Virus record (IMG/VR): IMGVR_UViG_3300046513_000221
Location: 62,001 to 126,000 of that record
Reading direction: 5' to 3' (one strand)
Length of the DNA: 64,000 nucleotides
Shown: positions 1 to 64,000 of the stretch, in pieces
How positions within the stretch are numbered: the first letter of the stretch is position 1
How the letters are laid out: each line of letters starts with the position of its first letter
Program-made: the position numbers and the translations under genes
Notes under the pieces: model-generated
What the model was told of the DNA's origin: nothing
What the model saw: only the letters and a program-made list of their open reading frames with translations
Database searches by the model: none

Positions 1-1705
1 GCTGCTTATCGTAGTCGGATGCGTAAACGGTCGCCTTGATGGTCGAGCAAGCACGGTTGCTCACCCACTTCTTCAGGTAACTGTTCAGGTTGTAGGACAT
101 CGCCTCGTGGGTGATGTCATCGTTGAACTCGTCGCGGTATTCGTCGACGAGTTGCTCGACGTCACGCTTGATACGGAACAGCGCACGAACGTTGTTCAGG
201 TTCGACAGGGCCGAGTTGACGGTCTGCGAGGTCAGCTGGGTACCGAGATTGACGCGTTTAGGGTCTTTCTCGATGTAGTTGATCTGCTTCTTGTACAGGG
301 TCTCTTTCCATGCCTCGTTCGGGAAGAAGTTGATGGCTTCGTAGCCCGAGATCACGCCGCGACGTGGACCTGCGAAGGACCAGTGTACGCCGAACTTGTC
401 GTCGTGCGGGGCGATCTTCTTCGCGAGGAAGTAAGGCGTGGTGACCTTGACGTTCTGGCCGGTGTACTCGTCGTAGACCACGAAGTCCTGTGCGAAGATC
501 GCGGTGGCGAACGAGGACATACCGATCGAGTTGGTGCGGAAGTCCACGGTCTGCTGCTCATTGGCTTGGAAGCCGCAGTCCAGCAGTGCCACGCAGTCGC
601 CACGGATGTCCGTAGCCATCTGCGACATGGCGTTCTTCACGGCGGCGCTGTTGTTGCCGTCCAGCATCAGGTCGAACAGGTATTGCTTCTTGTCGGTCGC
701 GTTGGAGTCCAGCTGGCCGGTGTAGGCTTTGATCAGCAGGGAGTCTTCCGAGTTGCCACCGGTCCAGGTACCTTCCGAGCCGCCCGAGATGTGATTCACG
801 GTCTTCAGGTCAGCGGCGGTGTCGTCGGTGACTTGGTTATCGGCCAGACCAGCGGTCAGCGGAGTCGCGAACTTGACAGCTTGGTGGATACCTTGTGCGA
901 CGGACACGCCGTTACGCTCGGCACCGAAGAAGATGTCCAGATGCAGCGGGTTCACAGTATCCGTAGGATTGATGAACTCGCGGATGGTATCGATCAGATC
1001 CTTGCGGTCGAGGACGCGGAAGGTAGTCGAGTACTTGTTGACCACGTTGGCCCAGTACATGGATTCGCGGTTGCGGTCCTTGGCGGTAGGCTCGAACGAA
1101 ACGGTGTATGGACCATCGATGATGGTGTCCACGCCGACCGTGTTCTTCGCGGCGATCTCGAAGGTGTACGTACGGAAGTCGTAGGTACCGTCCAGCGAGT
1201 CCAGCAGCGAGATGCGGAAGCCCAGATCTTCGTAGGCTTTGCCGCGACCGACAGGCATCAGGACGCCCAGCGGGTAGGACACGAAGGTGGCATCGGTCAC
1301 CGGGTCAGCGCCCAGCAGGGTCTGCATCGCGGCGACGGAGGTCGCGCCCGGTACAGTCGTCAGCGTTGGCTTGACGATGTTGGTCAGGCCATCCTGACCG
1401 CAAGCGACGCTCAGCATCGCGTTGGCGTACAGGCCGTCTTCCGGCAGAATGCGGATGAAGTAGGCTTCGCCGCCAGCTTTCAGATGCTCGAACACGTTGT
1501 AGAGCGTCTGGCCGGTTTCCGACATATCGGGTTCACCGAAGTAGAACTTCGCCTCGCCGACGGAGGTCAGGCGCACCAGTTTGTTGTCTGGGCCTTTGGT
1601 TGCTTTACCGCATGCAAACAGGACGGTCGAGCCCTCAGCCGTCTGGAAGACGAAGGAGTTGTCGATGATCCTGGAATGCACTGAAGGGTGGAGATATTCA
1701 GGCAT
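1..1705 (-). CDS. Contractile tail sheath protein (runs off the left edge)
   Basis: Not in the ORF track because it is open-ended. Manual translation from ATG 1705 gives MPEYLHPSVHSRIIDNS..GKATKGPDNKLV..FYFGEPD..YFIRILPED..WSFAGPRRGVI..LYKKQINYI..SALSNLNNVRALFRIKR, typical sheath N- and C-terminal motifs. Late promoter motif upstream. Confidence 0.9.
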   Translation of the reverse strand, partial: MPEYLHPSVHSRIIDNSFVFQTAEGSTVLFACGKATKGPDNKLVRLTSVGEAKFYFGEPDMSETGQTLYNVFEHLKAGGEAYFIRILPEDGLYANAMLSVACGQDGLTNIVKPTLTTVPGATSVAAMQTLLGADPVTDATFVSYPLGVLMPVGRGKAYEDLGFRISLLDSLDGTYDFRTYTFEIAAKNTVGVDTIIDGPYTVSFEPTAKDRNRESMYWANVVNKYSTTFRVLDRKDLIDTIREFINPTDTVNPLHLDIFFGAERNGVSVAQGIHQAVKFATPLTAGLADNQVTDDTAADLKTVNHISGGSEGTWTGGNSEDSLLIKAYTGQLDSNATDKKQYLFDLMLDGNNSAAVKNAMSQMATDIRGDCVALLDCGFQANEQQTVDFRTNSIGMSSFATAIFAQDFVVYDEYTGQNVKVTTPYFLAKKIAPHDDKFGVHWSFAGPRRGVISGYEAINFFPNEAWKETLYKKQINYIEKDPKRVNLGTQLTSQTVNSALSNLNNVRALFRIKRDVEQLVDEYRDEFNDDITHEAMSYNLNSYLKKWVSNRACSTIKATVYASDYDKQ

Positions 1706-1776
1706 GTTTCTTTCCTTAGAGAAAGTGGTTATTGACTTCCAAAAGTCGGTGTTACGATAAACTTTGGAATGCGATC

Positions 1777-1788
1777 TAATCTACTGTT
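1777..1788 (-). promoter_or_regulatory. Late-type promoter AACA-N6-TA (AACAGTAGATTA)
   Basis: Matches the AR9 nvRNAP late consensus; lies ~70 nt upstream of the sheath gene. Confidence 0.75.
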
Positions 1789-1879
1789 TGGCAGTAAGAC
1801 GTACTATTCGATTGCTTTTCAGACCCGCCGCGACAGCGAAGGCTCTGGTTCAAATACGCAATCGGGAATCCCCCGTAGA

Positions 1880-2212
1880 TCACGCGAATTTCGGATGATT
1901 CCTCAAGAACTCCTCCTGATGACGCAGTTTCGCCTCATTCTGCTGAATGGTGTGCTCGTAGCTCTTCCGAAGAGCGTATTGAGTCATAAGCAGTGAATCG
2001 ACGCCACTGATCTTGGACCGGATGGAGTCCTGCTGATGAGCATCCGATGCACGGTGGAGTTCCGTCTGTAACTGTTGCTTTTGCTGATTGAGTTCTCTGA
2101 TGTGCTGGACCACATGGTCCATGCCCTGACGAGTCTTATCCAGCGTCTGCCGCATATCCTCCGGGGAGAATTCGTTGAGCAGACATTCCATGAAAAACTG
2201 TACTGAAGTCAT
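1880..2212 (-). CDS. Hypothetical coiled-coil protein, probably virion/head
   Basis: 110-aa ORF, Q/L heptads, late motif upstream. Confidence 0.65.
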   Translation of the reverse strand: MTSVQFFMECLLNEFSPEDMRQTLDKTRQGMDHVVQHIRELNQQKQQLQTELHRASDAHQQDSIRSKISGVDSLLMTQYALRKSYEHTIQQNEAKLRHQEEFLRNHPKFA

Positions 2213-2237
2213 GGCGGTTTCCCAAGTAGTTTGGTTC

Positions 2238-2249
2238 TAAGAAGTTGTT
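2238..2249 (-). promoter_or_regulatory. Late-type promoter AACAACTTCTTA
   Basis: AACA-N6-TA, 26 nt upstream of ATG 2212. Confidence 0.7.
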
Positions 2250-2259
2250 ACTGAAAGGA

Positions 2260-2290
2260 TTGGACTTACCCCGATGAAGGGTAAGTCCAA
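2260..2290. terminator. Hairpin terminator
   Basis: TTGGACTTACCC..GGGTAAGTCCAA, 12-bp stem just after the stop at 2295. Confidence 0.7.
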
Positions 2291-2294
2291 TTTC

Positions 2295-2993
2295 CTAGTA
2301 GCGCAGGATCTGCTCGACTGGCGAGAGGATCTGGTTCTTCTTACCCCGCGTCATTGTAACCGATGCTTGCAGGGATTTGTTCATATCCTCGAAGGCCACG
2401 GCGTTGAACACCGAGGTCACGCGGGACACGTTCTTGATGCTCACCAGAGAGAAATCCTCCGGCTTCACGCTCGGATCCACCAGTGCCATGCGGAGTGGTA
2501 GGGTCTCGTCCTTGTCCCAGCGCACCAGCTCTGCAGTCAGTGCTTCCAGCACGGCTGGCTGAGAGGCGATCCGAGTGTCATTCATGGCAGCGTTCTGTTG
2601 GAAGAGCTTGATCAGGTCTTCCGGGTTGCTGACGTTGATCTTCGATGCCAGCAGGTAGTTCAGGAACTTGTTGACGGTATCAACGCGCTTGAAGTACTGC
2701 GTGTTCTCGATGATGATGTCTCCGGCCTCAAACTCGATGTAGTGGTTCTTCGAGTCGGTGTCGATGTTGAAGGCTGAGATCTTCACGATGATTGGCAGGT
2801 TGACTTGGATGTCCTTGTAGCCACCGTCCTTGCCAGCAGGAACGCGGAAGATGAAGAAGCCAAGCATATGGATATCGGTATCGATAACCTCTGCCAGATT
2901 GTTGGTGAACATGTCCTTCGAGATCACCACCTGCAGGTTCTGCTTGGCAATGACTTGGTTGTTCTTTTGTTCGATGAATGGGAAGGAAGGCAT
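2295..2993 (-). CDS. RNA polymerase beta' extreme C-terminal fragment (probable small virion-RNAP subunit)
   Basis: SIKNVSRVTSVFNAVAFEDMNKSLQASV resembles beta' [25 protein letters not shown]. Start moved from 3062 to ATG 2993 because a late promoter (3017-3028) and a hairpin (3038-3069) lie in the longer 5' extension. Confidence 0.65.
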   Translation of the reverse strand: MPSFPFIEQKNNQVIAKQNLQVVISKDMFTNNLAEVIDTDIHMLGFFIFRVPAGKDGGYKDIQVNLPIIVKISAFNIDTDSKNHYIEFEAGDIIIENTQYFKRVDTVNKFLNYLLASKINVSNPEDLIKLFQQNAAMNDTRIASQPAVLEALTAELVRWDKDETLPLRMALVDPSVKPEDFSLVSIKNVSRVTSVFNAVAFEDMNKSLQASVTMTRGKKNQILSPVEQILRY

Positions 2994-3016
2994 ATCACTT
3001 CTCGGTTGGTATCTAA

Positions 3017-3028
3017 TATTATGCTGTT
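3017..3028 (-). promoter_or_regulatory. Late-type promoter AACAGCATAATA
   Basis: AACA-N6-TA, 24 nt upstream of ATG 2993. Confidence 0.65.
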
Positions 3029-3073
3029 TCAATGAAATACCCCTATGACCTTTTCGGGCCATAGGGGTAGTGA

Positions 3074-3913
3074 TTACTTCTTGGAGGTGAGTTTGATCTC
3101 TGGCATGTACTCGTCACGCAGCTTGTCGGCCAGTACAGGTACATGGTTCAGGCGAACCGCGTACTTCATGACCATGAACTGCAGACGGATGTACATCTCG
3201 CGTTCGCCAGCCGACTTGGGGTTGCGGATGATGAACTGCATGACGGCGTTGAACATCAGCAGCATGGTGCGGCGGAAGTCAGCGTTCTCGATCTTCTTGA
3301 TCATGGACAGCGTGTCCTTGTACTTCAGGCACGGGATGCGGTTCACGCGCACCAAGCTACCGAACTTCTGCATCAGTTGGCGCGAGGTCGCGACGCTGGC
3401 GAAGTTAGGAGGCATGCAGGTGCCGACCTGACGCATGATCTCGGCGTTGTCTTCCAACAGGTCGAGGCTCATGATGTTGGCCGCAGCCTTCTTGCGCTGG
3501 GCATCGGTGATGCTTTGGTTGAACAGGTTCTGCGTGTTGGTCGAGCGCAGATCCTTGACGAACTTTTCGAGGAAGTTCACGAAGTCCTGACGCGACTTGA
3601 TGTACATGTCGTGCAGTTCTTCCTTGCCTTCAGCATCGATGATGTTGTCGAGGCTCAGGTCCAGACGGATCGGGGTGTCACCCGAAGGCGCGGGTACCGT
3701 GCCGTTCAGCATGTCAGCGGTCAGGGTGACCGCACGGGACGACTCTTCTTCGGTAACGATCTTGGCGACCTGATCGTCGGTCAGGGCCATGGTCTTACCC
3801 ACATTGCGAGGGACGGCGATCTTACCATCATCGCCAGCCTTGAAGAAAGGCAGCTCATCGATGATCTGGATCGAAGGGTTCTCGCCACGGGCCGGGGTGG
3901 AGGTGGTTTGCAT
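3074..3913 (-). CDS. Hypothetical protein (terminase operon)
   Basis: 279-aa ORF, phage codon bias, AAGGAAA RBS. Confidence 0.75.
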   Translation of the reverse strand: MQTTSTPARGENPSIQIIDELPFFKAGDDGKIAVPRNVGKTMALTDDQVAKIVTEEESSRAVTLTADMLNGTVPAPSGDTPIRLDLSLDNIIDAEGKEELHDMYIKSRQDFVNFLEKFVKDLRSTNTQNLFNQSITDAQRKKAAANIMSLDLLEDNAEIMRQVGTCMPPNFASVATSRQLMQKFGSLVRVNRIPCLKYKDTLSMIKKIENADFRRTMLLMFNAVMQFIIRNPKSAGEREMYIRLQFMVMKYAVRLNHVPVLADKLRDEYMPEIKLTSKK

Positions 3914-3936
3914 GTTGGGTTTCCTTTTCTTTTGGG

Positions 3937-4689
3937 TTAAGCCATGTCCTTCATCTGCTCCACGAGTTCATCGCGGAAGCTAATGAGGAAATGGTTGTAG
4001 CTGGAGTGCTCGGGGAAGTTATCCACGAACTTGGTGAACAGGGCGACGTCATCGGAATCCTTGAAGATTTCCTGGAAGGCCATCGTCTGGTCGAACGTGA
4101 GCGGGTTGCTCATCAGGACGCTCTGGAAGCTGCCGACGTTGGACGTCAGTGCCTCGTTGGCGATCTCCTGATAGCTCATGATCAGGTAGATGTAGTTAGG
4201 GTTCTTGAACGTCAGCTCATTCTTGATGCGAGCGTAGATCAGATCCTTCTTGCTGTCCTTGCGGAACCGCTCGACCAAGGTCTTACGGTTGTTGATCGTC
4301 TCGGACACCAAAAACTCCATCAGACTATTCAACTTGTTGAGGTAGAAGAAGCGGTAGATGAGGCGCAGAATGCTGGAACGCATTGCACCTTCCAGCGCGT
4401 CCGGATCCGCGTAACCCTCGTAATCACGCAGGAACGCTTTCGCCACCTCGTTCTCGGCGTCCAGACGGGCCTGATCCATGCGCGGCTTGTCCTCGTCCGG
4501 CACCATGCTGATGGCGAAGTTGACCTTGTCGTTCACAGCTTGCAGGTAGTCGGTGGTACGAGAGTCATAGATCTCGTCCGGGTTGTTAAGGGACTCCACC
4601 AGTCCCTCGTACAGCAGGTGGTAGGTCTCCTCGGTGGATGGGTCCGTCTCAACGACGGACATCAGGGAGTCTTGGTTTTCGATAGCCAT
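3937..4689 (-). CDS. Hypothetical protein (terminase operon)
   Basis: 250-aa ORF starting 4 nt after the terminase stop. Confidence 0.75.
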   Translation of the reverse strand: MAIENQDSLMSVVETDPSTEETYHLLYEGLVESLNNPDEIYDSRTTDYLQAVNDKVNFAISMVPDEDKPRMDQARLDAENEVAKAFLRDYEGYADPDALEGAMRSSILRLIYRFFYLNKLNSLMEFLVSETINNRKTLVERFRKDSKKDLIYARIKNELTFKNPNYIYLIMSYQEIANEALTSNVGSFQSVLMSNPLTFDQTMAFQEIFKDSDDVALFTKFVDNFPEHSSYNHFLISFRDELVEQMKDMA

Positions 4690-4693
4690 GATA

Positions 4694-6757
4694 TCACTTC
4701 AAAAAGGACAGGGTTTGTCGGTTAATAGTCACCTCGCGGCGACCCTCTAATGCTGGGTTCTTGTGTTTCTGCTTTAGGTATTCCCTCACATTCATGCCAC
4801 TATCTTTGATCTGGATCAGCTCCTCAATGCTCAAAGCAGCGATCTCGGAGGAAACCTTTTCTACTTTGTTGAGCTCGTTGGCCATCAGTTGACGGCCCTG
4901 ACGGTTGATCGTGTTGAGCACAGCAGCGTTGTCGCTGATGCGGCTCATGAGCTGCATGAAGATGTGGATGGTGTTGGAGTACGCTACAGCATACCGGACG
5001 AAGAGGTACGAGAACAGGGAGTCATCGTGACAGCCGCGCTCGTGTTCCACCTTACCGTTCCGGTCATAGACCAGCGTTTTCACGTCCTCGTAGATCTCCG
5101 GAATAGCCAGAAGCTCAGGCTCGTCGTTCACGAAGCCGACCAAGAGGTCGATCATCGCGTCGCGGCTCTGGGACGTGGTGTTGATGCCGTATACGATGTT
5201 TTCCTTATCGGATACCTTGCCCTTCTCCTTGTCCTTGTCGGCGAGAGGGATGTCGTAGAAGATGTTGTCTGGGATAACCCGGACCAGATTGTCGATCAGG
5301 CTCTTACCGTAGCTGTTGCGCTCGATGATGAGGATCGAGTTCGGCAGGATGTCCTCGATGAGGTTCTGCAGCAGATCGGTGTAGTACGAGATGTTGATCT
5401 TCGGGTTCTTGAAGGTCGCGCAGATACCCATGTCGTTCGGATCGACGATGGTGAAGGCCGAGTTGTCTCGTCCGGTACCACCCGCCGTATCGACGCCGAT
5501 GAAGTAGCGTTTCTCCAGATCCAGCTCTCGGTAGATCTTGAGTGCGTACTTCTCGTGGATCTTGCCTTCCGGATCGTTCGCACGTTTCTCCTTGCGCTCG
5601 ACTTCGAGGAAGAAGGTCTCCAGAGGCTCATCCGGGAGCAGTGCTGAGATGGCATCCAGCAGTTCTTCCTTGAAGACCGAGTTGTCGGTCGCCTTGGTCC
5701 AGACCATATCCAGCTCGCGCTTGATCTTGAGGGTGTCGTTCGCCAGAACGCGGCACTCCTTGTTGTACCATTGCTGGGACAGACCGAGCTGCTGCCAAGT
5801 GAACTTGATGAAGAGGAAGTCGTTATCCGAGTTCGTCTCGATGTACGCTTCGATCTCTTCCTTCGACCAATCGTAAAGCTCCTCGGTGAACTCTGCGGAA
5901 CCAGTCATCATGCCATGGCAGAAGGTTCCCTCCGGCACGTCGATGTTGTTCGGCGTAGTGGTGATGATCTTCGAGTAAGGCTTACCGTTGGCCTTAGCCA
6001 CCTCCGCGATCTTGGATTGTGCCGGACCTGCGGACTTGTAGATGGTGTCATTGAACTTCAGGAACGCGAACTCGTCGTACCACAGGATGGGAACCGACTG
6101 GCCGCGACCCTGCTTGTCGGCGAGGTCTTCGTTGATCGGTTGACCGGAGCAGGTGATGCGGTTGTTGCGCTTGACGCCAACCACGGACTCGACGTTGTTG
6201 GTGTCCTTGGCGTGGTTGATCGCATCCTTGATGTACTGCGGTAGGAGATCCTTGATGTCCTTGAAGCGCTTCAGGTTGTTGTTGGCATCGGCCACCGTCT
6301 TGTTGCTGAAGATGAACGAGCTGTTGTCGGTACCGAAGCTGTAGATCCACGTCAACAGGGCCGCAACACCGATGGTCTTACCGCGCTGACGAGGCAGCAT
6401 CAGGAAGATGTTGAGGTTGTTCAAAATGGCCCAAAGTGTGGCAAGAGTGCCGCGATTCAGTTCAAACTTGAGCGATGCACCCGGAGCCGGGATCCTCACG
6501 ACTTCCCGTAGGTAGTAGAACGGATTCTTGACGATCTCCACCAGAACCTTGGCCTGAATCTCCTTCGACAGCTTCTTGTCGTGCGGGTCAACGTTCATCA
6601 GATCCTTGTCGTACAATCGGAGGAAGAACTTGTTGTTCTCTACCCCGAGGGTCTTGAGCGTACGGTACATCTTGATGAACGATATGTTTTTGGAGGCGGT
6701 ATGGATGACGTAGTCGTCATAGTCCACCTCGCCGAAGTTGGGGTCAATCCTCGACAT
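4694..6757 (-). CDS. terL: Terminase large subunit (phiKZ/AR9-like)
   Basis: Walker A LPRQRGKT, Walker B WYDEFAF, coupling motif ITTTP, nuclease GVDTAGG..DNS..HDD; N-terminal NNKFFLRLYD..NPFYYLREVVRIP as in phiKZ-like TerL. ATG 6757 follows an AGAGGAAG RBS. Confidence 0.93.
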   Translation of the reverse strand: MSRIDPNFGEVDYDDYVIHTASKNISFIKMYRTLKTLGVENNKFFLRLYDKDLMNVDPHDKKLSKEIQAKVLVEIVKNPFYYLREVVRIPAPGASLKFELNRGTLATLWAILNNLNIFLMLPRQRGKTIGVAALLTWIYSFGTDNSSFIFSNKTVADANNNLKRFKDIKDLLPQYIKDAINHAKDTNNVESVVGVKRNNRITCSGQPINEDLADKQGRGQSVPILWYDEFAFLKFNDTIYKSAGPAQSKIAEVAKANGKPYSKIITTTPNNIDVPEGTFCHGMMTGSAEFTEELYDWSKEEIEAYIETNSDNDFLFIKFTWQQLGLSQQWYNKECRVLANDTLKIKRELDMVWTKATDNSVFKEELLDAISALLPDEPLETFFLEVERKEKRANDPEGKIHEKYALKIYRELDLEKRYFIGVDTAGGTGRDNSAFTIVDPNDMGICATFKNPKINISYYTDLLQNLIEDILPNSILIIERNSYGKSLIDNLVRVIPDNIFYDIPLADKDKEKGKVSDKENIVYGINTTSQSRDAMIDLLVGFVNDEPELLAIPEIYEDVKTLVYDRNGKVEHERGCHDDSLFSYLFVRYAVAYSNTIHIFMQLMSRISDNAAVLNTINRQGRQLMANELNKVEKVSSEIAALSIEELIQIKDSGMNVREYLKQKHKNPALEGRREVTINRQTLSFLK

Positions 6758-6869
6758 CTTGCTTCCTCTCACGATCCTCGGCGCTCTCTTCGGCCTTTTG
6801 GATCATACGAAAAGCAACGATGGAGCCCAGATCTTCTTTCTCTTTTTCAATCTTTTCGAGAGTGCTCAT
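6744..6869 (-). CDS. Small charged 41-aa ORF overlapping the terL start
   Basis: MSTLEKIEKEKEDLGSIVAFRMIQKAEESAEDRERKQDVED*, AAGGT RBS; too short for the ORF track. Confidence 0.45.
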   Translation of the reverse strand: MSTLEKIEKEKEDLGSIVAFRMIQKAEESAEDRERKQDVED

Positions 6870-6924
6870 TTCGTTACCTTACAAAAAAAAAAAAGAACCG
6901 GATGCCCGAAGGCACCCGATCCAA

Positions 6925-7923
6925 TTAGGCCGCTACTGCGACCGGGGCTGGTTTGGAGTTGCTGGACAGCCAGCCGAAGATGCCACGGAAGACGTCGTCA
7001 ATGCCTTCAGCGAGCGTATCGCCAACGGCGCAGCCGATCTCTTCAACGGCAGTGCAAGCGCCGCCGATGATGCCTTCGGCCACGTTGACGGTACCGCCAA
7101 CGACGTTCTCGGTCAGCGTGAAGCCGCCCATGATGATCGAGTCAACACCCTTCGCCAGCATGACGATGCCGCCACCAATGACGCGCAGGACACCACCGGA
7201 GACTTCACCGATGATCTTCACGCCTTGCAGGATCAGGTTGCCGGTCTTCTTCAGGACGGTCATGGTCAGTTCGCCAGCAAAGACAGCGCCGCGATAGACC
7301 AGATCGCCGACCTTGACGGCTGCGTCGCTGACCAGTTCGTACATGGTACCGAAGGTGCGTTCCAGCAGACCCTGCTGCTCGGCGTCCGGCTTGCCCTTCA
7401 GGACGACCGAGACGCGCTTGGTCTTGTCGTCCACGATCACGTAGGTCTTGTCGGCCTTGAGGTCGGTGGTCACTTCGACGGCTTCGATCTTGGAGCCGGT
7501 TGCGGTTTCGAGAACGACCGATTCAGGCAGTGGGGTTGCGGATGCTTCGCTCATGGTGACGGTTTCCTTCGTGTTGGTTTCGATCGTGGTCTGGGTTTCA
7601 ATGGTAGCTTGTGCAGCTGCTACCGAAGCTTTGTTCTCCGCGACTGGTGCGTCGAAGAGAGCGCCCTGCGCCGTGGCGGCACCGGTACCGACTTGCATGT
7701 CGGACGCGATGTCTTTCATCTGCTGCTCGTGCTGAGCGGTCTCCGCTTTCTTGGACTTGCGGTGAACGACAGGTTTGGTATCAGGAGCAGCCTTGACGGC
7801 GGCTTTTTTGGCCACCGGCTTGACTTTGAAAGCGGCCTTGGCAGCTGGGGTTGCTTTGGCTGAGGTGCCCTTCTTAGCGGCGGTTTTAGCGGTCGATGCT
7901 GCTGCGGTTTTCGAGGTAGTCAT
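6925..7923 (-). CDS. Protein with a K/A-rich histone-like N-terminus and a Gly-rich amphipathic C-terminus
   Basis: 332 aa, GGAG RBS, early motif upstream, hairpin plus T12 downstream. Confidence 0.8.
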   Translation of the reverse strand: MTTSKTAAASTAKTAAKKGTSAKATPAAKAAFKVKPVAKKAAVKAAPDTKPVVHRKSKKAETAQHEQQMKDIASDMQVGTGAATAQGALFDAPVAENKASVAAAQATIETQTTIETNTKETVTMSEASATPLPESVVLETATGSKIEAVEVTTDLKADKTYVIVDDKTKRVSVVLKGKPDAEQQGLLERTFGTMYELVSDAAVKVGDLVYRGAVFAGELTMTVLKKTGNLILQGVKIIGEVSGGVLRVIGGGIVMLAKGVDSIIMGGFTLTENVVGGTVNVAEGIIGGACTAVEEIGCAVGDTLAEGIDDVFRGIFGWLSSNSKPAPVAVAA

Positions 7924-7982
7924 AGTGTATTCTCCAGTATTTGATAAGTGAGGTTAATGAGCATGGTAGTACCTTCTCATGA

Positions 7983-7999
7983 TCACCAGAATCATATAT
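7983..7999 (-). promoter_or_regulatory. Early/middle-type promoter ATATATGAT-N5-TGA
   Basis: One of 10 copies of ATATATNAT-N5-YGR. Confidence 0.7.
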
Positions 8000-8141
8000 C
8001 CTTGATGGATGCTCAGATTCGGTATTTTGACTACCTCACTTATCCCCGGATCACACAAAAATTCGATCCACCTAAAAAAAAAACACGAGGTTTGGGAACC
8101 TTACGGCTCCGGTCTCGTGTTTCGGTTTCAGATAGATCTGC

Positions 8142-8327
8142 TTACATGCAGAATTCGATCTTGATGTAGTCAGCGATTTCCTTGATGGTCTCGCCTACGG
8201 CGAACATGAATTCGCGCACAACTTCATTGCATTTGGCAACGATCTTCAAGCATCCATTTACGGCCTCAGCCGATTCGATTTGTATGATGCCGATCTTGGT
8301 ACCAGCTGCGAAAGTGGTGTGTGCCAT
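8142..8327 (-). CDS. Small hypothetical protein
   Basis: 61 aa, own early motif (8381-8397), GGGAG RBS, terminator at ~8074-8122. Confidence 0.7.
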   Translation of the reverse strand: MAHTTFAAGTKIGIIQIESAEAVNGCLKIVAKCNEVVREFMFAVGETIKEIADYIKIEFCM

Positions 8328-8380
8328 GTTACCATTACTCCCAAAAGTTAAGATTGAAGGTGCTAAGACGATTCCCTACA

Positions 8381-8397
8381 CCATTCAAATCATATAT
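8381..8397 (-). promoter_or_regulatory. Early/middle-type promoter ATATATGAT-N5-TGG
   Basis: Motif copy. Confidence 0.65.
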
Positions 8398-8403
8398 GTT
8401 TGA

Positions 8404-9006
8404 TTATTCAGCAGGTACGGCTTCGATGCAACCGTAGTCCTCCACCAACAGCTGGACCAGCTCACGTGGGTTCACGTATTTGCCGTTGCCGTTCATGAAG
8501 ATACTGTCGGCATGCTCCAGAACCTTGCGTTCTTTGGCGATGAACTCGTCGTCGCGTCCACGAACAGCACGGTCCTCTTCGGACAGCTCTTCGTAGCGCA
8601 CGTCGAGGCCGATGACGATGACGTTGTAGTCGGCGTACAGGTTGCCGGGACCGCACTTGCTGCGCAGGTCTTCAATGCCTTCTTCAGCGAGGATGATCGT
8701 CGCGATCTTACCATCGGTAAAGTCTGGCAGGGATCCGTACATGTCCTTGAACAGCGAGTCCGGCTTGGTGCCGATCACGCCGATCAGGCGATCTTGCAGC
8801 AGCGGGAAGGTCTTGCGCTGCACGAAGATGTACGGGTTGCCGAAGGTCTCGCCGGGGCGCATGCTGCGCGTGGAGAACTGTTGCAACTTGTAGAACAGCT
8901 CGGGATAGTCCTTGACCAGATTCTGTTCGAGGGTACTCTTCCCGGAGCCAGACACGCCCACGAGGGCGAGGATGATCGGATTTACGATTTTGTATTGGGT
9001 CTTCAA
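8404..9006 (-). CDS. Guanylate-kinase-like nucleoside monophosphate kinase
   Basis: P-loop GVSGSGKST, STRSMRPGE..G..Y.FV and YG motifs of the Gmk family; TTG start with GGAG RBS. Confidence 0.8.
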   Translation of the reverse strand: MKTQYKIVNPIILALVGVSGSGKSTLEQNLVKDYPELFYKLQQFSTRSMRPGETFGNPYIFVQRKTFPLLQDRLIGVIGTKPDSLFKDMYGSLPDFTDGKIATIILAEEGIEDLRSKCGPGNLYADYNVIVIGLDVRYEELSEEDRAVRGRDDEFIAKERKVLEHADSIFMNGNGKYVNPRELVQLLVEDYGCIEAVPAE

Positions 9007-9259
9007 AGCAATTTCTCCGTGAAATATAGCCGGACCTTCTGTCCCCTATGTTTCAGTTAGTCCGGCCTTGATAGTACATCAGGTTTTCTGGATACCGTAC
9101 GTACACGGGAAGATCCACCCCGTTATACGATGGATCTTCATCGATGAAACGCACGACCCACAGCAATAACATATGAACGAATAGCGTTACGTATTTTCAC
9201 GGAATTGTCGTCAGCTATAATACAATTCTATAGTAGAGTTCAATTCCGAGGAAGCAATT

Positions 9260-9607
9260 ATGAAGATCGTAGCTAAATTTTTCCACAAGGTCAGCGAGTC
9301 TCTGCTGGAGACTAATAGCACAAACTGGTCCATGACGAAGCTCGTCATGATGTTCCTGATGTACCCGACCGTCACCGGCATCTTCATCTACGATGCCATC
9401 ATCCACCAGCGCATGGACGTCATGAATTCGCTGGTATACATCACCGCAGTGGCGACTCCACGCGCCCTGAGCCAGATTCTGGCAGCGCGGTACGGTTTCA
9501 AGTCCAGTGACGGCAGCGCCATCACAGACGGCAACTTCGTCGATGCCTCCCCTGTGAAGAAGTCCAAACCTGCGGAGTGTCCTGATGACGACACTCCTAG
9601 ACAGTAA
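9260..9607 (+). CDS. Small membrane protein, possible holin
   Basis: Two hydrophobic segments (LVMMFLMYPTVTGIFIY; SLVYITAVATPRAL) and a charged C-tail; GAGG RBS. Confidence 0.5.
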   Translation: MKIVAKFFHKVSESLLETNSTNWSMTKLVMMFLMYPTVTGIFIYDAIIHQRMDVMNSLVYITAVATPRALSQILAARYGFKSSDGSAITDGNFVDASPVKKSKPAECPDDDTPRQ

Positions 9608-9623
9608 GGTCAGATAAAGAAGA

Positions 9624-9657
9624 TCCCCCATACACCCGTGAAGGTGTATGGGGGATT
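9624..9657. terminator. Bidirectional hairpin terminator
   Basis: ATCCCCCATACACC..GGTGTATGGGGGAT between convergent genes. Confidence 0.8.
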
Positions 9658-9696
9658 TTATCTAGCGGCTATGCGCCGCTGGCCGACGCCGGAGAA

Positions 9697-10140
9697 TTAC
9701 TTCTTGGCGACTGGCTTCTTCAGCGGAGCCTTGACCGGGGCTTTGGCTGCAGGAGCAGCTGCTTTCACCGGTGCCTTGACTGGTGCCTTAGCCGGAGCTT
9801 TAGCAGCCGGTTTGGCGGCAGCTTTAGCAGGGGCTTTCTTGGCGACCTTGTCCGCGTCGTTCACGCGCACCGACTTGCCGACCTTGAACTTCATGGTCGA
9901 GTAGGCCGGAACGTGAACGGTCTCGGTCGTGCGCGGATTGATGCGGTCGCGCGCTTCGACGTGCGCCCAGCGGAAGGTACCGATCGAGGTGCGGACCGAT
10001 TCCTTGGCCTGGATGGTGTCCTTCAGGCCGTCGAACACCGCAGCGATCATCACTTCGGTGTCTTTCTTGTTGGCGGTTACGCCGTTTGCGGCCAGTTGGG
10101 CTTGTACTGCAACTACCAGATCGTCTTTTACTGCGCTCAT
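9697..10140 (-). CDS. hup: HU-family DNA-binding protein with a PAKA/H1-like C-terminal tail
   Basis: IGTFRWAHVEARDRINPRTTETVHVPAYSTMKFKVGK is the HU arm, followed by KKAPAKAAAKPAAK repeats. Confidence 0.9.
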   Translation of the reverse strand: MSAVKDDLVVAVQAQLAANGVTANKKDTEVMIAAVFDGLKDTIQAKESVRTSIGTFRWAHVEARDRINPRTTETVHVPAYSTMKFKVGKSVRVNDADKVAKKAPAKAAAKPAAKAPAKAPVKAPVKAAAPAAKAPVKAPLKKPVAKK

Positions 10141-10224
10141 GATGCATTCCTTTAAAGGGGTTTGGTTTTGAAAATTGGGTTTCCGAGTCCCGGCGGCGAT
10201 GTGACGCCACCGAATCTCACTTTC

Positions 10225-10236
10225 TAATCGTATGTT
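10225..10236 (-). promoter_or_regulatory. Late-type promoter AACATACGATTA
   Basis: AACA-N6-TA upstream of hup. Confidence 0.7.
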
Positions 10237-10395
10237 ACGAAGTGGGCCATCGCAAACTCAAAATCTAAATTCCAAACGTCGATCAAATACTATGCATTCT
10301 TGAAATCCCATGTAACTAATGAAATGAATCCCCGAATGATGAAATTAATCACCATTCGGGGTACCTAACATCTCTTGATGCTAGTTTTGATCAGG

Positions 10396-11067
10396 TTAGC
10401 CCAGCAGGTTTGCCTTGATCACTTCCACCATCTGAGCGACAGTGGTGTTTTTCTTGAAGCCAGCGATGGTGGCCTGAGCTTCTTCGCTCAGGTGCGGTGC
10501 CATCTTCTGCAGGAACTCGGTTAGCTCTGCCTTCGAGTAGGTCGAGTACTGTTCTTCGGTCAGAGGGGAGAAGGTGACTTCGCCGTTCTCTTCGCCGATG
10601 GTGGTCAGCAGGTTGATCTTCTCGCCGGTGCCGGTGCCTTGGGTGGAATCTTCGGTCGATTCTTCCGACTTGGACTCGCCAGCGCCTTCGGTGCCTTCAG
10701 GAGCGGCTTGCTCCGGGGTTTTCACGTCTTCGATCAGCTCAGCGACCGACTCCTGCGGTGCTGCCGGGGCCGGGGCTTCAGGAGCTGCGGCTTCCGGGAT
10801 CACCGGGGCGATGATGTTGGCAATGTGCTCCGGTACCGGATCGGACTCGAACACGCTGGTCGGGCGATTGATGGTGGTGCCATTCTTCAGCACTGCCTTC
10901 AGCACTTCCATCGAGAACGACTGCGACTTCAGGAAGTCGTATTGGTGGGTCAGCATCGTCACTGCTTTCAGTGGGCCATTCTTGACGAAGAACGGGATAC
11001 GGCGGGTGTCGTTCACGTCCACTACCAGATGCGAAACGTCGCCGATTTGGATATCTTCTTGGGTCAT
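10396..11067 (-). CDS. Hypothetical protein with an acidic/Pro linker
   Basis: 223 aa, AAGGAAG RBS. Confidence 0.75.
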   Translation of the reverse strand: MTQEDIQIGDVSHLVVDVNDTRRIPFFVKNGPLKAVTMLTHQYDFLKSQSFSMEVLKAVLKNGTTINRPTSVFESDPVPEHIANIIAPVIPEAAAPEAPAPAAPQESVAELIEDVKTPEQAAPEGTEGAGESKSEESTEDSTQGTGTGEKINLLTTIGEENGEVTFSPLTEEQYSTYSKAELTEFLQKMAPHLSEEAQATIAGFKKNTTVAQMVEVIKANLLG

Positions 11068-11144
11068 TTGGGTCTTCCTTAAAGGTTAAAAGAAAATCTC
11101 ACTAGCGATTTTGGTCGCTAGTGAGATTCATTTGTCTAAGCAAC

Positions 11145-11156
11145 TATGGAGTTGTT
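11145..11156 (-). promoter_or_regulatory. Late-type promoter AACAACTCCATA
   Basis: AACA-N6-TA. Confidence 0.6.
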
Positions 11157-11175
11157 AGATGTTGGAAACGAGGAC

Positions 11176-11844
11176 TTAGTCTTCGTCTTCCTCGTCTTCT
11201 TCGTCGTCAGCCGACGCAGCGGCATCCGCATCGGAGCCGTCGCCGTCCAGACCCTTCAGGAAGGCGGCTTCGTCGAAGTCGGCTGGCAGATCGACCGAGT
11301 CGTCGTCATCGTCCGGGATGATGCCGTCGTTGGAAGCTGCGGCGTCATCAGCCGAGTCTTCGGCCAGCAACGATGCCATGATCGAGGTTGCCGAGCTGAA
11401 GTCGGTCTCGTTCAGGCGCTTCTTCTCGTCGGTGATGTCCGAAACAGGCGGCATCTCGACGGCTGCGAGGTTGCGGTCGGGGTCTTCCGCACGGGCGACG
11501 GAGTCCGATGCCGCTTTGACAGCACTGCCGTCTTCGTTGATCGAGGTACCGGTCAGCGGTTTGTCCGGATTGGTGATGTCGTACAGATCTTCATCCGTGA
11601 CGCCCATCACTTGATCCTGATTGAAGAACTGATACTTGTCGAAGTCGCCGTCCGACTTCAGATCCGCCATACCGGCCAGATCACTATCCGACTTTGGCAG
11701 GTCAGCGGTCTCGACGAGGAAGCGTGGCTCCATCGCATCGCATACGGCTTCTTCAGCCGACAGGGTCTCCTGCAGCGACAACTCTTCCAGCTCCTTCTGC
11801 TCCAGAAGCTTGATTTTTTCTTTGGTGGTTTGGGTATTAGCCAT
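11176..11844 (-). CDS. Highly acidic protein (possible prohead core/scaffold)
   Basis: 222 aa, D/E-rich, many hydrophobic-X-E motifs. Confidence 0.75.
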   Translation of the reverse strand: MANTQTTKEKIKLLEQKELEELSLQETLSAEEAVCDAMEPRFLVETADLPKSDSDLAGMADLKSDGDFDKYQFFNQDQVMGVTDEDLYDITNPDKPLTGTSINEDGSAVKAASDSVARAEDPDRNLAAVEMPPVSDITDEKKRLNETDFSSATSIMASLLAEDSADDAAASNDGIIPDDDDDSVDLPADFDEAAFLKGLDGDGSDADAAASADDEEDEEDED

Positions 11845-11903
11845 TTCGATTGGTCTTTCCTAGAAAATTCGTACGGGTGAAAACAGAGAGGTGTGCAGCG
11901 TTC

Positions 11904-13139
11904 TTATTGCCCACTCACCACTTCCCTCCGATAGTACCTGAGGGAAAATAGCACCAGAGGTACTATATAGTAGTTATCGTTGAAGTCGTCCACGAAGCCA
12001 ACATCGTTGGGGATCTCGTGGAAGTTGGACTCGTTGTAGTACCCATTGAAGGTTCGTGTGAGGAATTTCTTGTATGGGTTAGCGTTCGTCTGGATGTTGT
12101 TTTGAATCTCGTCCAGGAACGCCGGATCTATCGGGAAGACGATCTCGTCGATCGGTGCCGTTGTGGATGTGTCGAGGATCGGCGACAGGATGTAGTGGTT
12201 CGTGCTGGAGAACCAGTCCATCGAGTAGCGTGTGGCGTTACTGCGCTGGATGATGCCGCGCTTGGCGGTGTAATCCGAAGACAGACGCTCCTTCACCGCA
12301 TCCATCGGCGATGCCGAAAGGATACCGTATATTGACCTGTTGGTGTCGCCGCGACGCAGACCCTTGGTGAAGTCCGTCGAGGAGTAGCGGAAGTCACGGT
12401 AGCTCGTGTAGAACTCGATGAGTTTCTGCTTCTGGATGAAGTCGTTCAGCAGGGGGTCGATGATGCTGCGGCGGAAGCAATCGCTCTCTTGATCAACGAA
12501 CAGGAATGTCTCGTTGTCGTAATAGATTTCGTTGTACCACCGGGCGATGCCGTCGTAGATGTCCTCGATTGCCAGACCAAGCTCGAAGGCGGTCTTCTTG
12601 ACGATCGGATTCTTGGACTGACCGATGAGGTCGTAATCCACCACGAGGTTCTCGCCAACCTGCTTGGCTACATCAACCATGTCGTGGTCGGAAAGCCTGA
12701 AGGTGACTTTATAGTACTTCGAGTTGTTGTAGTTGTCCTGCTCGACGTCGGTGACGAGGAACAGCTTACTCACGTTCTGGTACTTCAGGAAGATGAGATC
12801 GTCCTGCAGCGGAATGATGGTGTCCGGCAGTACGATGCACGAACTCGTCACACTACCCACGATACCGAAATCGGTGATCTCGGTGCCGAAGGATGCGTTC
12901 TCGATCTTGTAGATCGGAAGGTTCTCAATCTTATTGAAGACGACCGGGGAGTCAGCACCAACGACCTCGCTGATGTTCTCCAAGCTCCGGTCATAGGTAC
13001 TCTTGAAGCTGTCCTTCGAGAAGTACGTGCAGAACGTAGGCGCTGACGCGAGGAAGGTCGAATAGTCCTTCGTTGCCTGTTCGAGGTAGTGCTGAATATT
13101 CGACTCGGTGATGCGCCCGTTGGTTAGAAGTCGGCCCAT
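11904..13139 (-). CDS. Virion structural protein (possibly neck/head completion)
   Basis: 411 aa under a late motif; function inferred from context. Confidence 0.6.
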   Translation of the reverse strand: MGRLLTNGRITESNIQHYLEQATKDYSTFLASAPTFCTYFSKDSFKSTYDRSLENISEVVGADSPVVFNKIENLPIYKIENASFGTEITDFGIVGSVTSSCIVLPDTIIPLQDDLIFLKYQNVSKLFLVTDVEQDNYNNSKYYKVTFRLSDHDMVDVAKQVGENLVVDYDLIGQSKNPIVKKTAFELGLAIEDIYDGIARWYNEIYYDNETFLFVDQESDCFRRSIIDPLLNDFIQKQKLIEFYTSYRDFRYSSTDFTKGLRRGDTNRSIYGILSASPMDAVKERLSSDYTAKRGIIQRSNATRYSMDWFSSTNHYILSPILDTSTTAPIDEIVFPIDPAFLDEIQNNIQTNANPYKKFLTRTFNGYYNESNFHEIPNDVGFVDDFNDNYYIVPLVLFSLRYYRREVVSGQ

Positions 13140-13166
13140 TTCTCTGGATCCTATCGGTTGTGTGTC

Positions 13167-13178
13167 TATCTGGTTGTT
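13167..13178 (-). promoter_or_regulatory. Late-type promoter AACAACCAGATA
   Basis: AACA-N6-TA, 28 nt upstream of ATG 13139. Confidence 0.7.
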
Positions 13179-13240
13179 GCAACCTCAAGCGAAAAAAAAA
13201 ACGAACGACCTACAGGATTTCTCCCATAGGCCGCTGTCTT

Positions 13241-13384
13241 TTAGTCGTTCAGGATGAACTGGCGATTGCCACTCTTGTCCGACGGGTTGATCTGCATCAG
13301 GCTCTCGCTGAATGGGATCTCCGGTACCGGCTCCGGTTTCGGAACTGGTTTCTTCTGCTCTGCTTGCGGCTTGCTGTTTTCCAT
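13241..13384 (-). CDS. Small Pro-rich hypothetical protein (47 aa)
   Basis: MENSKPQAEQKKPVPKPEP..., AAGGAA RBS right after the upstream stop. Confidence 0.6.
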   Translation of the reverse strand: MENSKPQAEQKKPVPKPEPVPEIPFSESLMQINPSDKSGNRQFILND

Positions 13385-13394
13385 GTGTTTTTCC

Positions 13395-13943
13395 TTAGAA
13401 GAATTGGTACCATTTGCGCTGCACGTACTCCGAGTCCTCGTTGAGTCGGATGTCCGCGATAGCACTAATGATTTGTCCTGCATTCCGCTCCAGATCGCGA
13501 AGGACATCAACCAGCAGATCGATGTCTTCCACGATATCTGGACTGTTGGTGAGGAAGGTCTGGAGATCGGTGTGCAGCCAAGGACTGCCGGAGCTGAGGA
13601 TCTTCTTGGCCTCGTTGCTCCGCGTCTTCATGGCACTGAACCAGCTCGTGTAAGCCAAATTCCACTTCTCCTCGAAGCGCATGATGTCGCCGATGACATC
13701 CTTGGTGGCGTATGCGAATGCCGATGTAGCTACTACCGGACAGGTATTCCCGCGCAGTGCATTGCGCAGCGCCTCCATGAGTGGGAAGCAGCCATTGATG
13801 AACTCAGCGATATTCATCACACCCTTTTCGTCATTGACGATCCGGGTATTGATGTCTACAGCCACCATGTTGGTCAGCCGGAAGTACTGATCAACGTTCT
13901 TACCGTTATCCATTGTCTCCCGGCGTGGGATTTTCTTTTTCAT
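13395..13943 (-). CDS. Hypothetical protein
   Basis: 182-aa ORF in the helicase operon. Confidence 0.7.
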   Translation of the reverse strand: MKKKIPRRETMDNGKNVDQYFRLTNMVAVDINTRIVNDEKGVMNIAEFINGCFPLMEALRNALRGNTCPVVATSAFAYATKDVIGDIMRFEEKWNLAYTSWFSAMKTRSNEAKKILSSGSPWLHTDLQTFLTNSPDIVEDIDLLVDVLRDLERNAGQIISAIADIRLNEDSEYVQRKWYQFF

Positions 13944-13951
13944 GCTTTTCC

Positions 13952-14587
13952 TTATTCTTCTTCGCTCACGCTGCGACTAGCTGATGACGACGAAGATCTT
14001 TGACGACGACTGCCGATGAACGAATTTACGAGCAGCAGACTGTTGGTCGTCAGGTTGAATTCTTGTATGGCTAGGTTGAGCGAGAGGAAGACATCCATCG
14101 GGAAGAAGACAGTCGTGGCCTCTGAAACCACATTCATACGGACGCCCTTGTCGTAGGTGCCCCTGTTGTCGTTCTCTTGGATGTCAAACTCAAGGGTGAG
14201 GTAGCCTTCGACAGCCTTCACCTTTTCGCAGTAGCTAGCATACTTCTCGTTGACCCCGATGAGCTGACCGTGTACGGGATCGTTCAGCTCATCGAAGATC
14301 TTTTGCTCATTGGTACGGAGTCTCTCGGCAACAGCGTGAAATGCCTCCTTCAGATTGTACATGTGGGGGTGGCTGAAGTACGCCTCCTCCGACAGGTTGT
14401 TATCTGGATTCTCCTTATCAAACTTCTTGTAAGCGAGAATCACGTAACTGCTATAGTTCAGCGTTGCATATGAAGCGTCGCTGTTACGTGGGGTAAAATT
14501 CTTCACTCGCAGATCGTCCGGAGACTTGCACCTCAATCGCAAGGTGAATGGGCCGTACCGGAAGATGTCGTTCGATATATTTTGCAT
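13952..14587 (-). CDS. Hypothetical protein
   Basis: 211-aa ORF in the helicase operon, beta-rich with a Ser/acidic tail. Confidence 0.7.
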   Translation of the reverse strand: MQNISNDIFRYGPFTLRLRCKSPDDLRVKNFTPRNSDASYATLNYSSYVILAYKKFDKENPDNNLSEEAYFSHPHMYNLKEAFHAVAERLRTNEQKIFDELNDPVHGQLIGVNEKYASYCEKVKAVEGYLTLEFDIQENDNRGTYDKGVRMNVVSEATTVFFPMDVFLSLNLAIQEFNLTTNSLLLVNSFIGSRRQRSSSSSASRSVSEEE

Positions 14588-14608
14588 GCAGCTCTTTCTT
14601 TTCTAAAG

Positions 14609-16126
14609 TCAATCATCCTCTTCGGAGACTTCCTTCTGAGGTTTACCGACTGTGATCCTATCCATGCTGATGGATACCTCCTCCATGACCTTGCGCTCGC
14701 GGTACATCATGTTGCGAGCCTTCTTGAAGGAGAGATCACCCAGTTGGATGAAGATACGACGCTTATCCTTCTCCTTGCGGAGACGACCAGCAATTTGCTT
14801 GATATGCGCCTCGGACGTCACCGGGGTCACATTGATGATGACCTCCAGATGAGGAATGTTTAAGATACCGGCAAACGATCTATCGGTACTGATGATCACG
14901 TTTCGATCCAACTCCGGGAGACGGTCATCGAACTTCGCAGCCGTCTTGCTGTTGAAGTAGCCGATGGTGAGATGCGGGAACTCCGTAGCGATGTACTCGC
15001 CGATCCACTCCCCCGACTCGTTGGTCTTCGTCAGGATGGCGATGCGGTTGGTGTCATCACTGAGGTTCTTTAGTGCGAGCTTCAGACTAGGGCGAAGTAC
15101 CTTCTGAAGGAACCAGTCCTTATAGTCCAGCTGCGCTTGTCCCAGCATCTTCAGATAAACCAGAGCGTCGAAGCCGTTCGGCTTGTTGATGCCCTTGGAG
15201 TGATCTGCCGAGGCATTGAGATGATACCCTACCTCGATGTACTCGAACTTCTGCAGCGGAGGCGGCTGATAGACGCAGTCCTCAGACGGTGTCATGTGAT
15301 CGAGGATGACCTGCTCGCCGTGGATGCGCTTGATGTTGGTGGCAGTCAGGTAAAAAGTGCTATGAGTTACCAGTAACATCTCCATGTAGAAGATGCACTC
15401 CAGCCCCATGTGCAACTCATCGTAAACCTTACGCCCGATCTGCATCTCTTCGAAGAAGTGCAGCAGCTCGTCGTCTGCCTTGTCCTTGAAGATAAACGAG
15501 CAAGTACGGTTACTCAGCAGCACCAGCTTGTATTTGTCTTTGTTCTTCAGGACGATACGCATCCTGTCGCGACCCTTGACGACTGCGATCTCCTCGGACT
15601 TGATGTCTGTGAATTTCTGAAATTCCTCGATCCACGTCTTGATCGCCCGGTCATCCGGGCAGACGATGACCGACATCACATCCTTCTCGCAGATGTCCTT
15701 GATGGTCGTGAAGGTCTTACCGGAGTCCGTGTCTGCGAAGAGCGCACGACGCGGCTTGTCTTTGATCCCCTTGTACTGACCGCGTCCGGCGAGGAAGTCG
15801 AGGATATCGACCTGCATCTCGTTGCGCGGGACCGCGTCTGGGTTCATCTTGATACCGCACTTGCGGTATGGAATGTAATAGTCGTCCTTCTTCACCCCGA
15901 TCTCGTCGTTTTCGAGGTAGCTGTAGAGGAACCTTGATGGGAAGTTTCGTGGCAGTGCGAAGTACTTCTCACCTTCATAGACGATGTCCTTGATTCCCGT
16001 CCACATCTCGTCGTAGCCGAAGGTGATCTTCTTCTGGAAGACCGTGTTTTTCTTAATGAACTCCGGGAGAGAATCCTCTCGGAACCCGTTTACCAACATC
16101 CTGTTTCTGTGGAGGATGATGCTCAT
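14609..16126 (-). CDS. Superfamily 2 DExH helicase (UvsW-like)
   Basis: Q motif RNEMQ, ADTDSGKT, VYDELH, LTAT, QIAGRLR. Confidence 0.88.
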   Translation of the reverse strand: MSIILHRNRMLVNGFREDSLPEFIKKNTVFQKKITFGYDEMWTGIKDIVYEGEKYFALPRNFPSRFLYSYLENDEIGVKKDDYYIPYRKCGIKMNPDAVPRNEMQVDILDFLAGRGQYKGIKDKPRRALFADTDSGKTFTTIKDICEKDVMSVIVCPDDRAIKTWIEEFQKFTDIKSEEIAVVKGRDRMRIVLKNKDKYKLVLLSNRTCSFIFKDKADDELLHFFEEMQIGRKVYDELHMGLECIFYMEMLLVTHSTFYLTATNIKRIHGEQVILDHMTPSEDCVYQPPPLQKFEYIEVGYHLNASADHSKGINKPNGFDALVYLKMLGQAQLDYKDWFLQKVLRPSLKLALKNLSDDTNRIAILTKTNESGEWIGEYIATEFPHLTIGYFNSKTAAKFDDRLPELDRNVIISTDRSFAGILNIPHLEVIINVTPVTSEAHIKQIAGRLRKEKDKRRIFIQLGDLSFKKARNMMYRERKVMEEVSISMDRITVGKPQKEVSEEDD

Positions 16127-16147
16127 GATGATTTTCCTTCATATCAT

Positions 16148-16164
16148 TCGTACTAATGATATAT
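16148..16164 (-). promoter_or_regulatory. Early/middle-type promoter ATATATCAT-N5-CGA
   Basis: Motif copy 22 nt upstream of the helicase ATG. Confidence 0.7.
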
Positions 16165-16246
16165 TCCGAAAAGCGGAATCGGAAAAAAATAGCGCTTGCT
16201 TGGGAACGCCCAAGCAAGCACCATGAGACAACCGACGTGTCTTCTA

Positions 16247-16816
16247 CTAACGACCGTCGTTTCCTTCCATTTCGTGACTGAAGTGATCCTCACGTTCCTC
16301 CGCATCGCGCCGCGCCTGCTCGGCAGCGAGACGACGACGGTCGAACTCAGGATCCACATCGACCACTTGGATCAGCTCGATCCCGTGGCTACTCAGGAAG
16401 TCGTTGGAGATGCCCCCTTTGAACTCTTCCAAGAAGTAGATACGCTTCACCTTGGCGCGCTTCAGCCTCGCGGCGCATCGCATGCATGGTGAGTGCGTGA
16501 TGTAGAGTGTTGCCCCTTCCAGATTCTTTCCGGATTCCATCGCACGAGCCAGCAGCTCATCCTCCGCGTGGAGGGTGGTGTCTAGCGTACGACCGTTCTC
16601 ATCGACGGTGCTTGGATCGGAGTCGTCGGCGTTGTAGTTCCAACCGTAGCCGAGAACAGAGCCGTCTTGTCCGGTCGCGATCACACCGACTTTCTTGTCA
16701 GGAGCAGGGGAACGCTTAGCCATCTGGATAGCGATGTTAAGCCATGTATTCAAAGCTGTAGCCGGTTTCGACTTCTGATAGATGAGGAGTTCCTCGTCAG
16801 GCAGTGCTTGTTCCAT
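16247..16816 (-). CDS. dCMP deaminase (ComEB-like)
   Basis: KVG..GYGWN, HAE, LYITHSPCMRCA Zn-deaminase motifs. Confidence 0.9.
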   Translation of the reverse strand: MEQALPDEELLIYQKSKPATALNTWLNIAIQMAKRSPAPDKKVGVIATGQDGSVLGYGWNYNADDSDPSTVDENGRTLDTTLHAEDELLARAMESGKNLEGATLYITHSPCMRCAARLKRAKVKRIYFLEEFKGGISNDFLSSHGIELIQVVDVDPEFDRRRLAAEQARRDAEEREDHFSHEMEGNDGR

Positions 16817-17090
16817 TTTTATTCACCTGTAGGGTAAGCTTTCGTTTCTCGACGTCAGCCGCCTTCTTCCGCATACGTGAGTTGTAGGCAGCTTCAATGG
16901 CGGCGACTCTGGTTTCCATGATCTCCTGCGGCGAACCGGCTATGGGGCAGATGCGACGCACCCGCACAACCGACTTTGCTTCGATCTTCAACTTGTCGAT
17001 CACGCTTTTGGTAACGTCCAGAACGAACGCACCATCCCTTCCCAGTTTCTGGAACTGGGGTAGGGTAATTTTCAAATCCAGAGTCGCCAT
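16797..17090 (-). CDS. Hypothetical protein
   Basis: 97 aa, coupled between beta'C and the dCMP deaminase. Confidence 0.65.
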   Translation of the reverse strand: MATLDLKITLPQFQKLGRDGAFVLDVTKSVIDKLKIEAKSVVRVRRICPIAGSPQEIMETRVAAIEAAYNSRMRKKAADVEKRKLTLQVNKNGTSTA

Positions 17091-17095
17091 GTCTA

Positions 17096-18946
17096 TCAGT
17101 ACAGAAGGTCAATGATTGAGGATTGGTTCTTCTGGAACAAGTTGTTTTCGACAACCTGATCCATACGTTCAAACGCCAGAGTGATCGCCGCAGACGGGTG
17201 GTTCACAAGAGCATTGGTCAGCTTCAGAAACTTGATGTTCTCCACGTCAGCGAAGTTCTTCGGACGTTCCTGAATGTTGTTTGCATCACGGATCAGCTCG
17301 CGCAGAATCAACTCGATCGTCACGGAGCTGGAGCGAATGTTGGATTTCTCCAGCAGACTCAGGAACTCCGGCAGCAGCAGGTGGATGCTATACTCGTTGA
17401 GCAGAGCCTCGCTTTCCAGCAGCTTGATGATCTTCTTCAGCGGCGTGATCAGCTCGGTGTTCTCGATGTTGATGCGGAACACCTCGTTGTCTTCGTAGAT
17501 GTCGAGGATGTTGTCGGAACGGTAGGTGCTGATCTTGTCCTGCACCAAATCGAGGAAGATCTCCTTGCCCTCTTCGAAGTCGAACTCGATCTGACGGTCG
17601 TCGTCGAGAACGATGATTTTGTTGCTCGAAAGCTCTTCTTCGTCGCCGGTCTTCTGGATGTTCTGTACGTTCACCCGGAAGTTCCGCTTCGCGATGAGGC
17701 TGGTCTTGTCGATGTAGAAGTACTCTTCCAGCCCCGGTGGCAGCTCGATCTTCTCAGGATTGATCTGCAGCAAGTGCTTAGACGACAGCAGCATCTGAGT
17801 CAGCTGTTCGGTCAGGTTCAGCACGCCAGCGATACCGATGTGGAACGGATTGACGCGGTGCAGCTGACCGTAGCAGGTACGACAGATTTCGCCGTTGCCG
17901 AGGTGGCAAGTCGCCGGTGAGCGCAGTTTGATGTGCTTCCCGATCATCTCCATGCCGTGCTTACTCAGGGTCTTCAGACCCTTCTTGGTGTAATGGAAAC
18001 GACCGTGCAGACGCTTCAGCGAGTCCTTGGTCTCGATCTGCATCATCACGTAGTCCTCGGAACCGCAGTCCTCCACATCGGAGAGCTTCTGGTTGAGGAC
18101 GAGCAGCAGCAGCTTACGTGACGTGTAACCGGCACGGCGAACCTGCAGAGCATTGGTGATCAGCGCCTTACGAGCACCCATCGCCGAGACGAAGTAATCC
18201 ATCTCGTTACGCATGCCCTGATACAGGTTGGTGTTGACGCAGTGCGGATAGATCGCACTCGAAATGATTTCCGGCTTGTAGCCGATATTGCAGAATACTT
18301 GCTGAAACTGACCGACCGAGATGGCCAAGATCAGATTGCGATAGCAGTTGTTGGTATCGCGGGAAATCTCCTCAAGCAAATCGCGGGTCGCGGTCTTGAT
18401 GGAGTCAACGGTCTCGAAGTATCCTTGATTCTCGTCAACCTTGAAGGCGAGCAGGTCGGCTACGCGCTTGTTTTTCTCCGACAGCTTCAGCATGTCGTAG
18501 ATGTTGACTGAGTTACCAGCGGACTGGTTGATCTCGAACGTGAGATCTGCGAACTCCTCCAAGGAGTACGCGATGATGCTCTTGAGGTCATCGATATCGA
18601 CGGTGTCGTCTTCGATGCTTTCCTCGATGGTCTCGCTGAAGTATTTCTTAACTGCGGAAGCGACGTTGTCGTCCGGGCCGCAGATCAGAATGTCGCGCAT
18701 CTCAACAGGACGCGCCAACAGGAAGCGAGACTTGATCAGGATCAGCGCGATCACCAACTGGCCGAGGTTGATCTCGAATGGATCACTGCCGTCCTTGTTG
18801 ATGGAACACACAAAACTTTGCTTACGGTTGACGAAGTCCTTGGACATCAGTGTCTTTCCGTTGTTGCAGAAGTCGATCAGGCCTTCAGGGTTTTTTTCTT
18901 GCACGAAGTCTAGGAGCATCGCCTTCGATTTTTGCTGTTTTGCCAT
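17096..18946 (-). CDS. RNA polymerase beta' C-terminal subunit (probably non-virion RNAP)
   Basis: Bridge helix DYFVSAMGARKALITNALQVRRAGYTSRKL, Zn site DCG..RSPATC..EICRTCYG, trigger loop EQLTQMLLSSKH. Confidence 0.92.
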   Translation of the reverse strand: MAKQQKSKAMLLDFVQEKNPEGLIDFCNNGKTLMSKDFVNRKQSFVCSINKDGSDPFEINLGQLVIALILIKSRFLLARPVEMRDILICGPDDNVASAVKKYFSETIEESIEDDTVDIDDLKSIIAYSLEEFADLTFEINQSAGNSVNIYDMLKLSEKNKRVADLLAFKVDENQGYFETVDSIKTATRDLLEEISRDTNNCYRNLILAISVGQFQQVFCNIGYKPEIISSAIYPHCVNTNLYQGMRNEMDYFVSAMGARKALITNALQVRRAGYTSRKLLLLVLNQKLSDVEDCGSEDYVMMQIETKDSLKRLHGRFHYTKKGLKTLSKHGMEMIGKHIKLRSPATCHLGNGEICRTCYGQLHRVNPFHIGIAGVLNLTEQLTQMLLSSKHLLQINPEKIELPPGLEEYFYIDKTSLIAKRNFRVNVQNIQKTGDEEELSSNKIIVLDDDRQIEFDFEEGKEIFLDLVQDKISTYRSDNILDIYEDNEVFRINIENTELITPLKKIIKLLESEALLNEYSIHLLLPEFLSLLEKSNIRSSSVTIELILRELIRDANNIQERPKNFADVENIKFLKLTNALVNHPSAAITLAFERMDQVVENNLFQKNQSSIIDLLY

Positions 18947-19130
18947 TTTCGTACCTCGTCTTTTGCACTAGGAAGGAGATCTGCAATCCCTTGGACTTCA
19001 CCTTCAGTTGAACCTTGGAAGTGGCTTTTCCGCCATTTCCCCTTTTGCTGATCGGTTTTGCTTCTTCCGGGATGTCCGGACTCAGCGCATTACCAACCTT
19101 TGATACGAAATCCATTACACCGCTTTTCAT
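18885..19130 (-). CDS. Small basic hypothetical protein
   Basis: MKSGVMDFVSKVG.. after a GGGGA RBS; overlaps the beta'C start by 62 nt. Confidence 0.4.
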   Translation of the reverse strand: MKSGVMDFVSKVGNALSPDIPEEAKPISKRGNGGKATSKVQLKVKSKGLQISFLVQKTRYENGKTAKIEGDAPRLRARKKP

Positions 19131-19276
19131 ACAGTCCCCATGATTGGAATCATAGGGTGTGGCTAAGAGCCGTAGCCAGCACATCACCGCCTAAGCAGAT
19201 TTAGCGCCTCGTTCGGTTTTACACCTTAGTCATCCCTGCACCCTTGCGTTCAAAAAAATATGACGTTGTCATATAA

Positions 19277-19314
19277 ATACCTCCGCTATACCCGTGAGGA
19301 TATAGCGGAGTTAT
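19277..19314. terminator. Hairpin terminator
   Basis: CTCCGCTATA..TATAGCGGAG after the stop at 19344. Confidence 0.65.
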
Positions 19315-19343
19315 TCAGTCTTATTCAGACTTTCGGTGCAGGT

Positions 19344-20288
19344 TTACTTCTTTTTGCCAACGACCTTCTTGGCAGCGGGAGTGAACTCGTCGCCGTTCCA
19401 GGTGCCCAGGATGAAGTTGCCTTCATCGTCGAACGCGCCTTCTTCGAACTCGCCAGCGTCGTTGACTTGACCTTTCGAGGTGGTCTTGTCGAAGTACAGC
19501 GAGAACGAAACCTTGGTGTGCGGCGACACCATGGTGTGGTACGGCGTGGCGACCTTGTCCAGACCCGGATTCGGTGCGTACACGCGCGCTTCAGCCTGAC
19601 GGCGCTTCGACTTGACGCCGAGGAACTTCAGGTCGTTGTTGACCAGCACTTCGCCCATGGTTTCTTCCATGGTCTTCAGGATGGCGGCGGTCATGGCCTT
19701 GGTCGGAGGAGCGATGTCCTTCTCGACCAGCTTCTCGTGCAGCAGGTCGACGAACATGTCGGCTGGCATCCACTGGCCCGGTTCCAGAACGCGCTGTTCC
19801 TTCTGCTCTTTCTTGGCCCAGCCGCCGCCTTTCTTGGCAGCAGGAGCGGCAGCGGCAGCAGGTGCTTTCTTCGCGGCAGGTGCCGGAGCGGCTTTAGGCG
19901 CGACCTTGGCGGCAGGAGCGGCAGCTTTAGGAGCGACTTTACCGACGACCTTCTTCGGTGCAGGTGCGGCCACTTCTTCTTCTTCGGCCTCGCCGCCTTC
20001 TTCGCCTTCTTCTTCGCTTTGCTCTTCTTCTTCGGTTTCTTCAACCGGAGCAGGAGCGGCTTTCTTCGGAGCGACCTTACCGACGACCTTCTTCGGTGCC
20101 GGTGCAGCCACTTCTTCTTCTTCGGCTTCGCCGCCTTCTTCGCCTTCGGTCTGCTCTTCTTCTTCGGTTTCTTCAACCGGAGCAGGTGCTGGCTTCTTCA
20201 CAACACCCTTCGGTGCGACCTTGGCTGCAGGTGCTGCTGCGCCACCGGCTTTTTTCGCTGCCAACAGTTCTTTCATCGTCTTTGCCAT
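19344..20288 (-). CDS. Divergent HU/IHF-fold protein with a long alternating basic/acidic N-terminal tail
   Basis: C-domain ADMFVDLLHEKL..TKAMTAAILKTMEETMGEVL..LKFLGVKSKRRQAEARVY.PNP..HTMVSPHTKVSF follows the HU pattern; ATG 20288 has a GGAG RBS. Confidence 0.75.
   Translation of the reverse strand: MAKTMKELLAAKKAGGAAAPAAKVAPKGVVKKPAPAPVEETEEEEQTEGEEGGEAEEEEVAAPAPKKVVGKVAPKKAAPAPVEETEEEEQSEEEGEEGGEAEEEEVAAPAPKKVVGKVAPKAAAPAAKVAPKAAPAPAAKKAPAAAAAPAAKKGGGWAKKEQKEQRVLEPGQWMPADMFVDLLHEKLVEKDIAPPTKAMTAAILKTMEETMGEVLVNNDLKFLGVKSKRRQAEARVYAPNPGLDKVATPYHTMVSPHTKVSFSLYFDKTTSKGQVNDAGEFEEGAFDDEGNFILGTWNGDEFTPAAKKVVGKKK
19925..20198 (-). repeat. Tandem duplication of ~135 nt (APAPVEETEEEEQ..GEEGGEAEEEEVAAPAPKKVVGKVAPK x2)
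   Basis: Near-identical DNA copies inside the HU-like gene. Confidence 0.85.
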
Positions 20289-20370
20289 GCTAAACTCCAT
20301 TTTGGTTTGGTTAAAATACAACTTGCTTATCGATAAGTAGCTGAAATGCCGAATGAATCTTTCTCAACGG

Positions 20371-20387
20371 ACACCATAAGAATATAT
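20371..20387 (-). promoter_or_regulatory. Early/middle-type promoter variant ATATATTCT-N5-TGT
   Basis: Two mismatches to consensus; a late motif is also present at 20424-20435. Confidence 0.5.
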
Positions 20388-20520
20388 CCACGTTTTCCGA
20401 GTCAAAGTTTTCCATTCGACATCTAGCATACTGTTGGGAGCCGATGAGTCTAATCACTTTCGAAAATGCGATATAGTTCATCGATCCCTTGACTTGGATG
20501 TAATTAAGCTATGAAACTCT

Positions 20521-21552
20521 TCAGATTTTTTCTTCCTGAGCGTCGAGCAGCTTCTGGAAGAGGAATCCTACGATTACGCGAGCCATCGCAATGCTACGAT
20601 GATTCCACTTCAAACGGTCCTCACCACTCACCATCGACAGCGGAACCTCGCGGTGCATTTCGCGGTCGTAGATAGCGAAGATGGAATTGTAACCGAAATC
20701 GCGCCAGAGCGTTTCGAGGAACGAGTCGTCGCCATACTGCTGGGTGGTCGGTACGAAGAGACGACCGTACATGTGGCCGACGGCGTGGTGCATGATCTCG
20801 CCGTTCTTGGCGATGCTCGCGGTCGTCACGAAGTTACCGGTCGCCATGTAGCGCTTGAAGAACGGATCAGAGAAACCGATCGAGCCGCTCAGCTTTTCGC
20901 GGATGGCCTCGGAGATGATCACCTTGTTGACGAAGTCCTTCATGTTCTTGCGGAACTTCGACAGCGATTTCTCTTCCGTCGCTTTACGCGTGAGGAACCG
21001 GTCCAGTTCTGGGAACTGGCGACTGATGCGGTCGTAGACGCCCTCGTACAGGATATCGTCCTGCACGCGAGCCGAGTGTACGCCCGGACGACCGTTGAGG
21101 ATGTCCACGCAGATGCCGGAGTCCTCAGCGAGGATGTACTTATTCTCGTTCTGGAACATACTGGACAGACCGCGACTCTTGATGAAGCAGTTGTCGAGGA
21201 AGGTCTGACCGGTCTCGTCCTGTTCCGCGTAGGCGTCACCTTCCAGCACGCCGAACGTCAGGATCCCGGTGGTGATCCCGGCCAGCTGGGTGTTCACCTT
21301 CAAGAAGTTGTTGAACTCGTCGATCTTGCCGTGGTTGCCGGTACCGAACGAGATGTGCCACTTGCCGTTCTTCGGATTCTCCAGCCACGCACGGGTGGAC
21401 AGGGTTCCGAAGTTATTCTGGATGACATCGATCTGGTGCTTGAGCTCCTTCACGCTATTCTGGAAGGTGCCGATCTTGTCGTGTTGCTGGTCCACCGACA
21501 CAAAGCCTATGGATAGCGTGTCTTTCACAAAGTCTACTGGTGTTTCATTCAT
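20521..21552 (-). CDS. Ham1/RdgB-family nucleoside triphosphate pyrophosphatase (divergent)
   Basis: TGNHGK, ETGQTFLDNCFIKS, AEDSGICVDILNGRPGVHSAR, FGYNSIF, NHR. Confidence 0.88.
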   Translation of the reverse strand: MNETPVDFVKDTLSIGFVSVDQQHDKIGTFQNSVKELKHQIDVIQNNFGTLSTRAWLENPKNGKWHISFGTGNHGKIDEFNNFLKVNTQLAGITTGILTFGVLEGDAYAEQDETGQTFLDNCFIKSRGLSSMFQNENKYILAEDSGICVDILNGRPGVHSARVQDDILYEGVYDRISRQFPELDRFLTRKATEEKSLSKFRKNMKDFVNKVIISEAIREKLSGSIGFSDPFFKRYMATGNFVTTASIAKNGEIMHHAVGHMYGRLFVPTTQQYGDDSFLETLWRDFGYNSIFAIYDREMHREVPLSMVSGEDRLKWNHRSIAMARVIVGFLFQKLLDAQEEKI

Positions 21553-21668
21553 TTCTTCTTTTCCGTCTGTTTCGACCGACCCTAACTAGAGAGTAGGCCC
21601 AGATGCCAGTCCCGCCACGCACCGAGCGAAGGGGGATTTGGGGGAAGTTCGCTATCGCTACCTTCCCC

Positions 21669-21796
21669 TATATTTTAAATAATCATAAATAATAATAAGA
21701 AAATGGTTATTATACCATTTATCTTCTTATCTTATAAAAGAATCTCCTAACGTTTAGTACGTTAGGAGATTACTTATAATTATTAAATAGTAAAAT
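21669..21796. other. AT-rich island with a 13-bp perfect palindrome, candidate replication origin
   Basis: Strongly A/T-rich stretch in a GC-rich genome; AATCTCCTAACGT-ttagt-ACGTTAGGAGATT. Confidence 0.45.
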
Positions 21797-21827
21797 CGCA
21801 CGAGGGTTGAAGGATGTCTTTCGATAT

Positions 21828-21844
21828 CCGTCCTTATCATATAT
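21828..21844 (-). promoter_or_regulatory. Early/middle-type promoter ATATATGAT-N5-CGG
   Basis: Motif copy pointing into the AT island and the Ham1 gene. Confidence 0.6.
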
Positions 21845-21878
21845 TCGTAATCAACATCTTAAAGTTTGACGCACGAGC

Positions 21879-21890
21879 AACAGTAGAATA
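21879..21890 (+). promoter_or_regulatory. Late-type promoter AACAGTAGAATA
   Basis: AACA-N6-TA ~30 nt upstream of the beta gene. Confidence 0.75.
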
Positions 21891-21921
21891 ATACCAGTCA
21901 TCCACATTTGGAAAGACCATC

Positions 21922-24900
21922 ATGCTAGTCCAGCTCGACAAGATCCTCAATTCGCGGATTTATTTCTCATCGACCCTGCAGTGCAACCCATCTACCGACT
22001 CCGGCAAGTACTACGCTTTGGCGTACGACCCGGCTGACGAGAACGGGTTCAACAACCTGCTGAAATCGATCAAGTTCATGCCAAAGGGTAAGGAGTACGT
22101 GTACTACCCGGCATCGATCTTCAACCCTACATCGTTCGCTCCGATGCCATCCACCAAGGCAAAGGCAGCGTTCTACGAGTGGCTCGACAAGAACCATCCC
22201 GCATCGCACACCAAGATGAACCAGCTGACGCTGAGCGAATCACAGCAAGCCGACCACAACCCGGTGCTGTTGAACCTCGCGTCGTACTTCACGGTTCTCG
22301 ATCCGTACGCGGAGCAACACAAGAACTCCGCCTCCAACAAATACAAGTACTTCAAGATGGTTCTGGCAAAGATCCTGCCGAAGTACTCCGAATTCTCGAA
22401 GGAGAAGATGAACCTGCTGATCGACATCAGCGGCACCGTCACCAGCTCCTTCCTCTTCTTCATCCTGTACGGTCTGCGTCACGACTACGAGGCGATGACC
22501 AAGGCATTCGAGGGCATCAACGTGATCTTCGTGGACGGTCCTCACGGCCTGTTCATGAAGCCTGATCTGGCTGATCGCAAGAAGGTCCAGTCCAATCTGA
22601 ACCTGATCGCCAAGATGCTCAACATGAGCCGCAACTTCGATCGCGATGCGATCATGAAGGACAAGGACGTAAGCATCACCGACGAGAGCGTCGCAGTGTC
22701 CTCCGACAAGGTGGACCAGAAGACCATCGATGCAGCCATTGCTGGCTTCGATATCGATCGCACCACCGAGCTGGAGGGACAGACTCCCGAGCAGATCATG
22801 GCCGCGAAGACCAAACGGATCTCCATCGCCGAGAAGGATCCGAGCGACATCGCGTCCGTGACGGTCGCCAACGAGTCCGACCTCGAAGAGATTCTCGGTA
22901 GCGTCGCCACCGATGACTTCCAGAAGGTAGCCAAGGCCAATCAGGACTTCCTGAACAAGTACGCTCCTGTACAGGAGAAAGCGATCTCCAAGGCGCGTGC
23001 TGAGGCGGAGAAAGCCTTCACCGATAGCAAGCTTTCCATCACCAAAGCTGTCGATAGTTCCGTGATGAACTCGAACGTGAAGTCGTCCGTTATTGCAGCT
23101 CTGACCTCCTCGTACTATCGCAAGATCTACAAGAAGGACATCCTGAGCATCTTCACGAACCTGAACAACGATCCTGATCATCCGGTCGTGATCACCAGCT
23201 TCGAGATGAAAGACAACTCCGATCCGCTGAACATGCTGGATGAGCTGTCCGTGCAGTTCCTCGACAAGAACGGCAAGCGCCACACCTTCACGGTGGACGT
23301 GCCTAAAGTCTCCCACGATGGCTTCCTGTACCTCAATGGCAACAAGAAGTTCGTGACGAAGCAAGCCGCGCTGCTGCCGATCATCAAAGAGGCTCCGAAC
23401 CGAGTCCAGATCACCACCAACTACAAGAAGACCTTCCTGTATCGCAAGAACGACAAGACCTCCGGTATCGTCGATCGCATCTTGAAGACTCTGGTTGGCA
23501 AGAAGATCGACGGCGTGAAGCAGATCTCCGGTAACAGCTTCGCTTCGAACCTGCCGTACAACGTCAGCATCCCTTACAACCTCTTTGGTCGTCGCCTTTA
23601 TAGCGTCGAGATCCAGCAGGGTACCAGCGGTGGCAACGTCCTGCATCTGGTGTTCAACCAGAATAAGATCCGTGAGGACATGAAGGATCTTGGATTCGAC
23701 ATCGAGAAGCTCGGCGATCATGCAATTCCAGTCGCCTTCCGCTGCATCAACAACAAGATCGAGACGGTCTACTGCGAGATGAACACCCGCTCCGGGAAGA
23801 TCATCGGTGCGTGGGATCGTACAGGCAAGCCGAAGCAGGAAAACTACAAGAACATCACTCAATTCATGGCTGACCAGATCCGCAACAGCGGCAACTCGTC
23901 CCTGATCGAGGCTTTCAACAGCACCTCCGCAGGTAAGTCACTCGGTCAGACCGAGATCCGGCTGGCCGGTCGCATGATGTCGCTCGGCGTGCTGCTCTGC
24001 TTCTACCGTGGCATGTTGCCGCTGCTGGAACAGTATGGCATCAAGTACACTGTCTCCGACAAGGGTGGTCGTGCAACCGATACGCAGACCATCCTGCGTT
24101 TCAAGGATGTGTCACTCATCATCGATGCCGAGGGAGACACGACCAAGGAACTGATCGTCAACGGCTTCTACTACCTGAACACCAAGGAGTACAACCTCGA
24201 CGACGCAGGTCAGCGCGGCGCAGTCTACATCGAGTACTTCGGCGAGTACACCGGTTCCCGGAACACCGCCAAGGCCGTGCTGAACTTCGAGTCGGCGATG
24301 ATCGATCCGATTACGTTGGAGGTGCTGAAGGATCTGCACCTGCCGACCACCTTCGTCGATCTGCTGCTGTACGGTAACACCATGCTCGGCGACTTCACGC
24401 ACAAATCGAAGAACGACATGTCGAACTTCCGTACCCGTGACGCGGAGGTCGTGTCCGTGGCGGTCTACAACACCCTGATCACCGCGTTCAACGAGTACAA
24501 ACGTACCGTGAAGACCGGTGTGGTCACCTCGATCTCGGCTCCTCGCGATGCCGTGACGAAGACTCTTCAGACCTACCAGAACATCGAGGGCTACTCGACG
24601 CTGTCACCGTTTCTGGAGATCCAGAACAAGGCTAAGACCACGTTTAAGGGTCCGTCGGGTCTAAACTCCGACGACAGCTACACTGCGGATATGAGAGCAT
24701 TCGACGAGTCCATGGTCGGGGTTTTCGGTATCTTTACCCCCGTTTCTGCACAGGTGGGTATCGCACGCTCCATGACCCTGAACCCACGCATCAACCATGT
24801 GCGTGGCTATCTGGAAAAGAAGAACGTCAATGACATGAACATGGACGAGTTGTACGCCCCCGGCGAGCTGCTCAACATCTTCGTGGCGTCCCACTCCGAC

Positions 24901-26109
24901 CCGATGCGTATCTGCATGGCGACGACTCAGGGCGGTCACATCATCGCGACCAAGGTCCAGCACAACTACCTGATCGGTACCGGCATCGACAAGACGCTGT
25001 CCCATCTGGTTGGTCAGGACTTCGCCTTCAAGGCATCGGAGGACGGTGTGGTGTCCAAGGTCGATGAGACCAACAAGCTCGTCTTCCTGAAGTACGCCTC
25101 CGGCGAGACGACCGCGATCGACATCAGCGACAAGCCAGCCAACAACTCGGCTGGTGGCTTCTACATGAAGAATCAGCTGGAATTGACTGATGGTCTGAAG
25201 GTAGGCTCGAAGTTCAAGGTCGGTCAAATCCTCGCGACGAATCGCCAGTTCTTCAAGGAGGACATGGATGGCTCGCACGGCTTCGCTGCCGGTCGCCTGA
25301 CCAAGGTCGCCCTGATGTGCCTGACGACCACCTACGAGGACTCGATGCCGATCACCGACACCGTGCGCCGCGAGATGGCCTCGACGATCATCTCGGAGAA
25401 GGAGACCATCCTCAAGGAGAACTCCCGCATCCACTCGATCGCCAAGGAAGGTCAGTATATCAACATCAACGAGCCGCTGGTCATCTTCGAGGAGATCGGC
25501 GATACCGAGAAGGCCGCACTGAGTGCCGTAGAGAAGGCTTCCAACCCGGACTTTGGTAAAGGTTCGGAGCTGGAGTATCTCGGCAAGAACGTGGTCAAGT
25601 CGAAGTACGCCGGTCTGATCACTAACATCAAGGTCTACTACAACTGCGATCTGGAGTCGCCAACGCTCGAACCAACTCTGAAGGAGTATCTGCAGGGCTA
25701 CATCGAGTCGAACAAGCGTCGCTCCGGTCTGCTGAAGGGCATCAAGGCTGACGAGCTGATCGAACAAGCATCGACCGAGCGGATCATGAAGGACAAGATC
25801 CTCGGCAATGAGATGCAGGGCGTGCTGATCGTGTTTTACATCCAGCACGAGGAAGATTCTTCTATCGGTAACAAGTTGACCTTCTTCTCCGCAGCCAAGG
25901 GCATCGTGTCCGAGGTGATCCCGGACGAGTTGGCTCCGTATACTGACTACCGTCCGAAGGATCCTATCGAGGCGATCCTGAGTCCGATGTCGCTGATCAG
26001 TCGTAACGTACCCGACCTGATGCTGACGGGTCTGTCGAACCGCGTGATCGTGGAACTGCGCAAGCAGGTTCTTGAAGATCTCGGTCTCATCCCCGTCGCT
26101 ACTGCTTGA
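21922..26109 (+). CDS. RNA polymerase beta subunit, large N-terminal part (probably virion RNAP)
   Basis: VPKVSHDGFLYLNGNKKFVTKQ, FKGPSGL..FTPVSAQVG, HSDPMRICMATTQ, TYEDS, GNKLTFFSAAKG, LSPMSLISRN; lacks the C-terminal clamp region; late promoter fits packaging. Confidence 0.92.
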   Translation: MLVQLDKILNSRIYFSSTLQCNPSTDSGKYYALAYDPADENGFNNLLKSIKFMPKGKEYVYYPASIFNPTSFAPMPSTKAKAAFYEWLDKNHPASHTKMNQLTLSESQQADHNPVLLNLASYFTVLDPYAEQHKNSASNKYKYFKMVLAKILPKYSEFSKEKMNLLIDISGTVTSSFLFFILYGLRHDYEAMTKAFEGINVIFVDGPHGLFMKPDLADRKKVQSNLNLIAKMLNMSRNFDRDAIMKDKDVSITDESVAVSSDKVDQKTIDAAIAGFDIDRTTELEGQTPEQIMAAKTKRISIAEKDPSDIASVTVANESDLEEILGSVATDDFQKVAKANQDFLNKYAPVQEKAISKARAEAEKAFTDSKLSITKAVDSSVMNSNVKSSVIAALTSSYYRKIYKKDILSIFTNLNNDPDHPVVITSFEMKDNSDPLNMLDELSVQFLDKNGKRHTFTVDVPKVSHDGFLYLNGNKKFVTKQAALLPIIKEAPNRVQITTNYKKTFLYRKNDKTSGIVDRILKTLVGKKIDGVKQISGNSFASNLPYNVSIPYNLFGRRLYSVEIQQGTSGGNVLHLVFNQNKIREDMKDLGFDIEKLGDHAIPVAFRCINNKIETVYCEMNTRSGKIIGAWDRTGKPKQENYKNITQFMADQIRNSGNSSLIEAFNSTSAGKSLGQTEIRLAGRMMSLGVLLCFYRGMLPLLEQYGIKYTVSDKGGRATDTQTILRFKDVSLIIDAEGDTTKELIVNGFYYLNTKEYNLDDAGQRGAVYIEYFGEYTGSRNTAKAVLNFESAMIDPITLEVLKDLHLPTTFVDLLLYGNTMLGDFTHKSKNDMSNFRTRDAEVVSVAVYNTLITAFNEYKRTVKTGVVTSISAPRDAVTKTLQTYQNIEGYSTLSPFLEIQNKAKTTFKGPSGLNSDDSYTADMRAFDESMVGVFGIFTPVSAQVGIARSMTLNPRINHVRGYLEKKNVNDMNMDELYAPGELLNIFVASHSDPMRICMATTQGGHIIATKVQHNYLIGTGIDKTLSHLVGQDFAFKASEDGVVSKVDETNKLVFLKYASGETTAIDISDKPANNSAGGFYMKNQLELTDGLKVGSKFKVGQILATNRQFFKEDMDGSHGFAAGRLTKVALMCLTTTYEDSMPITDTVRREMASTIISEKETILKENSRIHSIAKEGQYININEPLVIFEEIGDTEKAALSAVEKASNPDFGKGSELEYLGKNVVKSKYAGLITNIKVYYNCDLESPTLEPTLKEYLQGYIESNKRRSGLLKGIKADELIEQASTERIMKDKILGNEMQGVLIVFYIQHEEDSSIGNKLTFFSAAKGIVSEVIPDELAPYTDYRPKDPIEAILSPMSLISRNVPDLMLTGLSNRVIVELRKQVLEDLGLIPVATA

Positions 26110-26114
26110 TTTTA

Positions 26115-26155
26115 ACGGACTTGCCCTTACTCGGCAAGTCCGTTTTTCTTTTTCT
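26115..26155 (+). terminator. Intrinsic terminator
   Basis: AACGGACTTGCC..GGCAAGTCCGTT plus T tract. Confidence 0.85.
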
Positions 26156-26167
26156 TGAACATTTTCC

Positions 26168-26179
26168 AACAACTCTTTA
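26168..26179 (+). promoter_or_regulatory. Late-type promoter AACAACTCTTTA
   Basis: Heads the tail-fibre operon. Confidence 0.75.
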
Positions 26180-26211
26180 GTCATTCGTTAAATCTATGAA
26201 GAAAGTGGCAT

Positions 26212-26514
26212 ATGACTGATATCAAAATCAAGTCCACCAACGTGGCCGGTAAGGTTCCTCATGTCTCTGACATCGATGATTCCGAGCTGGCGATGAACAC
26301 GGCGGATGGCAAACTCTTCCTGAAACGCAGTGATGCTGGTGTTGACTCGATCGTGGAGATCGGGAAGACTGAGATCGTCGATGATCTCTCCTCCAGCGAT
26401 GCCTCCAAGGCGCTTTCTGCGGCTCAGGGTCGAGTTCTGAGCGAGCGTATCGACACGCTTTCGGCTGACAACGGCGTGAGCATGGCGCTCGCGCTTTCTA
26501 TCGCACTGGGGTAA
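26212..26514 (+). CDS. Tail-fibre-associated protein
   Basis: IKIKSTNVAGKVP..SELAMNTADGKLF (T4 gp34-like N-terminus) and the DDLSS..ALSAAQG fibre motif. Confidence 0.7.
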   Translation: MTDIKIKSTNVAGKVPHVSDIDDSELAMNTADGKLFLKRSDAGVDSIVEIGKTEIVDDLSSSDASKALSAAQGRVLSERIDTLSADNGVSMALALSIALG

Positions 26515-26517
26515 CAC

Positions 26518-26835
26518 ATGCCAAGCTTTGCAAGCTTTCCCGTGCAGAACGTGGGCACTGTCGAGAAGGAGCTGTATCACAACGATACCGCCCTCTCCGC
26601 AGTGATCACCGGCTGCAACGTGGCCAACCTTCAGGCCTCGAACCTGCCTGTAACGGTTGGTATCCGACGTGGACAGACGTTCACGCGGATTGCCCCGACC
26701 AAGATGATCGCCGGTGATGACAACGAAGAACTTGCCAAGGGCAAAATCGTTGTGATGCCGGATGACAGGGTCGTGGCATTTTCCAACACGGACGATGCAT
26801 TTGACATCATCCTCTCTGTATTGCAAGGAGTATGA
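26518..26835 (+). CDS. Small beta-sandwich virion protein
   Basis: 105 aa in the fibre operon. Confidence 0.65.
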   Translation: MPSFASFPVQNVGTVEKELYHNDTALSAVITGCNVANLQASNLPVTVGIRRGQTFTRIAPTKMIAGDDNEELAKGKIVVMPDDRVVAFSNTDDAFDIILSVLQGV

Positions 26836-27098
26836 TCATGTCTCTCCAAACAGCACAACTCGGTGGCGTAGTCATCGACGACAGTATTTCCAAGAAGGTC
26901 TTCTATGGTATCCGTTTCCAACAGGCAACGGGCCACCTGAACATCGAGGAGATCTCCAAGGGTTCCGATCCGATCGCCCTGCCACAGGACGGTGTGATCG
27001 ACCCTACCGATTACAAACAATGGCTCTGGACTAACTCCAAGCTTTCCTTTCAATGGTCCACGACAAAACCGGGCCACCTCGAACTGGTGATTAAATGA
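26832..27098 (+). CDS. Hypothetical virion protein
   Basis: 88 aa, 4-nt overlaps with both neighbours. Confidence 0.65.
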   Translation: MIMSLQTAQLGGVVIDDSISKKVFYGIRFQQATGHLNIEEISKGSDPIALPQDGVIDPTDYKQWLWTNSKLSFQWSTTKPGHLELVIK

Positions 27099-29236
27099 AT
27101 ATTATCGATCTGGGTAAACTCCGCTTCCACTTCGCCGGTCAATTCGACGCTGGCGCGAACTACGAGTACAACGACATCGTCAAGTACGGCGGTAATGTGT
27201 ACTGCTACATCTATGCCCTGAAAGAACCGGGCCACCTGCCGACCGATACCAAGTACTGGGATCTGATGGTCGAGGGTATCGACTTCCAAGGCGTCTTCTC
27301 GCCGACGACCGCCTACAAGGTCGGTCAAGGTATCGCCTACGGCGGTAAGGTCTACATCGCCATCGCCGACTCGCAAGGTCAAATTCCTCCGAACGCTGCC
27401 TTCTGGTCGCAGTTCGTGGATGGCGTGCAGTATGAAGGTGTGTGGTCGAATCTGACCGCCTACCAGAAGAACGACATGGTGAAGTACGGTGCTTGCATGT
27501 ACATCGCCAAGGTTGACAACACCAATGCCAATCCGGTCGATCCGACCAAGTGGGACAAGATGGTTGACGGTATCTCGGCGCAGAGCGTCTGGAACTCCGC
27601 TACCGCTTACGTTCCCAACGACGTGGTCGCCTACGGTGCCAATCTGTACCGCGCTCTGGTGAATAACACCAACATCGTTCCGGGTTCGGACCCTGCCAAG
27701 TGGGATCTGTACATCGGCGGCGCATCGTACAAAGGTGTATACAGTGCTGCAGCCGTTTATCTGTGCGGTGAGATTGTCGCCTACGGTGCCAACCTGTACC
27801 GTGTGAAGACGACCGTGCAGTCCGTGACTGCTGGTGTGCTGCCAACCGACAACACCAAGTACGACCTGTTCCTGTCGGGTGTGACCTTTAGCGGTGTATG
27901 GTCGTCCGCGAACGCGTACACCATCGGTTCGCTCGTGTCCTACGGTGCCAACCTGTACCGCGCCAAGGCCGACTCGCCAATCGCAACGCTGCCAACCGAC
28001 ACCTCGAAATGGGATCTGTTGAACACCGGTTTCCGCAACACCGGCCCATGGACGACCGCAGCCACTTATCTGCTGAACGACGTAGTGTCGTATGGTGGTA
28101 ACACCTTCATCTGTCTCGTACCTCATGCTTCGGCTGCATTTAACGCCGATCTGGCGGCTGCTAAATGGCAGAAGTTCAATGGTGGCGTACGCTATCGTGG
28201 TACGTGGGCGACCGGTGTGTCGTACCTGAAGGACGATATGTTGACGGATGGCATCTCGCTGTTCATCGTTCTCAACGACTACGTTTCCGGTGCAACCTCC
28301 GCCGCCGATATCGCCGGTGTCAACCTGCAGATGACTGCACGCGGTGCATCCGGAGTGCCAGTTTTCACTCTGGCCGACAAAGACAAAACCATCACCAACG
28401 ATGGCGTGAACCTGATCTGGACTCCTCGCGATGTATTCGCCGGTCGTGAGATCATCGACGGCGTAACGTTGGCCCCGATCGTGGCTTCGATGTTCTCCGT
28501 ATTCTCGCGCCAAGGTGCTTACAGCTCCATGGCGACTGGTAATACTTCCCCTGCTGCACCACAGCTGATTCCGGCTGGTTCGCAGGGTGCTACGGATGCG
28601 ATGCAGCTGCTCAACATCGCGATGGGCGACGGTTACGGCGCGTCCGGTAGCGCCACCCAGCCATGGCTGATGGATGATACCGGTGGCATGAACCGTCGTC
28701 TCGAATACGCAGCCGGTCTCCGCTTGGGTCACCGCCGTACGTTCTACAGTATGAACAACCCGACGTCTTATCCGCCGATTGGTATTCGCATCATGCCAGT
28801 ACGGAATAACTCGGCGGTTTCGAAGAACATCACGCTTAACTTTGCGCATTCAGCGTACAGTGAAGGTGCAGCTCTCTATGTCGGTACCCCTACCACGGGT
28901 CTGTATAGCGCTGCAGCTGCCGTAGCTTGGACTGTTCCCTACACCTACAGTGGTTCCATTTATGAGACGACTGGCTCGACCACGATCACCATCCCGCCGA
29001 ACACGACCGTCCTGATCATGCTGGCTAACACCATGCAGTATCAGACGACCAACATGTTCCAGGATATCAACTACTTCTATGGCCTGAATACGACGTTCTC
29101 GGATCCGGCCATCCAAGTGGATATGCGTATGCTCACCATGCTGGCACATGCTCGCCTCCCGGCTAACTACAGCTACTCGTCCAACGAAGCGCACAAGGTC
29201 TACAACCAGTGCGCTAAAATCTACGGAGATCGTTAA
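27095..29236 (+). CDS. Tail fibre with tandem carbohydrate-binding-like (CBM5/12-type) repeats
   Basis: IIDLGKLRF start; about 8 repeats of G.W....AY..ND.V.YG...Y.A....P.D..KWD. Confidence 0.8.
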   Translation: MNIIDLGKLRFHFAGQFDAGANYEYNDIVKYGGNVYCYIYALKEPGHLPTDTKYWDLMVEGIDFQGVFSPTTAYKVGQGIAYGGKVYIAIADSQGQIPPNAAFWSQFVDGVQYEGVWSNLTAYQKNDMVKYGACMYIAKVDNTNANPVDPTKWDKMVDGISAQSVWNSATAYVPNDVVAYGANLYRALVNNTNIVPGSDPAKWDLYIGGASYKGVYSAAAVYLCGEIVAYGANLYRVKTTVQSVTAGVLPTDNTKYDLFLSGVTFSGVWSSANAYTIGSLVSYGANLYRAKADSPIATLPTDTSKWDLLNTGFRNTGPWTTAATYLLNDVVSYGGNTFICLVPHASAAFNADLAAAKWQKFNGGVRYRGTWATGVSYLKDDMLTDGISLFIVLNDYVSGATSAADIAGVNLQMTARGASGVPVFTLADKDKTITNDGVNLIWTPRDVFAGREIIDGVTLAPIVASMFSVFSRQGAYSSMATGNTSPAAPQLIPAGSQGATDAMQLLNIAMGDGYGASGSATQPWLMDDTGGMNRRLEYAAGLRLGHRRTFYSMNNPTSYPPIGIRIMPVRNNSAVSKNITLNFAHSAYSEGAALYVGTPTTGLYSAAAAVAWTVPYTYSGSIYETTGSTTITIPPNTTVLIMLANTMQYQTTNMFQDINYFYGLNTTFSDPAIQVDMRMLTMLAHARLPANYSYSSNEAHKVYNQCAKIYGDR

Positions 29237-29239
29237 ACC

Positions 29240-29707
29240 ATGAAATTCTATGCATTTTTCAAGGATGGTGTTGCCGTCCAACAAACGCAGCTGGATGAGA
29301 GCATCGATGCTCCTGAAGGCATGACCGAGATCTCGGAAGAGAATTTCGGTAAACAACTGAAGTTGGTTGGTGGCGAAGTGCGCCAACAGACTCCGGAAGA
29401 ACTGGAAGCCAAGGCTCAGGCTGAACAGTTGCTGATGCTGAAGATGGTGTTGGACGGCGCAGTTCAGGCACACATGGATACGGTCGTTCAAGGCCGTGGC
29501 TATACCAGCATGATCTACGCCGTATCGTACTACAACAGCACCAAGCCTCGGTTCAAAGCTGAGGCTGAGGCTGCGGTAAAGTTCCGTGACGATGTCTGGG
29601 AGAAGTGCATCGAGGTTCTGTCTGCTGTCGAAGCGGGTGAACGCGAGATCCCGTCCGTCGAGGAACTGATCGCTGAATTGCCACTGATCGAGTGGCCTGT
29701 CGTCTAA
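29240..29707 (+). CDS. Tail fibre assembly/chaperone protein
   Basis: VQAHMD..VQGRGY.S...AVSY..S....F.AEA..A..FRD.VW..ELIAELP...WP pattern, directly after the fibre. Confidence 0.75.
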   Translation: MKFYAFFKDGVAVQQTQLDESIDAPEGMTEISEENFGKQLKLVGGEVRQQTPEELEAKAQAEQLLMLKMVLDGAVQAHMDTVVQGRGYTSMIYAVSYYNSTKPRFKAEAEAAVKFRDDVWEKCIEVLSAVEAGEREIPSVEELIAELPLIEWPVV

Positions 29708-29712
29708 CCGAC

Positions 29713-29760
29713 GAAAAAAAAAGAATCGCCCTAGACCCGCAAAGGTCTAGGGTGGTTTTT
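29713..29760. terminator. Bidirectional terminator
   Basis: A9..GCCCTAGACC cgcaaa GGTCTAGGGT..T5. Confidence 0.8.
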
Positions 29761-29911
29761 ACTTCGGTGCCATGTGGGCGAGCATCGCGAAGGCTGCAAC
29801 GAAACCGCACAGGAGCAGTGCGCCACCGATGGCCCACTGACGGACCTCATTGTTGACGATGGATGCTTCGGCTTTGGATACGTAGCGCTGATGGATGATA
29901 CTGAATTTCAT
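29759..29911 (-). CDS. Small single-TM protein (50 aa)
   Basis: MKFSIIHQRYVSKAEASIVNNEVRQWAIGGALLLCGFVAAFAMLAHMAPK*, GGGAG RBS; not in the ORF track. Confidence 0.55.
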   Translation of the reverse strand: MKFSIIHQRYVSKAEASIVNNEVRQWAIGGALLLCGFVAAFAMLAHMAPK

Positions 29912-29970
29912 GGTTTGCTCCCAAGTGTTAAGGAAAGACGTCGGTGTTTCATCGACGTCTCTTTTCCCGA

Positions 29971-30819
29971 TTAATGTTTCGTGTGTACTTCGCTTCGCAG
30001 AGCTACACCACGCGAACGTACGTGGTAGTAGATCTGTCCAACGCCCACATTGTGCTTTGTTGCGATATTCTGGATCGTAAGCTTTTCTTCCGGATCGGAG
30101 TAGTCAGCGATCAAAGCTTTGATCGCCGATTCTTCAATCAGAGGATTTTTTGCTTTGTAACCTTCAGAATGATTCTTAACAACGCGAGAATTTTTCTTCG
30201 GTGCTTCGCTAGGATACAAGTCGAAGTAGTTGATGTACCTTCCCTCAATCTTGGTAAAACTGATTGGGAAGATTGCACGAATCGCTACCGAGATACCGAT
30301 GCAGTTGAGCTTTTTGCTGATCGTGTAAATGCGGTTACGCATTTCCGAAACGCTTTGCGGCCAATTTGGGTCATTGACAAATTTTGGGAAGCCCCAGTTC
30401 AAGTGCTTCAGCATATCTTCGGAGTTCTTCGTGACCGGACCGACAGCATCGTCCATCATTCGATGAATTGCTTTCAAGAAGACATCTTTGCTCGGAACAG
30501 GAGCCTTAATGTTTTCCATACCGGTGATGATGTTTTCCCCAAGTACAATTTTCTTTACTTGCACTTGAGGAATAGTCGTCTTAGGCCTCGGCGGCAGTGC
30601 CTTGATCTCTTCTTTTTTTCTTGGAGCCGAAAGAATCTTCCTTTTTCCTTCAGGAAACTTCTCTTCAAGCTGATCAGGGGCTGTGGCTACATGAGCTACT
30701 GGCGGGGCTGACTCGATGCTACTCTTGAAAAGTTCGAAGAGCTCATCGAGGGTGTTGTATTTAGTGTACGTCCCATCATCGAACGTCAAAAGTATTCCAT
30801 TAACCTTTTTATTTTCCAA
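29971..30819 (-). CDS. Putative DNA-binding protein with a C-terminal HTH
   Basis: LTIQNIATKHNVGVGQIYYHVRSRGV; TTG start with GGGAG RBS; AT-richer codons. Confidence 0.65.
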   Translation of the reverse strand: MENKKVNGILLTFDDGTYTKYNTLDELFELFKSSIESAPPVAHVATAPDQLEEKFPEGKRKILSAPRKKEEIKALPPRPKTTIPQVQVKKIVLGENIITGMENIKAPVPSKDVFLKAIHRMMDDAVGPVTKNSEDMLKHLNWGFPKFVNDPNWPQSVSEMRNRIYTISKKLNCIGISVAIRAIFPISFTKIEGRYINYFDLYPSEAPKKNSRVVKNHSEGYKAKNPLIEESAIKALIADYSDPEEKLTIQNIATKHNVGVGQIYYHVRSRGVALRSEVHTKH

Positions 30820-30859
30820 GTCTGTGCTCCCAAAGTTTAAACAACTTATCTACAAAATC

Positions 30860-30876
30860 TCAAAATAATTATATAT
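30860..30876 (-). promoter_or_regulatory. Early/middle-type promoter ATATATAAT-N5-TGA
   Basis: Motif copy. Confidence 0.7.
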
Positions 30877-30957
30877 AAACAATTCTCTTTCAGTTACGTT
30901 TTCAGTGCACAATTAGTGATACAACTTATAAATAATATGAACTCCATCTAATATAAA

Positions 30958-31512
30958 ATGACACAGCTAGACTACGAGCAATTCCCGGCAGATAGCCTGG
31001 AAATTGCAATGAATCTCATCGAGGATCTGGGTTTCTCCGAGAAGGAACTCGCCTCTATGGAGGCAGACATCATCAACATCCTCACCGAGGAGAACTACAC
31101 GACCCTCGAACTCACCTACTACGGTGAGCCGAAGGCACAGGCTCGCGCCCGGTCGTCCGGTCTAACGGGATTTTTCTATGATCCGAGTCAATCCCTGAAG
31201 AGCTGGCTGGTGGAGCAGATCACTTCTCAGCTCCCTCGCGGCTTCACTCTCGTGGACACTGAGATCCACATGGAGTGCAAATTCTACAAAGGGATGCCGA
31301 AAAGTGCGAGCAAGAAGGCCAAGGTCATGATGGAGCTCGGAGTCATCCGTCCCACGACAAAGCCTGACAACGACAACTATCTGAAGCTGGTACAGGATGC
31401 CCTGAACCGCGTCCTGTACACAGACGATGCCGTCATCACGAAGGTCTCGGCGGAGAAGTACTTTTCCTGCAAACCTCGTGCAACGATCAAGCTCCGATTC
31501 AAGCGCAAATGA
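30958..31512 (+). CDS. rusA: RusA-family Holliday junction resolvase
   Basis: GEPKAQARAR, KPDNDNYLKLVQDALN..YTDDAVI. Confidence 0.9.
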   Translation: MTQLDYEQFPADSLEIAMNLIEDLGFSEKELASMEADIINILTEENYTTLELTYYGEPKAQARARSSGLTGFFYDPSQSLKSWLVEQITSQLPRGFTLVDTEIHMECKFYKGMPKSASKKAKVMMELGVIRPTTKPDNDNYLKLVQDALNRVLYTDDAVITKVSAEKYFSCKPRATIKLRFKRK

Positions 31513-31561
31513 ACATCGGGATAGCAACAACTCCCCATCTTGAATTCCTCTTCTTTGGAAT

Positions 31562-31601
31562 CCCTCTAGGGCCGAAAGGCTTCTAGAGGGCTTTTTTTTT
31601 T
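31562..31601 (+). terminator. Intrinsic terminator
   Basis: CCCTCTAGGGCC gaaa GGCTTCTAGAGGG plus T10. Confidence 0.85.
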
Positions 31602-31642
31602 CTGAAGGACAAGTTATTAGATGAAACAACAAGGAGCCTTAG

Positions 31643-33055
31643 ATGGCAGTCAATAACGTATTTATCAAGGATCTCCCTTACGAGTTCCTTAAGACAAAGT
31701 CCGGTGAGTTCTTCAGTTCACCGGAGTACAAGGGCATGCAGGATCTCTTCGACTCGAAGAAGACCCCGGCACCGATGCTGGCTGATGCGCCGCCGCTCGA
31801 TGTGATGCCGGACCAGCTCCTGAACTACGCTCGTGACCTCGTGGTGAAGCGCTACATGGGCGACACGGTGATCGCCGAGACCGAGGACGAGATGATCGGC
31901 GTAATGTACACCAAGATGCTGTCGAAGATCGGTATCAAGATGAAGCGTTCGCAGAAGATGCTGCGCCCCATCACCAAGGATCTGACCAACTACGTGGTGC
32001 TTCCGGCCACCGTGATCCGCCGCGAGGTGGAACCTCCGGACATCCGGCGCTTCCGCAACGGTTCGCTGGACAAGGTGGGGATGCAGATCCCTGCTATGAC
32101 GGGCCTTCGTCCAGAGAAGACCTCGGACCCAGTACTCGACGTCGTGGCCGGAAGTCTGTTCTACCAGAACACCATGTCGAACGATGTCTTCGATGACGTC
32201 AAGTTCCGCAACAACAAGATCAATGACTTCATTCAGGACTCGATCGTAAGGGAGGAGGGCGTATCACACGGCCTCGAAGTCTTTCGAGATCCTGCGGAGG
32301 TTGATGTCAACTACGCATTTCGCTACAGCGATATCGATGCGACCGTCAAGCTCGTACGTGAATCATTCATCGACAAGTATTTCTCGTCGTTCAATTCCAA
32401 GGCTAAGCTGACAATGGATGCCGATGCCCTGAAGCAGTCGATCAGAATGAATTTCAGGATAACACCTGTACCGAGGGATCCGTTCTCGATCTTCAGGTTC
32501 ACATCTTCAGAGCAGACTCCTCAGTCGGATTATACGGTCACCCACAATCTCCGTTCGTCCAACATCATCTCAGGTACCATCATGGTAGATCAGAGTGATG
32601 AGTTCTCCTGCACCGGTGTGACAGCGGACAGTGAGAATACCGCCAAGGTGGTCCTCACCGACCCGTCCAACGTGCTGGTGACGATCGTATCCAGTAATGT
32701 CTCGGATGCGCAGTTCAGACTGAAGGACATGCTAAAGGACAAGAAGGTCTTGGTCCGCGTCATCAACTTCGACTTCGCGGACACATGGCGTCTGGACTTC
32801 GAGGGACTGGACGATGGTTTCCTGATCGATTTCGAGACGGATCAGGATCCGATACTCAAGCCCAAGTCGATCAAGCTGGTAGACCCGAACCGGGCCGAGA
32901 TTGCCTTCGACTTCCCTGTTTCCGGCAAACTCTACCTGATGGCCAACTCCGAGAACGTGCTCACTGACGGCGATATCGTTGTGACCAAAGACAACGTGGA
33001 GAACGTGCTCGCAAGCACGAACTTCTATAGGAAAGGATTCAAGATATGGAAATAG
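31643..33055 (+). CDS. Hypothetical virion protein
   Basis: 470 aa, AAGGAG RBS, GACA-N6-TA variant upstream. Confidence 0.7.
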   Translation: MAVNNVFIKDLPYEFLKTKSGEFFSSPEYKGMQDLFDSKKTPAPMLADAPPLDVMPDQLLNYARDLVVKRYMGDTVIAETEDEMIGVMYTKMLSKIGIKMKRSQKMLRPITKDLTNYVVLPATVIRREVEPPDIRRFRNGSLDKVGMQIPAMTGLRPEKTSDPVLDVVAGSLFYQNTMSNDVFDDVKFRNNKINDFIQDSIVREEGVSHGLEVFRDPAEVDVNYAFRYSDIDATVKLVRESFIDKYFSSFNSKAKLTMDADALKQSIRMNFRITPVPRDPFSIFRFTSSEQTPQSDYTVTHNLRSSNIISGTIMVDQSDEFSCTGVTADSENTAKVVLTDPSNVLVTIVSSNVSDAQFRLKDMLKDKKVLVRVINFDFADTWRLDFEGLDDGFLIDFETDQDPILKPKSIKLVDPNRAEIAFDFPVSGKLYLMANSENVLTDGDIVVTKDNVENVLASTNFYRKGFKIWK

Positions 33056-33300
33056 TAGAGATCGGAGCTAGCGAGTCGGCAGACGTAGCGAAGAGTACCA
33101 CTGACAACGTGGCGCTCAACGTCGTCAGCGCACTCGCCAACGTGGCGCTCGGCAAGGGAGAGAATGGGCTGTCCGACAAGAACGCTCGCCTCTTCGCCTC
33201 GATGCGCAACAAGCTCTTCATCAAGTACATCGGTGCCGACTACGAGGTACTGCTGCCTAGCGTGTCGCGTAATGACCGCTATCTCCCAGCCATCCAGTGA
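33046..33300 (+). CDS. Hypothetical protein
   Basis: 84 aa, coupled to its neighbours. Confidence 0.65.
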   Translation: MEIVEIGASESADVAKSTTDNVALNVVSALANVALGKGENGLSDKNARLFASMRNKLFIKYIGADYEVLLPSVSRNDRYLPAIQ

Positions 33301-33308
33301 GGTGAACC

Positions 33309-34511
33309 ATGATTCGTAACTGCCTCGGCATCACGGTTGATGACATGAAGCGAGACCTCTTCAAGCAACAGGACAACTGGCTTCTCGGTTGGCTCCTGCA
33401 GCAGAAGTGTGGCGGCGGTAGCGCAGGTCACGCCGCTCTCTCCAACTTCGACGCCTTTAATGTCTTCACGGCTAAGAAAGCTCTGGACTACCTGAACAAC
33501 GCCGATGCTCGCAACGGCCACCTCTCCGGGAATGACATGTATGGCTTCCTCAGAGACCTCTTCCCGAGTCTCCTGAGTGAGTTCGCGCAGCGCGAGTGCG
33601 TCGGTGGAAACAACTCCATCAACGACTTCATTCGTCCCTACAAGGACGATCCGTACAAGAACATGTACCCGAACACGATCACGGATGCGCAGAAAAACGT
33701 TCTGTTGAATTCCTTGCAGAACTCGAACTTCAACGCCACGCCGCGTGTGGGTACCGGTCAGGACGGCAATGGCGGTAACCCGTACGGATGGACCGGCTAC
33801 GGCAACAACGGCACCACAGGCTCTGGCCTGAATGGCAATGGTCAGTACGGTACCGGTAACGGTGGCTCCGGCGCTCCGAAGGGTGGTGGATCGGGACTCC
33901 CGTACATCATCGTCAACGAGAACGACACTCCCGGTGCAGGTAACCTGTCCGACAAGACCGGCGACCTCTTCGGCGATAGCATTCTCGGTCGTATCCCTCC
34001 CGACAAGATCGAAGGAATGAATCCCGACAAGGCCATCTACACGAAGTGCTTCAAGACGACGTTCAATCTGGACCAGTTCCTCGTCCCTGACAGTCCCGAG
34101 TCGAAGCCCGTCATTACGCAGGGCAAGATCCAGAACCTGAAGAGGATCTACGACTCGATCCTCATCCCGATCTACAAGTACTACTACGGTGATGAGGGAG
34201 ACATCTCCTGCAAGATGCGCATCCACGGAGGCCTGACTTCGATGAAGGTAGCCTACCAGCTGCTGGGATCGTCGCTCTCCACCAAGCACATCACCGGCGA
34301 GGCATGTAACTTCTCTCTGGTGTCAGTGTCCAACGATACAGTCATTAAGGACATTCAGGAACGTAGGATCAAGATCGACTTCGGCGTGATGGCCGAGATC
34401 AACGGCATCTTCATCACGCTTCCGGGTACGTTCGAGGGCTACGAGGTGAGCGGAGTGGTTCTGTCCTCTCCAACATTCGATGCGGACAACATCCAAGTCA
34501 ATTTCTCCTAG
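33309..34511 (+). CDS. Virion protein with a Gly/Asn linker and a degenerate peptidase M15-like domain
   Basis: NLKRIYDSILIPI..MRIHGGLTS..GSSLSTKHITGEACNF resembles M15_3 NL..VLEP..ITSGYR..SQH..G.AAD. Confidence 0.6.
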   Translation: MIRNCLGITVDDMKRDLFKQQDNWLLGWLLQQKCGGGSAGHAALSNFDAFNVFTAKKALDYLNNADARNGHLSGNDMYGFLRDLFPSLLSEFAQRECVGGNNSINDFIRPYKDDPYKNMYPNTITDAQKNVLLNSLQNSNFNATPRVGTGQDGNGGNPYGWTGYGNNGTTGSGLNGNGQYGTGNGGSGAPKGGGSGLPYIIVNENDTPGAGNLSDKTGDLFGDSILGRIPPDKIEGMNPDKAIYTKCFKTTFNLDQFLVPDSPESKPVITQGKIQNLKRIYDSILIPIYKYYYGDEGDISCKMRIHGGLTSMKVAYQLLGSSLSTKHITGEACNFSLVSVSNDTVIKDIQERRIKIDFGVMAEINGIFITLPGTFEGYEVSGVVLSSPTFDADNIQVNFS

Positions 34512-34587
34512 ACTTTCATTGAGATTCAACTTCATGTGGGCTTCGACTTGGAGCAACACGGTTAATAGTTAAAACCTTGCATGGAAA

Positions 34588-35226
34588 ATGAAAATGTCCA
34601 ACAACATCACACCAGATCAGATCCTGACGGAGGAGGAGAACAAACGCCTCTCCCGCATGATCTCGGTCAAGAAACACATCTACTCCTACGTGGACAACAA
34701 GAAGCTCATCGAGTTCCTGTTGCACCTGATCGACACCAGCGGTCTGCTGGCGTTCGAGCGGAAGTCCGATCGCCGGTTCCTCAACCTGCGTAACCTGAGC
34801 CTGAGCCTGGCCTTCGATGTCGAAGCGGCCAAGCAACGGTATCCGAAGGCTGATTACATCAGCCACAACATGAAGGACGGCGAGAGCCGTCCGCATGTCA
34901 TCGACCGCCGCACGGCCATCGTACGCGAGTTGGTGGTCACGCCGTTCGTCAACCTGATGAACACGATGCTGCGCGCCATCCTCCACGGCACGATCCCGGA
35001 GGAGTACGAGCACACCCAGTGGATCATGTCCATCCTGCCGGATGACTTCGAGACGCTGGCGAACTCGATCAACACCTTCGTGGACCTGATGTCGAAGAAA
35101 AACGAGCTGGAGGAGGACTTCTTCATGTTCGGCCTGACTTCGGCCCTCACCTATCCACCGGAAGACAAGGAGCGTCCGTCCAGTCTGGATCAGGATCCGG
35201 GCTTCACGCTGGAGTTCCTGCTGTAA
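34588..35226 (+). CDS. Hypothetical protein
   Basis: 212 aa, strong codon bias; hairpin at 35233-35262 downstream. Confidence 0.75.
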   Translation: MKMSNNITPDQILTEEENKRLSRMISVKKHIYSYVDNKKLIEFLLHLIDTSGLLAFERKSDRRFLNLRNLSLSLAFDVEAAKQRYPKADYISHNMKDGESRPHVIDRRTAIVRELVVTPFVNLMNTMLRAILHGTIPEEYEHTQWIMSILPDDFETLANSINTFVDLMSKKNELEEDFFMFGLTSALTYPPEDKERPSSLDQDPGFTLEFLL

Positions 35227-35288
35227 AACGTCATGGGTATGAGCCGAAAGGTTCATACCCATCAAACGTTAACTAAACTCCTTGGCGA

Positions 35289-35305
35289 ATATATTATGTA
35301 AGTGA
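35289..35305 (+). promoter_or_regulatory. Early/middle-type promoter ATATATTAT-N5-TGA
   Basis: Motif copy. Confidence 0.7.
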
Positions 35306-35344
35306 TGACTTAGGGTTCATCTTCTAATATAGGGAGTTTTAGTA

Positions 35345-35848
35345 ATGCCTAAATACAACTGCACCGTAGTAAAGCGTCCATCTCAGTTCAACCTGCGTCA
35401 GTGGAAGACCAATCTGCCGAAAGCGAAGGGTCTCCAGTACCTGTACTGCTCCGAAGTGGCCGACAAGGGCAACGAGGACATCGGTGGTGATATGACGTCC
35501 TACCTGCTTCTCAACGGTAAGGTCATCTTCGCATCGCTACTGGCCGCTGGTCACGATCTGCCTGAAGGGGATGCTCGCGCACCGAACACCCGTTCCGTGT
35601 CGATCTTCCTGATGCCGGGTCAGGAGCCTGAGAAGGCATTCGCCCCGCTATTCAGTGTCCCGAGCATCGTTGACAGTTCGCTGGCCGATGGTCTGGTCGT
35701 GTACGACATGACATCCCCGACCTTCGACGGATTCATCGCCGGTTGCAAAGAGATCGAGAAGAAGAATAAGGATCTCGGCGACAGTGTGAGCTCTTTCTTC
35801 GCGAAGTACCGCGATCTGATCGAGGGTCATCTGCGTACGAAACACTGA
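35345..35848 (+). CDS. Hypothetical protein directly upstream of the structured RNA
   Basis: 167 aa, GGGAG RBS. Confidence 0.8.
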   Translation: MPKYNCTVVKRPSQFNLRQWKTNLPKAKGLQYLYCSEVADKGNEDIGGDMTSYLLLNGKVIFASLLAAGHDLPEGDARAPNTRSVSIFLMPGQEPEKAFAPLFSVPSIVDSSLADGLVVYDMTSPTFDGFIAGCKEIEKKNKDLGDSVSSFFAKYRDLIEGHLRTKH

Positions 35849-35851
35849 TGT

Positions 35852-36245
35852 GGTGCAATGCAGTCTGGTGAAAGGATGAAAGTCCTTGGGATTCTACGAA
35901 ATGGTATTTTTGCACACCTAACAAGGTAATGTACCAGTGAGTGGGCCTCTGCCTTCCGTGCGACATCGTCGCCTGTGCGTCCCGCGCCCACTCCGTAAAC
36001 GAATTCTTCTCTGGCTTGCACCCCGGAAGAATGGAGCGTCGGGAGACGTTCCACCTCACAGACCGCAAATCGGTCTGCTGGTCGTTGCCGCGAAGCGCCG
36101 GTCACGTTGGATAAACGTGCTGGATGCTAATGCGTGGCTACGGCTGATCAGGGAAGGCTTTGCCAACCCAACCCCGAGGCGGGATAGCGGCGTTCGGGCC
36201 GTTGCGGCGTCGAGAGACGCCACCCGCCTCACCTTTTTTTTTTTT
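35852..36245 (+). ncRNA. Candidate large structured non-coding RNA of unknown family
   Basis: About 10 nested or consecutive stems, GAAA/GGGA/GAGA/UUCG loops, G-U pairs favouring the + strand, ends in T12; no credible CDS. Confidence 0.6.
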
Positions 36246-36358
36246 GCACAATCTAGTTATGCGATAGCTGGAGCCTTCTACTTTTGCGTGTTATACCGCC
36301 AAAATCTACCACATGAGACCTCACGGTTTCATGTGGTATTTCAATCTAGCTATTAGGT

Positions 36359-36375
36359 ATATATAATAACGACGA
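36359..36375 (+). promoter_or_regulatory. Early/middle-type promoter ATATATAAT-N5-CGA
   Basis: Motif copy upstream of sbcD. Confidence 0.7.
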
Positions 36376-36419
36376 TACAGATTACAGGTTTGTACCTGCA
36401 CAGCATTTAAAGGACACGT

Positions 36420-37649
36420 ATGTCTAAAACAGTATTTGATTTCATTCCATCCTTCATCACCATCTCCGACGTACACCACGGCGCGAAGCCGGAAGAGCAG
36501 ATGCGTCACGAGTTCTACGGTGAAGGCGGTTTCTTCGATGTGCTCGATGCAGCACTGCCGGAACCGGAGTTTCTCGGCGTGGCGATCACCGGCGACTGGT
36601 GGGACTGCAAGCTCTCCATGAATGATCCGAAGGCCAAGCTCGGTACCTCGATCGTCGTGGATATCATGACCCGCTGCAAGAGTCACAACAAGTGGCTCAT
36701 CATCCTGCGCGGCACGTATTCGCACGATCTCCAGCAGCTGGACCACTTCAAGGAACTCGAAGTAACCTACGAAAAGTTCCGTCTATTCAACACCGTCGAG
36801 GAGTTCCAGTTCGGGCCGCTGAAGACTCTGATCGTCCCGGAGGAGTACCCGAAGGATCCGGACGAGTACTACGGCGAGTACTACGACCGCAAGTACGATC
36901 TGATCCTCGGTCATGGCTTCTTCGACTTCAACTGTTTCGACTCCAACGACGCCGAGAAATCGATGCCGTCGATGCCGGTCTTCGATGCAGAGAAGTTCTG
37001 CAAGATGGCACCGCTGACCATCTTCGGCCACGACCATACCCACAAAAACTTCATCGGCGCGATCCACAAGGGCATGAAGGGCAAGCCGGGTCGCATCTTC
37101 TACAACGGCTCCTTCTCCCGCCTCTGCCACGGCGAGGAACCGGCGAAGGGCTTCCTCTACGTCGTCTATGATCCTAGCGATATTCAGGTGAACTTCATCG
37201 AGAACGAGCTGGCTCCGAAGTACGTGACCGTCAACATCGAGTCTCTGATGCGGAAGGTCGCCACGATCAACTTCGAGTCCATCGTGAAGACGACGGAGGC
37301 TTACCGTAAGGCTCACGGTGTCTACGACCTGAAGGTCAAAGTACCGGCGAAGTTCTCCGAAGAGTACCGGAACGAGGTGGAGCTAGCTAAGAACTACTTC
37401 TCCAGCCGCGACGGCTTCCGGTTTGAGACTGGTCGCCTGAGCATCGCCCACAAGGACGAGAACGTCACCGACGTGCATGGTGAGACCGAGAACGGTAGCA
37501 GCATCGAGAACTCGCAGTATGCCTTCCTCTTCGGTAACGACGACATCGTGACGAAGATCGGCAAGTTCATCGACACCAAGCACAACGGCGAGATCACGCT
37601 GAGCCGGGAGGACATCGCGCAGTGTCTCGCTCCGGTCAACAACACCTAA
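36420..37649 (+). CDS. sbcD: SbcD/Mre11-like metallophosphoesterase nuclease
   Basis: ISDVHHG, ITGDWWD, LRGTYSHD, LGHG, FGHDH, YNGSFSR..GEEPAKGF. Confidence 0.88.
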   Translation: MSKTVFDFIPSFITISDVHHGAKPEEQMRHEFYGEGGFFDVLDAALPEPEFLGVAITGDWWDCKLSMNDPKAKLGTSIVVDIMTRCKSHNKWLIILRGTYSHDLQQLDHFKELEVTYEKFRLFNTVEEFQFGPLKTLIVPEEYPKDPDEYYGEYYDRKYDLILGHGFFDFNCFDSNDAEKSMPSMPVFDAEKFCKMAPLTIFGHDHTHKNFIGAIHKGMKGKPGRIFYNGSFSRLCHGEEPAKGFLYVVYDPSDIQVNFIENELAPKYVTVNIESLMRKVATINFESIVKTTEAYRKAHGVYDLKVKVPAKFSEEYRNEVELAKNYFSSRDGFRFETGRLSIAHKDENVTDVHGETENGSSIENSQYAFLFGNDDIVTKIGKFIDTKHNGEITLSREDIAQCLAPVNNT

Positions 37650-37770
37650 GAAGCACACTGGGGGATGAGCTTGGTCTACGACTCATCTCCCAACATCGGA
37701 TTACCCAGTCTCCACTCCCGGAGGCCACCCGTGTCGAGCGGGAGAAGTAACAGCTTTATGGAAAAGTAGA

Positions 37771-39453
37771 ATGAAAAAAAGACAAGGCAGTTCCAGCGGT
37801 TCCTCGTCATCACCCAGCAGTAAGAAGATCGAGCTGGAGATTCCGTTATCGCTGTTTCGAAACCTGATCGCGTACCTCTTCAGCGATCACAGCAACAAAG
37901 GCTTCATCAAGCAACTGAACATCCTGTTCAAGCTGATCAACACCAACAAGTTCGAGCAGGACGTCGATTACGAAGTGGCGTTCAGCATCACCCGCCAGTA
38001 CTGCAAGATGATGCTGGACGACGACCTGCGCAACAACGAGCTGATCTACCAGAAAATGATCGCGAACGATCGCTTCGAGGGAGAGCTTGAGAGAACTCTG
38101 GACGAGTGCATCGCCGAGCAGGAGATCGACGAGAACTTCGCCCGGTTCGTCGAGAACGAGTTCATCGACCGACTGAACTTCGTCAATGCGATGCCGGTCA
38201 TCTCGGACCTGAAGCGTAAGATCCAGGCTCTTGAGAAGCACGAGTACGACGATTTTGGCACCGCGATCGAAGGGATCCGCGAGCAGACAACCGCATTCAA
38301 CAAAACACTTGCTGTGCGCAGCGCCGCGACGATCGCTCACCCGGTCATCTCGTTCGCCAGCGACAGCTTCATGACCCAGCTCCGCTCCTTCCACAAGAGC
38401 CTGACCAACCCCAAGCGTGCTATCCGCACCGGCCTGAAGCGTCTGAACCAGATGCTGGGCGGCGGCTTCATGCCGGGTAAGGTCTACGTGTTCATGGCGG
38501 TATCGGGCGGTTGGAAGTCCGGTCTGCTGCTGAACGTGCTGCTGTGGGCGGCGAAGTACAACAAGGACTCCCGCTGCCGCGACCAGTCCCGCAAGCCTCT
38601 GTATCTCTACCTGACTCAGGAGAACGATACCGAGGAGACGATGGATCGCCTGTTCAGCTATCTGCGTGCTGCGCAGGATGGTCACATCAGCGCCACGCCG
38701 GAAGAGATCTATGACCTCTTCATCGAGGAAGGCATCAAGTCCGAGCACTATGACGTTCGTGTACACTACTACCCTAAAGGTACTATCTGCGCGAACGACA
38801 TCGAGAACATCGTTCGCGAGCTGGAAGATGACGGCGTGTACGAGGTTAAACTGATCGTACACGACTACATCAAACGTCTGAAGCCGAACATTGCCACAGG
38901 CGACTTGCGTATCGATCTCGGTGAGGCCGCGAATGATCTGTCCACCAGCTCGAAGGCCATGAAGCTGCCTATCGTGACGGCGAACCAGATCAACCGGGGC
39001 GCATACGACGTGTTGATGCAGCAGGGCAAGAACGAGGGCAAGAACGACCTCGGCAAGAACGCATCGCTGACAATGCAGTCCGAATCGCAGATGGTCACGG
39101 AGAACGTGGACTGGGTTGGCGCTATCAACAAGGAGTGCCTTACCTCGACGAATGAATGGTTCATCTCGTTCACCGACCTGAAGAACCGTGCCGCAAAATC
39201 CAACAAGACCTACAGCAACCGCTACTTCGCCCAACCTTTCGAGGAAGGCAACAGTATGCGCTTGATGGAGGATGTCGATATGCCGGAAGGCGTCTGCTAC
39301 GGCGTCGATAACATCGCTGACCAGCTCAAGTCCTACGATCCTAACTCGGTCGATGAGGACGAGGGCGGTGCTCCGGCACCACAGCGCCGCAATGGCAACC
39401 GCACCGCTCGCCGCATCAGTATCAACGATGCGGTCGAAGAGGAAGCAGCCTAA
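37771..39453 (+). CDS. dnaB: DnaB-like replicative helicase
   Basis: RTGLKRLNQMLGGGF.PG, AVSGGWKS, YLTQEN, VHDYIKR, IVTANQINR. Confidence 0.9.
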   Translation: MKKRQGSSSGSSSSPSSKKIELEIPLSLFRNLIAYLFSDHSNKGFIKQLNILFKLINTNKFEQDVDYEVAFSITRQYCKMMLDDDLRNNELIYQKMIANDRFEGELERTLDECIAEQEIDENFARFVENEFIDRLNFVNAMPVISDLKRKIQALEKHEYDDFGTAIEGIREQTTAFNKTLAVRSAATIAHPVISFASDSFMTQLRSFHKSLTNPKRAIRTGLKRLNQMLGGGFMPGKVYVFMAVSGGWKSGLLLNVLLWAAKYNKDSRCRDQSRKPLYLYLTQENDTEETMDRLFSYLRAAQDGHISATPEEIYDLFIEEGIKSEHYDVRVHYYPKGTICANDIENIVRELEDDGVYEVKLIVHDYIKRLKPNIATGDLRIDLGEAANDLSTSSKAMKLPIVTANQINRGAYDVLMQQGKNEGKNDLGKNASLTMQSESQMVTENVDWVGAINKECLTSTNEWFISFTDLKNRAAKSNKTYSNRYFAQPFEEGNSMRLMEDVDMPEGVCYGVDNIADQLKSYDPNSVDEDEGGAPAPQRRNGNRTARRISINDAVEEEAA

Positions 39454-39526
39454 TCTAGGACGGACAGACCCGCTTGAGCAAATGCGCTCTTTGGGTCTGT
39501 CCGATTTATTTAACTGAGGAGTTGCA

Positions 39527-39985
39527 ATGCACGACACGCAAGAAGCAAAGATGTACTCCGTATCGATTTACGATGCACTGGAAGAGAAGGTCATCTTCCG
39601 TCAGGTAGAGTCGCCAACCGGCAATGTCGATGACATCCTGTTGGCCGTCTTCAAGGACATCTTCGACACCGAGGATGGTTCCGTATCGATCGACGCGGAA
39701 TACGTTAAGAATAACCCTTATACCTTCAAGGACATGGTAGTCGTATCGATCATCCAGACCGATGCGCCGAACCTGTACGATATCCACGAAGACGACGAAA
39801 CGGAAGAAGAAGATGACGGACACGAGTTCGCCCTCACCGGCACCATCGACACCGCCAACTCCGCAGCAGCTGTTCAGCTTGTTGACCGAGGCGATGCGGC
39901 AGAGGGACAAGCTGTACGAGGACACTGTCCTTTCCGGAAAGTACTGTCAGTATTCAGGTCTCTCAACCCTTTCAGCGGTCCTTGA
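39527..39985 (+). CDS. Acidic hypothetical protein
   Basis: GAGGAG RBS; last ~57 codons overlap the next ORF. Confidence 0.6.
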   Translation: MHDTQEAKMYSVSIYDALEEKVIFRQVESPTGNVDDILLAVFKDIFDTEDGSVSIDAEYVKNNPYTFKDMVVVSIIQTDAPNLYDIHEDDETEEEDDGHEFALTGTIDTANSAAAVQLVDRGDAAEGQAVRGHCPFRKVLSVFRSLNPFSGP

Positions 39986-40358
39986 TTACATCGAGGTCTT
40001 CGCTCTAAATGATCTGCAACTGTTGGAACTGGAACGTCTCCAGAAGATGGAGATCCTGCGTTATCTGCTCACGCAGACGAAGTACGGCCAGAACCTGATG
40101 TATTTCGGACCAAGTTCGATGAACGTCAGCCTGGATTCCATGTACAACGCTCGGATGGAGATACGTGATGCTTCCACGGGTGCAATGATTCTCGGTAATA
40201 TCTCGAACAACAATGGCTACAGCCAAAGTCAAGTAGCCGTGAAATTCTTCGGGGCCAACATCGTGGTCGCTGATGAAAGTGTATCGTCGCGGTTCAATAC
40301 GGCGATGGCGGTTCTCGATGGTATTGCCCTCAACATTATGACCTTCTTCGGTCTGTAG
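39813..40358 (+). CDS. Hypothetical protein
   Basis: Probable start MTDTSSP at ATG 39813; terminator at ~40366-40406. Confidence 0.65.
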   Translation: MTDTSSPSPAPSTPPTPQQLFSLLTEAMRQRDKLYEDTVLSGKYCQYSGLSTLSAVLDYIEVFALNDLQLLELERLQKMEILRYLLTQTKYGQNLMYFGPSSMNVSLDSMYNARMEIRDASTGAMILGNISNNNGYSQSQVAVKFFGANIVVADESVSSRFNTAMAVLDGIALNIMTFFGL

Positions 40359-40431
40359 AATTCGAGAGAAGCGGATGATACCCGCTTCTCCACCCTCTTT
40401 TTTTTTGCATTTGCCTTTTCTGACAAAAGAT

Positions 40432-40443
40432 AACAGCTTCATA
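40432..40443 (+). promoter_or_regulatory. Late-type promoter AACAGCTTCATA
   Basis: AACA-N6-TA. Confidence 0.7.
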
Positions 40444-40469
40444 GTTGCAACCACTAACAGAAAATTCTC

Positions 40470-41648
40470 ATGAAAACACAGATTATCTCAGCAGTATTAC
40501 TCCTGATATCCGGCTTCCTGATCACCGGGTCTGGAGCGTACTTCTCGGTGAAGGGCTTCACGATGTTCATCCCGGATGAGACCATCTTCATCGGTCTGCT
40601 CGTTCTGGCGGTGGCCTTCGAGGTCGCCAAGATCACAGCATCGACCTTCCTCTTCCACAAGTCCGGAGACTCTCGTTACCCGACTTGGATGAAGTTCGTC
40701 CTGTCGCTGTGCGTGGTCGTCTTGATCCTAATGTCCGACATCTTCACTTTCTCGCACCTCAACGTGTCCGTCGCCAAGTCGATGGCACAGGTCGAGGCTA
40801 TCGACCGAGGCAAGGAGCGCCAGACCACAGAGCACCAGCGTCTGGTGGACGCAATCGCGAAGGTCGATAAGCAGATCGAGTCCGTCCCGGACAACGCGAG
40901 TGTTAACCAGCGCCTCCGCATGAAGAACGCCTACAACGAGGAAAAGACACAATTGCGTCAGAAGCTCGACAAGATGGAGACTGAGATCACCGCATCGGAG
41001 AAGGAATCCATCGACAACGATCGGTTCCTGTTCCTCAACTCCATCTCCAAGCTCATGCATGTTGGTAAGGAGACCATGTTCACCATCGTCGTCCTGACCG
41101 TGACCTTCATCATCGACCCTCTAGCTATCTCGCTGATAGTCTTCGGTACGGCTGTGCTGACCGATGCCTTCCGGAAAAGGAACGAAAAACTGATACCTCT
41201 GTCGGAGGTGGAATTTGATCCTGTCGAGACCATTACCGAGCCTGTAGTTGAGGTGGAAATGGTACAGATTACCCCGGAACCGGTGCGTGACGCTGGTGAT
41301 GCGTGGTCCAAGGCCGATCTCGATGCCGTTATCGCCACCATCGTACACAAGCCCGTGATTGACGACACCGAGACCTTCGAGGCCGTCAGTGCGATGGTCA
41401 CTGCCGAGGTGGAACACACAAAAAATGAGGAAGCTCCGGAACCAATCGAAGAGCCTGTGATCGAACCTGATCCAGTCGTCGAGGCGGATCCCGAAGCGGA
41501 ATCGCTGGAGGAAGCGGAGCTGCGCGCCGAACTGACCGCCGACGTCTCCATCCAAGCAACTCCGACCACCCCGACCGCCAAGCTGGCGCGTAAGCACCTG
41601 CAGGTGACCAACTACAAGGTGAAGGACAACGAAGATGCAGCAGAGTAA
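40470..41648 (+). CDS. Membrane protein: 3 TM, coiled coil, 1 TM, acidic tail
   Basis: Hydrophobic segments at about aa 5-30, 39-62, 73-95 and 204-233. Confidence 0.8.
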   Translation: MKTQIISAVLLLISGFLITGSGAYFSVKGFTMFIPDETIFIGLLVLAVAFEVAKITASTFLFHKSGDSRYPTWMKFVLSLCVVVLILMSDIFTFSHLNVSVAKSMAQVEAIDRGKERQTTEHQRLVDAIAKVDKQIESVPDNASVNQRLRMKNAYNEEKTQLRQKLDKMETEITASEKESIDNDRFLFLNSISKLMHVGKETMFTIVVLTVTFIIDPLAISLIVFGTAVLTDAFRKRNEKLIPLSEVEFDPVETITEPVVEVEMVQITPEPVRDAGDAWSKADLDAVIATIVHKPVIDDTETFEAVSAMVTAEVEHTKNEEAPEPIEEPVIEPDPVVEADPEAESLEEAELRAELTADVSIQATPTTPTAKLARKHLQVTNYKVKDNEDAAE

Positions 41649-42234
41649 GTACTATGCGGTCTCCCCGACCGACACGCGGCGTCAGAACCGCTACATCATC
41701 CTCGCCCACGTATCGGACTTCGTGATGCGGGGATGGTTCTTCGATCCGGATCTGCGGAACAAGACGAACTACTTCTGCTTCGACAAGATCAAGAACTACT
41801 TCCGGGAGCGCGTCGACATCCGTCAGATGCCCTTCCACTACTACACCTCGATCATCAAGGGCGACTGGGAGCTGTTCCACGCCGCCCCGGCTACGTACCG
41901 CTCGCCGATGATCTCCGAGGCCATCCAGCGCTACTACATCCCCGACCGCTTCCGGGATGCGATCGTCATCTGTGTTCAGGACAACTTCGCCCTGAACACG
42001 GCTGATATGCGGATGCACCAGCTGCTCGGCTCGACCCTGATCGCGCCTCTGCTCAACCAGTTCAAGGTGAACTTCATGGACTCCGTGTTCTGGTTCGACG
42101 AGATCTTCGATTGGGACAAGTACAATCAGGACGTGGAGGACGACCCGCTCGGCTACACGTACCCATACGAGACGAATCGAATGAAGTTCTTCGATCGTAC
42201 CATATTCAACCTTGAATGCCGGAGGTTCATCTAA
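41635..42234 (+). CDS. Degenerate N-acetylmuramoyl-L-alanine amidase (Amidase_2)-like protein
   Basis: YIILAHVS..MPFHYY..AIVICVQDNF..LIAPLLNQFKV echoes the T7 lysozyme/PGRP pattern. Confidence 0.45.
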   Translation: MQQSKYYAVSPTDTRRQNRYIILAHVSDFVMRGWFFDPDLRNKTNYFCFDKIKNYFRERVDIRQMPFHYYTSIIKGDWELFHAAPATYRSPMISEAIQRYYIPDRFRDAIVICVQDNFALNTADMRMHQLLGSTLIAPLLNQFKVNFMDSVFWFDEIFDWDKYNQDVEDDPLGYTYPYETNRMKFFDRTIFNLECRRFI

Positions 42235-42677
42235 TGGCTACATCTTTCATTCAATTCGACTCGGCTGACATGGCTACCTTGGAGGAGTCCATCACTCACT
42301 CCAAGGAGAATCCCTTCCTCATGGACAAGTTCTCGGACAAGCTCCGGACCACCATCGACGGAGAGGGTTGCCTCGTCAACGAGCCAGCCAACATCCTCAG
42401 TTCTCTGGTGTGGATGCTGGAACCGTTTCTGGTGGAGGAGCCTCTCCCGGATAACGAGAAGTACATGCCAGAGAGGACTTCGAAGCGTCTATACAACTCG
42501 CATGATTTCTGGTTCGTCCTGATGCTGATCAACGGCGTCGCGGCGTGCAGCGAGTACAACCTGACGACAATCAAGCTCCTACAGGCGAAGGATCTTCACA
42601 AGATCGAGATCTTCCTAGCGAAGGTCAAGGGTCAGGTCAGCGCCTACGGAGAGGACCGCGACGTGATCTACAGCTAA
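42234..42677 (+). CDS. Baseplate wedge protein (T4 gp53/LysM-like)
   Basis: YMPERTSKRLYNSHDFWFVLMLING; TAATG coupling to the previous gene. Confidence 0.65.
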   Translation: MATSFIQFDSADMATLEESITHSKENPFLMDKFSDKLRTTIDGEGCLVNEPANILSSLVWMLEPFLVEEPLPDNEKYMPERTSKRLYNSHDFWFVLMLINGVAACSEYNLTTIKLLQAKDLHKIEIFLAKVKGQVSAYGEDRDVIYS

Positions 42678-42687
42678 GGAGAACGAT

Positions 42688-43044
42688 ATGACCCTCATGA
42701 TGTTCTGGCTTTTCACCAAGCACATTCTGGCAGACTTCTTCCTCCAATCGGAGGTGCAGCTCAGTCAGAAGGGTGACTTCAACCGCATCGGCGGCTACAT
42801 CCACGCCGGTATCCACGCTGTGCTGACCCTGTCGGTGTTCCTGTTCATGAAGCATCCTCTAGGGGCGGCGTTTCTGGCGGCGATGGTGGACTTCGGTATT
42901 CACTACCTGATCGACTGGTGTAAGGTCAACGTCGGACGCCTGATGAAGACCAAGCCCTCCGACAAGGCTTTCTGGTGGAGCTTCGGCATAGACCAGTACC
43001 TCCACTTCCTCACATACGCTTTGCTCATCCATCTCTTTGGCTAG
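42688..43044 (+). CDS. DUF3307-family membrane protein
   Basis: HILADFFLQ, HAGIH, HYLIDWCK, GIDQYLH. Confidence 0.85.
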   Translation: MTLMMFWLFTKHILADFFLQSEVQLSQKGDFNRIGGYIHAGIHAVLTLSVFLFMKHPLGAAFLAAMVDFGIHYLIDWCKVNVGRLMKTKPSDKAFWWSFGIDQYLHFLTYALLIHLFG

Positions 43045-43045
43045 C

Positions 43046-43095
43046 AAAAAAAAAAAGAAGACCATTACCCTCAACGGGGTAATGGTCTCTTTACT
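43046..43095. terminator. Bidirectional terminator
   Basis: A11..AGACCATTACCC..GGGTAATGGTCT..TTT. Confidence 0.8.
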
Positions 43096-43326
43096 TTACT
43101 TCTTCCTGTGACTCCAGACAAGGATCATCTTCCCGATGTAGAGCGCCGCTGATATCAGCAAGCCGCGCACCACTACGGTCGGAGTCACCTGCTCCAGAGG
43201 CTCGATTACCCCGCCGTCACTCAACGCGAGTATGAAGAGCATCCCCATAGTCAGGTTGAAGAAGACGACGTGGACGGTGATGATCACTCGCGTGACAAAG
43301 CCGAGTTCGTCCACTTGGATCTTCAT
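43096..43326 (-). CDS. Small 2-TM membrane protein
   Basis: 76 aa, ATGA overlap with the sbcC stop. Confidence 0.65.
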   Translation of the reverse strand: MKIQVDELGFVTRVIITVHVVFFNLTMGMLFILALSDGGVIEPLEQVTPTVVVRGLLISAALYIGKMILVWSHRKK

Positions 43327-46106
43327 TTTTTCGACTTCTTACGATAGTCTGCGATGATCTCCTTGTTCGCCATGAAGCCGGTGTCGTCGGTCTCCACGGA
43401 GCTTCCCGGCAGCAGGATCAGGGCCAGTTCCGCAGCGTGGAACGCGTCGTTGTGGGTGATCATGAAGCACTGCTCGCAGTTCAGGGTGTCAAGCTGCACA
43501 TCCAGAATGTCGATGAAGCGCTTCCGGTTCACGGTGTCGAGTTCCGCGTCGATCTCGTCGAGGTAGACGATGTTGTACTTGCTCTCGTCCTCCTTCTTAC
43601 GCTTGATCGCGGAGCTGGAGATACCGAGGGACAGAGCGCACTTGATGAGCGCCGTCTCACCCTGACTGCAGGACTTGACGTCTTTGTTGTACATGACGTT
43701 GTTCTGGTAGACAGGTACGAGGAAGTCCTCGTCGGAGATGTGGAAGTCGATGAAGAACGACTCACCGAACGCCATGTTGAGCAGATCGTTGGTGGACTCC
43801 TTGATCTCGCCGAGGTACACGCCGAGTACGTACAGCGGCATCCCGGTCTTGATGTCCAGAGTGTCGCGCACGATCATCAGCTTGTCGCGTATGGCGACCA
43901 GAGCGTCCTTGCGCTCCTTGTACTGCGTGATGCGCTCCAGCTTCAGCTTCTCCTTGTTGAGGGAGTCGCTTGTCTCGATCACGATCTCGTCGGCGTTCAC
44001 CTTGCGGATCTTGATCTCCTCCATCTTATCGATGTTGGAATCGCGCTTGGTGATGCTGTCCTTGTTACGCTCGTAGATCTTGTTGAGCGTCTTCAGGCTC
44101 TTGTCGATGTCCTTGATCGAAACCATGTGACCGTAGATGGCGGAGTACAATTCCACGATCTGTTCCTTGGTGTCGATCTCGGTATCAACTGCATCGATCT
44201 TCTCGATGAGGTCGGCCTCCTCGCTCGTCATCGTATTGATCTCTTCACGATGAGTGGCGATACGCTGACGGATGTCAACCAGCAGCTGCTCGGCATTCTG
44301 GAGGTTGTCGATGCGTTCCTTGGTGTTGACCTTGGCGCGCTCGGTATCCTTCATCTTCTGACTCAGGTTGATCTTGGTCACCAGACGACCGAAGTCATAC
44401 TGCTTGCCGATGTCCTCGCCGGAGGACTGGTAGGTGATGCGACCGATCTCGGTGGCGTCGCCCAGACTCAACAGCTCCACCAGATCGCTCTTGGAAGCGG
44501 TGATAGAGTGCATCTCCAGCGACATGTAGACCGACTCGTTGAAGAGCTTGTAGTGACGCTGGACCATCTGCATCATGGTCAGAGTAGCGTGGAGTTCAGC
44601 CAGTTCATCTTCCTTCAACTGAATCTGTTCTTCAACCTTGACCTGCTCGCCGTCCTTCTCCAGTTCCTTCTGGCCGATGCGGTACACCGCGCAGGTACTG
44701 GTCTTGCACATCGCGGTGATGCGACGTACGGCTTCCGAAGCGATCTTATCGTCCTCCAGCTGACGCAGCCGCTTCTTCAGACCGGAGATCTCCTTCTCGG
44801 TAGTCTCGATGAGACCGGAGTACTCGCTGATGTTAGCGTTGAGGGCGCTCCCACCAATGTCGAACAAAACTGATTCAATCACCTCTTGATCGTAGCTGCT
44901 CAGATCGTGTTTAGCCTCGACCAGACGGTTGGCGAAGCGGCTCAGCTCGTTGACGGATGCCGTGGCCTCCTCCAACTCGAAGCTCTCCACCAGCTTCGAG
45001 TCGAACTCGGAGATGGAATTGAAGCGTTCGGTGTGCTGGCGCAGGTTCTCGGTGTGCTCCTGCAGCTGGAGCTTCATGTTGGCGATACTGGCGCTCGTCG
45101 GCGACGAGTACTTACGCTCGTCTGCCTCGGCAGCGGCTTTGTTCTTCGAAGCGTTGTGCTTGTTAGACTGGAGCTTCTCCCGCTCGACGTTCAGCTTGCT
45201 CTGCGTCACGCGCAGTTCCTTCAGCTTCTCGTTGAGGCTCTCGATCTTCTCCTTCAGTTCTTCGGCGGAGATGCCGCGACGCTTGGGGAACTTCTCGTAG
45301 ATGGCCTCCAGCTTGGCCTCCTCACCGTCGCGCTGCTCGATCAGCAGGAGGCGTTGCTCCAGATCGGACGCGAAGGCTTCGAGGTTCTCATCGATCGCCT
45401 CGTTTTCCTTCTGTACGGTACCCAACTCGACCGCGATGGCGTTCGCCTCGGCGGTGTTCTTCTTCAGAGTCTTCGTGAGGATGTCGATCTGCGTGGTGAC
45501 ATCGGCCTCGGAGTCGAGACGACCCAGCTCATCGGTGATGTGCTTGATCTCCTTCCCGGATGCGTTGAACTTATCGTTCACGATCTTGAAGTGGTTGGTG
45601 TACTCTTCGACGCTCGGAGTGAAGCGCTGCATGAACTGCTTGCGTGCGCTGCTGTTCATGTCGATCAGGCTGGTGGAGCCGGAGCCGATGCGGACCAGCT
45701 TGAAGTGCTCGGGCGTCACACCCAGTTCCTTCTCGCACAGTGCCTCGAAGGTGCGCTTACCGCCGTTACCGTTCAGGTTGTGCTCGTCGTCGGTGCCGTT
45801 CTTGAACATGAATGACTTGACCTTGCCACTCTTGTAGAAGTGCTGGATGACGTAGTAGTCCTCGTCCTTCTGGTAATGAATCTCTTTGTAGCCCTCCTTG
45901 CCTTCGAGGATCAGCTCGGTGCGACCGTCGAAGGACTCAGCGAACGGCGTCAGCATGCTCATGGCGGTGCTCTTACCGGATCCGTTCTCGCCGAGGAACA
46001 TGATGTTTCGCTTGTCAGACTCGCGCAGGTCGATCTCGAATTCCGAGATCTTCATCCCGGCCCAGATGCCCTTGAAGTTGACAAGCTTGAAGTATGGAAT
46101 ACGCAT
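43323..46106 (-). CDS. sbcC: SbcC/Rad50-like SMC ATPase
   Basis: GENGSGKST, long coiled coils with a central C-x4-C hook, signature CSQGE, YLDEIDAELD, ITH. Confidence 0.92.
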   Translation of the reverse strand: MRIPYFKLVNFKGIWAGMKISEFEIDLRESDKRNIMFLGENGSGKSTAMSMLTPFAESFDGRTELILEGKEGYKEIHYQKDEDYYVIQHFYKSGKVKSFMFKNGTDDEHNLNGNGGKRTFEALCEKELGVTPEHFKLVRIGSGSTSLIDMNSSARKQFMQRFTPSVEEYTNHFKIVNDKFNASGKEIKHITDELGRLDSEADVTTQIDILTKTLKKNTAEANAIAVELGTVQKENEAIDENLEAFASDLEQRLLLIEQRDGEEAKLEAIYEKFPKRRGISAEELKEKIESLNEKLKELRVTQSKLNVEREKLQSNKHNASKNKAAAEADERKYSSPTSASIANMKLQLQEHTENLRQHTERFNSISEFDSKLVESFELEEATASVNELSRFANRLVEAKHDLSSYDQEVIESVLFDIGGSALNANISEYSGLIETTEKEISGLKKRLRQLEDDKIASEAVRRITAMCKTSTCAVYRIGQKELEKDGEQVKVEEQIQLKEDELAELHATLTMMQMVQRHYKLFNESVYMSLEMHSITASKSDLVELLSLGDATEIGRITYQSSGEDIGKQYDFGRLVTKINLSQKMKDTERAKVNTKERIDNLQNAEQLLVDIRQRIATHREEINTMTSEEADLIEKIDAVDTEIDTKEQIVELYSAIYGHMVSIKDIDKSLKTLNKIYERNKDSITKRDSNIDKMEEIKIRKVNADEIVIETSDSLNKEKLKLERITQYKERKDALVAIRDKLMIVRDTLDIKTGMPLYVLGVYLGEIKESTNDLLNMAFGESFFIDFHISDEDFLVPVYQNNVMYNKDVKSCSQGETALIKCALSLGISSSAIKRKKEDESKYNIVYLDEIDAELDTVNRKRFIDILDVQLDTLNCEQCFMITHNDAFHAAELALILLPGSSVETDDTGFMANKEIIADYRKKSKK

Positions 46107-46132
46107 TTTCTTCCTTTAGATGAAACTATCGA

Positions 46133-46149
46133 TCATTGCTATTATATAT
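46133..46149 (-). promoter_or_regulatory. Early/middle-type promoter ATATATAAT-N5-TGA (sbcC)
   Basis: Motif copy; divergent partner at 46238. Confidence 0.75.
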
Positions 46150-46237
46150 GTCCATACGAGCTTTTGTATAGTGATGCGTCACCTCAACAAGATCCTTTGG
46201 ATCACAGGAAAATGTGTAATTCGAAAGGATTATGCAC

Positions 46238-46254
46238 ATATATAATGGGAATGA
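46238..46254 (+). promoter_or_regulatory. Early/middle-type promoter ATATATAAT-N5-TGA (S8 protease)
   Basis: Motif copy. Confidence 0.75.
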
Positions 46255-46301
46255 ACCATGTTGAGGGATCATCCCTCGAAATCAATTAAAGGAGATACAC
46301 C

Positions 46302-48161
46302 ATGAGTAACGATATCGCATTTCTGCTGTCCACCGCATCCATCAAGTCCACGGATGACGGCGAGCCCGGACGTTTCAAGCTCACCAACGATTCCAAAGAG
46401 AAGATCTACCTCTCGTGGATCGATTTCACTGGCAGCATCAAGCAGTACGCGGTCATTGATCCCGGTCAGAGCTACGTTCAGCTCACCACGCAGACTTCCC
46501 ATGCGTGGCAGGTCAGCAGCGACAGCGGTAACGTCGCTTTCAAGTTCTTCCCAACTGTCTATGGCAACATCGATGTCAAGGGGTCCGGTACGCCGGTCTT
46601 CGAGTCGTTTGCCAACGCCACCGTCCATACCGACATCGGTAACTGGAACACCTACACTGGCTACGGCCTGATCAACGTCGGACGTTCCCTCGGCATCGCC
46701 GACACGGGCGACGACGGCTTCCATCTGGGCGGCAAGAACAACAATGTCGCTCTGGAGCTGATCAACGCACCAGTGGCATGGAAGAACGGCTTCACCGGCA
46801 AGGGCGTCAAGGTGGCGGTGATCGACTCCGGCATCGCCGACAACCCGGAGATCCACGGCAAGATCGTCGATCAGTGGGACTTCCGCGATAACGATTCCGA
46901 TGCTTCTCCGACGAACGGTGCCTACAAGGACCACTCTCTCGGCGTGGCATCGATCATCGCGGCCAATCACGACAACAAGGGCAACGCCCCGGATACGTCC
47001 GGCGTGGCCCCTGATGCGTCCCTGCTGAACGTGCGTGTCTCCAGCCCCGAAGGCGCTCGCGGCGACGACATCGCCAAGGGCATCATCTGGTCGGTGGATC
47101 ACGGTGCTGACGTTCTCTGCATCCCACTGCAGGGTGCCGGTGACGGCTACGACCAGTCCATCCACGATGCTCTGAAGTACGCCGCAGACCACAACGTCGT
47201 GAGCGTGGTGATCGGCGGTAACTTCGGCATCTACGGCGGCTCCGGTATCGGTCTGGCAGCTAAAGAAGGTCTTTGCATCACGGTAGGCAACTACGACGTG
47301 AATGTCGGTGACCCGTTCGGCTCGTCCAACCTTCCCGGCAATACCCCGTTTGACTGGGTGATGGCCTCCTCGACAGGCTACGTACCCAACTCGCACGGCG
47401 GTTACACATTCTACATGGATGGCGGCACCTCGTTCGCTGGTCCGTACGTCGCCGGTCTGGCCGCTCTGCTCGTGCAGAAGTATCCTGACGCTTCCGCGAA
47501 GTTCATCATGGACAAGATCGTCGAAGGTGCGACTGGCGTACCTAACGACGGTTCCTCCCGCACCGGGACTGCGCTGGCCGACAAGTTCATCAACACGAAC
47601 ATCGGCGAGCACTTCTTCGGCAAGGAGGGAATTGACACCGTGTCCTACGGCGGCAATCAGGGCGACTACACCGTAGCGAATACCAACGGTGTCTTCACGG
47701 TGACCGACAACCACACCAAGGTTGTGGACGCATTCTCCAGCGTGGAGCGCATCCAGTTCTCCGACCATGCCGTTGCCCTCGACATCGATGGTAATGCGGG
47801 TCAGGTGTACCGCCTCTACCAAGCGGCGTTCGACCGTAAGCCGGATGTGCAAGGTCTCGGCTTCTGGATCAACGCTATGGACAAGGGCATGACTTTGGAG
47901 CAAGTAGCCAAAGGCTTTCTCGACTCCCCGGAAATGAAGCGGGTCTATGGTGACACGAGCGATAAAGGCTTCATCACCAACCTGTACAGCAACGTGCTCC
48001 ACCGCACCGCCGATCAGGGCGGTTTCAACTGGCACGTTGATAACCTGTCCCACGGCGTTTCCCGCGTGCAGGAGCTGATCGGCTTCAGCGAAAGCGCGGA
48101 GAACGTTGCAAATCTGGTAGGCGTGATCAACCACGGCATTGATTTTGTGCCGGTAATCTAA
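46302..48161 (+). CDS. S8 subtilisin-family protease with N-terminal VHL-beta-like and C-terminal DUF4214 domains
   Basis: VAVIDSG, DHSLGVASII, GGTSFAGPYVAG; N-terminal LTNDS..LSWIDFTG..Y..I.PG....T..SHAW; C-terminal AGQVYRLYQAAFDRKPD..GLGFW..FSESAEN. Confidence 0.9.
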   Translation: MSNDIAFLLSTASIKSTDDGEPGRFKLTNDSKEKIYLSWIDFTGSIKQYAVIDPGQSYVQLTTQTSHAWQVSSDSGNVAFKFFPTVYGNIDVKGSGTPVFESFANATVHTDIGNWNTYTGYGLINVGRSLGIADTGDDGFHLGGKNNNVALELINAPVAWKNGFTGKGVKVAVIDSGIADNPEIHGKIVDQWDFRDNDSDASPTNGAYKDHSLGVASIIAANHDNKGNAPDTSGVAPDASLLNVRVSSPEGARGDDIAKGIIWSVDHGADVLCIPLQGAGDGYDQSIHDALKYAADHNVVSVVIGGNFGIYGGSGIGLAAKEGLCITVGNYDVNVGDPFGSSNLPGNTPFDWVMASSTGYVPNSHGGYTFYMDGGTSFAGPYVAGLAALLVQKYPDASAKFIMDKIVEGATGVPNDGSSRTGTALADKFINTNIGEHFFGKEGIDTVSYGGNQGDYTVANTNGVFTVTDNHTKVVDAFSSVERIQFSDHAVALDIDGNAGQVYRLYQAAFDRKPDVQGLGFWINAMDKGMTLEQVAKGFLDSPEMKRVYGDTSDKGFITNLYSNVLHRTADQGGFNWHVDNLSHGVSRVQELIGFSESAENVANLVGVINHGIDFVPVI

Positions 48162-48171
48162 GGAACTTGAT

Positions 48172-48789
48172 TTGATCGATATCGATAGACCTGATCGTAA
48201 CGGACGCATCTATGATCGTAGTGTCCTGAACGCTCTGATGGCGCAGATTGCCCTTTCCGGCCCCGGTCGTCAGCTTGTGCAAGAAGCTGCTCGCTCGATG
48301 CCGGAAAGGGTGGTGTTCATGACCGCATCACCTCGTAATTCGGGACGATGCTACGCGCACACCATGCACGGCCTGCACCGCCATTGGGATATCCAGCCTT
48401 ACGGACGCTATCACTGGCCCAAGCTGGACTACACCAGTCCAAGTAATCTGGACACGTTTTACGAACGTGGTAGTTTGCAAAATAACCTGAAGAGCGTCAA
48501 TGCTAAGAAGGCACTAGCTGCGGACTTCATCAGCGAGAGTCGTAAGCGCGCCGAGCGTAACAAACTCCGTCAGAAGGTGATGGAGGTACTGGTCAGTATG
48601 AAGACCTGTGGTTGGACCCGTTTCAACAACGAGAACGTTCCTCCTGTTGTTCCTCTGGATGTCACACGGGAAGGACTGCGGATGGGAGTATTCGAAGGAA
48701 AGAGTGTGGGGGAGATGCGAGTCACCAAAAAAGGTAGGAACCTGGTGAATAAACTGACTAAGGAAAGGGAAAGCCATGCAACAAGTTAA
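48172..48789 (+). CDS. Hypothetical protein
   Basis: 205 aa, TTG start, N-terminal DRNGRIY motif. Confidence 0.6.
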   Translation: MIDIDRPDRNGRIYDRSVLNALMAQIALSGPGRQLVQEAARSMPERVVFMTASPRNSGRCYAHTMHGLHRHWDIQPYGRYHWPKLDYTSPSNLDTFYERGSLQNNLKSVNAKKALAADFISESRKRAERNKLRQKVMEVLVSMKTCGWTRFNNENVPPVVPLDVTREGLRMGVFEGKSVGEMRVTKKGRNLVNKLTKERESHATS

Positions 48790-49153
48790 CACGCTGACTC
48801 TGGTCGGCACTCAGCCGTCCCGCTTGACCAAGGCGGTAGAGATCGCTATGAACCCTGAAGTAGACAACGTTCTGAAGCCTCGTAGCTTCACCTTCAGTCG
48901 GGAAGATGGTCTCATCCTGTTCTCCGAAAAGGAAGCGGGTGCGAATGTCTTCCGCTCGCCTGTCAACTCCGGCGACATCGCGGAGATGGCTCGCGAGTGG
49001 CTGAAGACCGAGGATGCGTCCAATGTCTCCTACGAGCAGTGGGAGAAGGAGGGCGTTGACCGCGACGGCTGGAAGGTCTACTGCGGTGCCAATCATCGTG
49101 TGGGCAACTACTCGAACGTGATCTGCGCGATCCGTCCGACTCAGGTCTGCTAA
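48776..49153 (+). CDS. Hypothetical protein
   Basis: 125 aa, overlapping start with RBS. Confidence 0.7.
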   Translation: MQQVNTLTLVGTQPSRLTKAVEIAMNPEVDNVLKPRSFTFSREDGLILFSEKEAGANVFRSPVNSGDIAEMAREWLKTEDASNVSYEQWEKEGVDRDGWKVYCGANHRVGNYSNVICAIRPTQVC

Positions 49154-49163
49154 AGTAGTTTCA

Positions 49164-49276
49164 AGGGGACGATCTCGGTCGTCTCCTGTTGTAAAACCGG
49201 GTATGCCACCGTCCCAAGCGGTACATGCTCGGTAACCCGAAAGGGTTCTAGCACTCCTTAGCTAAAACTAGGGAGT
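49164..49276 (+). ncRNA. Four-hairpin structured intergenic element (leader or sRNA)
   Basis: Four abutting stems with G-U pairs and a GAAA loop, no T tract. Confidence 0.35.
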
Positions 49277-49319
49277 TAACATTCGTGCTGTTCTTAGTAG
49301 AAAAAGAGAGGACACGGTC

Positions 49320-50150
49320 ATGAGCAGTCAGCAACACGCGGGTGAAGGTTCCCAGCAGCTGCAACGAGGGGATACCACCGCACATCAAAGCAGCGTATCG
49401 CAGACCAACGTACTGGTCGCGCGTTTCGACCGTAAGGACTACGATGTGGTTAGGGAGACGGTGAACCGCTTCAGGGCGAGGTTCGCTGATGTGGAGTTCC
49501 ACTTTGTCAAGTCGGAGCTCGGCACGCAGAGGGATTTCCTCTACGTTAACCGGATGCCGGACGGAACTGCGATAGGCGAGTTCTGGGGAATCCATCATGC
49601 CATGATGGCCTCTAAAGAAGCGGGGATTCCACTGAAGCTGGCGGAGACCTCGTTCAAGCCAGTCCTGACTGAGCCTCTAGTCATCAGACCTCCGAGTCTG
49701 GTCCCGGAGGAGTTCATCCATTCGTTCGACAAGAGCATGACGGAGATCTACTCTGAGGCGGCACGTCGCTTCCGGGCTGACAACCCTCATCTCTGGTTCA
49801 AGATCGTCTGGGGCGCAAGCGAGAACGCTCTTGTGGTCTACGGTCGTAATGGTAAGGAGGACATGGAAGACCTCGTCCACTGCGTCCATTACCTCATCGC
49901 CCACCAAAACGGCGATGGCACTTTCGACTGCTACACGCCGATGCATCGGGTCAGGGCTAATGATATTCGTCCGTTCAAGAGTGTATTTGTAAGGCAAAAG
50001 GATTCGCCGATCTATACCGAGTTTCGGTTAGTGTTCGCCGAGGAGCCTACAGAAGAAAAATGGCATGGGGATGCCTTAGCAGTTAACGTGAAGACGGGGG
50101 AGTGCGGCCATCTCTCCAGCTTCAGGTTAGAAGAAGTATTTGCTCCTTAG
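49320..50150 (+). CDS. Hypothetical protein (FHF..FWGIHH family)
   Basis: 276 aa, GAGG RBS. Confidence 0.7.
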   Translation: MSSQQHAGEGSQQLQRGDTTAHQSSVSQTNVLVARFDRKDYDVVRETVNRFRARFADVEFHFVKSELGTQRDFLYVNRMPDGTAIGEFWGIHHAMMASKEAGIPLKLAETSFKPVLTEPLVIRPPSLVPEEFIHSFDKSMTEIYSEAARRFRADNPHLWFKIVWGASENALVVYGRNGKEDMEDLVHCVHYLIAHQNGDGTFDCYTPMHRVRANDIRPFKSVFVRQKDSPIYTEFRLVFAEEPTEEKWHGDALAVNVKTGECGHLSSFRLEEVFAP

Positions 50151-50208
50151 AGAGATAAACCGGTCAAACAAGAGATTACGATGTAAACCTAGAGAAAGGA
50201 ACAGCATT

Positions 50209-50490
50209 GTGATCGAATCGATGACCGATCCGAATGATTCCGTCTGGACTTCCCGTGGGCGTAGGTTCGTAACTAACCTCCTTCCCGGCCAGTTGGAGAC
50301 GTACACCGAGTCAACGAGGGAATTCGAGCGTCGATACCCCGGCGTTCTGTTTCACTTCGGTGCTTCGTCAGTGGGAACACCGGGCGATCTTGGCCTTGAA
50401 GCGAGTTTTCCTCAAGGCCGTTTGCCAGACCTGAATAAGTTCTGGGGAATCCATCATGTGATAGAGAACCAACGATTCAGACGAATCTAG
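50209..50490 (+). CDS. Hypothetical protein, paralog of the N-terminal part of the 49320 ORF
   Basis: GTG 50209 (or ATG 50221) after AAGGA; AACA-N6-TA at 50167-50178; shared FWGIHH. Confidence 0.6.
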   Translation: MIESMTDPNDSVWTSRGRRFVTNLLPGQLETYTESTREFERRYPGVLFHFGASSVGTPGDLGLEASFPQGRLPDLNKFWGIHHVIENQRFRRI

Positions 50491-50494
50491 GATA

Positions 50495-50540
50495 AAAATC
50501 CCTATACCCTTTGCGGGGTATAGGGGTTCTTTTTTTTTTT
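50495..50540. terminator. Bidirectional terminator
   Basis: CCCTATACCC..GGGTATAGGG plus T11. Confidence 0.85.
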
Positions 50541-50557
50541 ACAAGCCGGGTTTCCGA

Positions 50558-51031
50558 TCACGCATGACGTTCTCCTTTGAGTTTGATTGCGGCGGCCTCA
50601 CGTTGGACCTTCTTCAGGTCTGCCATGTGGTCGCGGATCTTCTTCTCGCCGCGAATCTTCAGCGACACGTAGCGTGGACCTCCGGTGAGAAAGGTCTCCT
50701 TCGCGATCATCAGACCCAAGAGCTGCAGGATTATGATGGGGGTGAAGGTGAGCGCCACACCGGCCACGAAGACTCCGCCCCAAAAGATACCCTCGTGGCT
50801 CTTACCGTCGAGGATGTCAATCGCGAAGTCGCAGACCTTGATGGAATTGGCGATCTCATCTTCGAGTTCCTTCTTGTCCTCCGGATTACTTACCTTGGCG
50901 ATACGGTTCCGGTACATCTGGATCTCGGATGGATCAATGTGCGTCAACACCTTCTTCATCCCACTGTAGACTCGTTCAGGGGTCGATTCCCCGCTGAGGA
51001 GTTCGTTCAGGAATTCTTGCTGGCTTTTCAT
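50558..51031 (-). CDS. Hypothetical protein with a hydrophobic hairpin (possibly virion)
   Basis: 157 aa, IFWGGVFVAGVALTFTPIIILQLLGLMIA. Confidence 0.7.
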   Translation of the reverse strand: MKSQQEFLNELLSGESTPERVYSGMKKVLTHIDPSEIQMYRNRIAKVSNPEDKKELEDEIANSIKVCDFAIDILDGKSHEGIFWGGVFVAGVALTFTPIIILQLLGLMIAKETFLTGGPRYVSLKIRGEKKIRDHMADLKKVQREAAAIKLKGERHA

Positions 51032-51822
51032 GTTGGATCCTTGTCAAGACGAAATGCGGTTGCGAGTTCTACCATCAGTCCCTTAGCCGTCATCTCGTCG
51101 AAGAACGCCGCGTAGGTACGGGCGCTCACTATTTTGTTGAACCACGCATCGCAGACGACGTCTTCGGTCACGTAGATCGCGTCGAATGCGGTCAGGATGA
51201 ACCTGATCCGGTCAACCAGATCCCCGGCGACCGCGTCACTGTACGTCTCGACCCAACCGAATGGGACGCCATTCACGGTCTTGAGGAACTCGCCGAGCAG
51301 ATGGCACCGGGCCATGATCGACAAGTCCTCATCACCGCGATTGGTGATGTAGTAGTGGTGCATTTTCTTCAGCGCCTTGTTGTTGCCGTTCGAGTCAAAA
51401 GACCCGCCGATTACGTAGGCTAGCAGCATCTGCTGGAAGACAGCTCCACGGTTGACGATCTCCAGACCTTCCCCATCGAGACGGATCAGATCGGTCACGA
51501 GGAACGATCCCCTGAGACCGGTACCGTAGAAGCCCTCCGAGAAGGACAGTACGAAGTCTGAAGGAATCGCGGACGCGATGAAACCGTAATCCACATGCTC
51601 CCGGCTCCCGCTGGCCGCAAGGAGTCTCTCATGCGTCTCCGGTCGAAGCAGACGGTTGATCTCCTCATAGCCGGTACGACCATAGACCGAGCGGATGATC
51701 GGCGCTGCGAGCTGGTAGAGTCCACCGGCGATCATGCCGTGGTAGCGAATGAGATCATCCGGACGCTCGAACAGCCCTCTGTATGGTGCCATTCCGATGG
51801 CGAATTGTTTAAGCGTCCTCAT
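51028..51822 (-). CDS. Hypothetical protein
   Basis: 264 aa, AGGAG RBS. Confidence 0.7.
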   Translation of the reverse strand: MRTLKQFAIGMAPYRGLFERPDDLIRYHGMIAGGLYQLAAPIIRSVYGRTGYEEINRLLRPETHERLLAASGSREHVDYGFIASAIPSDFVLSFSEGFYGTGLRGSFLVTDLIRLDGEGLEIVNRGAVFQQMLLAYVIGGSFDSNGNNKALKKMHHYYITNRGDEDLSIMARCHLLGEFLKTVNGVPFGWVETYSDAVAGDLVDRIRFILTAFDAIYVTEDVVCDAWFNKIVSARTYAAFFDEMTAKGLMVELATAFRLDKDPT

Positions 51823-51830
51823 GATTTCTC

Positions 51831-52238
51831 CTATGCGGCGTGCTGGTGTTGTTGCTGCTGACGCTTCTGGATCTCGTGCTCGATGCGCGGGATGACCATG
51901 ATGCAGAACCGAACCAGATCGGCCAGAACCGGTTCGTGGTAACAGTCATCCCGTAGGCTGTGCAGACGATTGACGATGCTCTGCAGCTCGCCGACGCTCA
52001 TCCGGTCCACATCGTCACGGTGCAGGATACGATCATGGATCTCTCTTGCCTCATGACGAAGACGCTGTACATGCAACGCTGCGTCTTCATCGATGAGCAG
52101 CTGTTCCATCAGTTGGCTCACCGACGTGGAGTTGTCGTAGCGGCTAGTAGCCAGTTGCAGCTCGACTTCCACGAAGAACTGCTTGGTTGCTTCACGGCGT
52201 TCTGCCGGGTCTTGTATCAGTTGTTCAATTAAGTTCAT
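51831..52238 (-). CDS. Hypothetical helical protein
   Basis: Probable start MNLIEQ, ATGA overlap with the upstream stop. Confidence 0.65.
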   Translation of the reverse strand: MNLIEQLIQDPAERREATKQFFVEVELQLATSRYDNSTSVSQLMEQLLIDEDAALHVQRLRHEAREIHDRILHRDDVDRMSVGELQSIVNRLHSLRDDCYHEPVLADLVRFCIMVIPRIEHEIQKRQQQQHQHAA

Positions 52239-53926
52239 GATATCTCTTCTGGTGAAAATAGACTTGCCCACTCGTCCTCAACACCGGTGATCCCCTTGAG
52301 GGGTTCGGTCTCTTGGAGAGGGAAAGAGTCTGGTGCTGTGCCGTTGAGAGGCCAGCCCCCGGTGAGCGCGGAGGCGTCCATCTCACGGTCGATGTCGTGC
52401 ATGCTCTCGAACAGTACAACGTTGTTTTGCACGTTGTTCTCGTTGAGGCGGTTGACGTAGTCCACGCTACTCCGGCACTCACCGGAGAAGTCGTTGATCT
52501 TGGAGAAATCGGTCTGCACTTCGGAGAGATTACCGAGGAGAGAATTGGATACGCGGTACGTCTCCAGATTCGTGCCAAGATTCTGCGTCAGGATGTTGGA
52601 TTCATCGAAGCCGTAGGTCGAGACCACCTGCGAAGCCAGACCATTAGGAAGGCTACTGGTACTGGATGGGAAGGAGAAAGTCTGACCGGGAAGCTGCTTA
52701 GTCGAATCGATGTATTGAGTGCTGCGATCGTAATACTTGGTCGAAGTATCGACCTTAGCGTCCCGAGCACGGTACATATCGCCGGAGCAGCAGTAGCAAG
52801 CCGTCCTGTCCGAGAAGGAACCCTGATTCAGACCGTACTGCTGGTATGCCATCTGTTGATTAGCCGCCGAGAGGCCGGAGACCCCCATAGCCGTGCTGAT
52901 GAACGGGTCGTAGTTGCCGAACCTGTTGAGGGACTGGGCTGCGATACAGGCACTAACTGATTTGTTGCCAAACGATCCCTGCAAGGAGTTGCCCAGCGCC
53001 GTACCGAGGATACTCGATACACCGTTCTTTGTCATGAACCGACCCACCTCCGGAGAGATACCCGCTAGGGCGCTCTTCATCTGAGGTGGGATCTTGTCGG
53101 TTATACCGTTCACCGTGCTCTGGATCCCGGCGACGCCTTTAGCCGCGTACGATACAGCACCGTTAACGACACTCATAGTGCCGTTGATGGCTCCCATGAC
53201 ACCGGACACCGGTGACTTGAAGTCGAACGATGTACCGCTCGTCTGCGCCAGCTTGGTCAGACCCATAGAGAGCAGACCGAGGACCGTGTCTTCCTTGCAC
53301 TCCATCATCTTGGCGACATTGGAGATCGGATCCTTGATGGTAGGGATGTTGGTGTTAGAGCGAGCGCCGGGTGCGAACCCAGACAACGCATTGCCAGCTG
53401 CCTTGGCGATCTTCACCAGAGAGTTACCGATGCCCTTGATGCAGTCCTTGATGAAGTCTCCGTCCACCTTGGACAGACCGATCTTAAGGTCATCGAAGGC
53501 CATATCGATCTTATCCAAAAGATGACCAATGTTGAGGGACGCCACCTTGTCGGTGAGCTTACCAAGGAAATCGAGACACTCCGCACCCGCCTGTGCGATC
53601 AGGAGACCGGTCTGGATGCCAGTATCCACGATCCCCATCACGGCCTGGACACCAACTCGGGAGTTCAAGAGATTCCTATCGGCAGAGCCGAGAATGGAGC
53701 CCATGTTGCCGAAGTTGATGTTACCGCAGGGGAGGTTGTTGGAGACATACTGCTGTTTTGTGTAGCCACTGTATGGCCGAACGTTGGACTCAGTCGGCAG
53801 CAACTTGCTGAACGGCCTGATGAGTGAGTCCTTGATATCTACTGCTATCATGCTGTGCTCCTTGCACGTCGCATGCAATGAAGTCCAATCCGATATGGAA
53901 TGAACTCCATGAGGCATGACTTTCAT
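52235..53926 (-). CDS. Hypothetical virion (tail/baseplate) protein
   Basis: 563 aa, G/S-rich, divergent from the tape-measure gene, late motif at 53934-53945. Confidence 0.7.
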   Translation of the reverse strand: MKVMPHGVHSISDWTSLHATCKEHSMIAVDIKDSLIRPFSKLLPTESNVRPYSGYTKQQYVSNNLPCGNINFGNMGSILGSADRNLLNSRVGVQAVMGIVDTGIQTGLLIAQAGAECLDFLGKLTDKVASLNIGHLLDKIDMAFDDLKIGLSKVDGDFIKDCIKGIGNSLVKIAKAAGNALSGFAPGARSNTNIPTIKDPISNVAKMMECKEDTVLGLLSMGLTKLAQTSGTSFDFKSPVSGVMGAINGTMSVVNGAVSYAAKGVAGIQSTVNGITDKIPPQMKSALAGISPEVGRFMTKNGVSSILGTALGNSLQGSFGNKSVSACIAAQSLNRFGNYDPFISTAMGVSGLSAANQQMAYQQYGLNQGSFSDRTACYCCSGDMYRARDAKVDTSTKYYDRSTQYIDSTKQLPGQTFSFPSSTSSLPNGLASQVVSTYGFDESNILTQNLGTNLETYRVSNSLLGNLSEVQTDFSKINDFSGECRSSVDYVNRLNENNVQNNVVLFESMHDIDREMDASALTGGWPLNGTAPDSFPLQETEPLKGITGVEDEWASLFSPEEIS

Positions 53927-53933
53927 TGTCGAT

Positions 53934-53970
53934 TATTAAGGTGTTTCCTATGATGCGCAACACATTAGTA
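53934..53970. promoter_or_regulatory. Back-to-back late-type promoters (- 53934-53945; + 53959-53970)
   Basis: AACACCTTAATA and AACACATTAGTA. Confidence 0.7.
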
Positions 53971-54009
53971 ATCGAAATCAAGCAACTTTCTAGCATAGGG
54001 GCTACTAAC

Positions 54010-57000
54010 ATGGCCGGTTTATTCAAGAACATAATGAAGTCCCTGACGACTAAGGTAATCCCTGACATCGCCAAGAACGCATTCCCCACGGTTCAGCAGC
54101 TGAACGAGGAAAGGCGTCAGAACTTTAGAGAAGCTGAAGGTGTAATGGATGAGCTCGGCGTGAAGATGAACTCCTTCAAGGAGAACTTCGCCGGTCTCGG
54201 TACAATCCACAGGAATCTAGCTAAACAGCTGGGTTCCGGCAGCTTCGGCACCTCTCAGGAGGACGCCGACAACGCGATGATGAAGTCGATGTTCGGCATC
54301 GACTTCGACGAACCTATCGGCGGCGCGGATGATTCCGCCGACGGTGCGAAGGGTTCCAAGAAGGTCATCATCAACAATATCAACTCCTCGAAGATGCCTT
54401 CAGGTATCACCGAGGACGGTCTGGGTACCATCCAGTCCATCGCCAAGCAGACGAACGTCAACGCACGCGGTCTGGCCTCCAACGCCAAGATCCTCTCCTC
54501 CATCAACTACAATCTGGGTCTGATGAACGCCTTCCACATCGAGAAGACGTCAGCTTACTACGATCTGTCGCTGGAGTCGATGAAAGGCCTCATGGCCGGT
54601 CAGAAGGAGATGATGGACCAGAATAGGGCCATGGCGGATCACTATAAAGAGATGCAGGAGAACGCACGCCTTGATGCAATGAACCGCCAGCTCGACGTGA
54701 AGCAGGTGCTGAACCCGGCCAACTTCATGAAGCGCATCGCCGAGAACCCGCTCTTCAGCGATCTCGTGATGGGTGCCGCTGGCTCCAAGGTCAAGCAAGC
54801 CATTCAGGATCCTCTCGGTATGGCGGCTTCGCTCGCCGGTACGGCCATCATGCAGAAGTTCGCAGGTGGTCTGATCAACAGCGTGGAGCAGTTCGCCAAA
54901 GACTTGCCTTACATGGCACAGAATAAGTTCGAGAAGTGGTCCGGCTCCCGTGACTTCTCCAAGAGCGGCTTCAGTCTGACGAACGTCCTCGCCACGATCG
55001 GCGACAACCTGAAGCTGAACACCGCCGATGCGCGTGTCCGCATGAATCAGGACAAGGACGGCCCGGTAGCATGGGATGCCAAGGCACGCCGCGCACTGGT
55101 GACGGAGATCCCCGGATACCTCGCCAAGATGCTGCGTGAGCTGGAGGCGACCAACCACTTGATGGCCGACGCGTGGGGAACCAAGCGTCGCAACGTCGAG
55201 CATCAGGTCTACGACGGCATGACCGGATCCTTCACCTACGAGGGTGAGATCAAGAAGCGTCTGAACAAGAACATCAAGGACATCGATCAGGGCCAGCACT
55301 TCGGTGGTCTGGGCAGTCAGGTCGATACTGTTGCTCGCATGGGTAACATGTCCAAGTCCGAGGCCGCTAAGGTCAAGGCGATCATGATGAACATCGGCAA
55401 CTCCAACATGGCTGGCGAGGTCAACCTCCGCTCCAAGGAGAATGTCAAGGCCAACATGGCGAACTACGTCAAACAGACGTACAAGCGCAAAGAAGGTCAG
55501 ACCGACGAGAACTACAACAAGGCCATCGAACGCCGCATCGCAGCTCTGACGACTGGTAAGTCCGGTAAGTCGATTGACAAGTTCATCGGCACACTGCAGT
55601 CCTCCGGCACTGGCGGTAACGCCATTCGTCAGCAGACCCTCGACCGTCTGCTGGGCGAGCTGAACGGCACGTCCGACGCTTCCAAGAAGCAAGAGCTGCA
55701 AGAGGAGTACACCCGTCAAAAGGACATGTTTGACGAGGCAAAGAAGCGCGGTCGTAATGAGCTGGAGAAGACCGAATCGGCATTGAAACGCCATTCGCTC
55801 GACCGCTTCACCGCAGCAGAGCGCTTCGGCAACTCGCAGCGTGACTCCGCGTCCTCCAGTGTCTTCGCTATCAACAACATGTCCGGTCAGATGTCCAAGC
55901 GTCAGATGATCGCGCAGCGTACCAAGATGCCGGATGCCAGCGCCCTCGACAAGCTCGATGCATGGGCAGAGCGTCTGAAGGAACCCTTCGACAAGCTCAA
56001 TGCCTTCTTCAGCAAGTGGTACGGCAAGTTCGAAGTCAAGATGAATCAGGCTATGGACTGGGTCGGAGACAAGGTCAAGAAGGCTTGGGGCTGGATGAGC
56101 GACAAGGCCACCAAGGGCTACAACAAGGCCAAGGACGGCTTGAAGAACCTGAACGAGATGTTCCAGGCCAACATCGTCCTGCCTCTGAAGAAGCGCCTGA
56201 TGGGCGGTGATGAAGACAAGGCCAAGAAGCTCTCCTTCATGAAGGTCATGGAGATCAACTGGAACAAGAACGTCCTCCTGCCGTTCAAGCGCATGCTGCT
56301 CGGCGACGACAAGGATGCCGCCAAGAAGCTGTCGCTCTGGCAGACGATCAAGTTCAGCGCCAACAAGGCCATGCAGCCCGTCAAGGACTGGTTCAACAAA
56401 CAATTCGTGCCTTCGATGAAGGACATGTACAAGGAAGTCTCCGGCGAGGTCAAGAAGTACGCCCTCCAGTTCAAGGACTGGATCGTTAAGGATGTCTTCG
56501 GAGGCGGTAAAGCCTTCTTCAAGGGCATCTTCGGCGACGAAAACATCGCCAAGCTCCGCAAGAATCTGGTCGATCCATTCAAGAATGCCGTGAACAAACT
56601 GACCGACTCGCTCGGCGGTATGCTCAAGTTCTTCGCCCGTATCCCGGTCAACTTCTTCCGTGGTGTCGCAGACACTATCAAGATGAAGCGCTGGAAAAAG
56701 GGTGAGGGTAACTTCTCCGAAGAAGAGATCGAACGCTTCAAGGGTCACGAGGAGCGCGGCTCCGCTTTCGATTGGAAGAACAAAGGCAATCCAGCCAAGA
56801 AGGCTCAGGACGCTACCGCTGGTGTGCGCTCCGAGGCTACTGAAATGGGTGCCAACATCAACGAGGGTCTCGCAGACGGCATGCAGCAGACTCAGGATCA
56901 GGTTCAAGAGCAAGTGGACGAGGTAGCTCACACCAGCATCCTGGACCGTATCAAGAAGGCTCTGGGTATCCATTCTCCTTCCCGCGAGATGATTGCCATC

Positions 57001-60000
57001 GGCGGTCACATCATGGACGGTCTGCGGATCGGCATGGAGAACGGTCGTGACGACCTGCGCAACACCATGCGCGGTATCCACGAGGATATCATCGACGTGG
57101 ATGCACGTGAGGTGTTCCCTATGGCCGGTGGCGGTGATCGCAAGGCCAACGCTGGTGGTTCTGGCAACCGCGCCTCCGGTACTGGTCCTTCCAACATCCT
57201 CGAATCGATCAAGCGCTCGGTGGAAGCCATCGAGAAGACGACCGACAACAACCTGCCAATCATCGCCGACAACACCAAGACCATCATCGACATCCTCAAC
57301 GGTCTCGATCATAGTGGCGGAAATGGCGGCAAGAAGGGTGGTCTCTTCGGTAAGATCAAGGGCTTCTTCACCAACATTATGACCGCACCGATGAAGGTGC
57401 TGAAGGATACCTTTAACAGCCTGAAAGACCTCCCCGGCAAACTGCTCACAGGCATTTCCGGGTTCGCCAAGGACTTCTTCGGCAAGGCCGGTAAGGTAAT
57501 CACCGGACTGGTCGAGACCGTCACTCCGATGATCGGCAACCTCATGGAGGGTGCCGCGAACGTACTGAAGAGTACAACCGAGATGCTGATGACCGGCGCT
57601 AAACGCGTCTTCGATCAGATCGGTCCTATGGCTGAGAAGCTGGGCAAGATGGTTCAGGACGTAGCGACCAAGGCGTTGGAAACGGCGACCAGTCTCGCCA
57701 AGTCGATTGGCAAGGCTCTCAAGCCGATGACCGATGCGGCCATCCAGATCGGTAAGGATCTCCTGACCGGTATGCGTCCTGCGATCTCCGCGCTGACGGC
57801 AACCCTGTCGAACGCGATCGTCGGCCTTGCCAAGTTCGGTAAGAGCCTCTTCGATTTGACCATGAACATCGCCAACAAGCTGCTCGCTAAGGGTGCTGGT
57901 CTGGCCGACAAGCTCATGGGTGGCATCGGCGGTCTCTCGATCGGAGGCTTCGGCAATGGCGGTAGCGCTACCGTGGCGGTGAGTAACTTCTCCGACATGC
58001 GCGGTCACCGTCGCTCGAACCCGCTGTTCGTACATGTGGTCGATGGTCGCGTCCAGACCTACTCCGGCAAGGGCAAGGCCCGTGTTGGCAAGATCGACAA
58101 CGACGAGGGAAGCTTCGGCCTGAAGGGTCTGCTCGGCGGTAAGAAAGACAAGAAGGATGGCGAGGGCGACAGCGATTCGCTGATGGGTGCCGCAGGTGGA
58201 GCACTGGCCGGTACCGCTGGTGCCGCGCTGCTGGGTCGTGGTAAGGCTCTTGTAGGTAAGGGCATGTCCAAGATCGGTGGCTTCCTCGGCTTCAAAGGCA
58301 AGGCTCCTGCTGTTCCAGCAGGTGCCGCTGCCGGTGCTGAGAGCGCGACCGTCAAGGCCGCTGCTGGCACTGCGACCAAGGTTCCGACCGCAGCCGGTGA
58401 AATGGCTGAGACCGCAGCCAAGGGCGAAGCAAGCGCTGCCGCTAAAACCGCATCCAAAGTTCCTACATCCGGCGCTGCCGCTGGTGCTGAGAGCGCGACC
58501 GTCAAGGCCGCGTCCGGCGCAGCAGGTGCTGCTGAGAACGTCGCTGCTGGTGCGGCGAAGTCCGGTGGAGTCATGTCCAAGATCGGTAGTGCTGGCAAAG
58601 GCCTTATGAAGGGCGGAGTCGGTAAGCTGGTCAAGGGCGTGGGTGCTGGTGCTATCGTCAGCATGGGCGGTTCCGCTCTGACCAACCTCTTCACCGAGGA
58701 AGGTTCGAAGACTAACAAACTCCTGAACGCCGTCTTCGGAACGGTGGGTGACGCGGCAACTGGCGCGGCGATCGGTAGCTTCATCCCGGTCATCGGTAAC
58801 GTCGTTGGTGCCGTGGGCGGTGCGCTGTACGGTGCCGCTACCAAACTCATCCCTGCAATCGAGGATGCTTTCAGCGAAGAGATTCAGAGCATGACGACCT
58901 CCTTCTTGGAGTTCCCGGACAAGCTGACCGCATGGATCGATGCACTGCCAGCCAAGGTTGACAAGTTCGCCGAGGACATCCCTAAGAAGCTGCTCTCGTT
59001 GTTCGAGGCTCCTGATGCTGGTGACCTCGATCCGGTGACTGGTCTGCCGAAGGAAGAAAAACCATCTATCCTTTGGAAAATGACCAAGGCGCTGGGTAAT
59101 GCCGGTGTCGCCCTGATCGCAGCCATGCCTAAGCTGGGTATCACTCTTGCCGAGTCCTTCGGTAAGATCCTCGGTTCCGCCTTGATGGGTGCCGTTGGTA
59201 TGCTCGGTAAGGGCGTGACGAGTGTGGTGTTCGGCGTGTCGAACTACTTCGAGGACATGGTCGCAGGTGTCAAGAACTGGGCTGCGTCCACGAAGATCGG
59301 TAGCATGCTGGGCCTGAAGGGTGAGTCCAAGGACGAGGAGAACAATCGCAAGGTTTCTCGTGCCGCGTCTCAGAACGCATACATGGCGAACTACGATGCC
59401 ACTGTTTCGGACCTGTCCTCCAAGGCGGGTAAGCTCGGTGGTCAGATCGGCGGTGCCGTTGGTGCTGTCGCTATGGCCCCGGTGACGGGTGCTGCAGTGC
59501 TCGCTAAGGGTGCTCAAGCCCTGACCGATGATGGTGGTGCGGAGAAGAACCGTAACCGCTACGACGAGGCCATGAAGGCATCCGGTGGTGATGAGAAGAA
59601 GGCTAAGGAGTATGCCAAGACCAAGTTCGGTGGCGACGTTGAGTCCTACTGGAACAAGGGCAAGGATGCTTCTGGTCAAGCCAACAAGGCCGTTAGCGAC
59701 GCTCGCTACCAGAAGTGGCTGATCGCCAACAACGAGAAGTCTGGCCCTGAGTCGCGTGCTCGTTTCGACGCTATGGTCGCATCCGAAGCCGGTGGTAAGG
59801 CCAAGGGTAACTTCGGTAGCAAGGAAGTCAGCGACGCGATCGCTCAGGCCTCCGCTGCGTACGGTCTCGACGTAAGTCTGATGACCAAGATGGCTCTGGT
59901 GGAATCCGGTATGGATCCGAAGGCGACCTCACCAACGGGTGCTAAGGGTCTCTTCCAGTTCGTCACCGGCACCGGTAAGGAGATGGGTCTGAACAGCGAG

Positions 60001-60927
60001 GACCAGTTCTTCAATCCGTACACCAATGCTATGGCAGGTGCGCGGTACCTGAAGATGAACGGTAATCAGCTGGCCGCGAAGAACGTCCCTGTCAATCCAC
60101 TGACCCTGTATCTGGCTCACCAGCTGGGTGCTGGCGGTGTGACTGAGGTATGGAATGCTGCCGCCAACGGCAAGCTCCTGTCCGACGATCGCATCAAGGC
60201 AATGACCCTCAACAATCCGGGTCTGACCAAGGAGCAACTGTCCAATCCGAAGCTGTACATCTCAGCGTGGGACAAGAAGCTCCAGACCGGCATCAATCCG
60301 TTCGGCGATCTGTCGAGCGCGATGAGTGCCGTGAAGGTTGATTCCCGCGTGGCCGCAATCGGCGCGGCTGGTATCACTCCGACCTCGTCCAGCACCCCGG
60401 CAACAGCTACCGCAGATTCCAAGGTTCCTGCGGTGGCCGCGTCTAGCCCTATGGTAGCAGCAGCGACCGCAACCCCTTCAGTATCGGGTGGTAACGCGAT
60501 CAATGGTGCTTCCCCTTCGGTTATGGCAGCTGGTGGTAGTGCGCAGGTAGCTGCCAATGAGACTGTTGCTCAGAACCGTAACACCGGTTCCGTGATGGCC
60601 GCTGCGGTATCGACCGGCGTATCGACCGACAAGGATCCGATCCTGTCCGAGATGCAGAAGCAGACCGGCATCCTCGCATCCATCGCTGGCAACACCGGTG
60701 AGATGAAGATCGCGGCCCTGAGCGCTGTGCAGAACAACATCGCTGAATCCTCTTCCGACAAGGCCGAGGACAAGATGGTTGCTGCAAAGGCTCAGATCGC
60801 GGGTAAGAGGGCTGAACGTCTCGCCACCGATCTCTTCGGTAACATGAATCAGAACAGCGGTTCCAGTGCAGTGCCTTCGGGTAACGCGCTGCGTATCGCC
60901 TCTGGCATGAGTGGTCGCTTCGCGTGA
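54010..60927 (+). CDS. Tail tape-measure protein with a C-terminal lytic transglycosylase (SLT) domain
   Basis: ~2305 aa, helical A/G/K-rich; ALVESGMDPKATSPTGAKGLFQF..YLAHQLGAGG; start MAGLFK downstream of the late promoter. Confidence 0.88.
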   Translation: MAGLFKNIMKSLTTKVIPDIAKNAFPTVQQLNEERRQNFREAEGVMDELGVKMNSFKENFAGLGTIHRNLAKQLGSGSFGTSQEDADNAMMKSMFGIDFDEPIGGADDSADGAKGSKKVIINNINSSKMPSGITEDGLGTIQSIAKQTNVNARGLASNAKILSSINYNLGLMNAFHIEKTSAYYDLSLESMKGLMAGQKEMMDQNRAMADHYKEMQENARLDAMNRQLDVKQVLNPANFMKRIAENPLFSDLVMGAAGSKVKQAIQDPLGMAASLAGTAIMQKFAGGLINSVEQFAKDLPYMAQNKFEKWSGSRDFSKSGFSLTNVLATIGDNLKLNTADARVRMNQDKDGPVAWDAKARRALVTEIPGYLAKMLRELEATNHLMADAWGTKRRNVEHQVYDGMTGSFTYEGEIKKRLNKNIKDIDQGQHFGGLGSQVDTVARMGNMSKSEAAKVKAIMMNIGNSNMAGEVNLRSKENVKANMANYVKQTYKRKEGQTDENYNKAIERRIAALTTGKSGKSIDKFIGTLQSSGTGGNAIRQQTLDRLLGELNGTSDASKKQELQEEYTRQKDMFDEAKKRGRNELEKTESALKRHSLDRFTAAERFGNSQRDSASSSVFAINNMSGQMSKRQMIAQRTKMPDASALDKLDAWAERLKEPFDKLNAFFSKWYGKFEVKMNQAMDWVGDKVKKAWGWMSDKATKGYNKAKDGLKNLNEMFQANIVLPLKKRLMGGDEDKAKKLSFMKVMEINWNKNVLLPFKRMLLGDDKDAAKKLSLWQTIKFSANKAMQPVKDWFNKQFVPSMKDMYKEVSGEVKKYALQFKDWIVKDVFGGGKAFFKGIFGDENIAKLRKNLVDPFKNAVNKLTDSLGGMLKFFARIPVNFFRGVADTIKMKRWKKGEGNFSEEEIERFKGHEERGSAFDWKNKGNPAKKAQDATAGVRSEATEMGANINEGLADGMQQTQDQVQEQVDEVAHTSILDRIKKALGIHSPSREMIAIGGHIMDGLRIGMENGRDDLRNTMRGIHEDIIDVDAREVFPMAGGGDRKANAGGSGNRASGTGPSNILESIKRSVEAIEKTTDNNLPIIADNTKTIIDILNGLDHSGGNGGKKGGLFGKIKGFFTNIMTAPMKVLKDTFNSLKDLPGKLLTGISGFAKDFFGKAGKVITGLVETVTPMIGNLMEGAANVLKSTTEMLMTGAKRVFDQIGPMAEKLGKMVQDVATKALETATSLAKSIGKALKPMTDAAIQIGKDLLTGMRPAISALTATLSNAIVGLAKFGKSLFDLTMNIANKLLAKGAGLADKLMGGIGGLSIGGFGNGGSATVAVSNFSDMRGHRRSNPLFVHVVDGRVQTYSGKGKARVGKIDNDEGSFGLKGLLGGKKDKKDGEGDSDSLMGAAGGALAGTAGAALLGRGKALVGKGMSKIGGFLGFKGKAPAVPAGAAAGAESATVKAAAGTATKVPTAAGEMAETAAKGEASAAAKTASKVPTSGAAAGAESATVKAASGAAGAAENVAAGAAKSGGVMSKIGSAGKGLMKGGVGKLVKGVGAGAIVSMGGSALTNLFTEEGSKTNKLLNAVFGTVGDAATGAAIGSFIPVIGNVVGAVGGALYGAATKLIPAIEDAFSEEIQSMTTSFLEFPDKLTAWIDALPAKVDKFAEDIPKKLLSLFEAPDAGDLDPVTGLPKEEKPSILWKMTKALGNAGVALIAAMPKLGITLAESFGKILGSALMGAVGMLGKGVTSVVFGVSNYFEDMVAGVKNWAASTKIGSMLGLKGESKDEENNRKVSRAASQNAYMANYDATVSDLSSKAGKLGGQIGGAVGAVAMAPVTGAAVLAKGAQALTDDGGAEKNRNRYDEAMKASGGDEKKAKEYAKTKFGGDVESYWNKGKDASGQANKAVSDARYQKWLIANNEKSGPESRARFDAMVASEAGGKAKGNFGSKEVSDAIAQASAAYGLDVSLMTKMALVESGMDPKATSPTGAKGLFQFVTGTGKEMGLNSEDQFFNPYTNAMAGARYLKMNGNQLAAKNVPVNPLTLYLAHQLGAGGVTEVWNAAANGKLLSDDRIKAMTLNNPGLTKEQLSNPKLYISAWDKKLQTGINPFGDLSSAMSAVKVDSRVAAIGAAGITPTSSSTPATATADSKVPAVAASSPMVAAATATPSVSGGNAINGASPSVMAAGGSAQVAANETVAQNRNTGSVMAAAVSTGVSTDKDPILSEMQKQTGILASIAGNTGEMKIAALSAVQNNIAESSSDKAEDKMVAAKAQIAGKRAERLATDLFGNMNQNSGSSAVPSGNALRIASGMSGRFA

Positions 60928-60953
60928 TAACTAATGTTTAGAGAAGCATTTAC

Positions 60954-60996
60954 GGGCGCTACGGGATTAACTTCTCGTAGCGCCCTCTTTTTTATT
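60954..60996 (+). terminator. Intrinsic terminator
   Basis: GGGCGCTACGGGA..TCTCGTAGCGCCC plus T tract. Confidence 0.8.
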
Positions 60997-61009
60997 TAGG
61001 AGTAACGAC

Positions 61010-62365
61010 ATGGCTGCTGACCTGAACATGTCCAATCCGTCCGAGAACCCCTACGCTAAGTTCTACGAGCCTAGCTTCGGGACCATCATCGGACGTCCGA
61101 TGGCATTCAACGCAAAATGCGACCCAAACCAGCGCGTGTATCAAGACACGATGCTAAAGAACAACACGATCGTCCGGATCACTCCGGGCATCTACAACTA
61201 CAATCAGGCAAGCCTGAAGCGAGCTGATGAGATCCTGGAAGAACATAGTAAAGAGATGCAGGAACTCAAGGCCAAGGGTCTGGAACCCGGATCCTACGAG
61301 CGGAAGGTCAACGAGATCAACCAGAAGTATCAGGATAAGCTGATCAAGGAGAAGGTGGACATGCGCTACCTGACCTTCAAGCCGGACTTCCCGCACTTCC
61401 TGCGCGCCCTGCAGCTGCTGATCAACCGCACCTCCACCTCGCTCTTCAACCGGAAGCTCAACAGCGCCACCGGCTCGAAGTCGTCCTTCCTGACCGACAT
61501 CCTCGCGTCGCTGGACATCGAGCAGAACGCGGCCTACCGTGGCTTCAACATGTGGGTGGAGAAGTCCACCTCGATCTCCGAGTCCATCAACAACAGCTAT
61601 ACCAGCTCGGTGTTCGAGGGTCTCCAGAACAAGGTCTCTCGTTTCACCCGCGAGCTTCAGGCGGTCGGTATGTCGGTAGGCAACGCCACCAACGCCGACC
61701 AGCAGAAGGACGTGAAGGTTGATGGCGACTTCCAGAATCAGGCGTCCGTCCTCGGTCAGCTGGTGCAGAAAGCATCGTCTGCGATGGCAGGTTCCAAGAT
61801 CATCATCCCTCAGATCTGGGACGACTCGAAGTTCACCCGTACGTACAACATCGCCTTCCGCTTCAGCTCACCGTACGGCGACGACCGCTCGTGCTACGTG
61901 AACGTCATCCTCCCGTTCCTGTTCCTGTTGTGCTGCGCACTGCCGCGTCAGGACGGTCCTTCCGGTATGATGAACCCGTTCCTGCTTCAGATGGACTGCC
62001 CCGGCTACTTCAGCACCCCAATGGGATGCGTGACCGACATGTCGTTCGTCAAGGGCGGCAACGAGCAGCTGTGGAACTACTCCGGTCTACCTATGGTGAT
62101 CGAGGGTACGATGGCCGTGTCCGACCTGTACAACGCGCTGTCGCTCCCGCTGGAGAACCAGCAGCTGCTGAGTAACTACGGCACTGCGGCATTCCTCAAC
62201 AACCTCGTTGGTGCGTCCCTGTACTCGACGGAAGACCCTAGCGTCCTCGACCAACTGGCCAACTCCATCAAGGGTGGTCTGATGAGCGTGGCCGATCCTC
62301 TGAATCAGGCCGACGCCAAGATCCTCTCGATCATGCGTTGGGCTGGTCTGACCAAGCAGAACTAA
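61010..62365 (+). CDS. Virion structural protein (baseplate/tube-initiator-like)
   Basis: PQIWDDSKFTRTYNIAFRFSSPYGD..ALPRQ..NPFL..GCVTDMSFVKG tube-like pattern; follows the tape-measure gene. Confidence 0.65.
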   Translation: MAADLNMSNPSENPYAKFYEPSFGTIIGRPMAFNAKCDPNQRVYQDTMLKNNTIVRITPGIYNYNQASLKRADEILEEHSKEMQELKAKGLEPGSYERKVNEINQKYQDKLIKEKVDMRYLTFKPDFPHFLRALQLLINRTSTSLFNRKLNSATGSKSSFLTDILASLDIEQNAAYRGFNMWVEKSTSISESINNSYTSSVFEGLQNKVSRFTRELQAVGMSVGNATNADQQKDVKVDGDFQNQASVLGQLVQKASSAMAGSKIIIPQIWDDSKFTRTYNIAFRFSSPYGDDRSCYVNVILPFLFLLCCALPRQDGPSGMMNPFLLQMDCPGYFSTPMGCVTDMSFVKGGNEQLWNYSGLPMVIEGTMAVSDLYNALSLPLENQQLLSNYGTAAFLNNLVGASLYSTEDPSVLDQLANSIKGGLMSVADPLNQADAKILSIMRWAGLTKQN

Positions 62366-62374
62366 GGAGGAAAC

Positions 62375-62563
62375 ATGCGTAAAACGATTGGAATGGTCGT
62401 GAGCATCATCGTTCTCGGTATCACACTGAACGGTTGCTCCAGCGAACCGAAAAAGAGTACCATGCGTGTCGAACGCGGTGAGGTGACCTCGGCACCCTAC
62501 GGCTACACCGACTACTGTCGGAACCACCCCGAGTACAAGGAGTGCGGCAATGCAGCTAAGTGA
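62375..62563 (+). CDS. Lipoprotein carrying the BTLCP N-terminal P.G...C..HP...C motif
   Basis: Signal peptide plus lipobox LNG-C; AAGGAGG RBS. Confidence 0.75.
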   Translation: MRKTIGMVVSIIVLGITLNGCSSEPKKSTMRVERGEVTSAPYGYTDYCRNHPEYKECGNAAK

Positions 62564-62924
62564 ACTTGACTCCATCAACCGGCGCGTGAACGAGTCGGTT
62601 ACCTACAAGACCGACATCGAGGAGTACAACCAGCTGGAGTTCTGGAACGTGGCCGGTACGGTCGGTGACTGCGAGGACTACTGCCTCCTGAAGATCCACC
62701 GTCTTCTGGCGGCTGGACTCCCGATCTCGGCGATGTCGCTGGTGGTCTGCGCCTATGAGGACGAAGGTCACTGCGTCCTCTTCGTCGAGCTGGACGGCGA
62801 GACCTACGTGCTCGACAACAACAGCGACCAGCTGCTCTTCCCGGAGGACACCCCGTACGAGTGGATCAAGGTCCAGACCCCCGGTACGCCGGAGTGGCGC
62901 GAGATGAAGCTGGTCAAGCGCTAA
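62550..62924 (+). CDS. Transglutaminase-like cysteine protease (BTLCP/LapG family), catalytic domain
   Basis: INRRVN..Y.TD..EFW..GDCEDYCLLK..GHCVL..YVLDN (Cys-His-Asp); own AAGGAG RBS. Confidence 0.88.
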   Translation: MQLSELDSINRRVNESVTYKTDIEEYNQLEFWNVAGTVGDCEDYCLLKIHRLLAAGLPISAMSLVVCAYEDEGHCVLFVELDGETYVLDNNSDQLLFPEDTPYEWIKVQTPGTPEWREMKLVKR

Positions 62925-62930
62925 ACACGG

Positions 62931-62969
62931 AAACCCCATAGACCTTAACGGGCCTATGGGGTTTATTTT
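62931..62969. terminator. Bidirectional terminator
   Basis: AAACCCCATAG..CTATGGGGTTT. Confidence 0.8.
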
Positions 62970-63411
62970 ATTTCTTCAGGAAAGTACTCGGTCGATAGTC
63001 ATACTCGAACACCGAGCTATATCGCTCTTGCATGGTCATGGGTTCCAGCATTACCGTACGGCACTTCACCGCAACCACCTTGTCGCTGTGGTTGTGCTGA
63101 AACGCGTAAAATACTAGGCCGATGATTCTTGTTACTTCTTGTAGGGCGTCTAGGAGTGGTGGAACCTTGACGTTCACGTAGAAGACTTCTTGCTTGGTCC
63201 CGGTGACGGTTGTGTCGTATGCGAAATCCTCTTCTCGCTCCCGAGAGAAGACACGGATCTCGACATCCGGTCGTACCTCCATCGATGCATTGAAAAGGTC
63301 AAACATCTCTCTGTAGATAGGCGCGGTGCCATCCGACTCGACGTCTATATCGACACGGATCTTGTAGAAATCGCCGTACTTTGTCAGCACAGGTTTCTTG
63401 TCGGTACTCAT
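62968..63411 (-). CDS. Hypothetical protein
   Basis: Probable start MSTDKK at ATG 63411. Confidence 0.65.
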   Translation of the reverse strand: MSTDKKPVLTKYGDFYKIRVDIDVESDGTAPIYREMFDLFNASMEVRPDVEIRVFSREREEDFAYDTTVTGTKQEVFYVNVKVPPLLDALQEVTRIIGLVFYAFQHNHSDKVVAVKCRTVMLEPMTMQERYSSVFEYDYRPSTFLKK

Positions 63412-63483
63412 GTGGTTTCTTCTTTCATAAACCGTTCTTCTGCGGAACGGTGCTTTCGTTGCTCGGACAAGCATCGATTGTAC

Positions 63484-63495
63484 AACAGTTACTTA
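63484..63495 (+). promoter_or_regulatory. Late-type promoter AACAGTTACTTA
   Basis: AACA-N6-TA upstream of the prohead protease. Confidence 0.75.
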
Positions 63496-63539
63496 GTTAA
63501 ACAATCTTGCATCAGAAAATTTCACCAAAGGAATATGTC

Positions 63540-64000
63540 ATGACTGACAAAATCGTAGGCTACATTTTTCATGAGAGCGGTCCGGTGAACGAGTCGGAGA
63601 TCCGCTCGATCGAACACCGTCGCAATGGTGTGGTACGCATGACGACCGTGTTGCAGGAGGCGAACCTCCCGAACCGCAACGGTCGCATCTACCCTAAAGC
63701 TATCATCGAGAAGGCTCTGGCGGCTCCTTTCATCAAGGAGAAGCTGGGTACTAATTCCCTGTTAGGCGAGGACGGTCACCCTGTAACGGACTCGATCCAG
63801 CGTCAGGCAACCATCGTCCAGCAGAACGCCGCCTGTGCCATCAAGCGCTTCTGGTGGGACGAGAGCGACTCCAACATCCTGCTGGGTGAAGTGGAGTCGG
63901 CTGGCACCACCGTCGGTAAGGACTGGGCCGGTCTGATCCGCGAGAACGGCATGATCCCCTCGTTCTCCATGCGCGGCATGGGCGACGTGATCAAGGGTCC
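63540..64000 (+). CDS. Prohead core protease (T4 gp21-like), runs off the right edge
   Basis: Manual translation: MTDKIVG..LQEANLPNRNGRIYP..LLGEDGHP..PSFSMRGMG. Confidence 0.9.
   Translation, partial: MTDKIVGYIFHESGPVNESEIRSIEHRRNGVVRMTTVLQEANLPNRNGRIYPKAIIEKALAAPFIKEKLGTNSLLGEDGHPVTDSIQRQATIVQQNAACAIKRFWWDESDSNILLGEVESAGTTVGKDWAGLIRENGMIPSFSMRGMGDVIKG

What the first reader, a model, noticed from the sequence alone, without database searches (positions are those of the whole stretch)
46238..48161. Host-like VHL-subtilisin-DUF4214 surface protease under a phage early promoter
Seen: intact S8 triad motifs, an N-terminal VHL-beta-like domain, an RTX-adjacent G.DTV.Y..DY segment and a C-terminal DUF4214, with no Sec signal. 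It is driven by a perfect copy of the phage ATATATAAT-N5-TGA motif and a strong RBS. Established: DUF4214 occurs on S-layer and T1SS-secreted proteins of Proteobacteria and is abundant in Oxalobacteraceae and pseudomonads. Inference: the phage uses host type I secretion to place a protease on the cell surface (receptor or S-layer removal, superinfection exclusion, matrix degradation). With the split LapG-like protease, this suggests a surface-remodelling programme and hints at the host group.
Basis: partly seen in the sequence, partly recalled or inferred. Interest (0 to 1): 0.7.

Follow-up and report, generated by a model that had tools for sequence, protein, structure and literature searches.

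The report
Host-derived secreted-type protease in jumbo phage
A 263-kb soil phage carries an intact subtilisin-type protease copied from Massilia-like bacteria and placed behind a phage early promoter; it is probably exported through the host's type I secretion system to act on the cell surface, but export has not been shown.

Summary
ORF 46302-48161 (+) encodes a 619-aa protein with four parts:
- a VHL-beta-like beta-sandwich (aa 1-116). The HMM match is below threshold, but the fold is confirmed and the pVHL hydroxyproline-pocket residues are kept;
- an S8 catalytic domain (D175/H211/N307/S377);
- a small beta module with one degenerate RTX turn;
- a C-terminal DUF4214.

There is no Sec-type N-terminus and the pI is 4.7.

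The gene lies in a complete 263-kb jumbo phage with multisubunit RNA polymerases (nearest known relatives phiR1-37 and AR9), recovered from rhizosphere metagenomes. ATATATAAT-N6-G is one of 42 genome-wide copies of a motif laid out like AR9 virion-RNAP early promoters.

Full-length homologues (46-51% identity) occur only in Oxalobacteraceae (Massilia, Telluria, Duganella, Pseudoduganella). The family was captured separately by a second, unrelated jumbo phage and by integrative islands. In the phage population the gene is under purifying selection (21 synonymous to 3 non-synonymous SNPs).

Type I secretion is supported only indirectly:
- a sister clade carries RTX repeats;
- all five donor-clade genomes tested have one PrtD-type T1SS flanked by DUF4214 proteins;
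- a 2026 preprint shows a T1SS-exported RTX-DUF4214 protein that binds O-antigen.

Export, substrate and phenotype remain untested.

The parts
46238..46253 (+). Predicted virion-RNAP-type early promoter: ATATATAAT (46238-46246), six bases, then G at 46253 as the predicted transcription start.
   Evidence: There are 42 genome-wide copies of ATATATWAT-N6-G. G is enriched only at offset 7: 42 of 61, against 4-18 at other offsets. AR9 early promoters have the same layout (PMC5312081).
46133..46149 (-). Second exact copy of the motif, facing the other way. It drives the SbcC/Rad50-like gene 43323-46106 (-).
   Evidence: PHROG 77 SbcC-like, E 2.7e-57.
46263..46277 (+). Perfect 15-nt palindrome GAGGGATCATCCCTC in the predicted 49-nt leader. 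It could form a hairpin or be a protein-binding site.
   Evidence: It is unique in the 263-kb genome. The leader hairpin has a predicted energy of about -10.6 kcal/mol.
46288..46294 (+). Shine-Dalgarno AAAGGAG, 7 nt before the ATG.
   Evidence: Read directly from the sequence.
46302..48161 (+). Coding sequence of the 619-aa protease (the stop codon is included).
   Evidence: Among variants in three metagenomes, SNPs are 21 synonymous to 3 non-synonymous.
46302..46649 (+). aa 1-116: VHL-beta-like beta-sandwich. W39, Y49, T63, H67 and W69 align with the pVHL hydroxyproline-pocket residues W88, Y98, S111, H115 and W117.
   Evidence: Models; Foldseek against PDB and AFDB; profile against PDB.
46734..47540 (+). 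aa 145-413: subtilase (S8) catalytic domain with D175, H211, N307 and S377.
   Evidence: Pfam, alignment, Foldseek matches to thermitase and subtilisins at E about 5e-17.
47553..47777 (+). aa 418-492: small beta module with one degenerate RTX-type turn (GKEGIDTV; family consensus GGAGxDTV).
   Evidence: Secondary structure of the model, alignment. PF00353 gives no hit.
47793..48158 (+). aa 498-609: helical DUF4214 domain, followed by the 10-residue tail NHGIDFVPVI (an acidic residue, then hydrophobic residues).
   Evidence: Pfam, model, C-terminal comparison.
48172..50490 (+). Four same-strand ORFs of unknown function (48172-48789, 48776-49153, 49320-50150, 50140-50490), probably co-transcribed with the protease.
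   Evidence: No Pfam, PHROG or Atlas match. In 48172-48789, 11 of 14 listed SNPs fall at third codon positions.
50497..50537 (.). Strong bidirectional intrinsic terminator (14-bp stem followed by a T run) that closes the five-gene unit.

Best explanation
Shown:
- The gene is an intact subtilase maintained by selection. It belongs to a family otherwise confined to Oxalobacteraceae of the Massilia group.
- It was captured by a phiR1-37/AR9-like jumbo phage and has partly adopted the phage's base composition.
- It is the first gene of a five-gene unit behind a promoter of the type that virion RNA polymerases of such phages use for early genes.

Inferred, in order of decreasing support:
1. The protein is made early in infection in the cytoplasm.
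2. It leaves the cell without Sec, through the host's resident PrtD-type type I secretion system. Its acidic, cysteine-poor chain, RTX remnant and C-terminal region would serve as the export signal.
3. The DUF4214 domain holds it on the envelope (LPS O-antigen or the S-layer anchoring site), as reported for the DUF4214 protein Psh.
4. There the S8 domain cleaves a surface protein, with the VHL-like domain acting as a proline- or hydroxyproline-peptide recognition module. The result is a changed cell surface, either excluding other phages or removing a protective layer.
For: Identity and integrity:
- Pfam and fold matches.
- Conserved triad.
- 21:3 synonymous to non-synonymous SNPs and no indels in three rhizosphere metagenomes.

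Origin:
- All nine genome loci are Oxalobacteraceae, and more than 75 full-length homologues were found.
- The gene's GC is 58.5% against 55.2% for the phage, while chromosomal copies are about 67%.

Repeated capture by mobile elements:
- A second jumbo-phage contig of 322 kb (L007; GC 45.4% over the 21.9-kb locus read) carries a copy.
- The AU test rejects a single phage clade, p 1e-15.
- Integrase islands L002, L003 and L021 also carry copies.

Early promoter:
-, and PMC5312081.

Export route:
- No Sec-type N-terminus anywhere in the family.
- pI 4.74, with a family median of 4.64.
- A sister clade has the same S8 core fused to RTX repeats (PF00353).
- Each of 5 donor-clade genomes has exactly one PrtD-family ABC gene above the curated cut-off. 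In 4 of the 5 a 695-902 aa protein with an N-terminal DUF4214 sits immediately upstream; in the fifth a 1452-aa one lies about 2 kb upstream. Further DUF4214 genes lie within 19 kb.
- Psh, an RTX-DUF4214 protein, is exported by a T1SS, binds O-antigen and blocks phages (preprint 10.64898/2026.09.02.748959).
- The phage also carries a LapG-like periplasmic cysteine protease gene with a lipoprotein signal.
Against: - No copy of the protease gene, in phage or bacterium, lies next to T1SS genes, and the phage encodes no PrtD homologue.
- PF00353 does not hit this protein; only one degenerate RTX turn remains.
- T1SS C-terminal signals cannot be recognised by sequence, so the key step is untested.
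- The five donor genomes are related, so the conserved T1SS-DUF4214 locus counts as roughly one observation.
- The anchoring role of DUF4214 rests on a single preprint in another bacterial class.
- The host of the phage is unknown, and there are no RNA or protein data.
- S8 enzymes usually need a propeptide, and none is recognisable.
Confidence: 0.5

Rival explanations
1. It is an intracellular protease. The protein stays in the cytoplasm and cleaves host or competing-element proteins early in infection, for host takeover or counter-defence. The VHL-like domain would act as substrate receptor, and DUF4214 would be inherited baggage or a protein-binding module.
For: - There is no signal peptide and the promoter is of the early type.
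- The gene is not linked to T1SS genes anywhere.
- The RTX element is degenerate.
- Bacterial VHL-beta domains can be cytoplasmic (PMC7736814).
- Bacillus jumbo phages carry 'intracellular serine protease' genes.
Against: - DUF4214 is typical of exported proteins and clusters with the T1SS locus in the donor clade.
- The sister clade carries RTX repeats.
- The family is uniformly acidic.
- An unrestrained broad-spectrum subtilase in the cytoplasm would be hazardous to the bacteria that carry it on their chromosomes.
Confidence: 0.25
2. It is a lysis-released enzyme. The protease accumulates in the cell and is freed only at lysis. It then degrades S-layer, matrix or surface proteins of neighbouring cells, helped by DUF4214 binding to their envelopes, so that progeny phages can adsorb.
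For: - The DUF4214 and S8 architecture suits an extracellular role.
- This route needs no export system.
- Related Massilia strains form biofilms.
Against: - An early-type promoter fits poorly with an enzyme needed only after lysis.
- Chromosomal homologues in non-lysing bacteria must have an export route of their own.
Confidence: 0.15
3. It is a virion-associated protease, such as a tail or ejected protein that digests a surface layer at adsorption.
For: - Tail genes lie a few kb downstream (53926-60927, 61010-62365).
- PHROG 3677 contains long phage proteases.
Against: - The gene sits in a separate unit, divergent from a recombination gene, behind an early-type promoter and closed by its own terminator.
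- Its relatives are ordinary chromosomal bacterial genes.
- No structural-protein domain is present.
Confidence: 0.05
4. It is a passenger gene without function in the phage, or an assembly chimera.
For: The phage is known only from metagenome assemblies.
Against: - One 49.9-kb contig spans the region without a mismatch.
- Variant contigs from two other samples keep the frame with 21:3 synonymous to non-synonymous changes.
- The phage-specific promoter and ribosome-binding site abut the gene.
Confidence: 0.02

Closest known systems
Chromosomal 'S8 family serine peptidase / DUF4214 domain-containing protein' of Massilia, Telluria, Duganella and Pseudoduganella (for example Massilia agilis and Pseudoduganella flava; the latter is auto-annotated as 'von Hippel-Lindau disease tumor suppressor protein')
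   Same: Collinear over the full length, with the same four modules, the same catalytic residues and no signal peptide. Identity is 46-51%.
   Different: The phage copy sits behind a phage early-type promoter and has lower GC. Its RTX turn is degenerate (GKEGIDTV against GGAGxDTV). None of these bacterial proteins has been characterised, so they supply ancestry but not function.
Psh of Pseudomonas putida KT2440 (RTX-DUF4214 protein; preprint 10.64898/2026.09.02.748959)
   Same: Both have a C-terminal DUF4214, no Sec signal, and a proposed or shown route through an AprD/PrtD-type T1SS. Both are relevant to phage-surface interactions.
   Different: Psh has a long N-terminal RTX domain and no enzyme domain. 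It is a host defence protein encoded next to T1SS and O-antigen genes. Here an S8 protease and a VHL-like domain replace the RTX domain, the gene is phage-borne, and it is not linked to T1SS genes.
T1SS-secreted proteases of the AprA/PrtA/serralysin type (general knowledge, not tested here)
   Same: Both are acidic extracellular proteases lacking a Sec signal, with Ca-binding glycine-rich repeats before a C-terminal signal that ends in an acidic residue followed by hydrophobic residues.
   Different: Those are M10 metalloproteases with several RTX repeats, encoded beside their transporter. This is a serine protease with one degenerate repeat and a DUF4214 at the C-terminus.
Subtilisin-like proteases of phages (PHROG 3677; Bacillus phages BMBtp16, FADO and pW2; Agrobacterium jumbo phage Atu_ph07 'extracellular serine proteinase')
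   Same: They share the S8 catalytic domain in a phage genome.
   Different: Only the catalytic core matches, at 26-34% identity. None has the VHL-like or DUF4214 modules, and they are not close relatives.
pVHL beta domain (PDB 1VCB, 1LM8 and others)
   Same: Same beta-sandwich fold. The residues aligned with the hydroxyproline pocket (W88, Y98, S111, H115, W117) are kept as W, Y, T, H, W.
   Different: There is no alpha domain or elongin-binding box. Sequence similarity is below Pfam's threshold. The ligand is unknown, and the domain is fused to a protease.
Early (virion RNAP) promoters of AR9, phiKZ and phiR1-37
   Same: An extended AT-rich conserved element with a conserved start base at a fixed distance. 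AR9 has AAATATATATTAT-(6N)-G; this phage has ATATATWAT-(6N)-G. The phage encodes multisubunit RNAP subunits, and its beta-like subunit is 39.5% identical to that of phiR1-37.
   Different: The core differs by one base from AR9. No transcript data exist for this phage.
EBPR siphovirus 2 gp15 (annotated 'protease')
   Same: A phage protein with a DUF4214 domain, encoded among non-structural genes.
   Different: Its DUF4214 is N-terminal. No S8 or other protease domain is recognised by Pfam, and the phage type is different.

Membership tests
Peptidase S8 (subtilase) | Profile match above the curated threshold | tested here: met
   PF00082 scores 103.5 bits against a cut-off of 21.8, over aa 166-413.
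Peptidase S8 (subtilase) | Catalytic Asp-His-Ser in that order, plus the oxyanion Asn | tested here: met
   D175, N307 invariant; H211, S377 nearly invariant in 42 sequences.
Peptidase S8 (subtilase) | Subtilisin alpha/beta fold | tested here: met
   Foldseek matches thermitase and subtilisins at E about 5e-17, target TM 0.78-0.85.
Peptidase S8 (subtilase) | N-terminal I9-type propeptide (usual in secreted subtilisins, not obligatory) | tested here: not met
   No I9 hit. The N-terminal domain has the VHL-beta fold instead.
DUF4214 (PF13946) | Profile match above the curated threshold, and a helical domain | tested here: met
   98.5 bits against 23.2, in two stretches. The model has eight helices at aa 498-609.
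VHL beta domain (PF01847) | Profile match above the curated threshold | tested here: not met
   15.4 bits against 21, E 0.019. The family profile against PDB finds only pVHL, but at E 0.015.
VHL beta domain (PF01847) | pVHL-type beta-sandwich fold | tested here: met
   The top 50 PDB matches are all pVHL, best E 3e-6, TM about 0.49 over about 90 residues. Many bacterial VHL-beta proteins appear in AFDB.
VHL beta domain (PF01847) | Hydroxyproline-pocket residues (pVHL W88, Y98, S111, H115, W117; the pocket identity is from general knowledge) | tested here: met
   An ungapped profile alignment places W39, Y49, T63, H67 and W69 at those positions. Binding itself was not tested.
VHL beta domain (PF01847) | Alpha domain / elongin C box of pVHL | tested here: not met
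   Matches cover the beta domain only. After aa 116 comes a linker and then the S8 domain.
Type I secretion substrate | No N-terminal Sec/Tat signal; acidic, cysteine-poor chain | tested here: met
   Inspection of the N-terminus; pI 4.74; 2 Cys; family pI 4.07-5.03. No dedicated signal-peptide predictor was available.
Type I secretion substrate | RTX nonapeptide repeats (PF00353) | tested here: not met
   No PF00353 hit. One degenerate turn lies at aa 441-448. Sister clade P0080-P0094 and member P0026 do carry PF00353.
Type I secretion substrate | Genetic linkage to ABC, MFP and OMP export genes | tested here: not met
   No T1SS genes lie next to the protease gene in the window, L004, L006 or L007, and the phage has none. 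As a class, DUF4214 proteins do flank the only PrtD-type locus in 5 of 5 donor-clade genomes.
Type I secretion substrate | Functional uncleaved C-terminal secretion signal; export dependent on the ABC transporter | not testable with these tools
   The tail ...IDFVPVI is an acidic residue followed by hydrophobic residues. This is only suggestive.
Virion-RNAP early promoter of multisubunit-RNAP jumbo phages | The phage encodes multisubunit RNAP subunits | tested here: met
   ORFs 21922-26109 and 17096-18946(-) match phage RNAP beta PHROGs (E 0 and 2e-66). The first is 39.5% identical to phiR1-37 g099.
Virion-RNAP early promoter of multisubunit-RNAP jumbo phages | A conserved AT-rich element at a fixed distance from a conserved start base, repeated across the genome upstream of genes | tested here: met
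   42 of 61 near-matches have G at offset 7, against 4-18 at other offsets. Most lie 15-120 nt upstream of an ORF with a Shine-Dalgarno sequence.
Virion-RNAP early promoter of multisubunit-RNAP jumbo phages | Transcripts start there early and independently of protein synthesis | not testable with these tools
   No RNA run holds this phage.
Psh-like T1SS surface shield | N-terminal RTX domain plus C-terminal DUF4214, encoded near T1SS and O-antigen genes | tested here: not met
   Only the C-terminal DUF4214 is shared.

The most novel reading that the evidence does not exclude
A lytic jumbo phage uses a resident host type I secretion system as an early-infection delivery route. It exports a captured protease that docks on the O-antigen or S-layer anchoring site through DUF4214 and cuts surface proteins. 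This would either close the cell to competing phages or strip a Psh- or S-layer-type shield. Two unrelated jumbo phages and several integrative islands captured the same family separately, which would mark it as a recurrent weapon in conflicts between mobile elements in Oxalobacteraceae. The VHL-like domain would be a bacterial proline- or hydroxyproline-peptide reader that directs a protease.
Probability: 0.3. Interest if true: 0.8.

Novelty: new variant of a known kind. Interest (0 to 1): 0.55.

Why it matters
Phages are known to carry host-derived accessory genes, including subtilases. I found no described case of a phage protein exported through the host's type I secretion system to remodel the cell surface.

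DUF4214 has just been linked experimentally to O-antigen binding and phage resistance. A phage-borne protease with the same module makes that link testable from the phage side.

Repeated capture of this family by unrelated mobile elements, together with purifying selection, argues that it benefits them.

The conserved hydroxyproline-pocket residues in a bacterial VHL-like domain fused to a protease offer a concrete entry to the unknown function of prokaryotic VHL-beta domains.

The gene also points to Massilia-group bacteria as host or donor for an uncultured 263-kb rhizosphere phage.

Tried and rejected
- Megablast of 6 kb around the gene against GenBank phages: no match.
- tblastn against phages: only S8-core hits at 26-34% identity, mostly Bacillus phages, plus one DUF4214-only hit.
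- Pattern scans of IMG/VR with the protease and with the SbcC-like neighbour: no relatives. I therefore could not compare a related phage that lacks the gene to define the insertion.
- Flanking genes of the closest homologues (L002, L003) share nothing with the window, so this is a single-gene transfer and not a module.
- The early-promoter motif is absent from L002, L003 and L007, so those elements are not relatives of this phage.
- Pfam, PHROG and Atlas searches of the four downstream ORFs gave nothing.
- A homologue search with the LapG-like piece returned only itself, so it adds no information on the host.
- A sigma-70 scan finds no -35/-10 promoter on the + strand before the gene. This fits a phage-polymerase promoter and argues against a host-type one.
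- Recent transfer was rejected. GC3 (0.77) and GC (58.5%) are close to phage values, against about 67% GC in Massilia chromosomes.
- A single origin of the two jumbo-phage copies was rejected by the AU test. The group was named after the tree had been seen.
- I did not try complex prediction with the T1SS ABC protein. Such signals are transient and a score would not be informative.
Full report
**What is there**

The window is bases 62001-126000 of a complete 263,413-bp virus record with direct terminal repeats. ORF 46302-48161 (+) encodes 619 aa.

Pfam gives three matches:
- Peptidase_S8, aa 166-413, 103.5 bits;
- DUF4214, 98.5 bits, two stretches;
- VHL beta domain, sub-threshold at 15.4 bits against a 21-bit cut-off.

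An AlphaFold2 model built on 42 homologues (mean pLDDT 89.4) resolves four modules:
- a beta-sandwich at aa 1-116;
- the catalytic domain at aa 145-413;
- a small beta module at aa 418-492;
- an eight-helix domain at aa 498-609.

The whole model matches thermitase and subtilisins (E about 5e-17). D175 and N307 are invariant, and H211 and S377 nearly so, across the family.

A separate model of aa 1-136 (pLDDT 86) has pVHL as all of its top 50 PDB matches (best E 3e-6, TM about 0.49). It also matches many bacterial 'VHL beta domain' proteins in AFDB. A profile of the family's N-termini finds only pVHL in the PDB (E 0.015). The ungapped alignment places W39, Y49, T63, H67 and W69 on pVHL W88, Y98, S111, H115 and W117. 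From general knowledge, those residues form the hydroxyproline pocket.

The VHL call is confirmed by fold and key residues but not by the HMM threshold.

The N-terminus has no signal-peptide features. The protein is acidic (pI 4.74) with two cysteines, and the family median pI is 4.64. The 'RTX-adjacent' segment is one degenerate RTX turn, and PF00353 does not hit.

**The phage and the promoter**

ORFs 21922-26109 and 17096-18946(-) are multisubunit RNAP beta-like subunits. The first is 39.5% identical over 99% of its length to g099 of Yersinia phage phiR1-37; AR9, PBS1 and staphylococcal jumbo phages follow.

Genome-wide, ATATATAAT with up to one mismatch occurs 61 times. In 42 of these a G lies exactly 7 nt downstream, while every other offset has 4-18 G.

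AR9 early promoters are AAATATATATTAT-(6N)-G(+1). That paper states that virion-RNAP promoters of phiKZ-related phages are extended AT-rich elements with a conserved start 6 nt downstream (PMC5312081).

The copy at 46238-46246 predicts:
- a start at G46253;
- a 49-nt leader holding a unique 15-nt palindrome (46263-46277);
- AAAGGAG at 46288-46294;
- the ATG at 46302.

A second exact copy faces the other way and serves the SbcC/Rad50-like gene 43323-46106(-). No sigma-70-type promoter precedes the gene on the + strand. A strong terminator at 50497-50528 closes a run of five + strand ORFs.

The early-promoter reading is therefore well supported by analogy, but no transcript data exist.

**Origin**

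Full-length homologues at 46-51% identity are numerous. Where named, they are Massilia, Telluria, Duganella, Pseudoduganella or 'Oxalobacteraceae bacterium OM1'. All nine loci in one-genome-per-species GTDB contigs are Oxalobacteraceae.

In Pseudoduganella flava and Massilia agilis the gene is an ordinary chromosomal gene with GC equal to its flanks, about 67%.

The closest relatives (56-64% identity) sit on two related integrative islands of about 54% GC. One has an integrase and a methyltransferase; the other has a repressor-like gene. These islands share only the protease with the window.

A further copy lies on a 322,570-bp contig (L007; GC 45.4% over the 21.9-kb locus read) with phage hallmarks: Peptidase_S80, densely packed small ORFs, and a CCA-adding enzyme. 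That contig shares only one other gene with this phage. In the tree the two jumbo-phage copies fall in different well-supported clades. Forcing them together costs 233 log-likelihood units (AU p 1e-15). The caveat is that the group was named after the tree had been seen.

An RTX-bearing sister protein sits on a PrimPol/VapE/integrase island.

In the window, L002, L003 and L007 the gene's GC exceeds its flanks by 2-3 points. This fits import from a GC-rich donor followed by amelioration. On the RTX island L021 the gene is instead lower in GC than its flanks (47.4% against 59.3%).

**Is it functional in the phage?**

Three rhizosphere metagenomes hold the region:
- one contig is identical;
- two hold variants about 98-99% identical with no indels.

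Of 24 listed SNPs inside the gene, 21 are synonymous. The downstream ORF 48172-48789 also varies mainly at third codon positions, in 11 of 14 listed SNPs.

**Export route**

The evidence is indirect.
- The whole family lacks a Sec-type N-terminus and is acidic.
- A sister clade has the same S8 core (39-47% identity) followed by RTX repeats.
- Each of five donor-clade genomes has exactly one PrtD-family ABC gene above NCBIfam's cut-off (766-775 bits).
- In Massilia solisilvae that gene is followed by HlyD and TolC-like genes and preceded by an 891-aa protein with an N-terminal DUF4214.
- An HMM of the phage-family DUF4214 finds the same arrangement in all five genomes, plus further DUF4214 genes within 19 kb.
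- DUF4214 is greatly expanded in these genomes, with 23-39 stretches in each of the four tested.
- A 2026 preprint reports that Psh, an RTX-DUF4214 protein of P. putida, is exported by a T1SS, binds O-antigen and confers broad phage resistance.

Against this:
- the protease gene itself is never adjacent to T1SS genes;
- the phage has no PrtD homologue;
- the five genomes are related;
- C-terminal T1SS signals cannot be recognised from sequence.

I put T1SS export at about 0.55, and the specific surface-remodelling outcome lower.

**Comparison with known systems**

The catalytic core is a standard subtilase, and phage subtilases are known. None of them shares the flanking modules. DUF4214 proteins occur in phages, but I found none with this architecture.

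The nearest functional analogue for the C-terminal half is Psh. The nearest for export logic are AprA-type T1SS proteases (general knowledge). The N-terminal domain resembles the pVHL beta domain without the alpha domain. The function of prokaryotic VHL-beta domains is stated to be unknown (PMC7736814).

**Verdict**

This is a host-derived accessory gene of an uncharacterised Oxalobacteraceae protease family. It is firmly domesticated by a jumbo phage as an early gene, with a credible but unproven type I secretion and surface-anchoring mode of action.

Noticed in passing
window 62375-62563 and 62550-62924 (+): The LapG-like (Peptidase_C93) gene is split into two overlapping frames. The first piece (62 aa) starts with a lipoprotein-type signal (LNGC) and the first few domain positions. 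The second piece (124 aa, 107 bits) holds the rest of the domain. The same frame arrangement, with no indels, is present in contigs from three metagenomes, so it is not an assembly error. Whether it is a programmed frameshift, two genes or a decayed gene is open.
   Followed up: partly
whole genome; for example window 7999(-), 16164(-), 30876(-), 35289(+), 36359(+): There are 42 predicted early promoters (ATATATWAT-N6-G). Many predicted transcripts begin with a stable hairpin whose stem starts at or within 1-2 nt of the predicted +1 G. I made no statistical comparison with controls.
   Followed up: partly
window 49320-50150 and 50140-50490 (+): The last two ORFs of the protease unit appear to share an N-terminal region (both contain ...FHF...G(T)...FWGIHH...), which suggests paralogues. 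Neither has a database match.
   Followed up: no
L007 9187-9822 and own genome 5467-6114 (-), outside the window: The only other gene shared between the second jumbo phage (322 kb) and this phage (44% identity) lies directly upstream of the protease in L007 but about 100 kb away from it here. Its function is unknown.
   Followed up: no
L019 5515-13072; L020, L022, L023, L024: Five Massilia-group genomes share a conserved locus: a large (695-1452 aa) protein with an N-terminal DUF4214, followed by PrtD-HlyD-TolC genes. This resembles an S-layer/T1SS arrangement of the RsaA type. More DUF4214 genes lie nearby.
   Followed up: partly
L021 10001-12166: The RTX-bearing sister protease sits on a PrimPol/VapE/integrase island. 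Unlike the other mobile copies, its GC (47.4%) is far below that of its flanks (59.3%).
   Followed up: no
window 21922-26109: The nearest known phages by RNAP beta-like subunit are phiR1-37, AR9, PBS1 and staphylococcal jumbo phages. From general knowledge, several of these have uracil-containing DNA. I did not check whether this phage carries the corresponding genes.
   Followed up: no
window 46107-46301: This 195-bp AT-rich intergenic region (GC about 44%) holds two exact, divergent copies of the early-promoter motif 90 bp apart. No listed SNP falls between 46068 and 46424 in the two variant populations, although 28 SNPs of the stretch were not shown.
   Followed up: partly

What the first reader, a model, noticed from the sequence alone, without database searches (positions are those of the whole stretch)
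62375..62924. LapG/BTLCP protease split into a lipoprotein and a signal-less catalytic subunit
Established: many bacterial BTLCPs are single periplasmic proteins with a signal peptide, a P.G...FC...P..C segment and then the N..VN..GDCED..H..D core; LapG cleaves T1SS adhesins such as LapA. Seen: the signal (a lipobox, LNG-C, with Ser at +2 suggesting outer-membrane sorting) and APYGYTDYCRNHPEYKEC lie in a 62-aa ORF. The intact Cys-His-Asp core is a second ORF overlapping by 14 nt with its own AAGGAG RBS, which argues against a sequencing frameshift. The catalytic part has no export signal. Inference: a two-part protease that assembles only when the inner membrane is breached (holin-timed), acting in lysis, adhesin/biofilm release or receptor removal. 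It follows virion genes, so it is probably expressed late.
Basis: partly seen in the sequence, partly recalled or inferred. Interest (0 to 1): 0.75.

Follow-up and report, generated by a model that had tools for sequence, protein, structure and literature searches.

The report
Phage protease split into lipopeptide plus core
A jumbo phage makes a LapG/HvyA-type envelope protease as two separate proteins, a small exported lipid-anchored peptide and a catalytic core with no export signal. The same two-gene design recurs in at least 70 other viral loci and in none of 80 bacterial ones, so it is a conserved phage invention and not a broken gene.

Summary
ORF1 (62375-62563, 62 aa) has a signal peptide, a lipobox Cys21 and a PYGYTDYC-x8-C motif. 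ORF2 (62550-62924, 124 aa) is an intact Cys-His-Asp BTLCP core. The two overlap by 14 nt, and each has its own Shine-Dalgarno site.

The frame break is not an assembly error. Four other contigs and the Logan contigs of three runs show no indel there.

The design is widespread. Of 84 viral loci:
- 19 have lipopeptide then core.
- 50 of the 50 assessable remaining short cores have the same kind of lipopeptide gene just downstream.
- 6 are ordinary fused, signal-bearing proteins.
- The best 80 bacterial loci, all Alphaproteobacteria, include no split form; 73 are fused.

Cultured Xanthomonas jumbo phages carry the pair, unannotated.

Other results:
- A profile comparison ties the lipopeptide to the ordered N-terminal segment of fused BTLCPs (95.5%).
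- The core folds alone (pLDDT 91.5, LapG-like).
- Docking of the two parts scored 0.40 against 0.01 for the best control, which is weak support.

The idea that the parts meet only after the inner membrane is breached is coherent but untested. The substrate is unknown. ORF1 is not the phage's spanin. Programmed frameshifting and pseudogenisation are rejected.

Novelty: a new variant of a known family. Interest: 0.74.

The parts
61010..62365 (+). Upstream gene of the same transcription unit: a 451-aa virion structural protein, homologue of Yersinia phage phiR1-37 g085.
   Evidence: phrog_20401, E=3e-102. tblastn gives 44% identity to phiR1-37 g085. The gap to ORF1 is 9 nt, and no promoter-like site was found.
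62364..62370 (+). Shine-Dalgarno site AAGGAGG of ORF1.
   Evidence: Read from the sequence.
62375..62563 (+). ORF1, a 62-aa pre-lipopeptide. It has a signal peptide (residues 1-20), lipobox Cys21, a linker, and a BTLCP N-terminal motif (residues 30-57, 62462-62545) with two Cys eight residues apart.
   Evidence: HHalign of the lipopeptide family against fused BTLCPs gives 95.5% probability, E=1.5e-8. Codon-usage log-odds are positive. dN/dS of orthologues is 0.11-0.63.
62435..62437 (+). Codon of Cys21, the predicted lipidated first residue of the mature 42-aa peptide.
   Evidence: This Cys is invariant in alignment A3. None of 64 distinct lipopeptides has Asp at +2.
62537..62542 (+). Shine-Dalgarno site AAGGAG of ORF2, formed by the Lys-Glu codons of the ORF1 motif, 7 nt before the ATG.
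   Evidence: In relatives the Pro-Gly-Asp/Glu codons of the motif give GGAG(A/G) in the same place.
62550..62563 (+). The 14-nt overlap of ORF1 and ORF2 (ORF2 in the +1 frame).
   Evidence: It is identical in five assemblies.
62550..62924 (+). ORF2, a 124-aa signal-less BTLCP catalytic core. C41 is at 62670-72, H74 at 62769-71 and D89 at 62814-16. The Ca-site residues D40 and E42 flank the nucleophile.
   Evidence: PF06035 at 107 bits. AF2 pLDDT 91.5. The best Foldseek match is LapG 4u65_E, TM 0.80. The triad and the D-C-E motif are invariant in split, fused and permuted forms.
62931..62973 (+). Intrinsic terminator: a hairpin at 62931-62964 followed by a U-rich tract. It is shared with the convergent gene 62968-63474(-).
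   Evidence: Folding gives -20.5 kcal/mol, z=-4.8, with 0 of 200 shuffles as stable.

Best explanation
The locus encodes a phage-specific two-gene form of a BTLCP, the LapG/HvyA family of calcium-dependent periplasmic cysteine proteases.

ORF1 is exported by Sec, lipidated at Cys21 and trimmed to a roughly 42-residue lipopeptide. Its C-terminal half is the conserved N-terminal segment of single-chain BTLCPs (M-x-x-x-G ... P-x-G-W/Y-x-x-Y-C-x8-C), and its two Cys probably form a disulfide.

ORF2 is translated from its own start inside the end of ORF1, so the two are translationally coupled. It gives an autonomously folding catalytic core with no export signal, which accumulates in the cytoplasm. 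There the low free Ca2+ should keep it idle.

The two products lie on opposite sides of the inner membrane. They can therefore meet only when that membrane is breached late in infection, by a holin or at the burst itself. The pre-placed lipopeptide then binds the core as the missing segment does in fused relatives. This tethers the core to the envelope membrane and perhaps completes it, and it cuts an envelope protein that is not yet known.

Shown: the architecture, its conservation, the homology of each part, and the intact active site.

Inferred: lipidation, binding in trans, the compartment gate, and the calcium dependence of this particular copy.

Unknown: the substrate.
For: 1. The break is real and under selection. 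It is the same in 5 assemblies. dN/dS of the lipopeptide is 0.11-0.63, against 0.15-0.33 for the core.
2. The two-gene design is conserved in viruses. 19 loci have lipopeptide then core, with junction overlaps of 1, 4, 7, 10, 13, 14 or 16 nt in two different frames. Four more came from sampled short proteins. 50 of 50 assessable short cores have the lipopeptide gene downstream.
3. The bacterial contrast is sharp: of the best 80 loci, none is split and 73 are fused.
4. The lipopeptides are uniform. The mature length is 30-46 aa (median 37) for 64 distinct peptides, not counting two longer-linker variants, L068 and L074. 61 of 64 have exactly three Cys, mostly spaced C-x8-C, and none has Asp at +2.
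5. The lipopeptide profile matches the N-terminal segment of fused BTLCPs (HHalign 95.5%, E=1.5e-8). In a fused relative that segment is modelled at pLDDT 96-97, so it is an ordered part of the fold.
6. Complex prediction gives weak support: ipSAE 0.40 against 0.01 for the best of 3 controls. That mark was reached by 58 of 80 solved complexes and 2 of 110 mismatched pairs. At a score of 0.60 or below, only 7 of those 80 solved complexes passed, as did both mismatches. My own alignments were used, so these counts hold only roughly.
7. The core folds alone (pLDDT 91.5) and is LapG-like.
8. D-C-E is invariant. In DvhG the D316A/E318A change abolishes Ca-dependent activity (PMC13090378), and Ca2+ ions near the active site are functionally important in LapG (PMC4359373).
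9. Core and lipopeptide identities co-vary (Mantel r=0.37, 0 of 999 permutations as high). This shows co-inheritance only.
Against: - No experiment or transcript or proteome data bear on localisation, binding or timing.
- The complex score is only a weak pass.
- The core is predicted to fold without the peptide, so the peptide may be an anchor and not a needed part.
- A test of whether predicted interface residues are better conserved in forms with an upstream or fused motif was not significant (p=0.15). Its comparison group was later found to carry the partner too, so the test is uninformative.
- The pair does not sit beside the phage's lysis genes. The spanin-like pair is about 107 kb away and the SLT candidate endolysin about 30 kb away.
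- That endolysin has a signal or SAR-like N-terminus. If it works with a pinholin, the core could leave only when the cell bursts.
- Two lipopeptide variants lack the Cys pair, so a disulfide is not essential.
Confidence: 0.5

Rival explanations
1. The core works alone in the cytoplasm, for example on a host or defence protein. The lipopeptide has a separate periplasmic job, such as competing with or titrating a host BTLCP partner. The two genes travel together only because of shared ancestry and overlapping coding sequence.
For: The core is predicted to fold autonomously and has no signal. The gene order can flip, which shows the genes are independent translation units.
Against: The lipopeptide accompanies 69 of 69 assessable short cores in this sample (19 upstream, 50 downstream), across roughly 40% identity and two gene orders. 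That is hard to explain without a joint function. Its conserved part is homologous to the segment that packs on the core in fused proteins. The Ca-site residues are conserved, and family members studied need calcium (PMC13090378).
Confidence: 0.15
2. The lipopeptide is a guard, not a partner. It binds and neutralises any core that leaks into the periplasm early, or protects something from the protease, in the manner of an immunity or pro-segment.
For: The predicted interface includes residues next to the catalytic Cys and His (E42, C75) and one face of the catalytic helix. Pro-segments that inhibit are common in papain-like proteases (general knowledge).
Against: In bacterial single-chain BTLCPs the same segment is a permanent, ordered part of enzymes that are presumably active. 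No cleavage site or removal is known.
Confidence: 0.1
3. The core is a virion-carried or ejected enzyme used at entry into the next host. It would be co-expressed with virion genes, and the lipopeptide would serve assembly or some other role.
For: The pair is co-transcribed with a virion structural gene and lies next to a giant SLT-bearing virion protein. In other viruses the pair often follows tail-fibre or tail-spike genes. BTLCP domains also occur embedded in 600-950-aa viral proteins.
Against: No virion proteome is available. A periplasmic lipopeptide has no obvious part in packaging a cytoplasmic protein. The end of the tail module is also a usual site for lysis genes and moron genes (accessory gene insertions).
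Confidence: 0.08
4. One fused protein is made by programmed ribosomal frameshifting across the overlap, or the gene is a recently broken pseudogene.
For: The two ORFs together cover a whole BTLCP.
Against: - ORF2 has its own strong Shine-Dalgarno site and ATG.
- Junctions differ in overlap length and frame among relatives.
- Only 3 of 19 junctions hold any X-XXY-YYZ heptamer, the kind of slippery site -1 frameshifting needs.
- In 50 loci the lipopeptide gene lies after the core, where no frameshift could restore the bacterial domain order.
- Both genes are under purifying selection.
Confidence: 0.02
5. ORF1 is simply the phage's o-spanin, and its likeness to BTLCP is fortuitous.
For: It is a small lipoprotein with Cys residues, made late.
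Against: The overlapping partner has no transmembrane segment. The genome has a separate pair at G000:231958-232813, made of a protein with an N-terminal transmembrane segment followed by a lipoprotein. The lipoprotein hits an Rz-like spanin family at E=5.5e-6 and the other member at E=0.009. Homology to the BTLCP N-terminal segment is significant at profile level.
Confidence: 0.02

Closest known systems
Single-chain alphaproteobacterial BTLCPs, including HvyA of Caulobacter (PMC4241560), and the fused phage copies (Rhizobium phage vB_RleS_L338C gene L338C_150)
   Same: They share the domain, the Cys-His-Asp triad, the D-C-E motif and the N-terminal P-x-G-x-x-x-F/Y-C-x-x-x-P-x-x-C segment. ORF2 is 40-46% identical to their cores.
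   Different: In those proteins the signal, the motif and the core are one polypeptide joined by a linker of about 17 aa. Here the linker is gone, the motif is a separate lipopeptide, and the core has no signal. HvyA blocks capsulation. No function is known for the phage pair.
LapG (P. fluorescens and L. pneumophila; PDB 4U65, 4FGO)
   Same: It is the best structural match (TM 0.80 and 0.77). It is a calcium-dependent periplasmic cysteine protease with calcium bound beside the nucleophile (PMC4359373).
   Different: Identity is only 21-22%. LapG is a soluble, signal-bearing single chain controlled by LapD and c-di-GMP, and it cuts LapA-type adhesins. None of those partners was sought or seen here.
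DvhG of Desulfovibrio vulgaris (PMC13090378)
   Same: It is a BTLCP held on a membrane by an N-terminal anchor and a long flexible linker. Mutation of the D-C-E calcium site inactivates it.
   Different: The anchor is a transmembrane helix on the same chain, not a separate lipopeptide, and the enzyme is exported in the ordinary way.
Canonical holin-dependent endolysins
   Same: They are small, signal-less phage enzymes whose targets lie outside the inner membrane, so access is gated by membrane permeabilisation (established lysis paradigm).
   Different: Endolysins are single proteins that cut peptidoglycan. Here a second, pre-exported piece waits on the other side, and the enzyme family is not known to cut murein.
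Vasohibin-SVBP (PMC4866520, PMC6642083)
   Same: A transglutaminase-like cysteine protease of the same superfamily works as a heterodimer with a small partner protein.
   Different: SVBP is not derived from the protease and is not a lipoprotein. The system is eukaryotic and cytoplasmic. This is an analogy only.
Two-component spanins (Rz/Rz1)
   Same: They also pair a small late lipoprotein gene with an overlapping gene.
   Different: The spanin partner is an inner-membrane protein with a transmembrane segment, and the usual order is i-spanin first. ORF2 is soluble and enzymatic, and the phage has its own spanin-like pair.

Membership tests
BTLCP / Peptidase_C93 (PF06035) | Domain match above the curated cut-off | tested here: met
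   ORF2 scores 107.3 bits against a cut-off of 27, E=9e-31, over profile positions 39-156 of 162.
BTLCP / Peptidase_C93 (PF06035) | Cys-His-Asp catalytic triad | tested here: met
   C41, H74 and D89 are invariant across split, fused and permuted forms.
BTLCP / Peptidase_C93 (PF06035) | Calcium-site residues flanking the nucleophile (D-C-E) | tested here: met
   D40 and E42 are present and invariant. Their role is taken from DvhG mutants (PMC13090378). Calcium dependence of this protein was not measured.
BTLCP / Peptidase_C93 (PF06035) | Transglutaminase-like (LapG) fold | tested here: met
   AF2 pLDDT 91.5. The top six Foldseek hits are all LapG chains, TM 0.71-0.80.
BTLCP / Peptidase_C93 (PF06035) | N-terminal signal peptide on the catalytic polypeptide (periplasmic export) | tested here: not met
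   ORF2 starts at the first helix of the domain with no hydrophobic segment. The signal is on ORF1.
BTLCP / Peptidase_C93 (PF06035) | Conserved N-terminal P-x-G...C...C segment in the same chain | tested here: not met
   The segment is present but on the separate ORF1. Pfam alone gives only E=0.056 (E=0.023 for the mature peptide). The profile-profile comparison gives 95.5%, E=1.5e-8.
LapG subfamily (Lap system) | LapD-type receptor, and a LapA-type adhesin with a di-alanine site as substrate | not tested
   The host is unknown and no search was made. The nearest relatives are alphaproteobacterial non-LapG BTLCPs. Identity to LapG is 21-22%.
Bacterial lipoprotein (ORF1) | Signal peptide ending in a lipobox with an invariant Cys | tested here: met
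   The window has L-N-G-C, with an atypical Asn at -2. Relatives have canonical lipoboxes, and the Cys is invariant. Lipidation itself cannot be tested here.
Two-component spanin | Lipoprotein paired with an overlapping or adjacent inner-membrane protein that has an N-terminal transmembrane segment | tested here: not met
   ORF2 has no hydrophobic segment. A separate spanin-like pair exists at G000:231958-232813.
Programmed ribosomal frameshift gene | Conserved slippery site at the junction, and no independent start for the downstream frame | tested here: not met
   No slippery heptamer was found in the window, and only 3 of 19 relatives have one. Shine-Dalgarno sites and start codons are present. 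The frames differ among relatives, and the gene order is reversed in 50 loci.
Endolysin | Membership of a peptidoglycan-hydrolase family | tested here: inconclusive
   ORF2 has no match to a murein-hydrolase family. The fold is papain-like and distantly resembles such peptidases. The genome has a 194-aa SLT protein as the likelier endolysin, and no homologue of the phiR1-37 M15 endolysin g084.

The most novel reading that the evidence does not exclude
Phages have turned a bacterial periplasmic protease into a compartment-split enzyme that acts as a logical AND gate. A lipid-anchored docking peptide is placed in the envelope in advance. The catalytic core is stored in the cytoplasm, where low calcium should keep it idle. 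Activity then appears only at the instant the inner membrane fails. This would be a previously unrecognised class of late-acting phage envelope factor, acting for instance by cutting outer-membrane tethers, capsule or adhesin machinery, or receptors on debris. It would be widespread in uncultured viruses, where the gene is at present counted as an 'auxiliary metabolic gene'.
Probability: 0.3. Interest if true: 0.85.

Novelty: new variant of a known kind. Interest (0 to 1): 0.74.

Why it matters
BTLCP was reported as the most frequently identified 'auxiliary metabolic gene' in river viruses (PMC11283719). No paper in the searched library mentions that most viral copies lack a signal peptide and come with a separate lipopeptide gene.

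- The result changes what these genes can be. A signal-less core cannot remodel the envelope of a living host the way HvyA or LapG do.
- It gives a natural case of gene fission that sorts the two halves of one enzyme into different compartments, kept even when the gene order is swapped.
- It points to a late, envelope-directed function in phage release that can be tested in cultured Xanthomonas jumbo phages.
- It gives annotators a rule: look for a gene for a roughly 35-45-aa mature lipopeptide overlapping either end of a short BTLCP gene.
- The pair could serve as a natural split-protein reporter of inner-membrane breach.

Tried and rejected
- **DNA search against GenBank phages:** no match.
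- **Single-protein locus search in viral contigs:** nothing.
- **Word-indexed protein search:** found only the phage's own cluster. The exhaustive HMMER search was what opened the family.
- **My first classing of about 50 short cores as 'solo' was wrong**. A wider scan found their lipopeptide gene downstream. The group labels and change counts of the tree should therefore not be used. Its deep branches are weakly supported in any case.
- **Interface-conservation test:** not significant (p=0.15). Its comparison group later turned out to have the partner as well, so the test is uninformative.
- **PHROG searches of the large proteins with embedded BTLCP domains:** no further domains.
- **Neighbour-family tally:** no single conserved neighbour. 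Tail-fibre or tail-spike and virion genes lie upstream in several loci, a PG hydrolase upstream in three, and a hol-like protein downstream in one.
- **The idea that the pair replaces the M15 endolysin of phiR1-37:** g084 has no homologue in this genome, but a signal-bearing SLT protein is the likelier endolysin. The idea is not favoured. Phage_lysozyme and Amidase_2 were absent. The Glyco_hydro_19 search also found nothing, but none of its control genomes matched either, so it shows nothing.
- **tblastn of one permuted-class core against cultured phages:** nothing.
- **The LapG structure paper PMC3416269:** not held, so the calcium-site residues are cited from PMC13090378 instead.
- **Read laying:** returned assembler contigs, not raw reads, so rare variants cannot be excluded.
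Full report
**1. The observation**

The window is bases 62001-126000 of a 263,413-bp viral record with direct terminal repeats. It comes from rhizosphere metagenomes. The phage is related to the jumbo Yersinia phage phiR1-37: the gene just upstream of the finding is 44% identical to virion protein g085.

At the stated coordinates there are two overlapping ORFs on the + strand.

ORF1 (62375-62563, 62 aa):
- It follows AAGGAGG.
- It encodes a signal peptide and a lipobox L-N-G-C, with Cys21.
- After a short linker comes M-R-V-x-x-G ... P-Y-G-Y-x-x-Y-C-x8-C.

ORF2 (62550-62924, 124 aa):
- It starts 7 nt after AAGGAG, in the +1 frame, and overlaps ORF1 by 14 nt.
- It matches Pfam Peptidase_C93 (BTLCP) at E=9e-31 over profile positions 39-156.
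- ORF1 on its own matches positions 2-24 only weakly (E=0.056).

Both frames have the phage's codon usage, and 14-nt overlaps occur at three other gene pairs in my rough gene call. A hairpin of -20.5 kcal/mol (z=-4.8) with a U tract follows ORF2. ORF1 begins 9 nt after the virion gene, so the pair closes a late, virion-gene transcription unit.

**2. Not an artefact**

The same 124-aa protein is called on four other contigs, from two JGI metagenomes and two SRA runs. Their DNA aligns without any indel. There are five SNPs, four of them synonymous. Logan contigs of three runs laid on the region show substitutions only. These are assemblies and not raw reads, so rare variants are not excluded.

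**3. What the relatives show**

An exhaustive HMMER search with ORF2 found 4,899 homologues.
- Many of the best hits are 119-140 aa and begin, like ORF2, at the first helix.
- Others are 190-250 aa, with signal, motif and core in one chain.

The gene contexts of two short relatives showed an upstream small ORF in another frame. Each encodes a signal, a lipobox and P-x-G-x-x-x-F/Y-C-x-x-x-P-x-x-x-C and ends a few residues after the second Cys. The overlaps with the core are 16 nt and 4 nt.

A profile-guided scan of IMG/VR gave 80 more loci. Adding the window and three assembly loci makes 84, which break down as follows.

| Architecture | Loci |
|---|---|
| Lipopeptide gene upstream of the core (junction overlaps 1, 4, 7, 10, 13, 14 or 16 nt; mostly -1 frame, the window +1) | 19 |
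| Lipopeptide gene just downstream of the core, usually overlapping its 3' end by about 20-55 nt | 50 of 50 assessable |
| Short core on a contig that ends too soon to judge | 2 |
| Ordinary fused protein with a signal | 6 |
| BTLCP domain inside a 600-950-aa protein | 6 |
| BTLCP domain at the N-terminus of a 539-aa protein | 1 |

I had first called the 52 cores without an upstream partner 'solo'. That was wrong. Two of the 50 have another gene between core and lipopeptide. A few carry variant motifs, including two without the Cys pair.

Four of four further short proteins sampled from other sources were also split, with the lipopeptide upstream.

The lipopeptides are strikingly uniform:
- The mature length is 30-46 aa (median 37) for 64 distinct peptides. 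This leaves out two variants with a much longer linker (L068 and L074).
- 61 of 64 have exactly three Cys, mostly spaced C-x8-C.
- None has Asp at +2.

The bacterial contrast is sharp. The 80 bacterial loci most similar to the short-form profile are all from Alphaproteobacteria. None is split, 73 are fused, and 7 have long N-terminal regions.

Cultured Xanthomonas and Erwinia jumbo phages carry the upstream-lipopeptide form. In PhiXhv-15 it is a 47-aa lipoprotein followed by a 140-aa core with a 1-nt overlap. Both are annotated as hypothetical, and the paper describing those phages does not mention them.

**4. Are the two parts really two halves of one enzyme?**

- A profile of the lipopeptides aligns to residues 35-62 of a fused BTLCP profile with 95.5% probability (E=1.5e-8).
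- In the AlphaFold model of that fused protein the segment has pLDDT 96-97, so it is an ordered part of the fold. The signal peptide, by contrast, is disordered.
- The fission point is the linker of about 17 residues between the second Cys and the first core helix. In some Caulobacterales and Hyphomonadaceae proteins that linker is 100-170 residues long.
- ORF2 alone is modelled with pLDDT 91.5, and its best structural matches are LapG chains, TM 0.71-0.80.
- Docking the core with the mature lipopeptide gave ipSAE 0.40 (three runs: 0.43, 0.40, 0.38) against 0.01 for the best of three controls. The tool grades this as weak support. The mark was reached by 58 of 80 solved complexes and 2 of 110 mismatched pairs. 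At 0.60 or under, only 7 of those 80 solved complexes passed, as did both mismatches. My own alignments were used, so the counts hold only roughly. Because the two chains are homologous to contiguous parts of one protein, the prior for binding is fairly high.
- In one clade of five loci, dN/dS of the lipopeptide is 0.11-0.63, close to the 0.15-0.33 of the core.
- Pairwise identities of cores and lipopeptides co-vary (Mantel r=0.37, 0 of 999 permutations as high). This shows co-inheritance and nothing more.

**5. Explanations excluded**

- *Sequencing error:* excluded by section 2.
- *Pseudogene:* excluded by conservation and purifying selection.
- *Programmed frameshift:* ORF2 has its own Shine-Dalgarno site and ATG, and the junction frames differ among relatives. 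Only 3 of 19 junctions hold any slippery heptamer. In 50 loci the lipopeptide gene lies after the core.
- *o-spanin:* ORF2 has no transmembrane segment. The genome has a separate pair at G000:231958-232813, made of a protein with an N-terminal transmembrane segment and then a lipoprotein, with Rz-like spanin hits at E=0.009 and 5.5e-6.

**6. How it most likely works**

Shown: an exported, probably lipidated peptide and a signal-less core are made from coupled genes, and the active site is intact.

From the literature:
- BTLCPs that have been studied act in the periplasm. LapG cuts adhesins and HvyA blocks capsulation (PMC4359373, PMC4241560).
- They depend on calcium bound at the D-C-E residues around the nucleophile (PMC13090378).
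- Those residues are invariant in this family.

Inference:
- The core waits in the cytoplasm, where free calcium is low.
- It meets its pre-placed lipopeptide only when the inner membrane is breached.
- It is then held on the envelope membrane, where it cuts an unknown envelope protein.

This is the holin-endolysin logic with an added second piece.

Caveats:
- The core may not need the peptide for activity.
- The pair is not next to the phage's lysis genes.
- The likely endolysin, a 194-aa SLT protein at G000:155079-155663, has a signal or SAR-like N-terminus. If the holin is a pinholin, the core would leave only at the burst.

I put about 0.9 on the two-protein architecture being functional. 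I put about 0.5 on the whole compartment-gated model.

**7. Context and novelty**

phiR1-37 lacks the pair. At the corresponding operon it has an M15 endolysin (g084) before g085. The window phage has no g084 homologue and instead carries the pair after the g085 homologue. The pair therefore looks like an accessory cassette, which agrees with the reported horizontal exchange of viral BTLCP genes (PMC11283719).

Among the 27 held papers that name BTLCP, LapG-like or the Pfam family, none that I read, and no listed title or abstract, describes a split or lipopeptide-partnered form.

The enzyme family is known. The two-gene, two-compartment architecture, and its near-universality among viral short forms, appears to be new.

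Noticed in passing
window 53926-60927 (+): A giant 2333-aa ORF with Ala/Gly-rich low-complexity stretches and a C-terminal SLT lytic-transglycosylase domain (E=3.7e-17). It sits at the same position as phiR1-37 g083, annotated 'tape measure tail fibre protein'. The 1709-aa antisense ORF at 54550-59679 looks like a shadow ORF, not a gene.
   Followed up: partly
G000:C1:231958-232813 (outside the window; L171:2959-3814): A putative separate two-component spanin. A 160-aa protein with an N-terminal transmembrane segment is followed by a 120-aa lipoprotein, with Rz-like spanin PHROG hits at E=0.009 and 5.5e-6.
   Followed up: partly
G000:C1:155079-155663 (-) (L181:1444-2028): A 194-aa SLT-domain protein with an N-terminal hydrophobic signal or SAR-like segment. 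It is the likeliest endolysin of this phage. No Phage_lysozyme or Amidase_2 match, and no homologue of the phiR1-37 M15 endolysin, was found in the genome. A Glyco_hydro_19 search also found nothing, but its controls did not match either.
   Followed up: partly
L077, L079, L083, L087, L089, L090 (viral contigs): A BTLCP core with an in-frame G-W/F-x-x-F-(C/A)-x-x-N-P motif is embedded in 600-950-aa viral proteins. Several of these begin M-G-x-A-R-I-V-S-G-G-P. No other PHROG domain was detected, and their function is unknown.
   Followed up: partly
L062:2827-2997, L082:2857-3042: Lipopeptide variants that keep P-x-G-W-x-D-Y but lack both motif cysteines and end in R-G-G. The disulfide is therefore not universal in the family.
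   Followed up: no
L094, L105, L166 (Maricaulis, Phenylobacterium and Hyphomonadaceae genomes): Bacterial single-chain BTLCPs with a lipobox, the motif, and then a 100-170-aa linker before the core. They suggest the motif module and the core are structurally separable, and that lipidated forms already exist in bacteria.
   Followed up: no
window 62968-63474 (-): A 168-aa ORF with no Pfam or PHROG match. It converges on ORF2 and shares the hairpin terminator at 62931-62964.
   Followed up: no
L178 (Xanthomonas phage PhiXhv-15, PV764602.1 180852-181417): A cultured jumbo phage carries the lipopeptide-plus-core pair (XYR93260.1 and XYR93261.1), with both genes annotated as hypothetical. PhiXhv-12, PhiXhv-16, Ep026 and Ep032 give the same tblastn hit. 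This offers a tractable system for experiments.
   Followed up: partly
P0008 (418 aa, from the representative search): A protein with two complete tandem BTLCP units, each with its own Cys motif.
   Followed up: no
L014, L016, L054 (viral contigs): In these loci the core and its downstream lipopeptide directly follow a peptidoglycan-hydrolase-like gene (phrog_1259, baseplate hub/tail lysozyme, E=4e-34). In L024 a 'hol-like' protein lies downstream. These are hints of a link to lysis or the cell wall, seen in only a few loci.
   Followed up: partly
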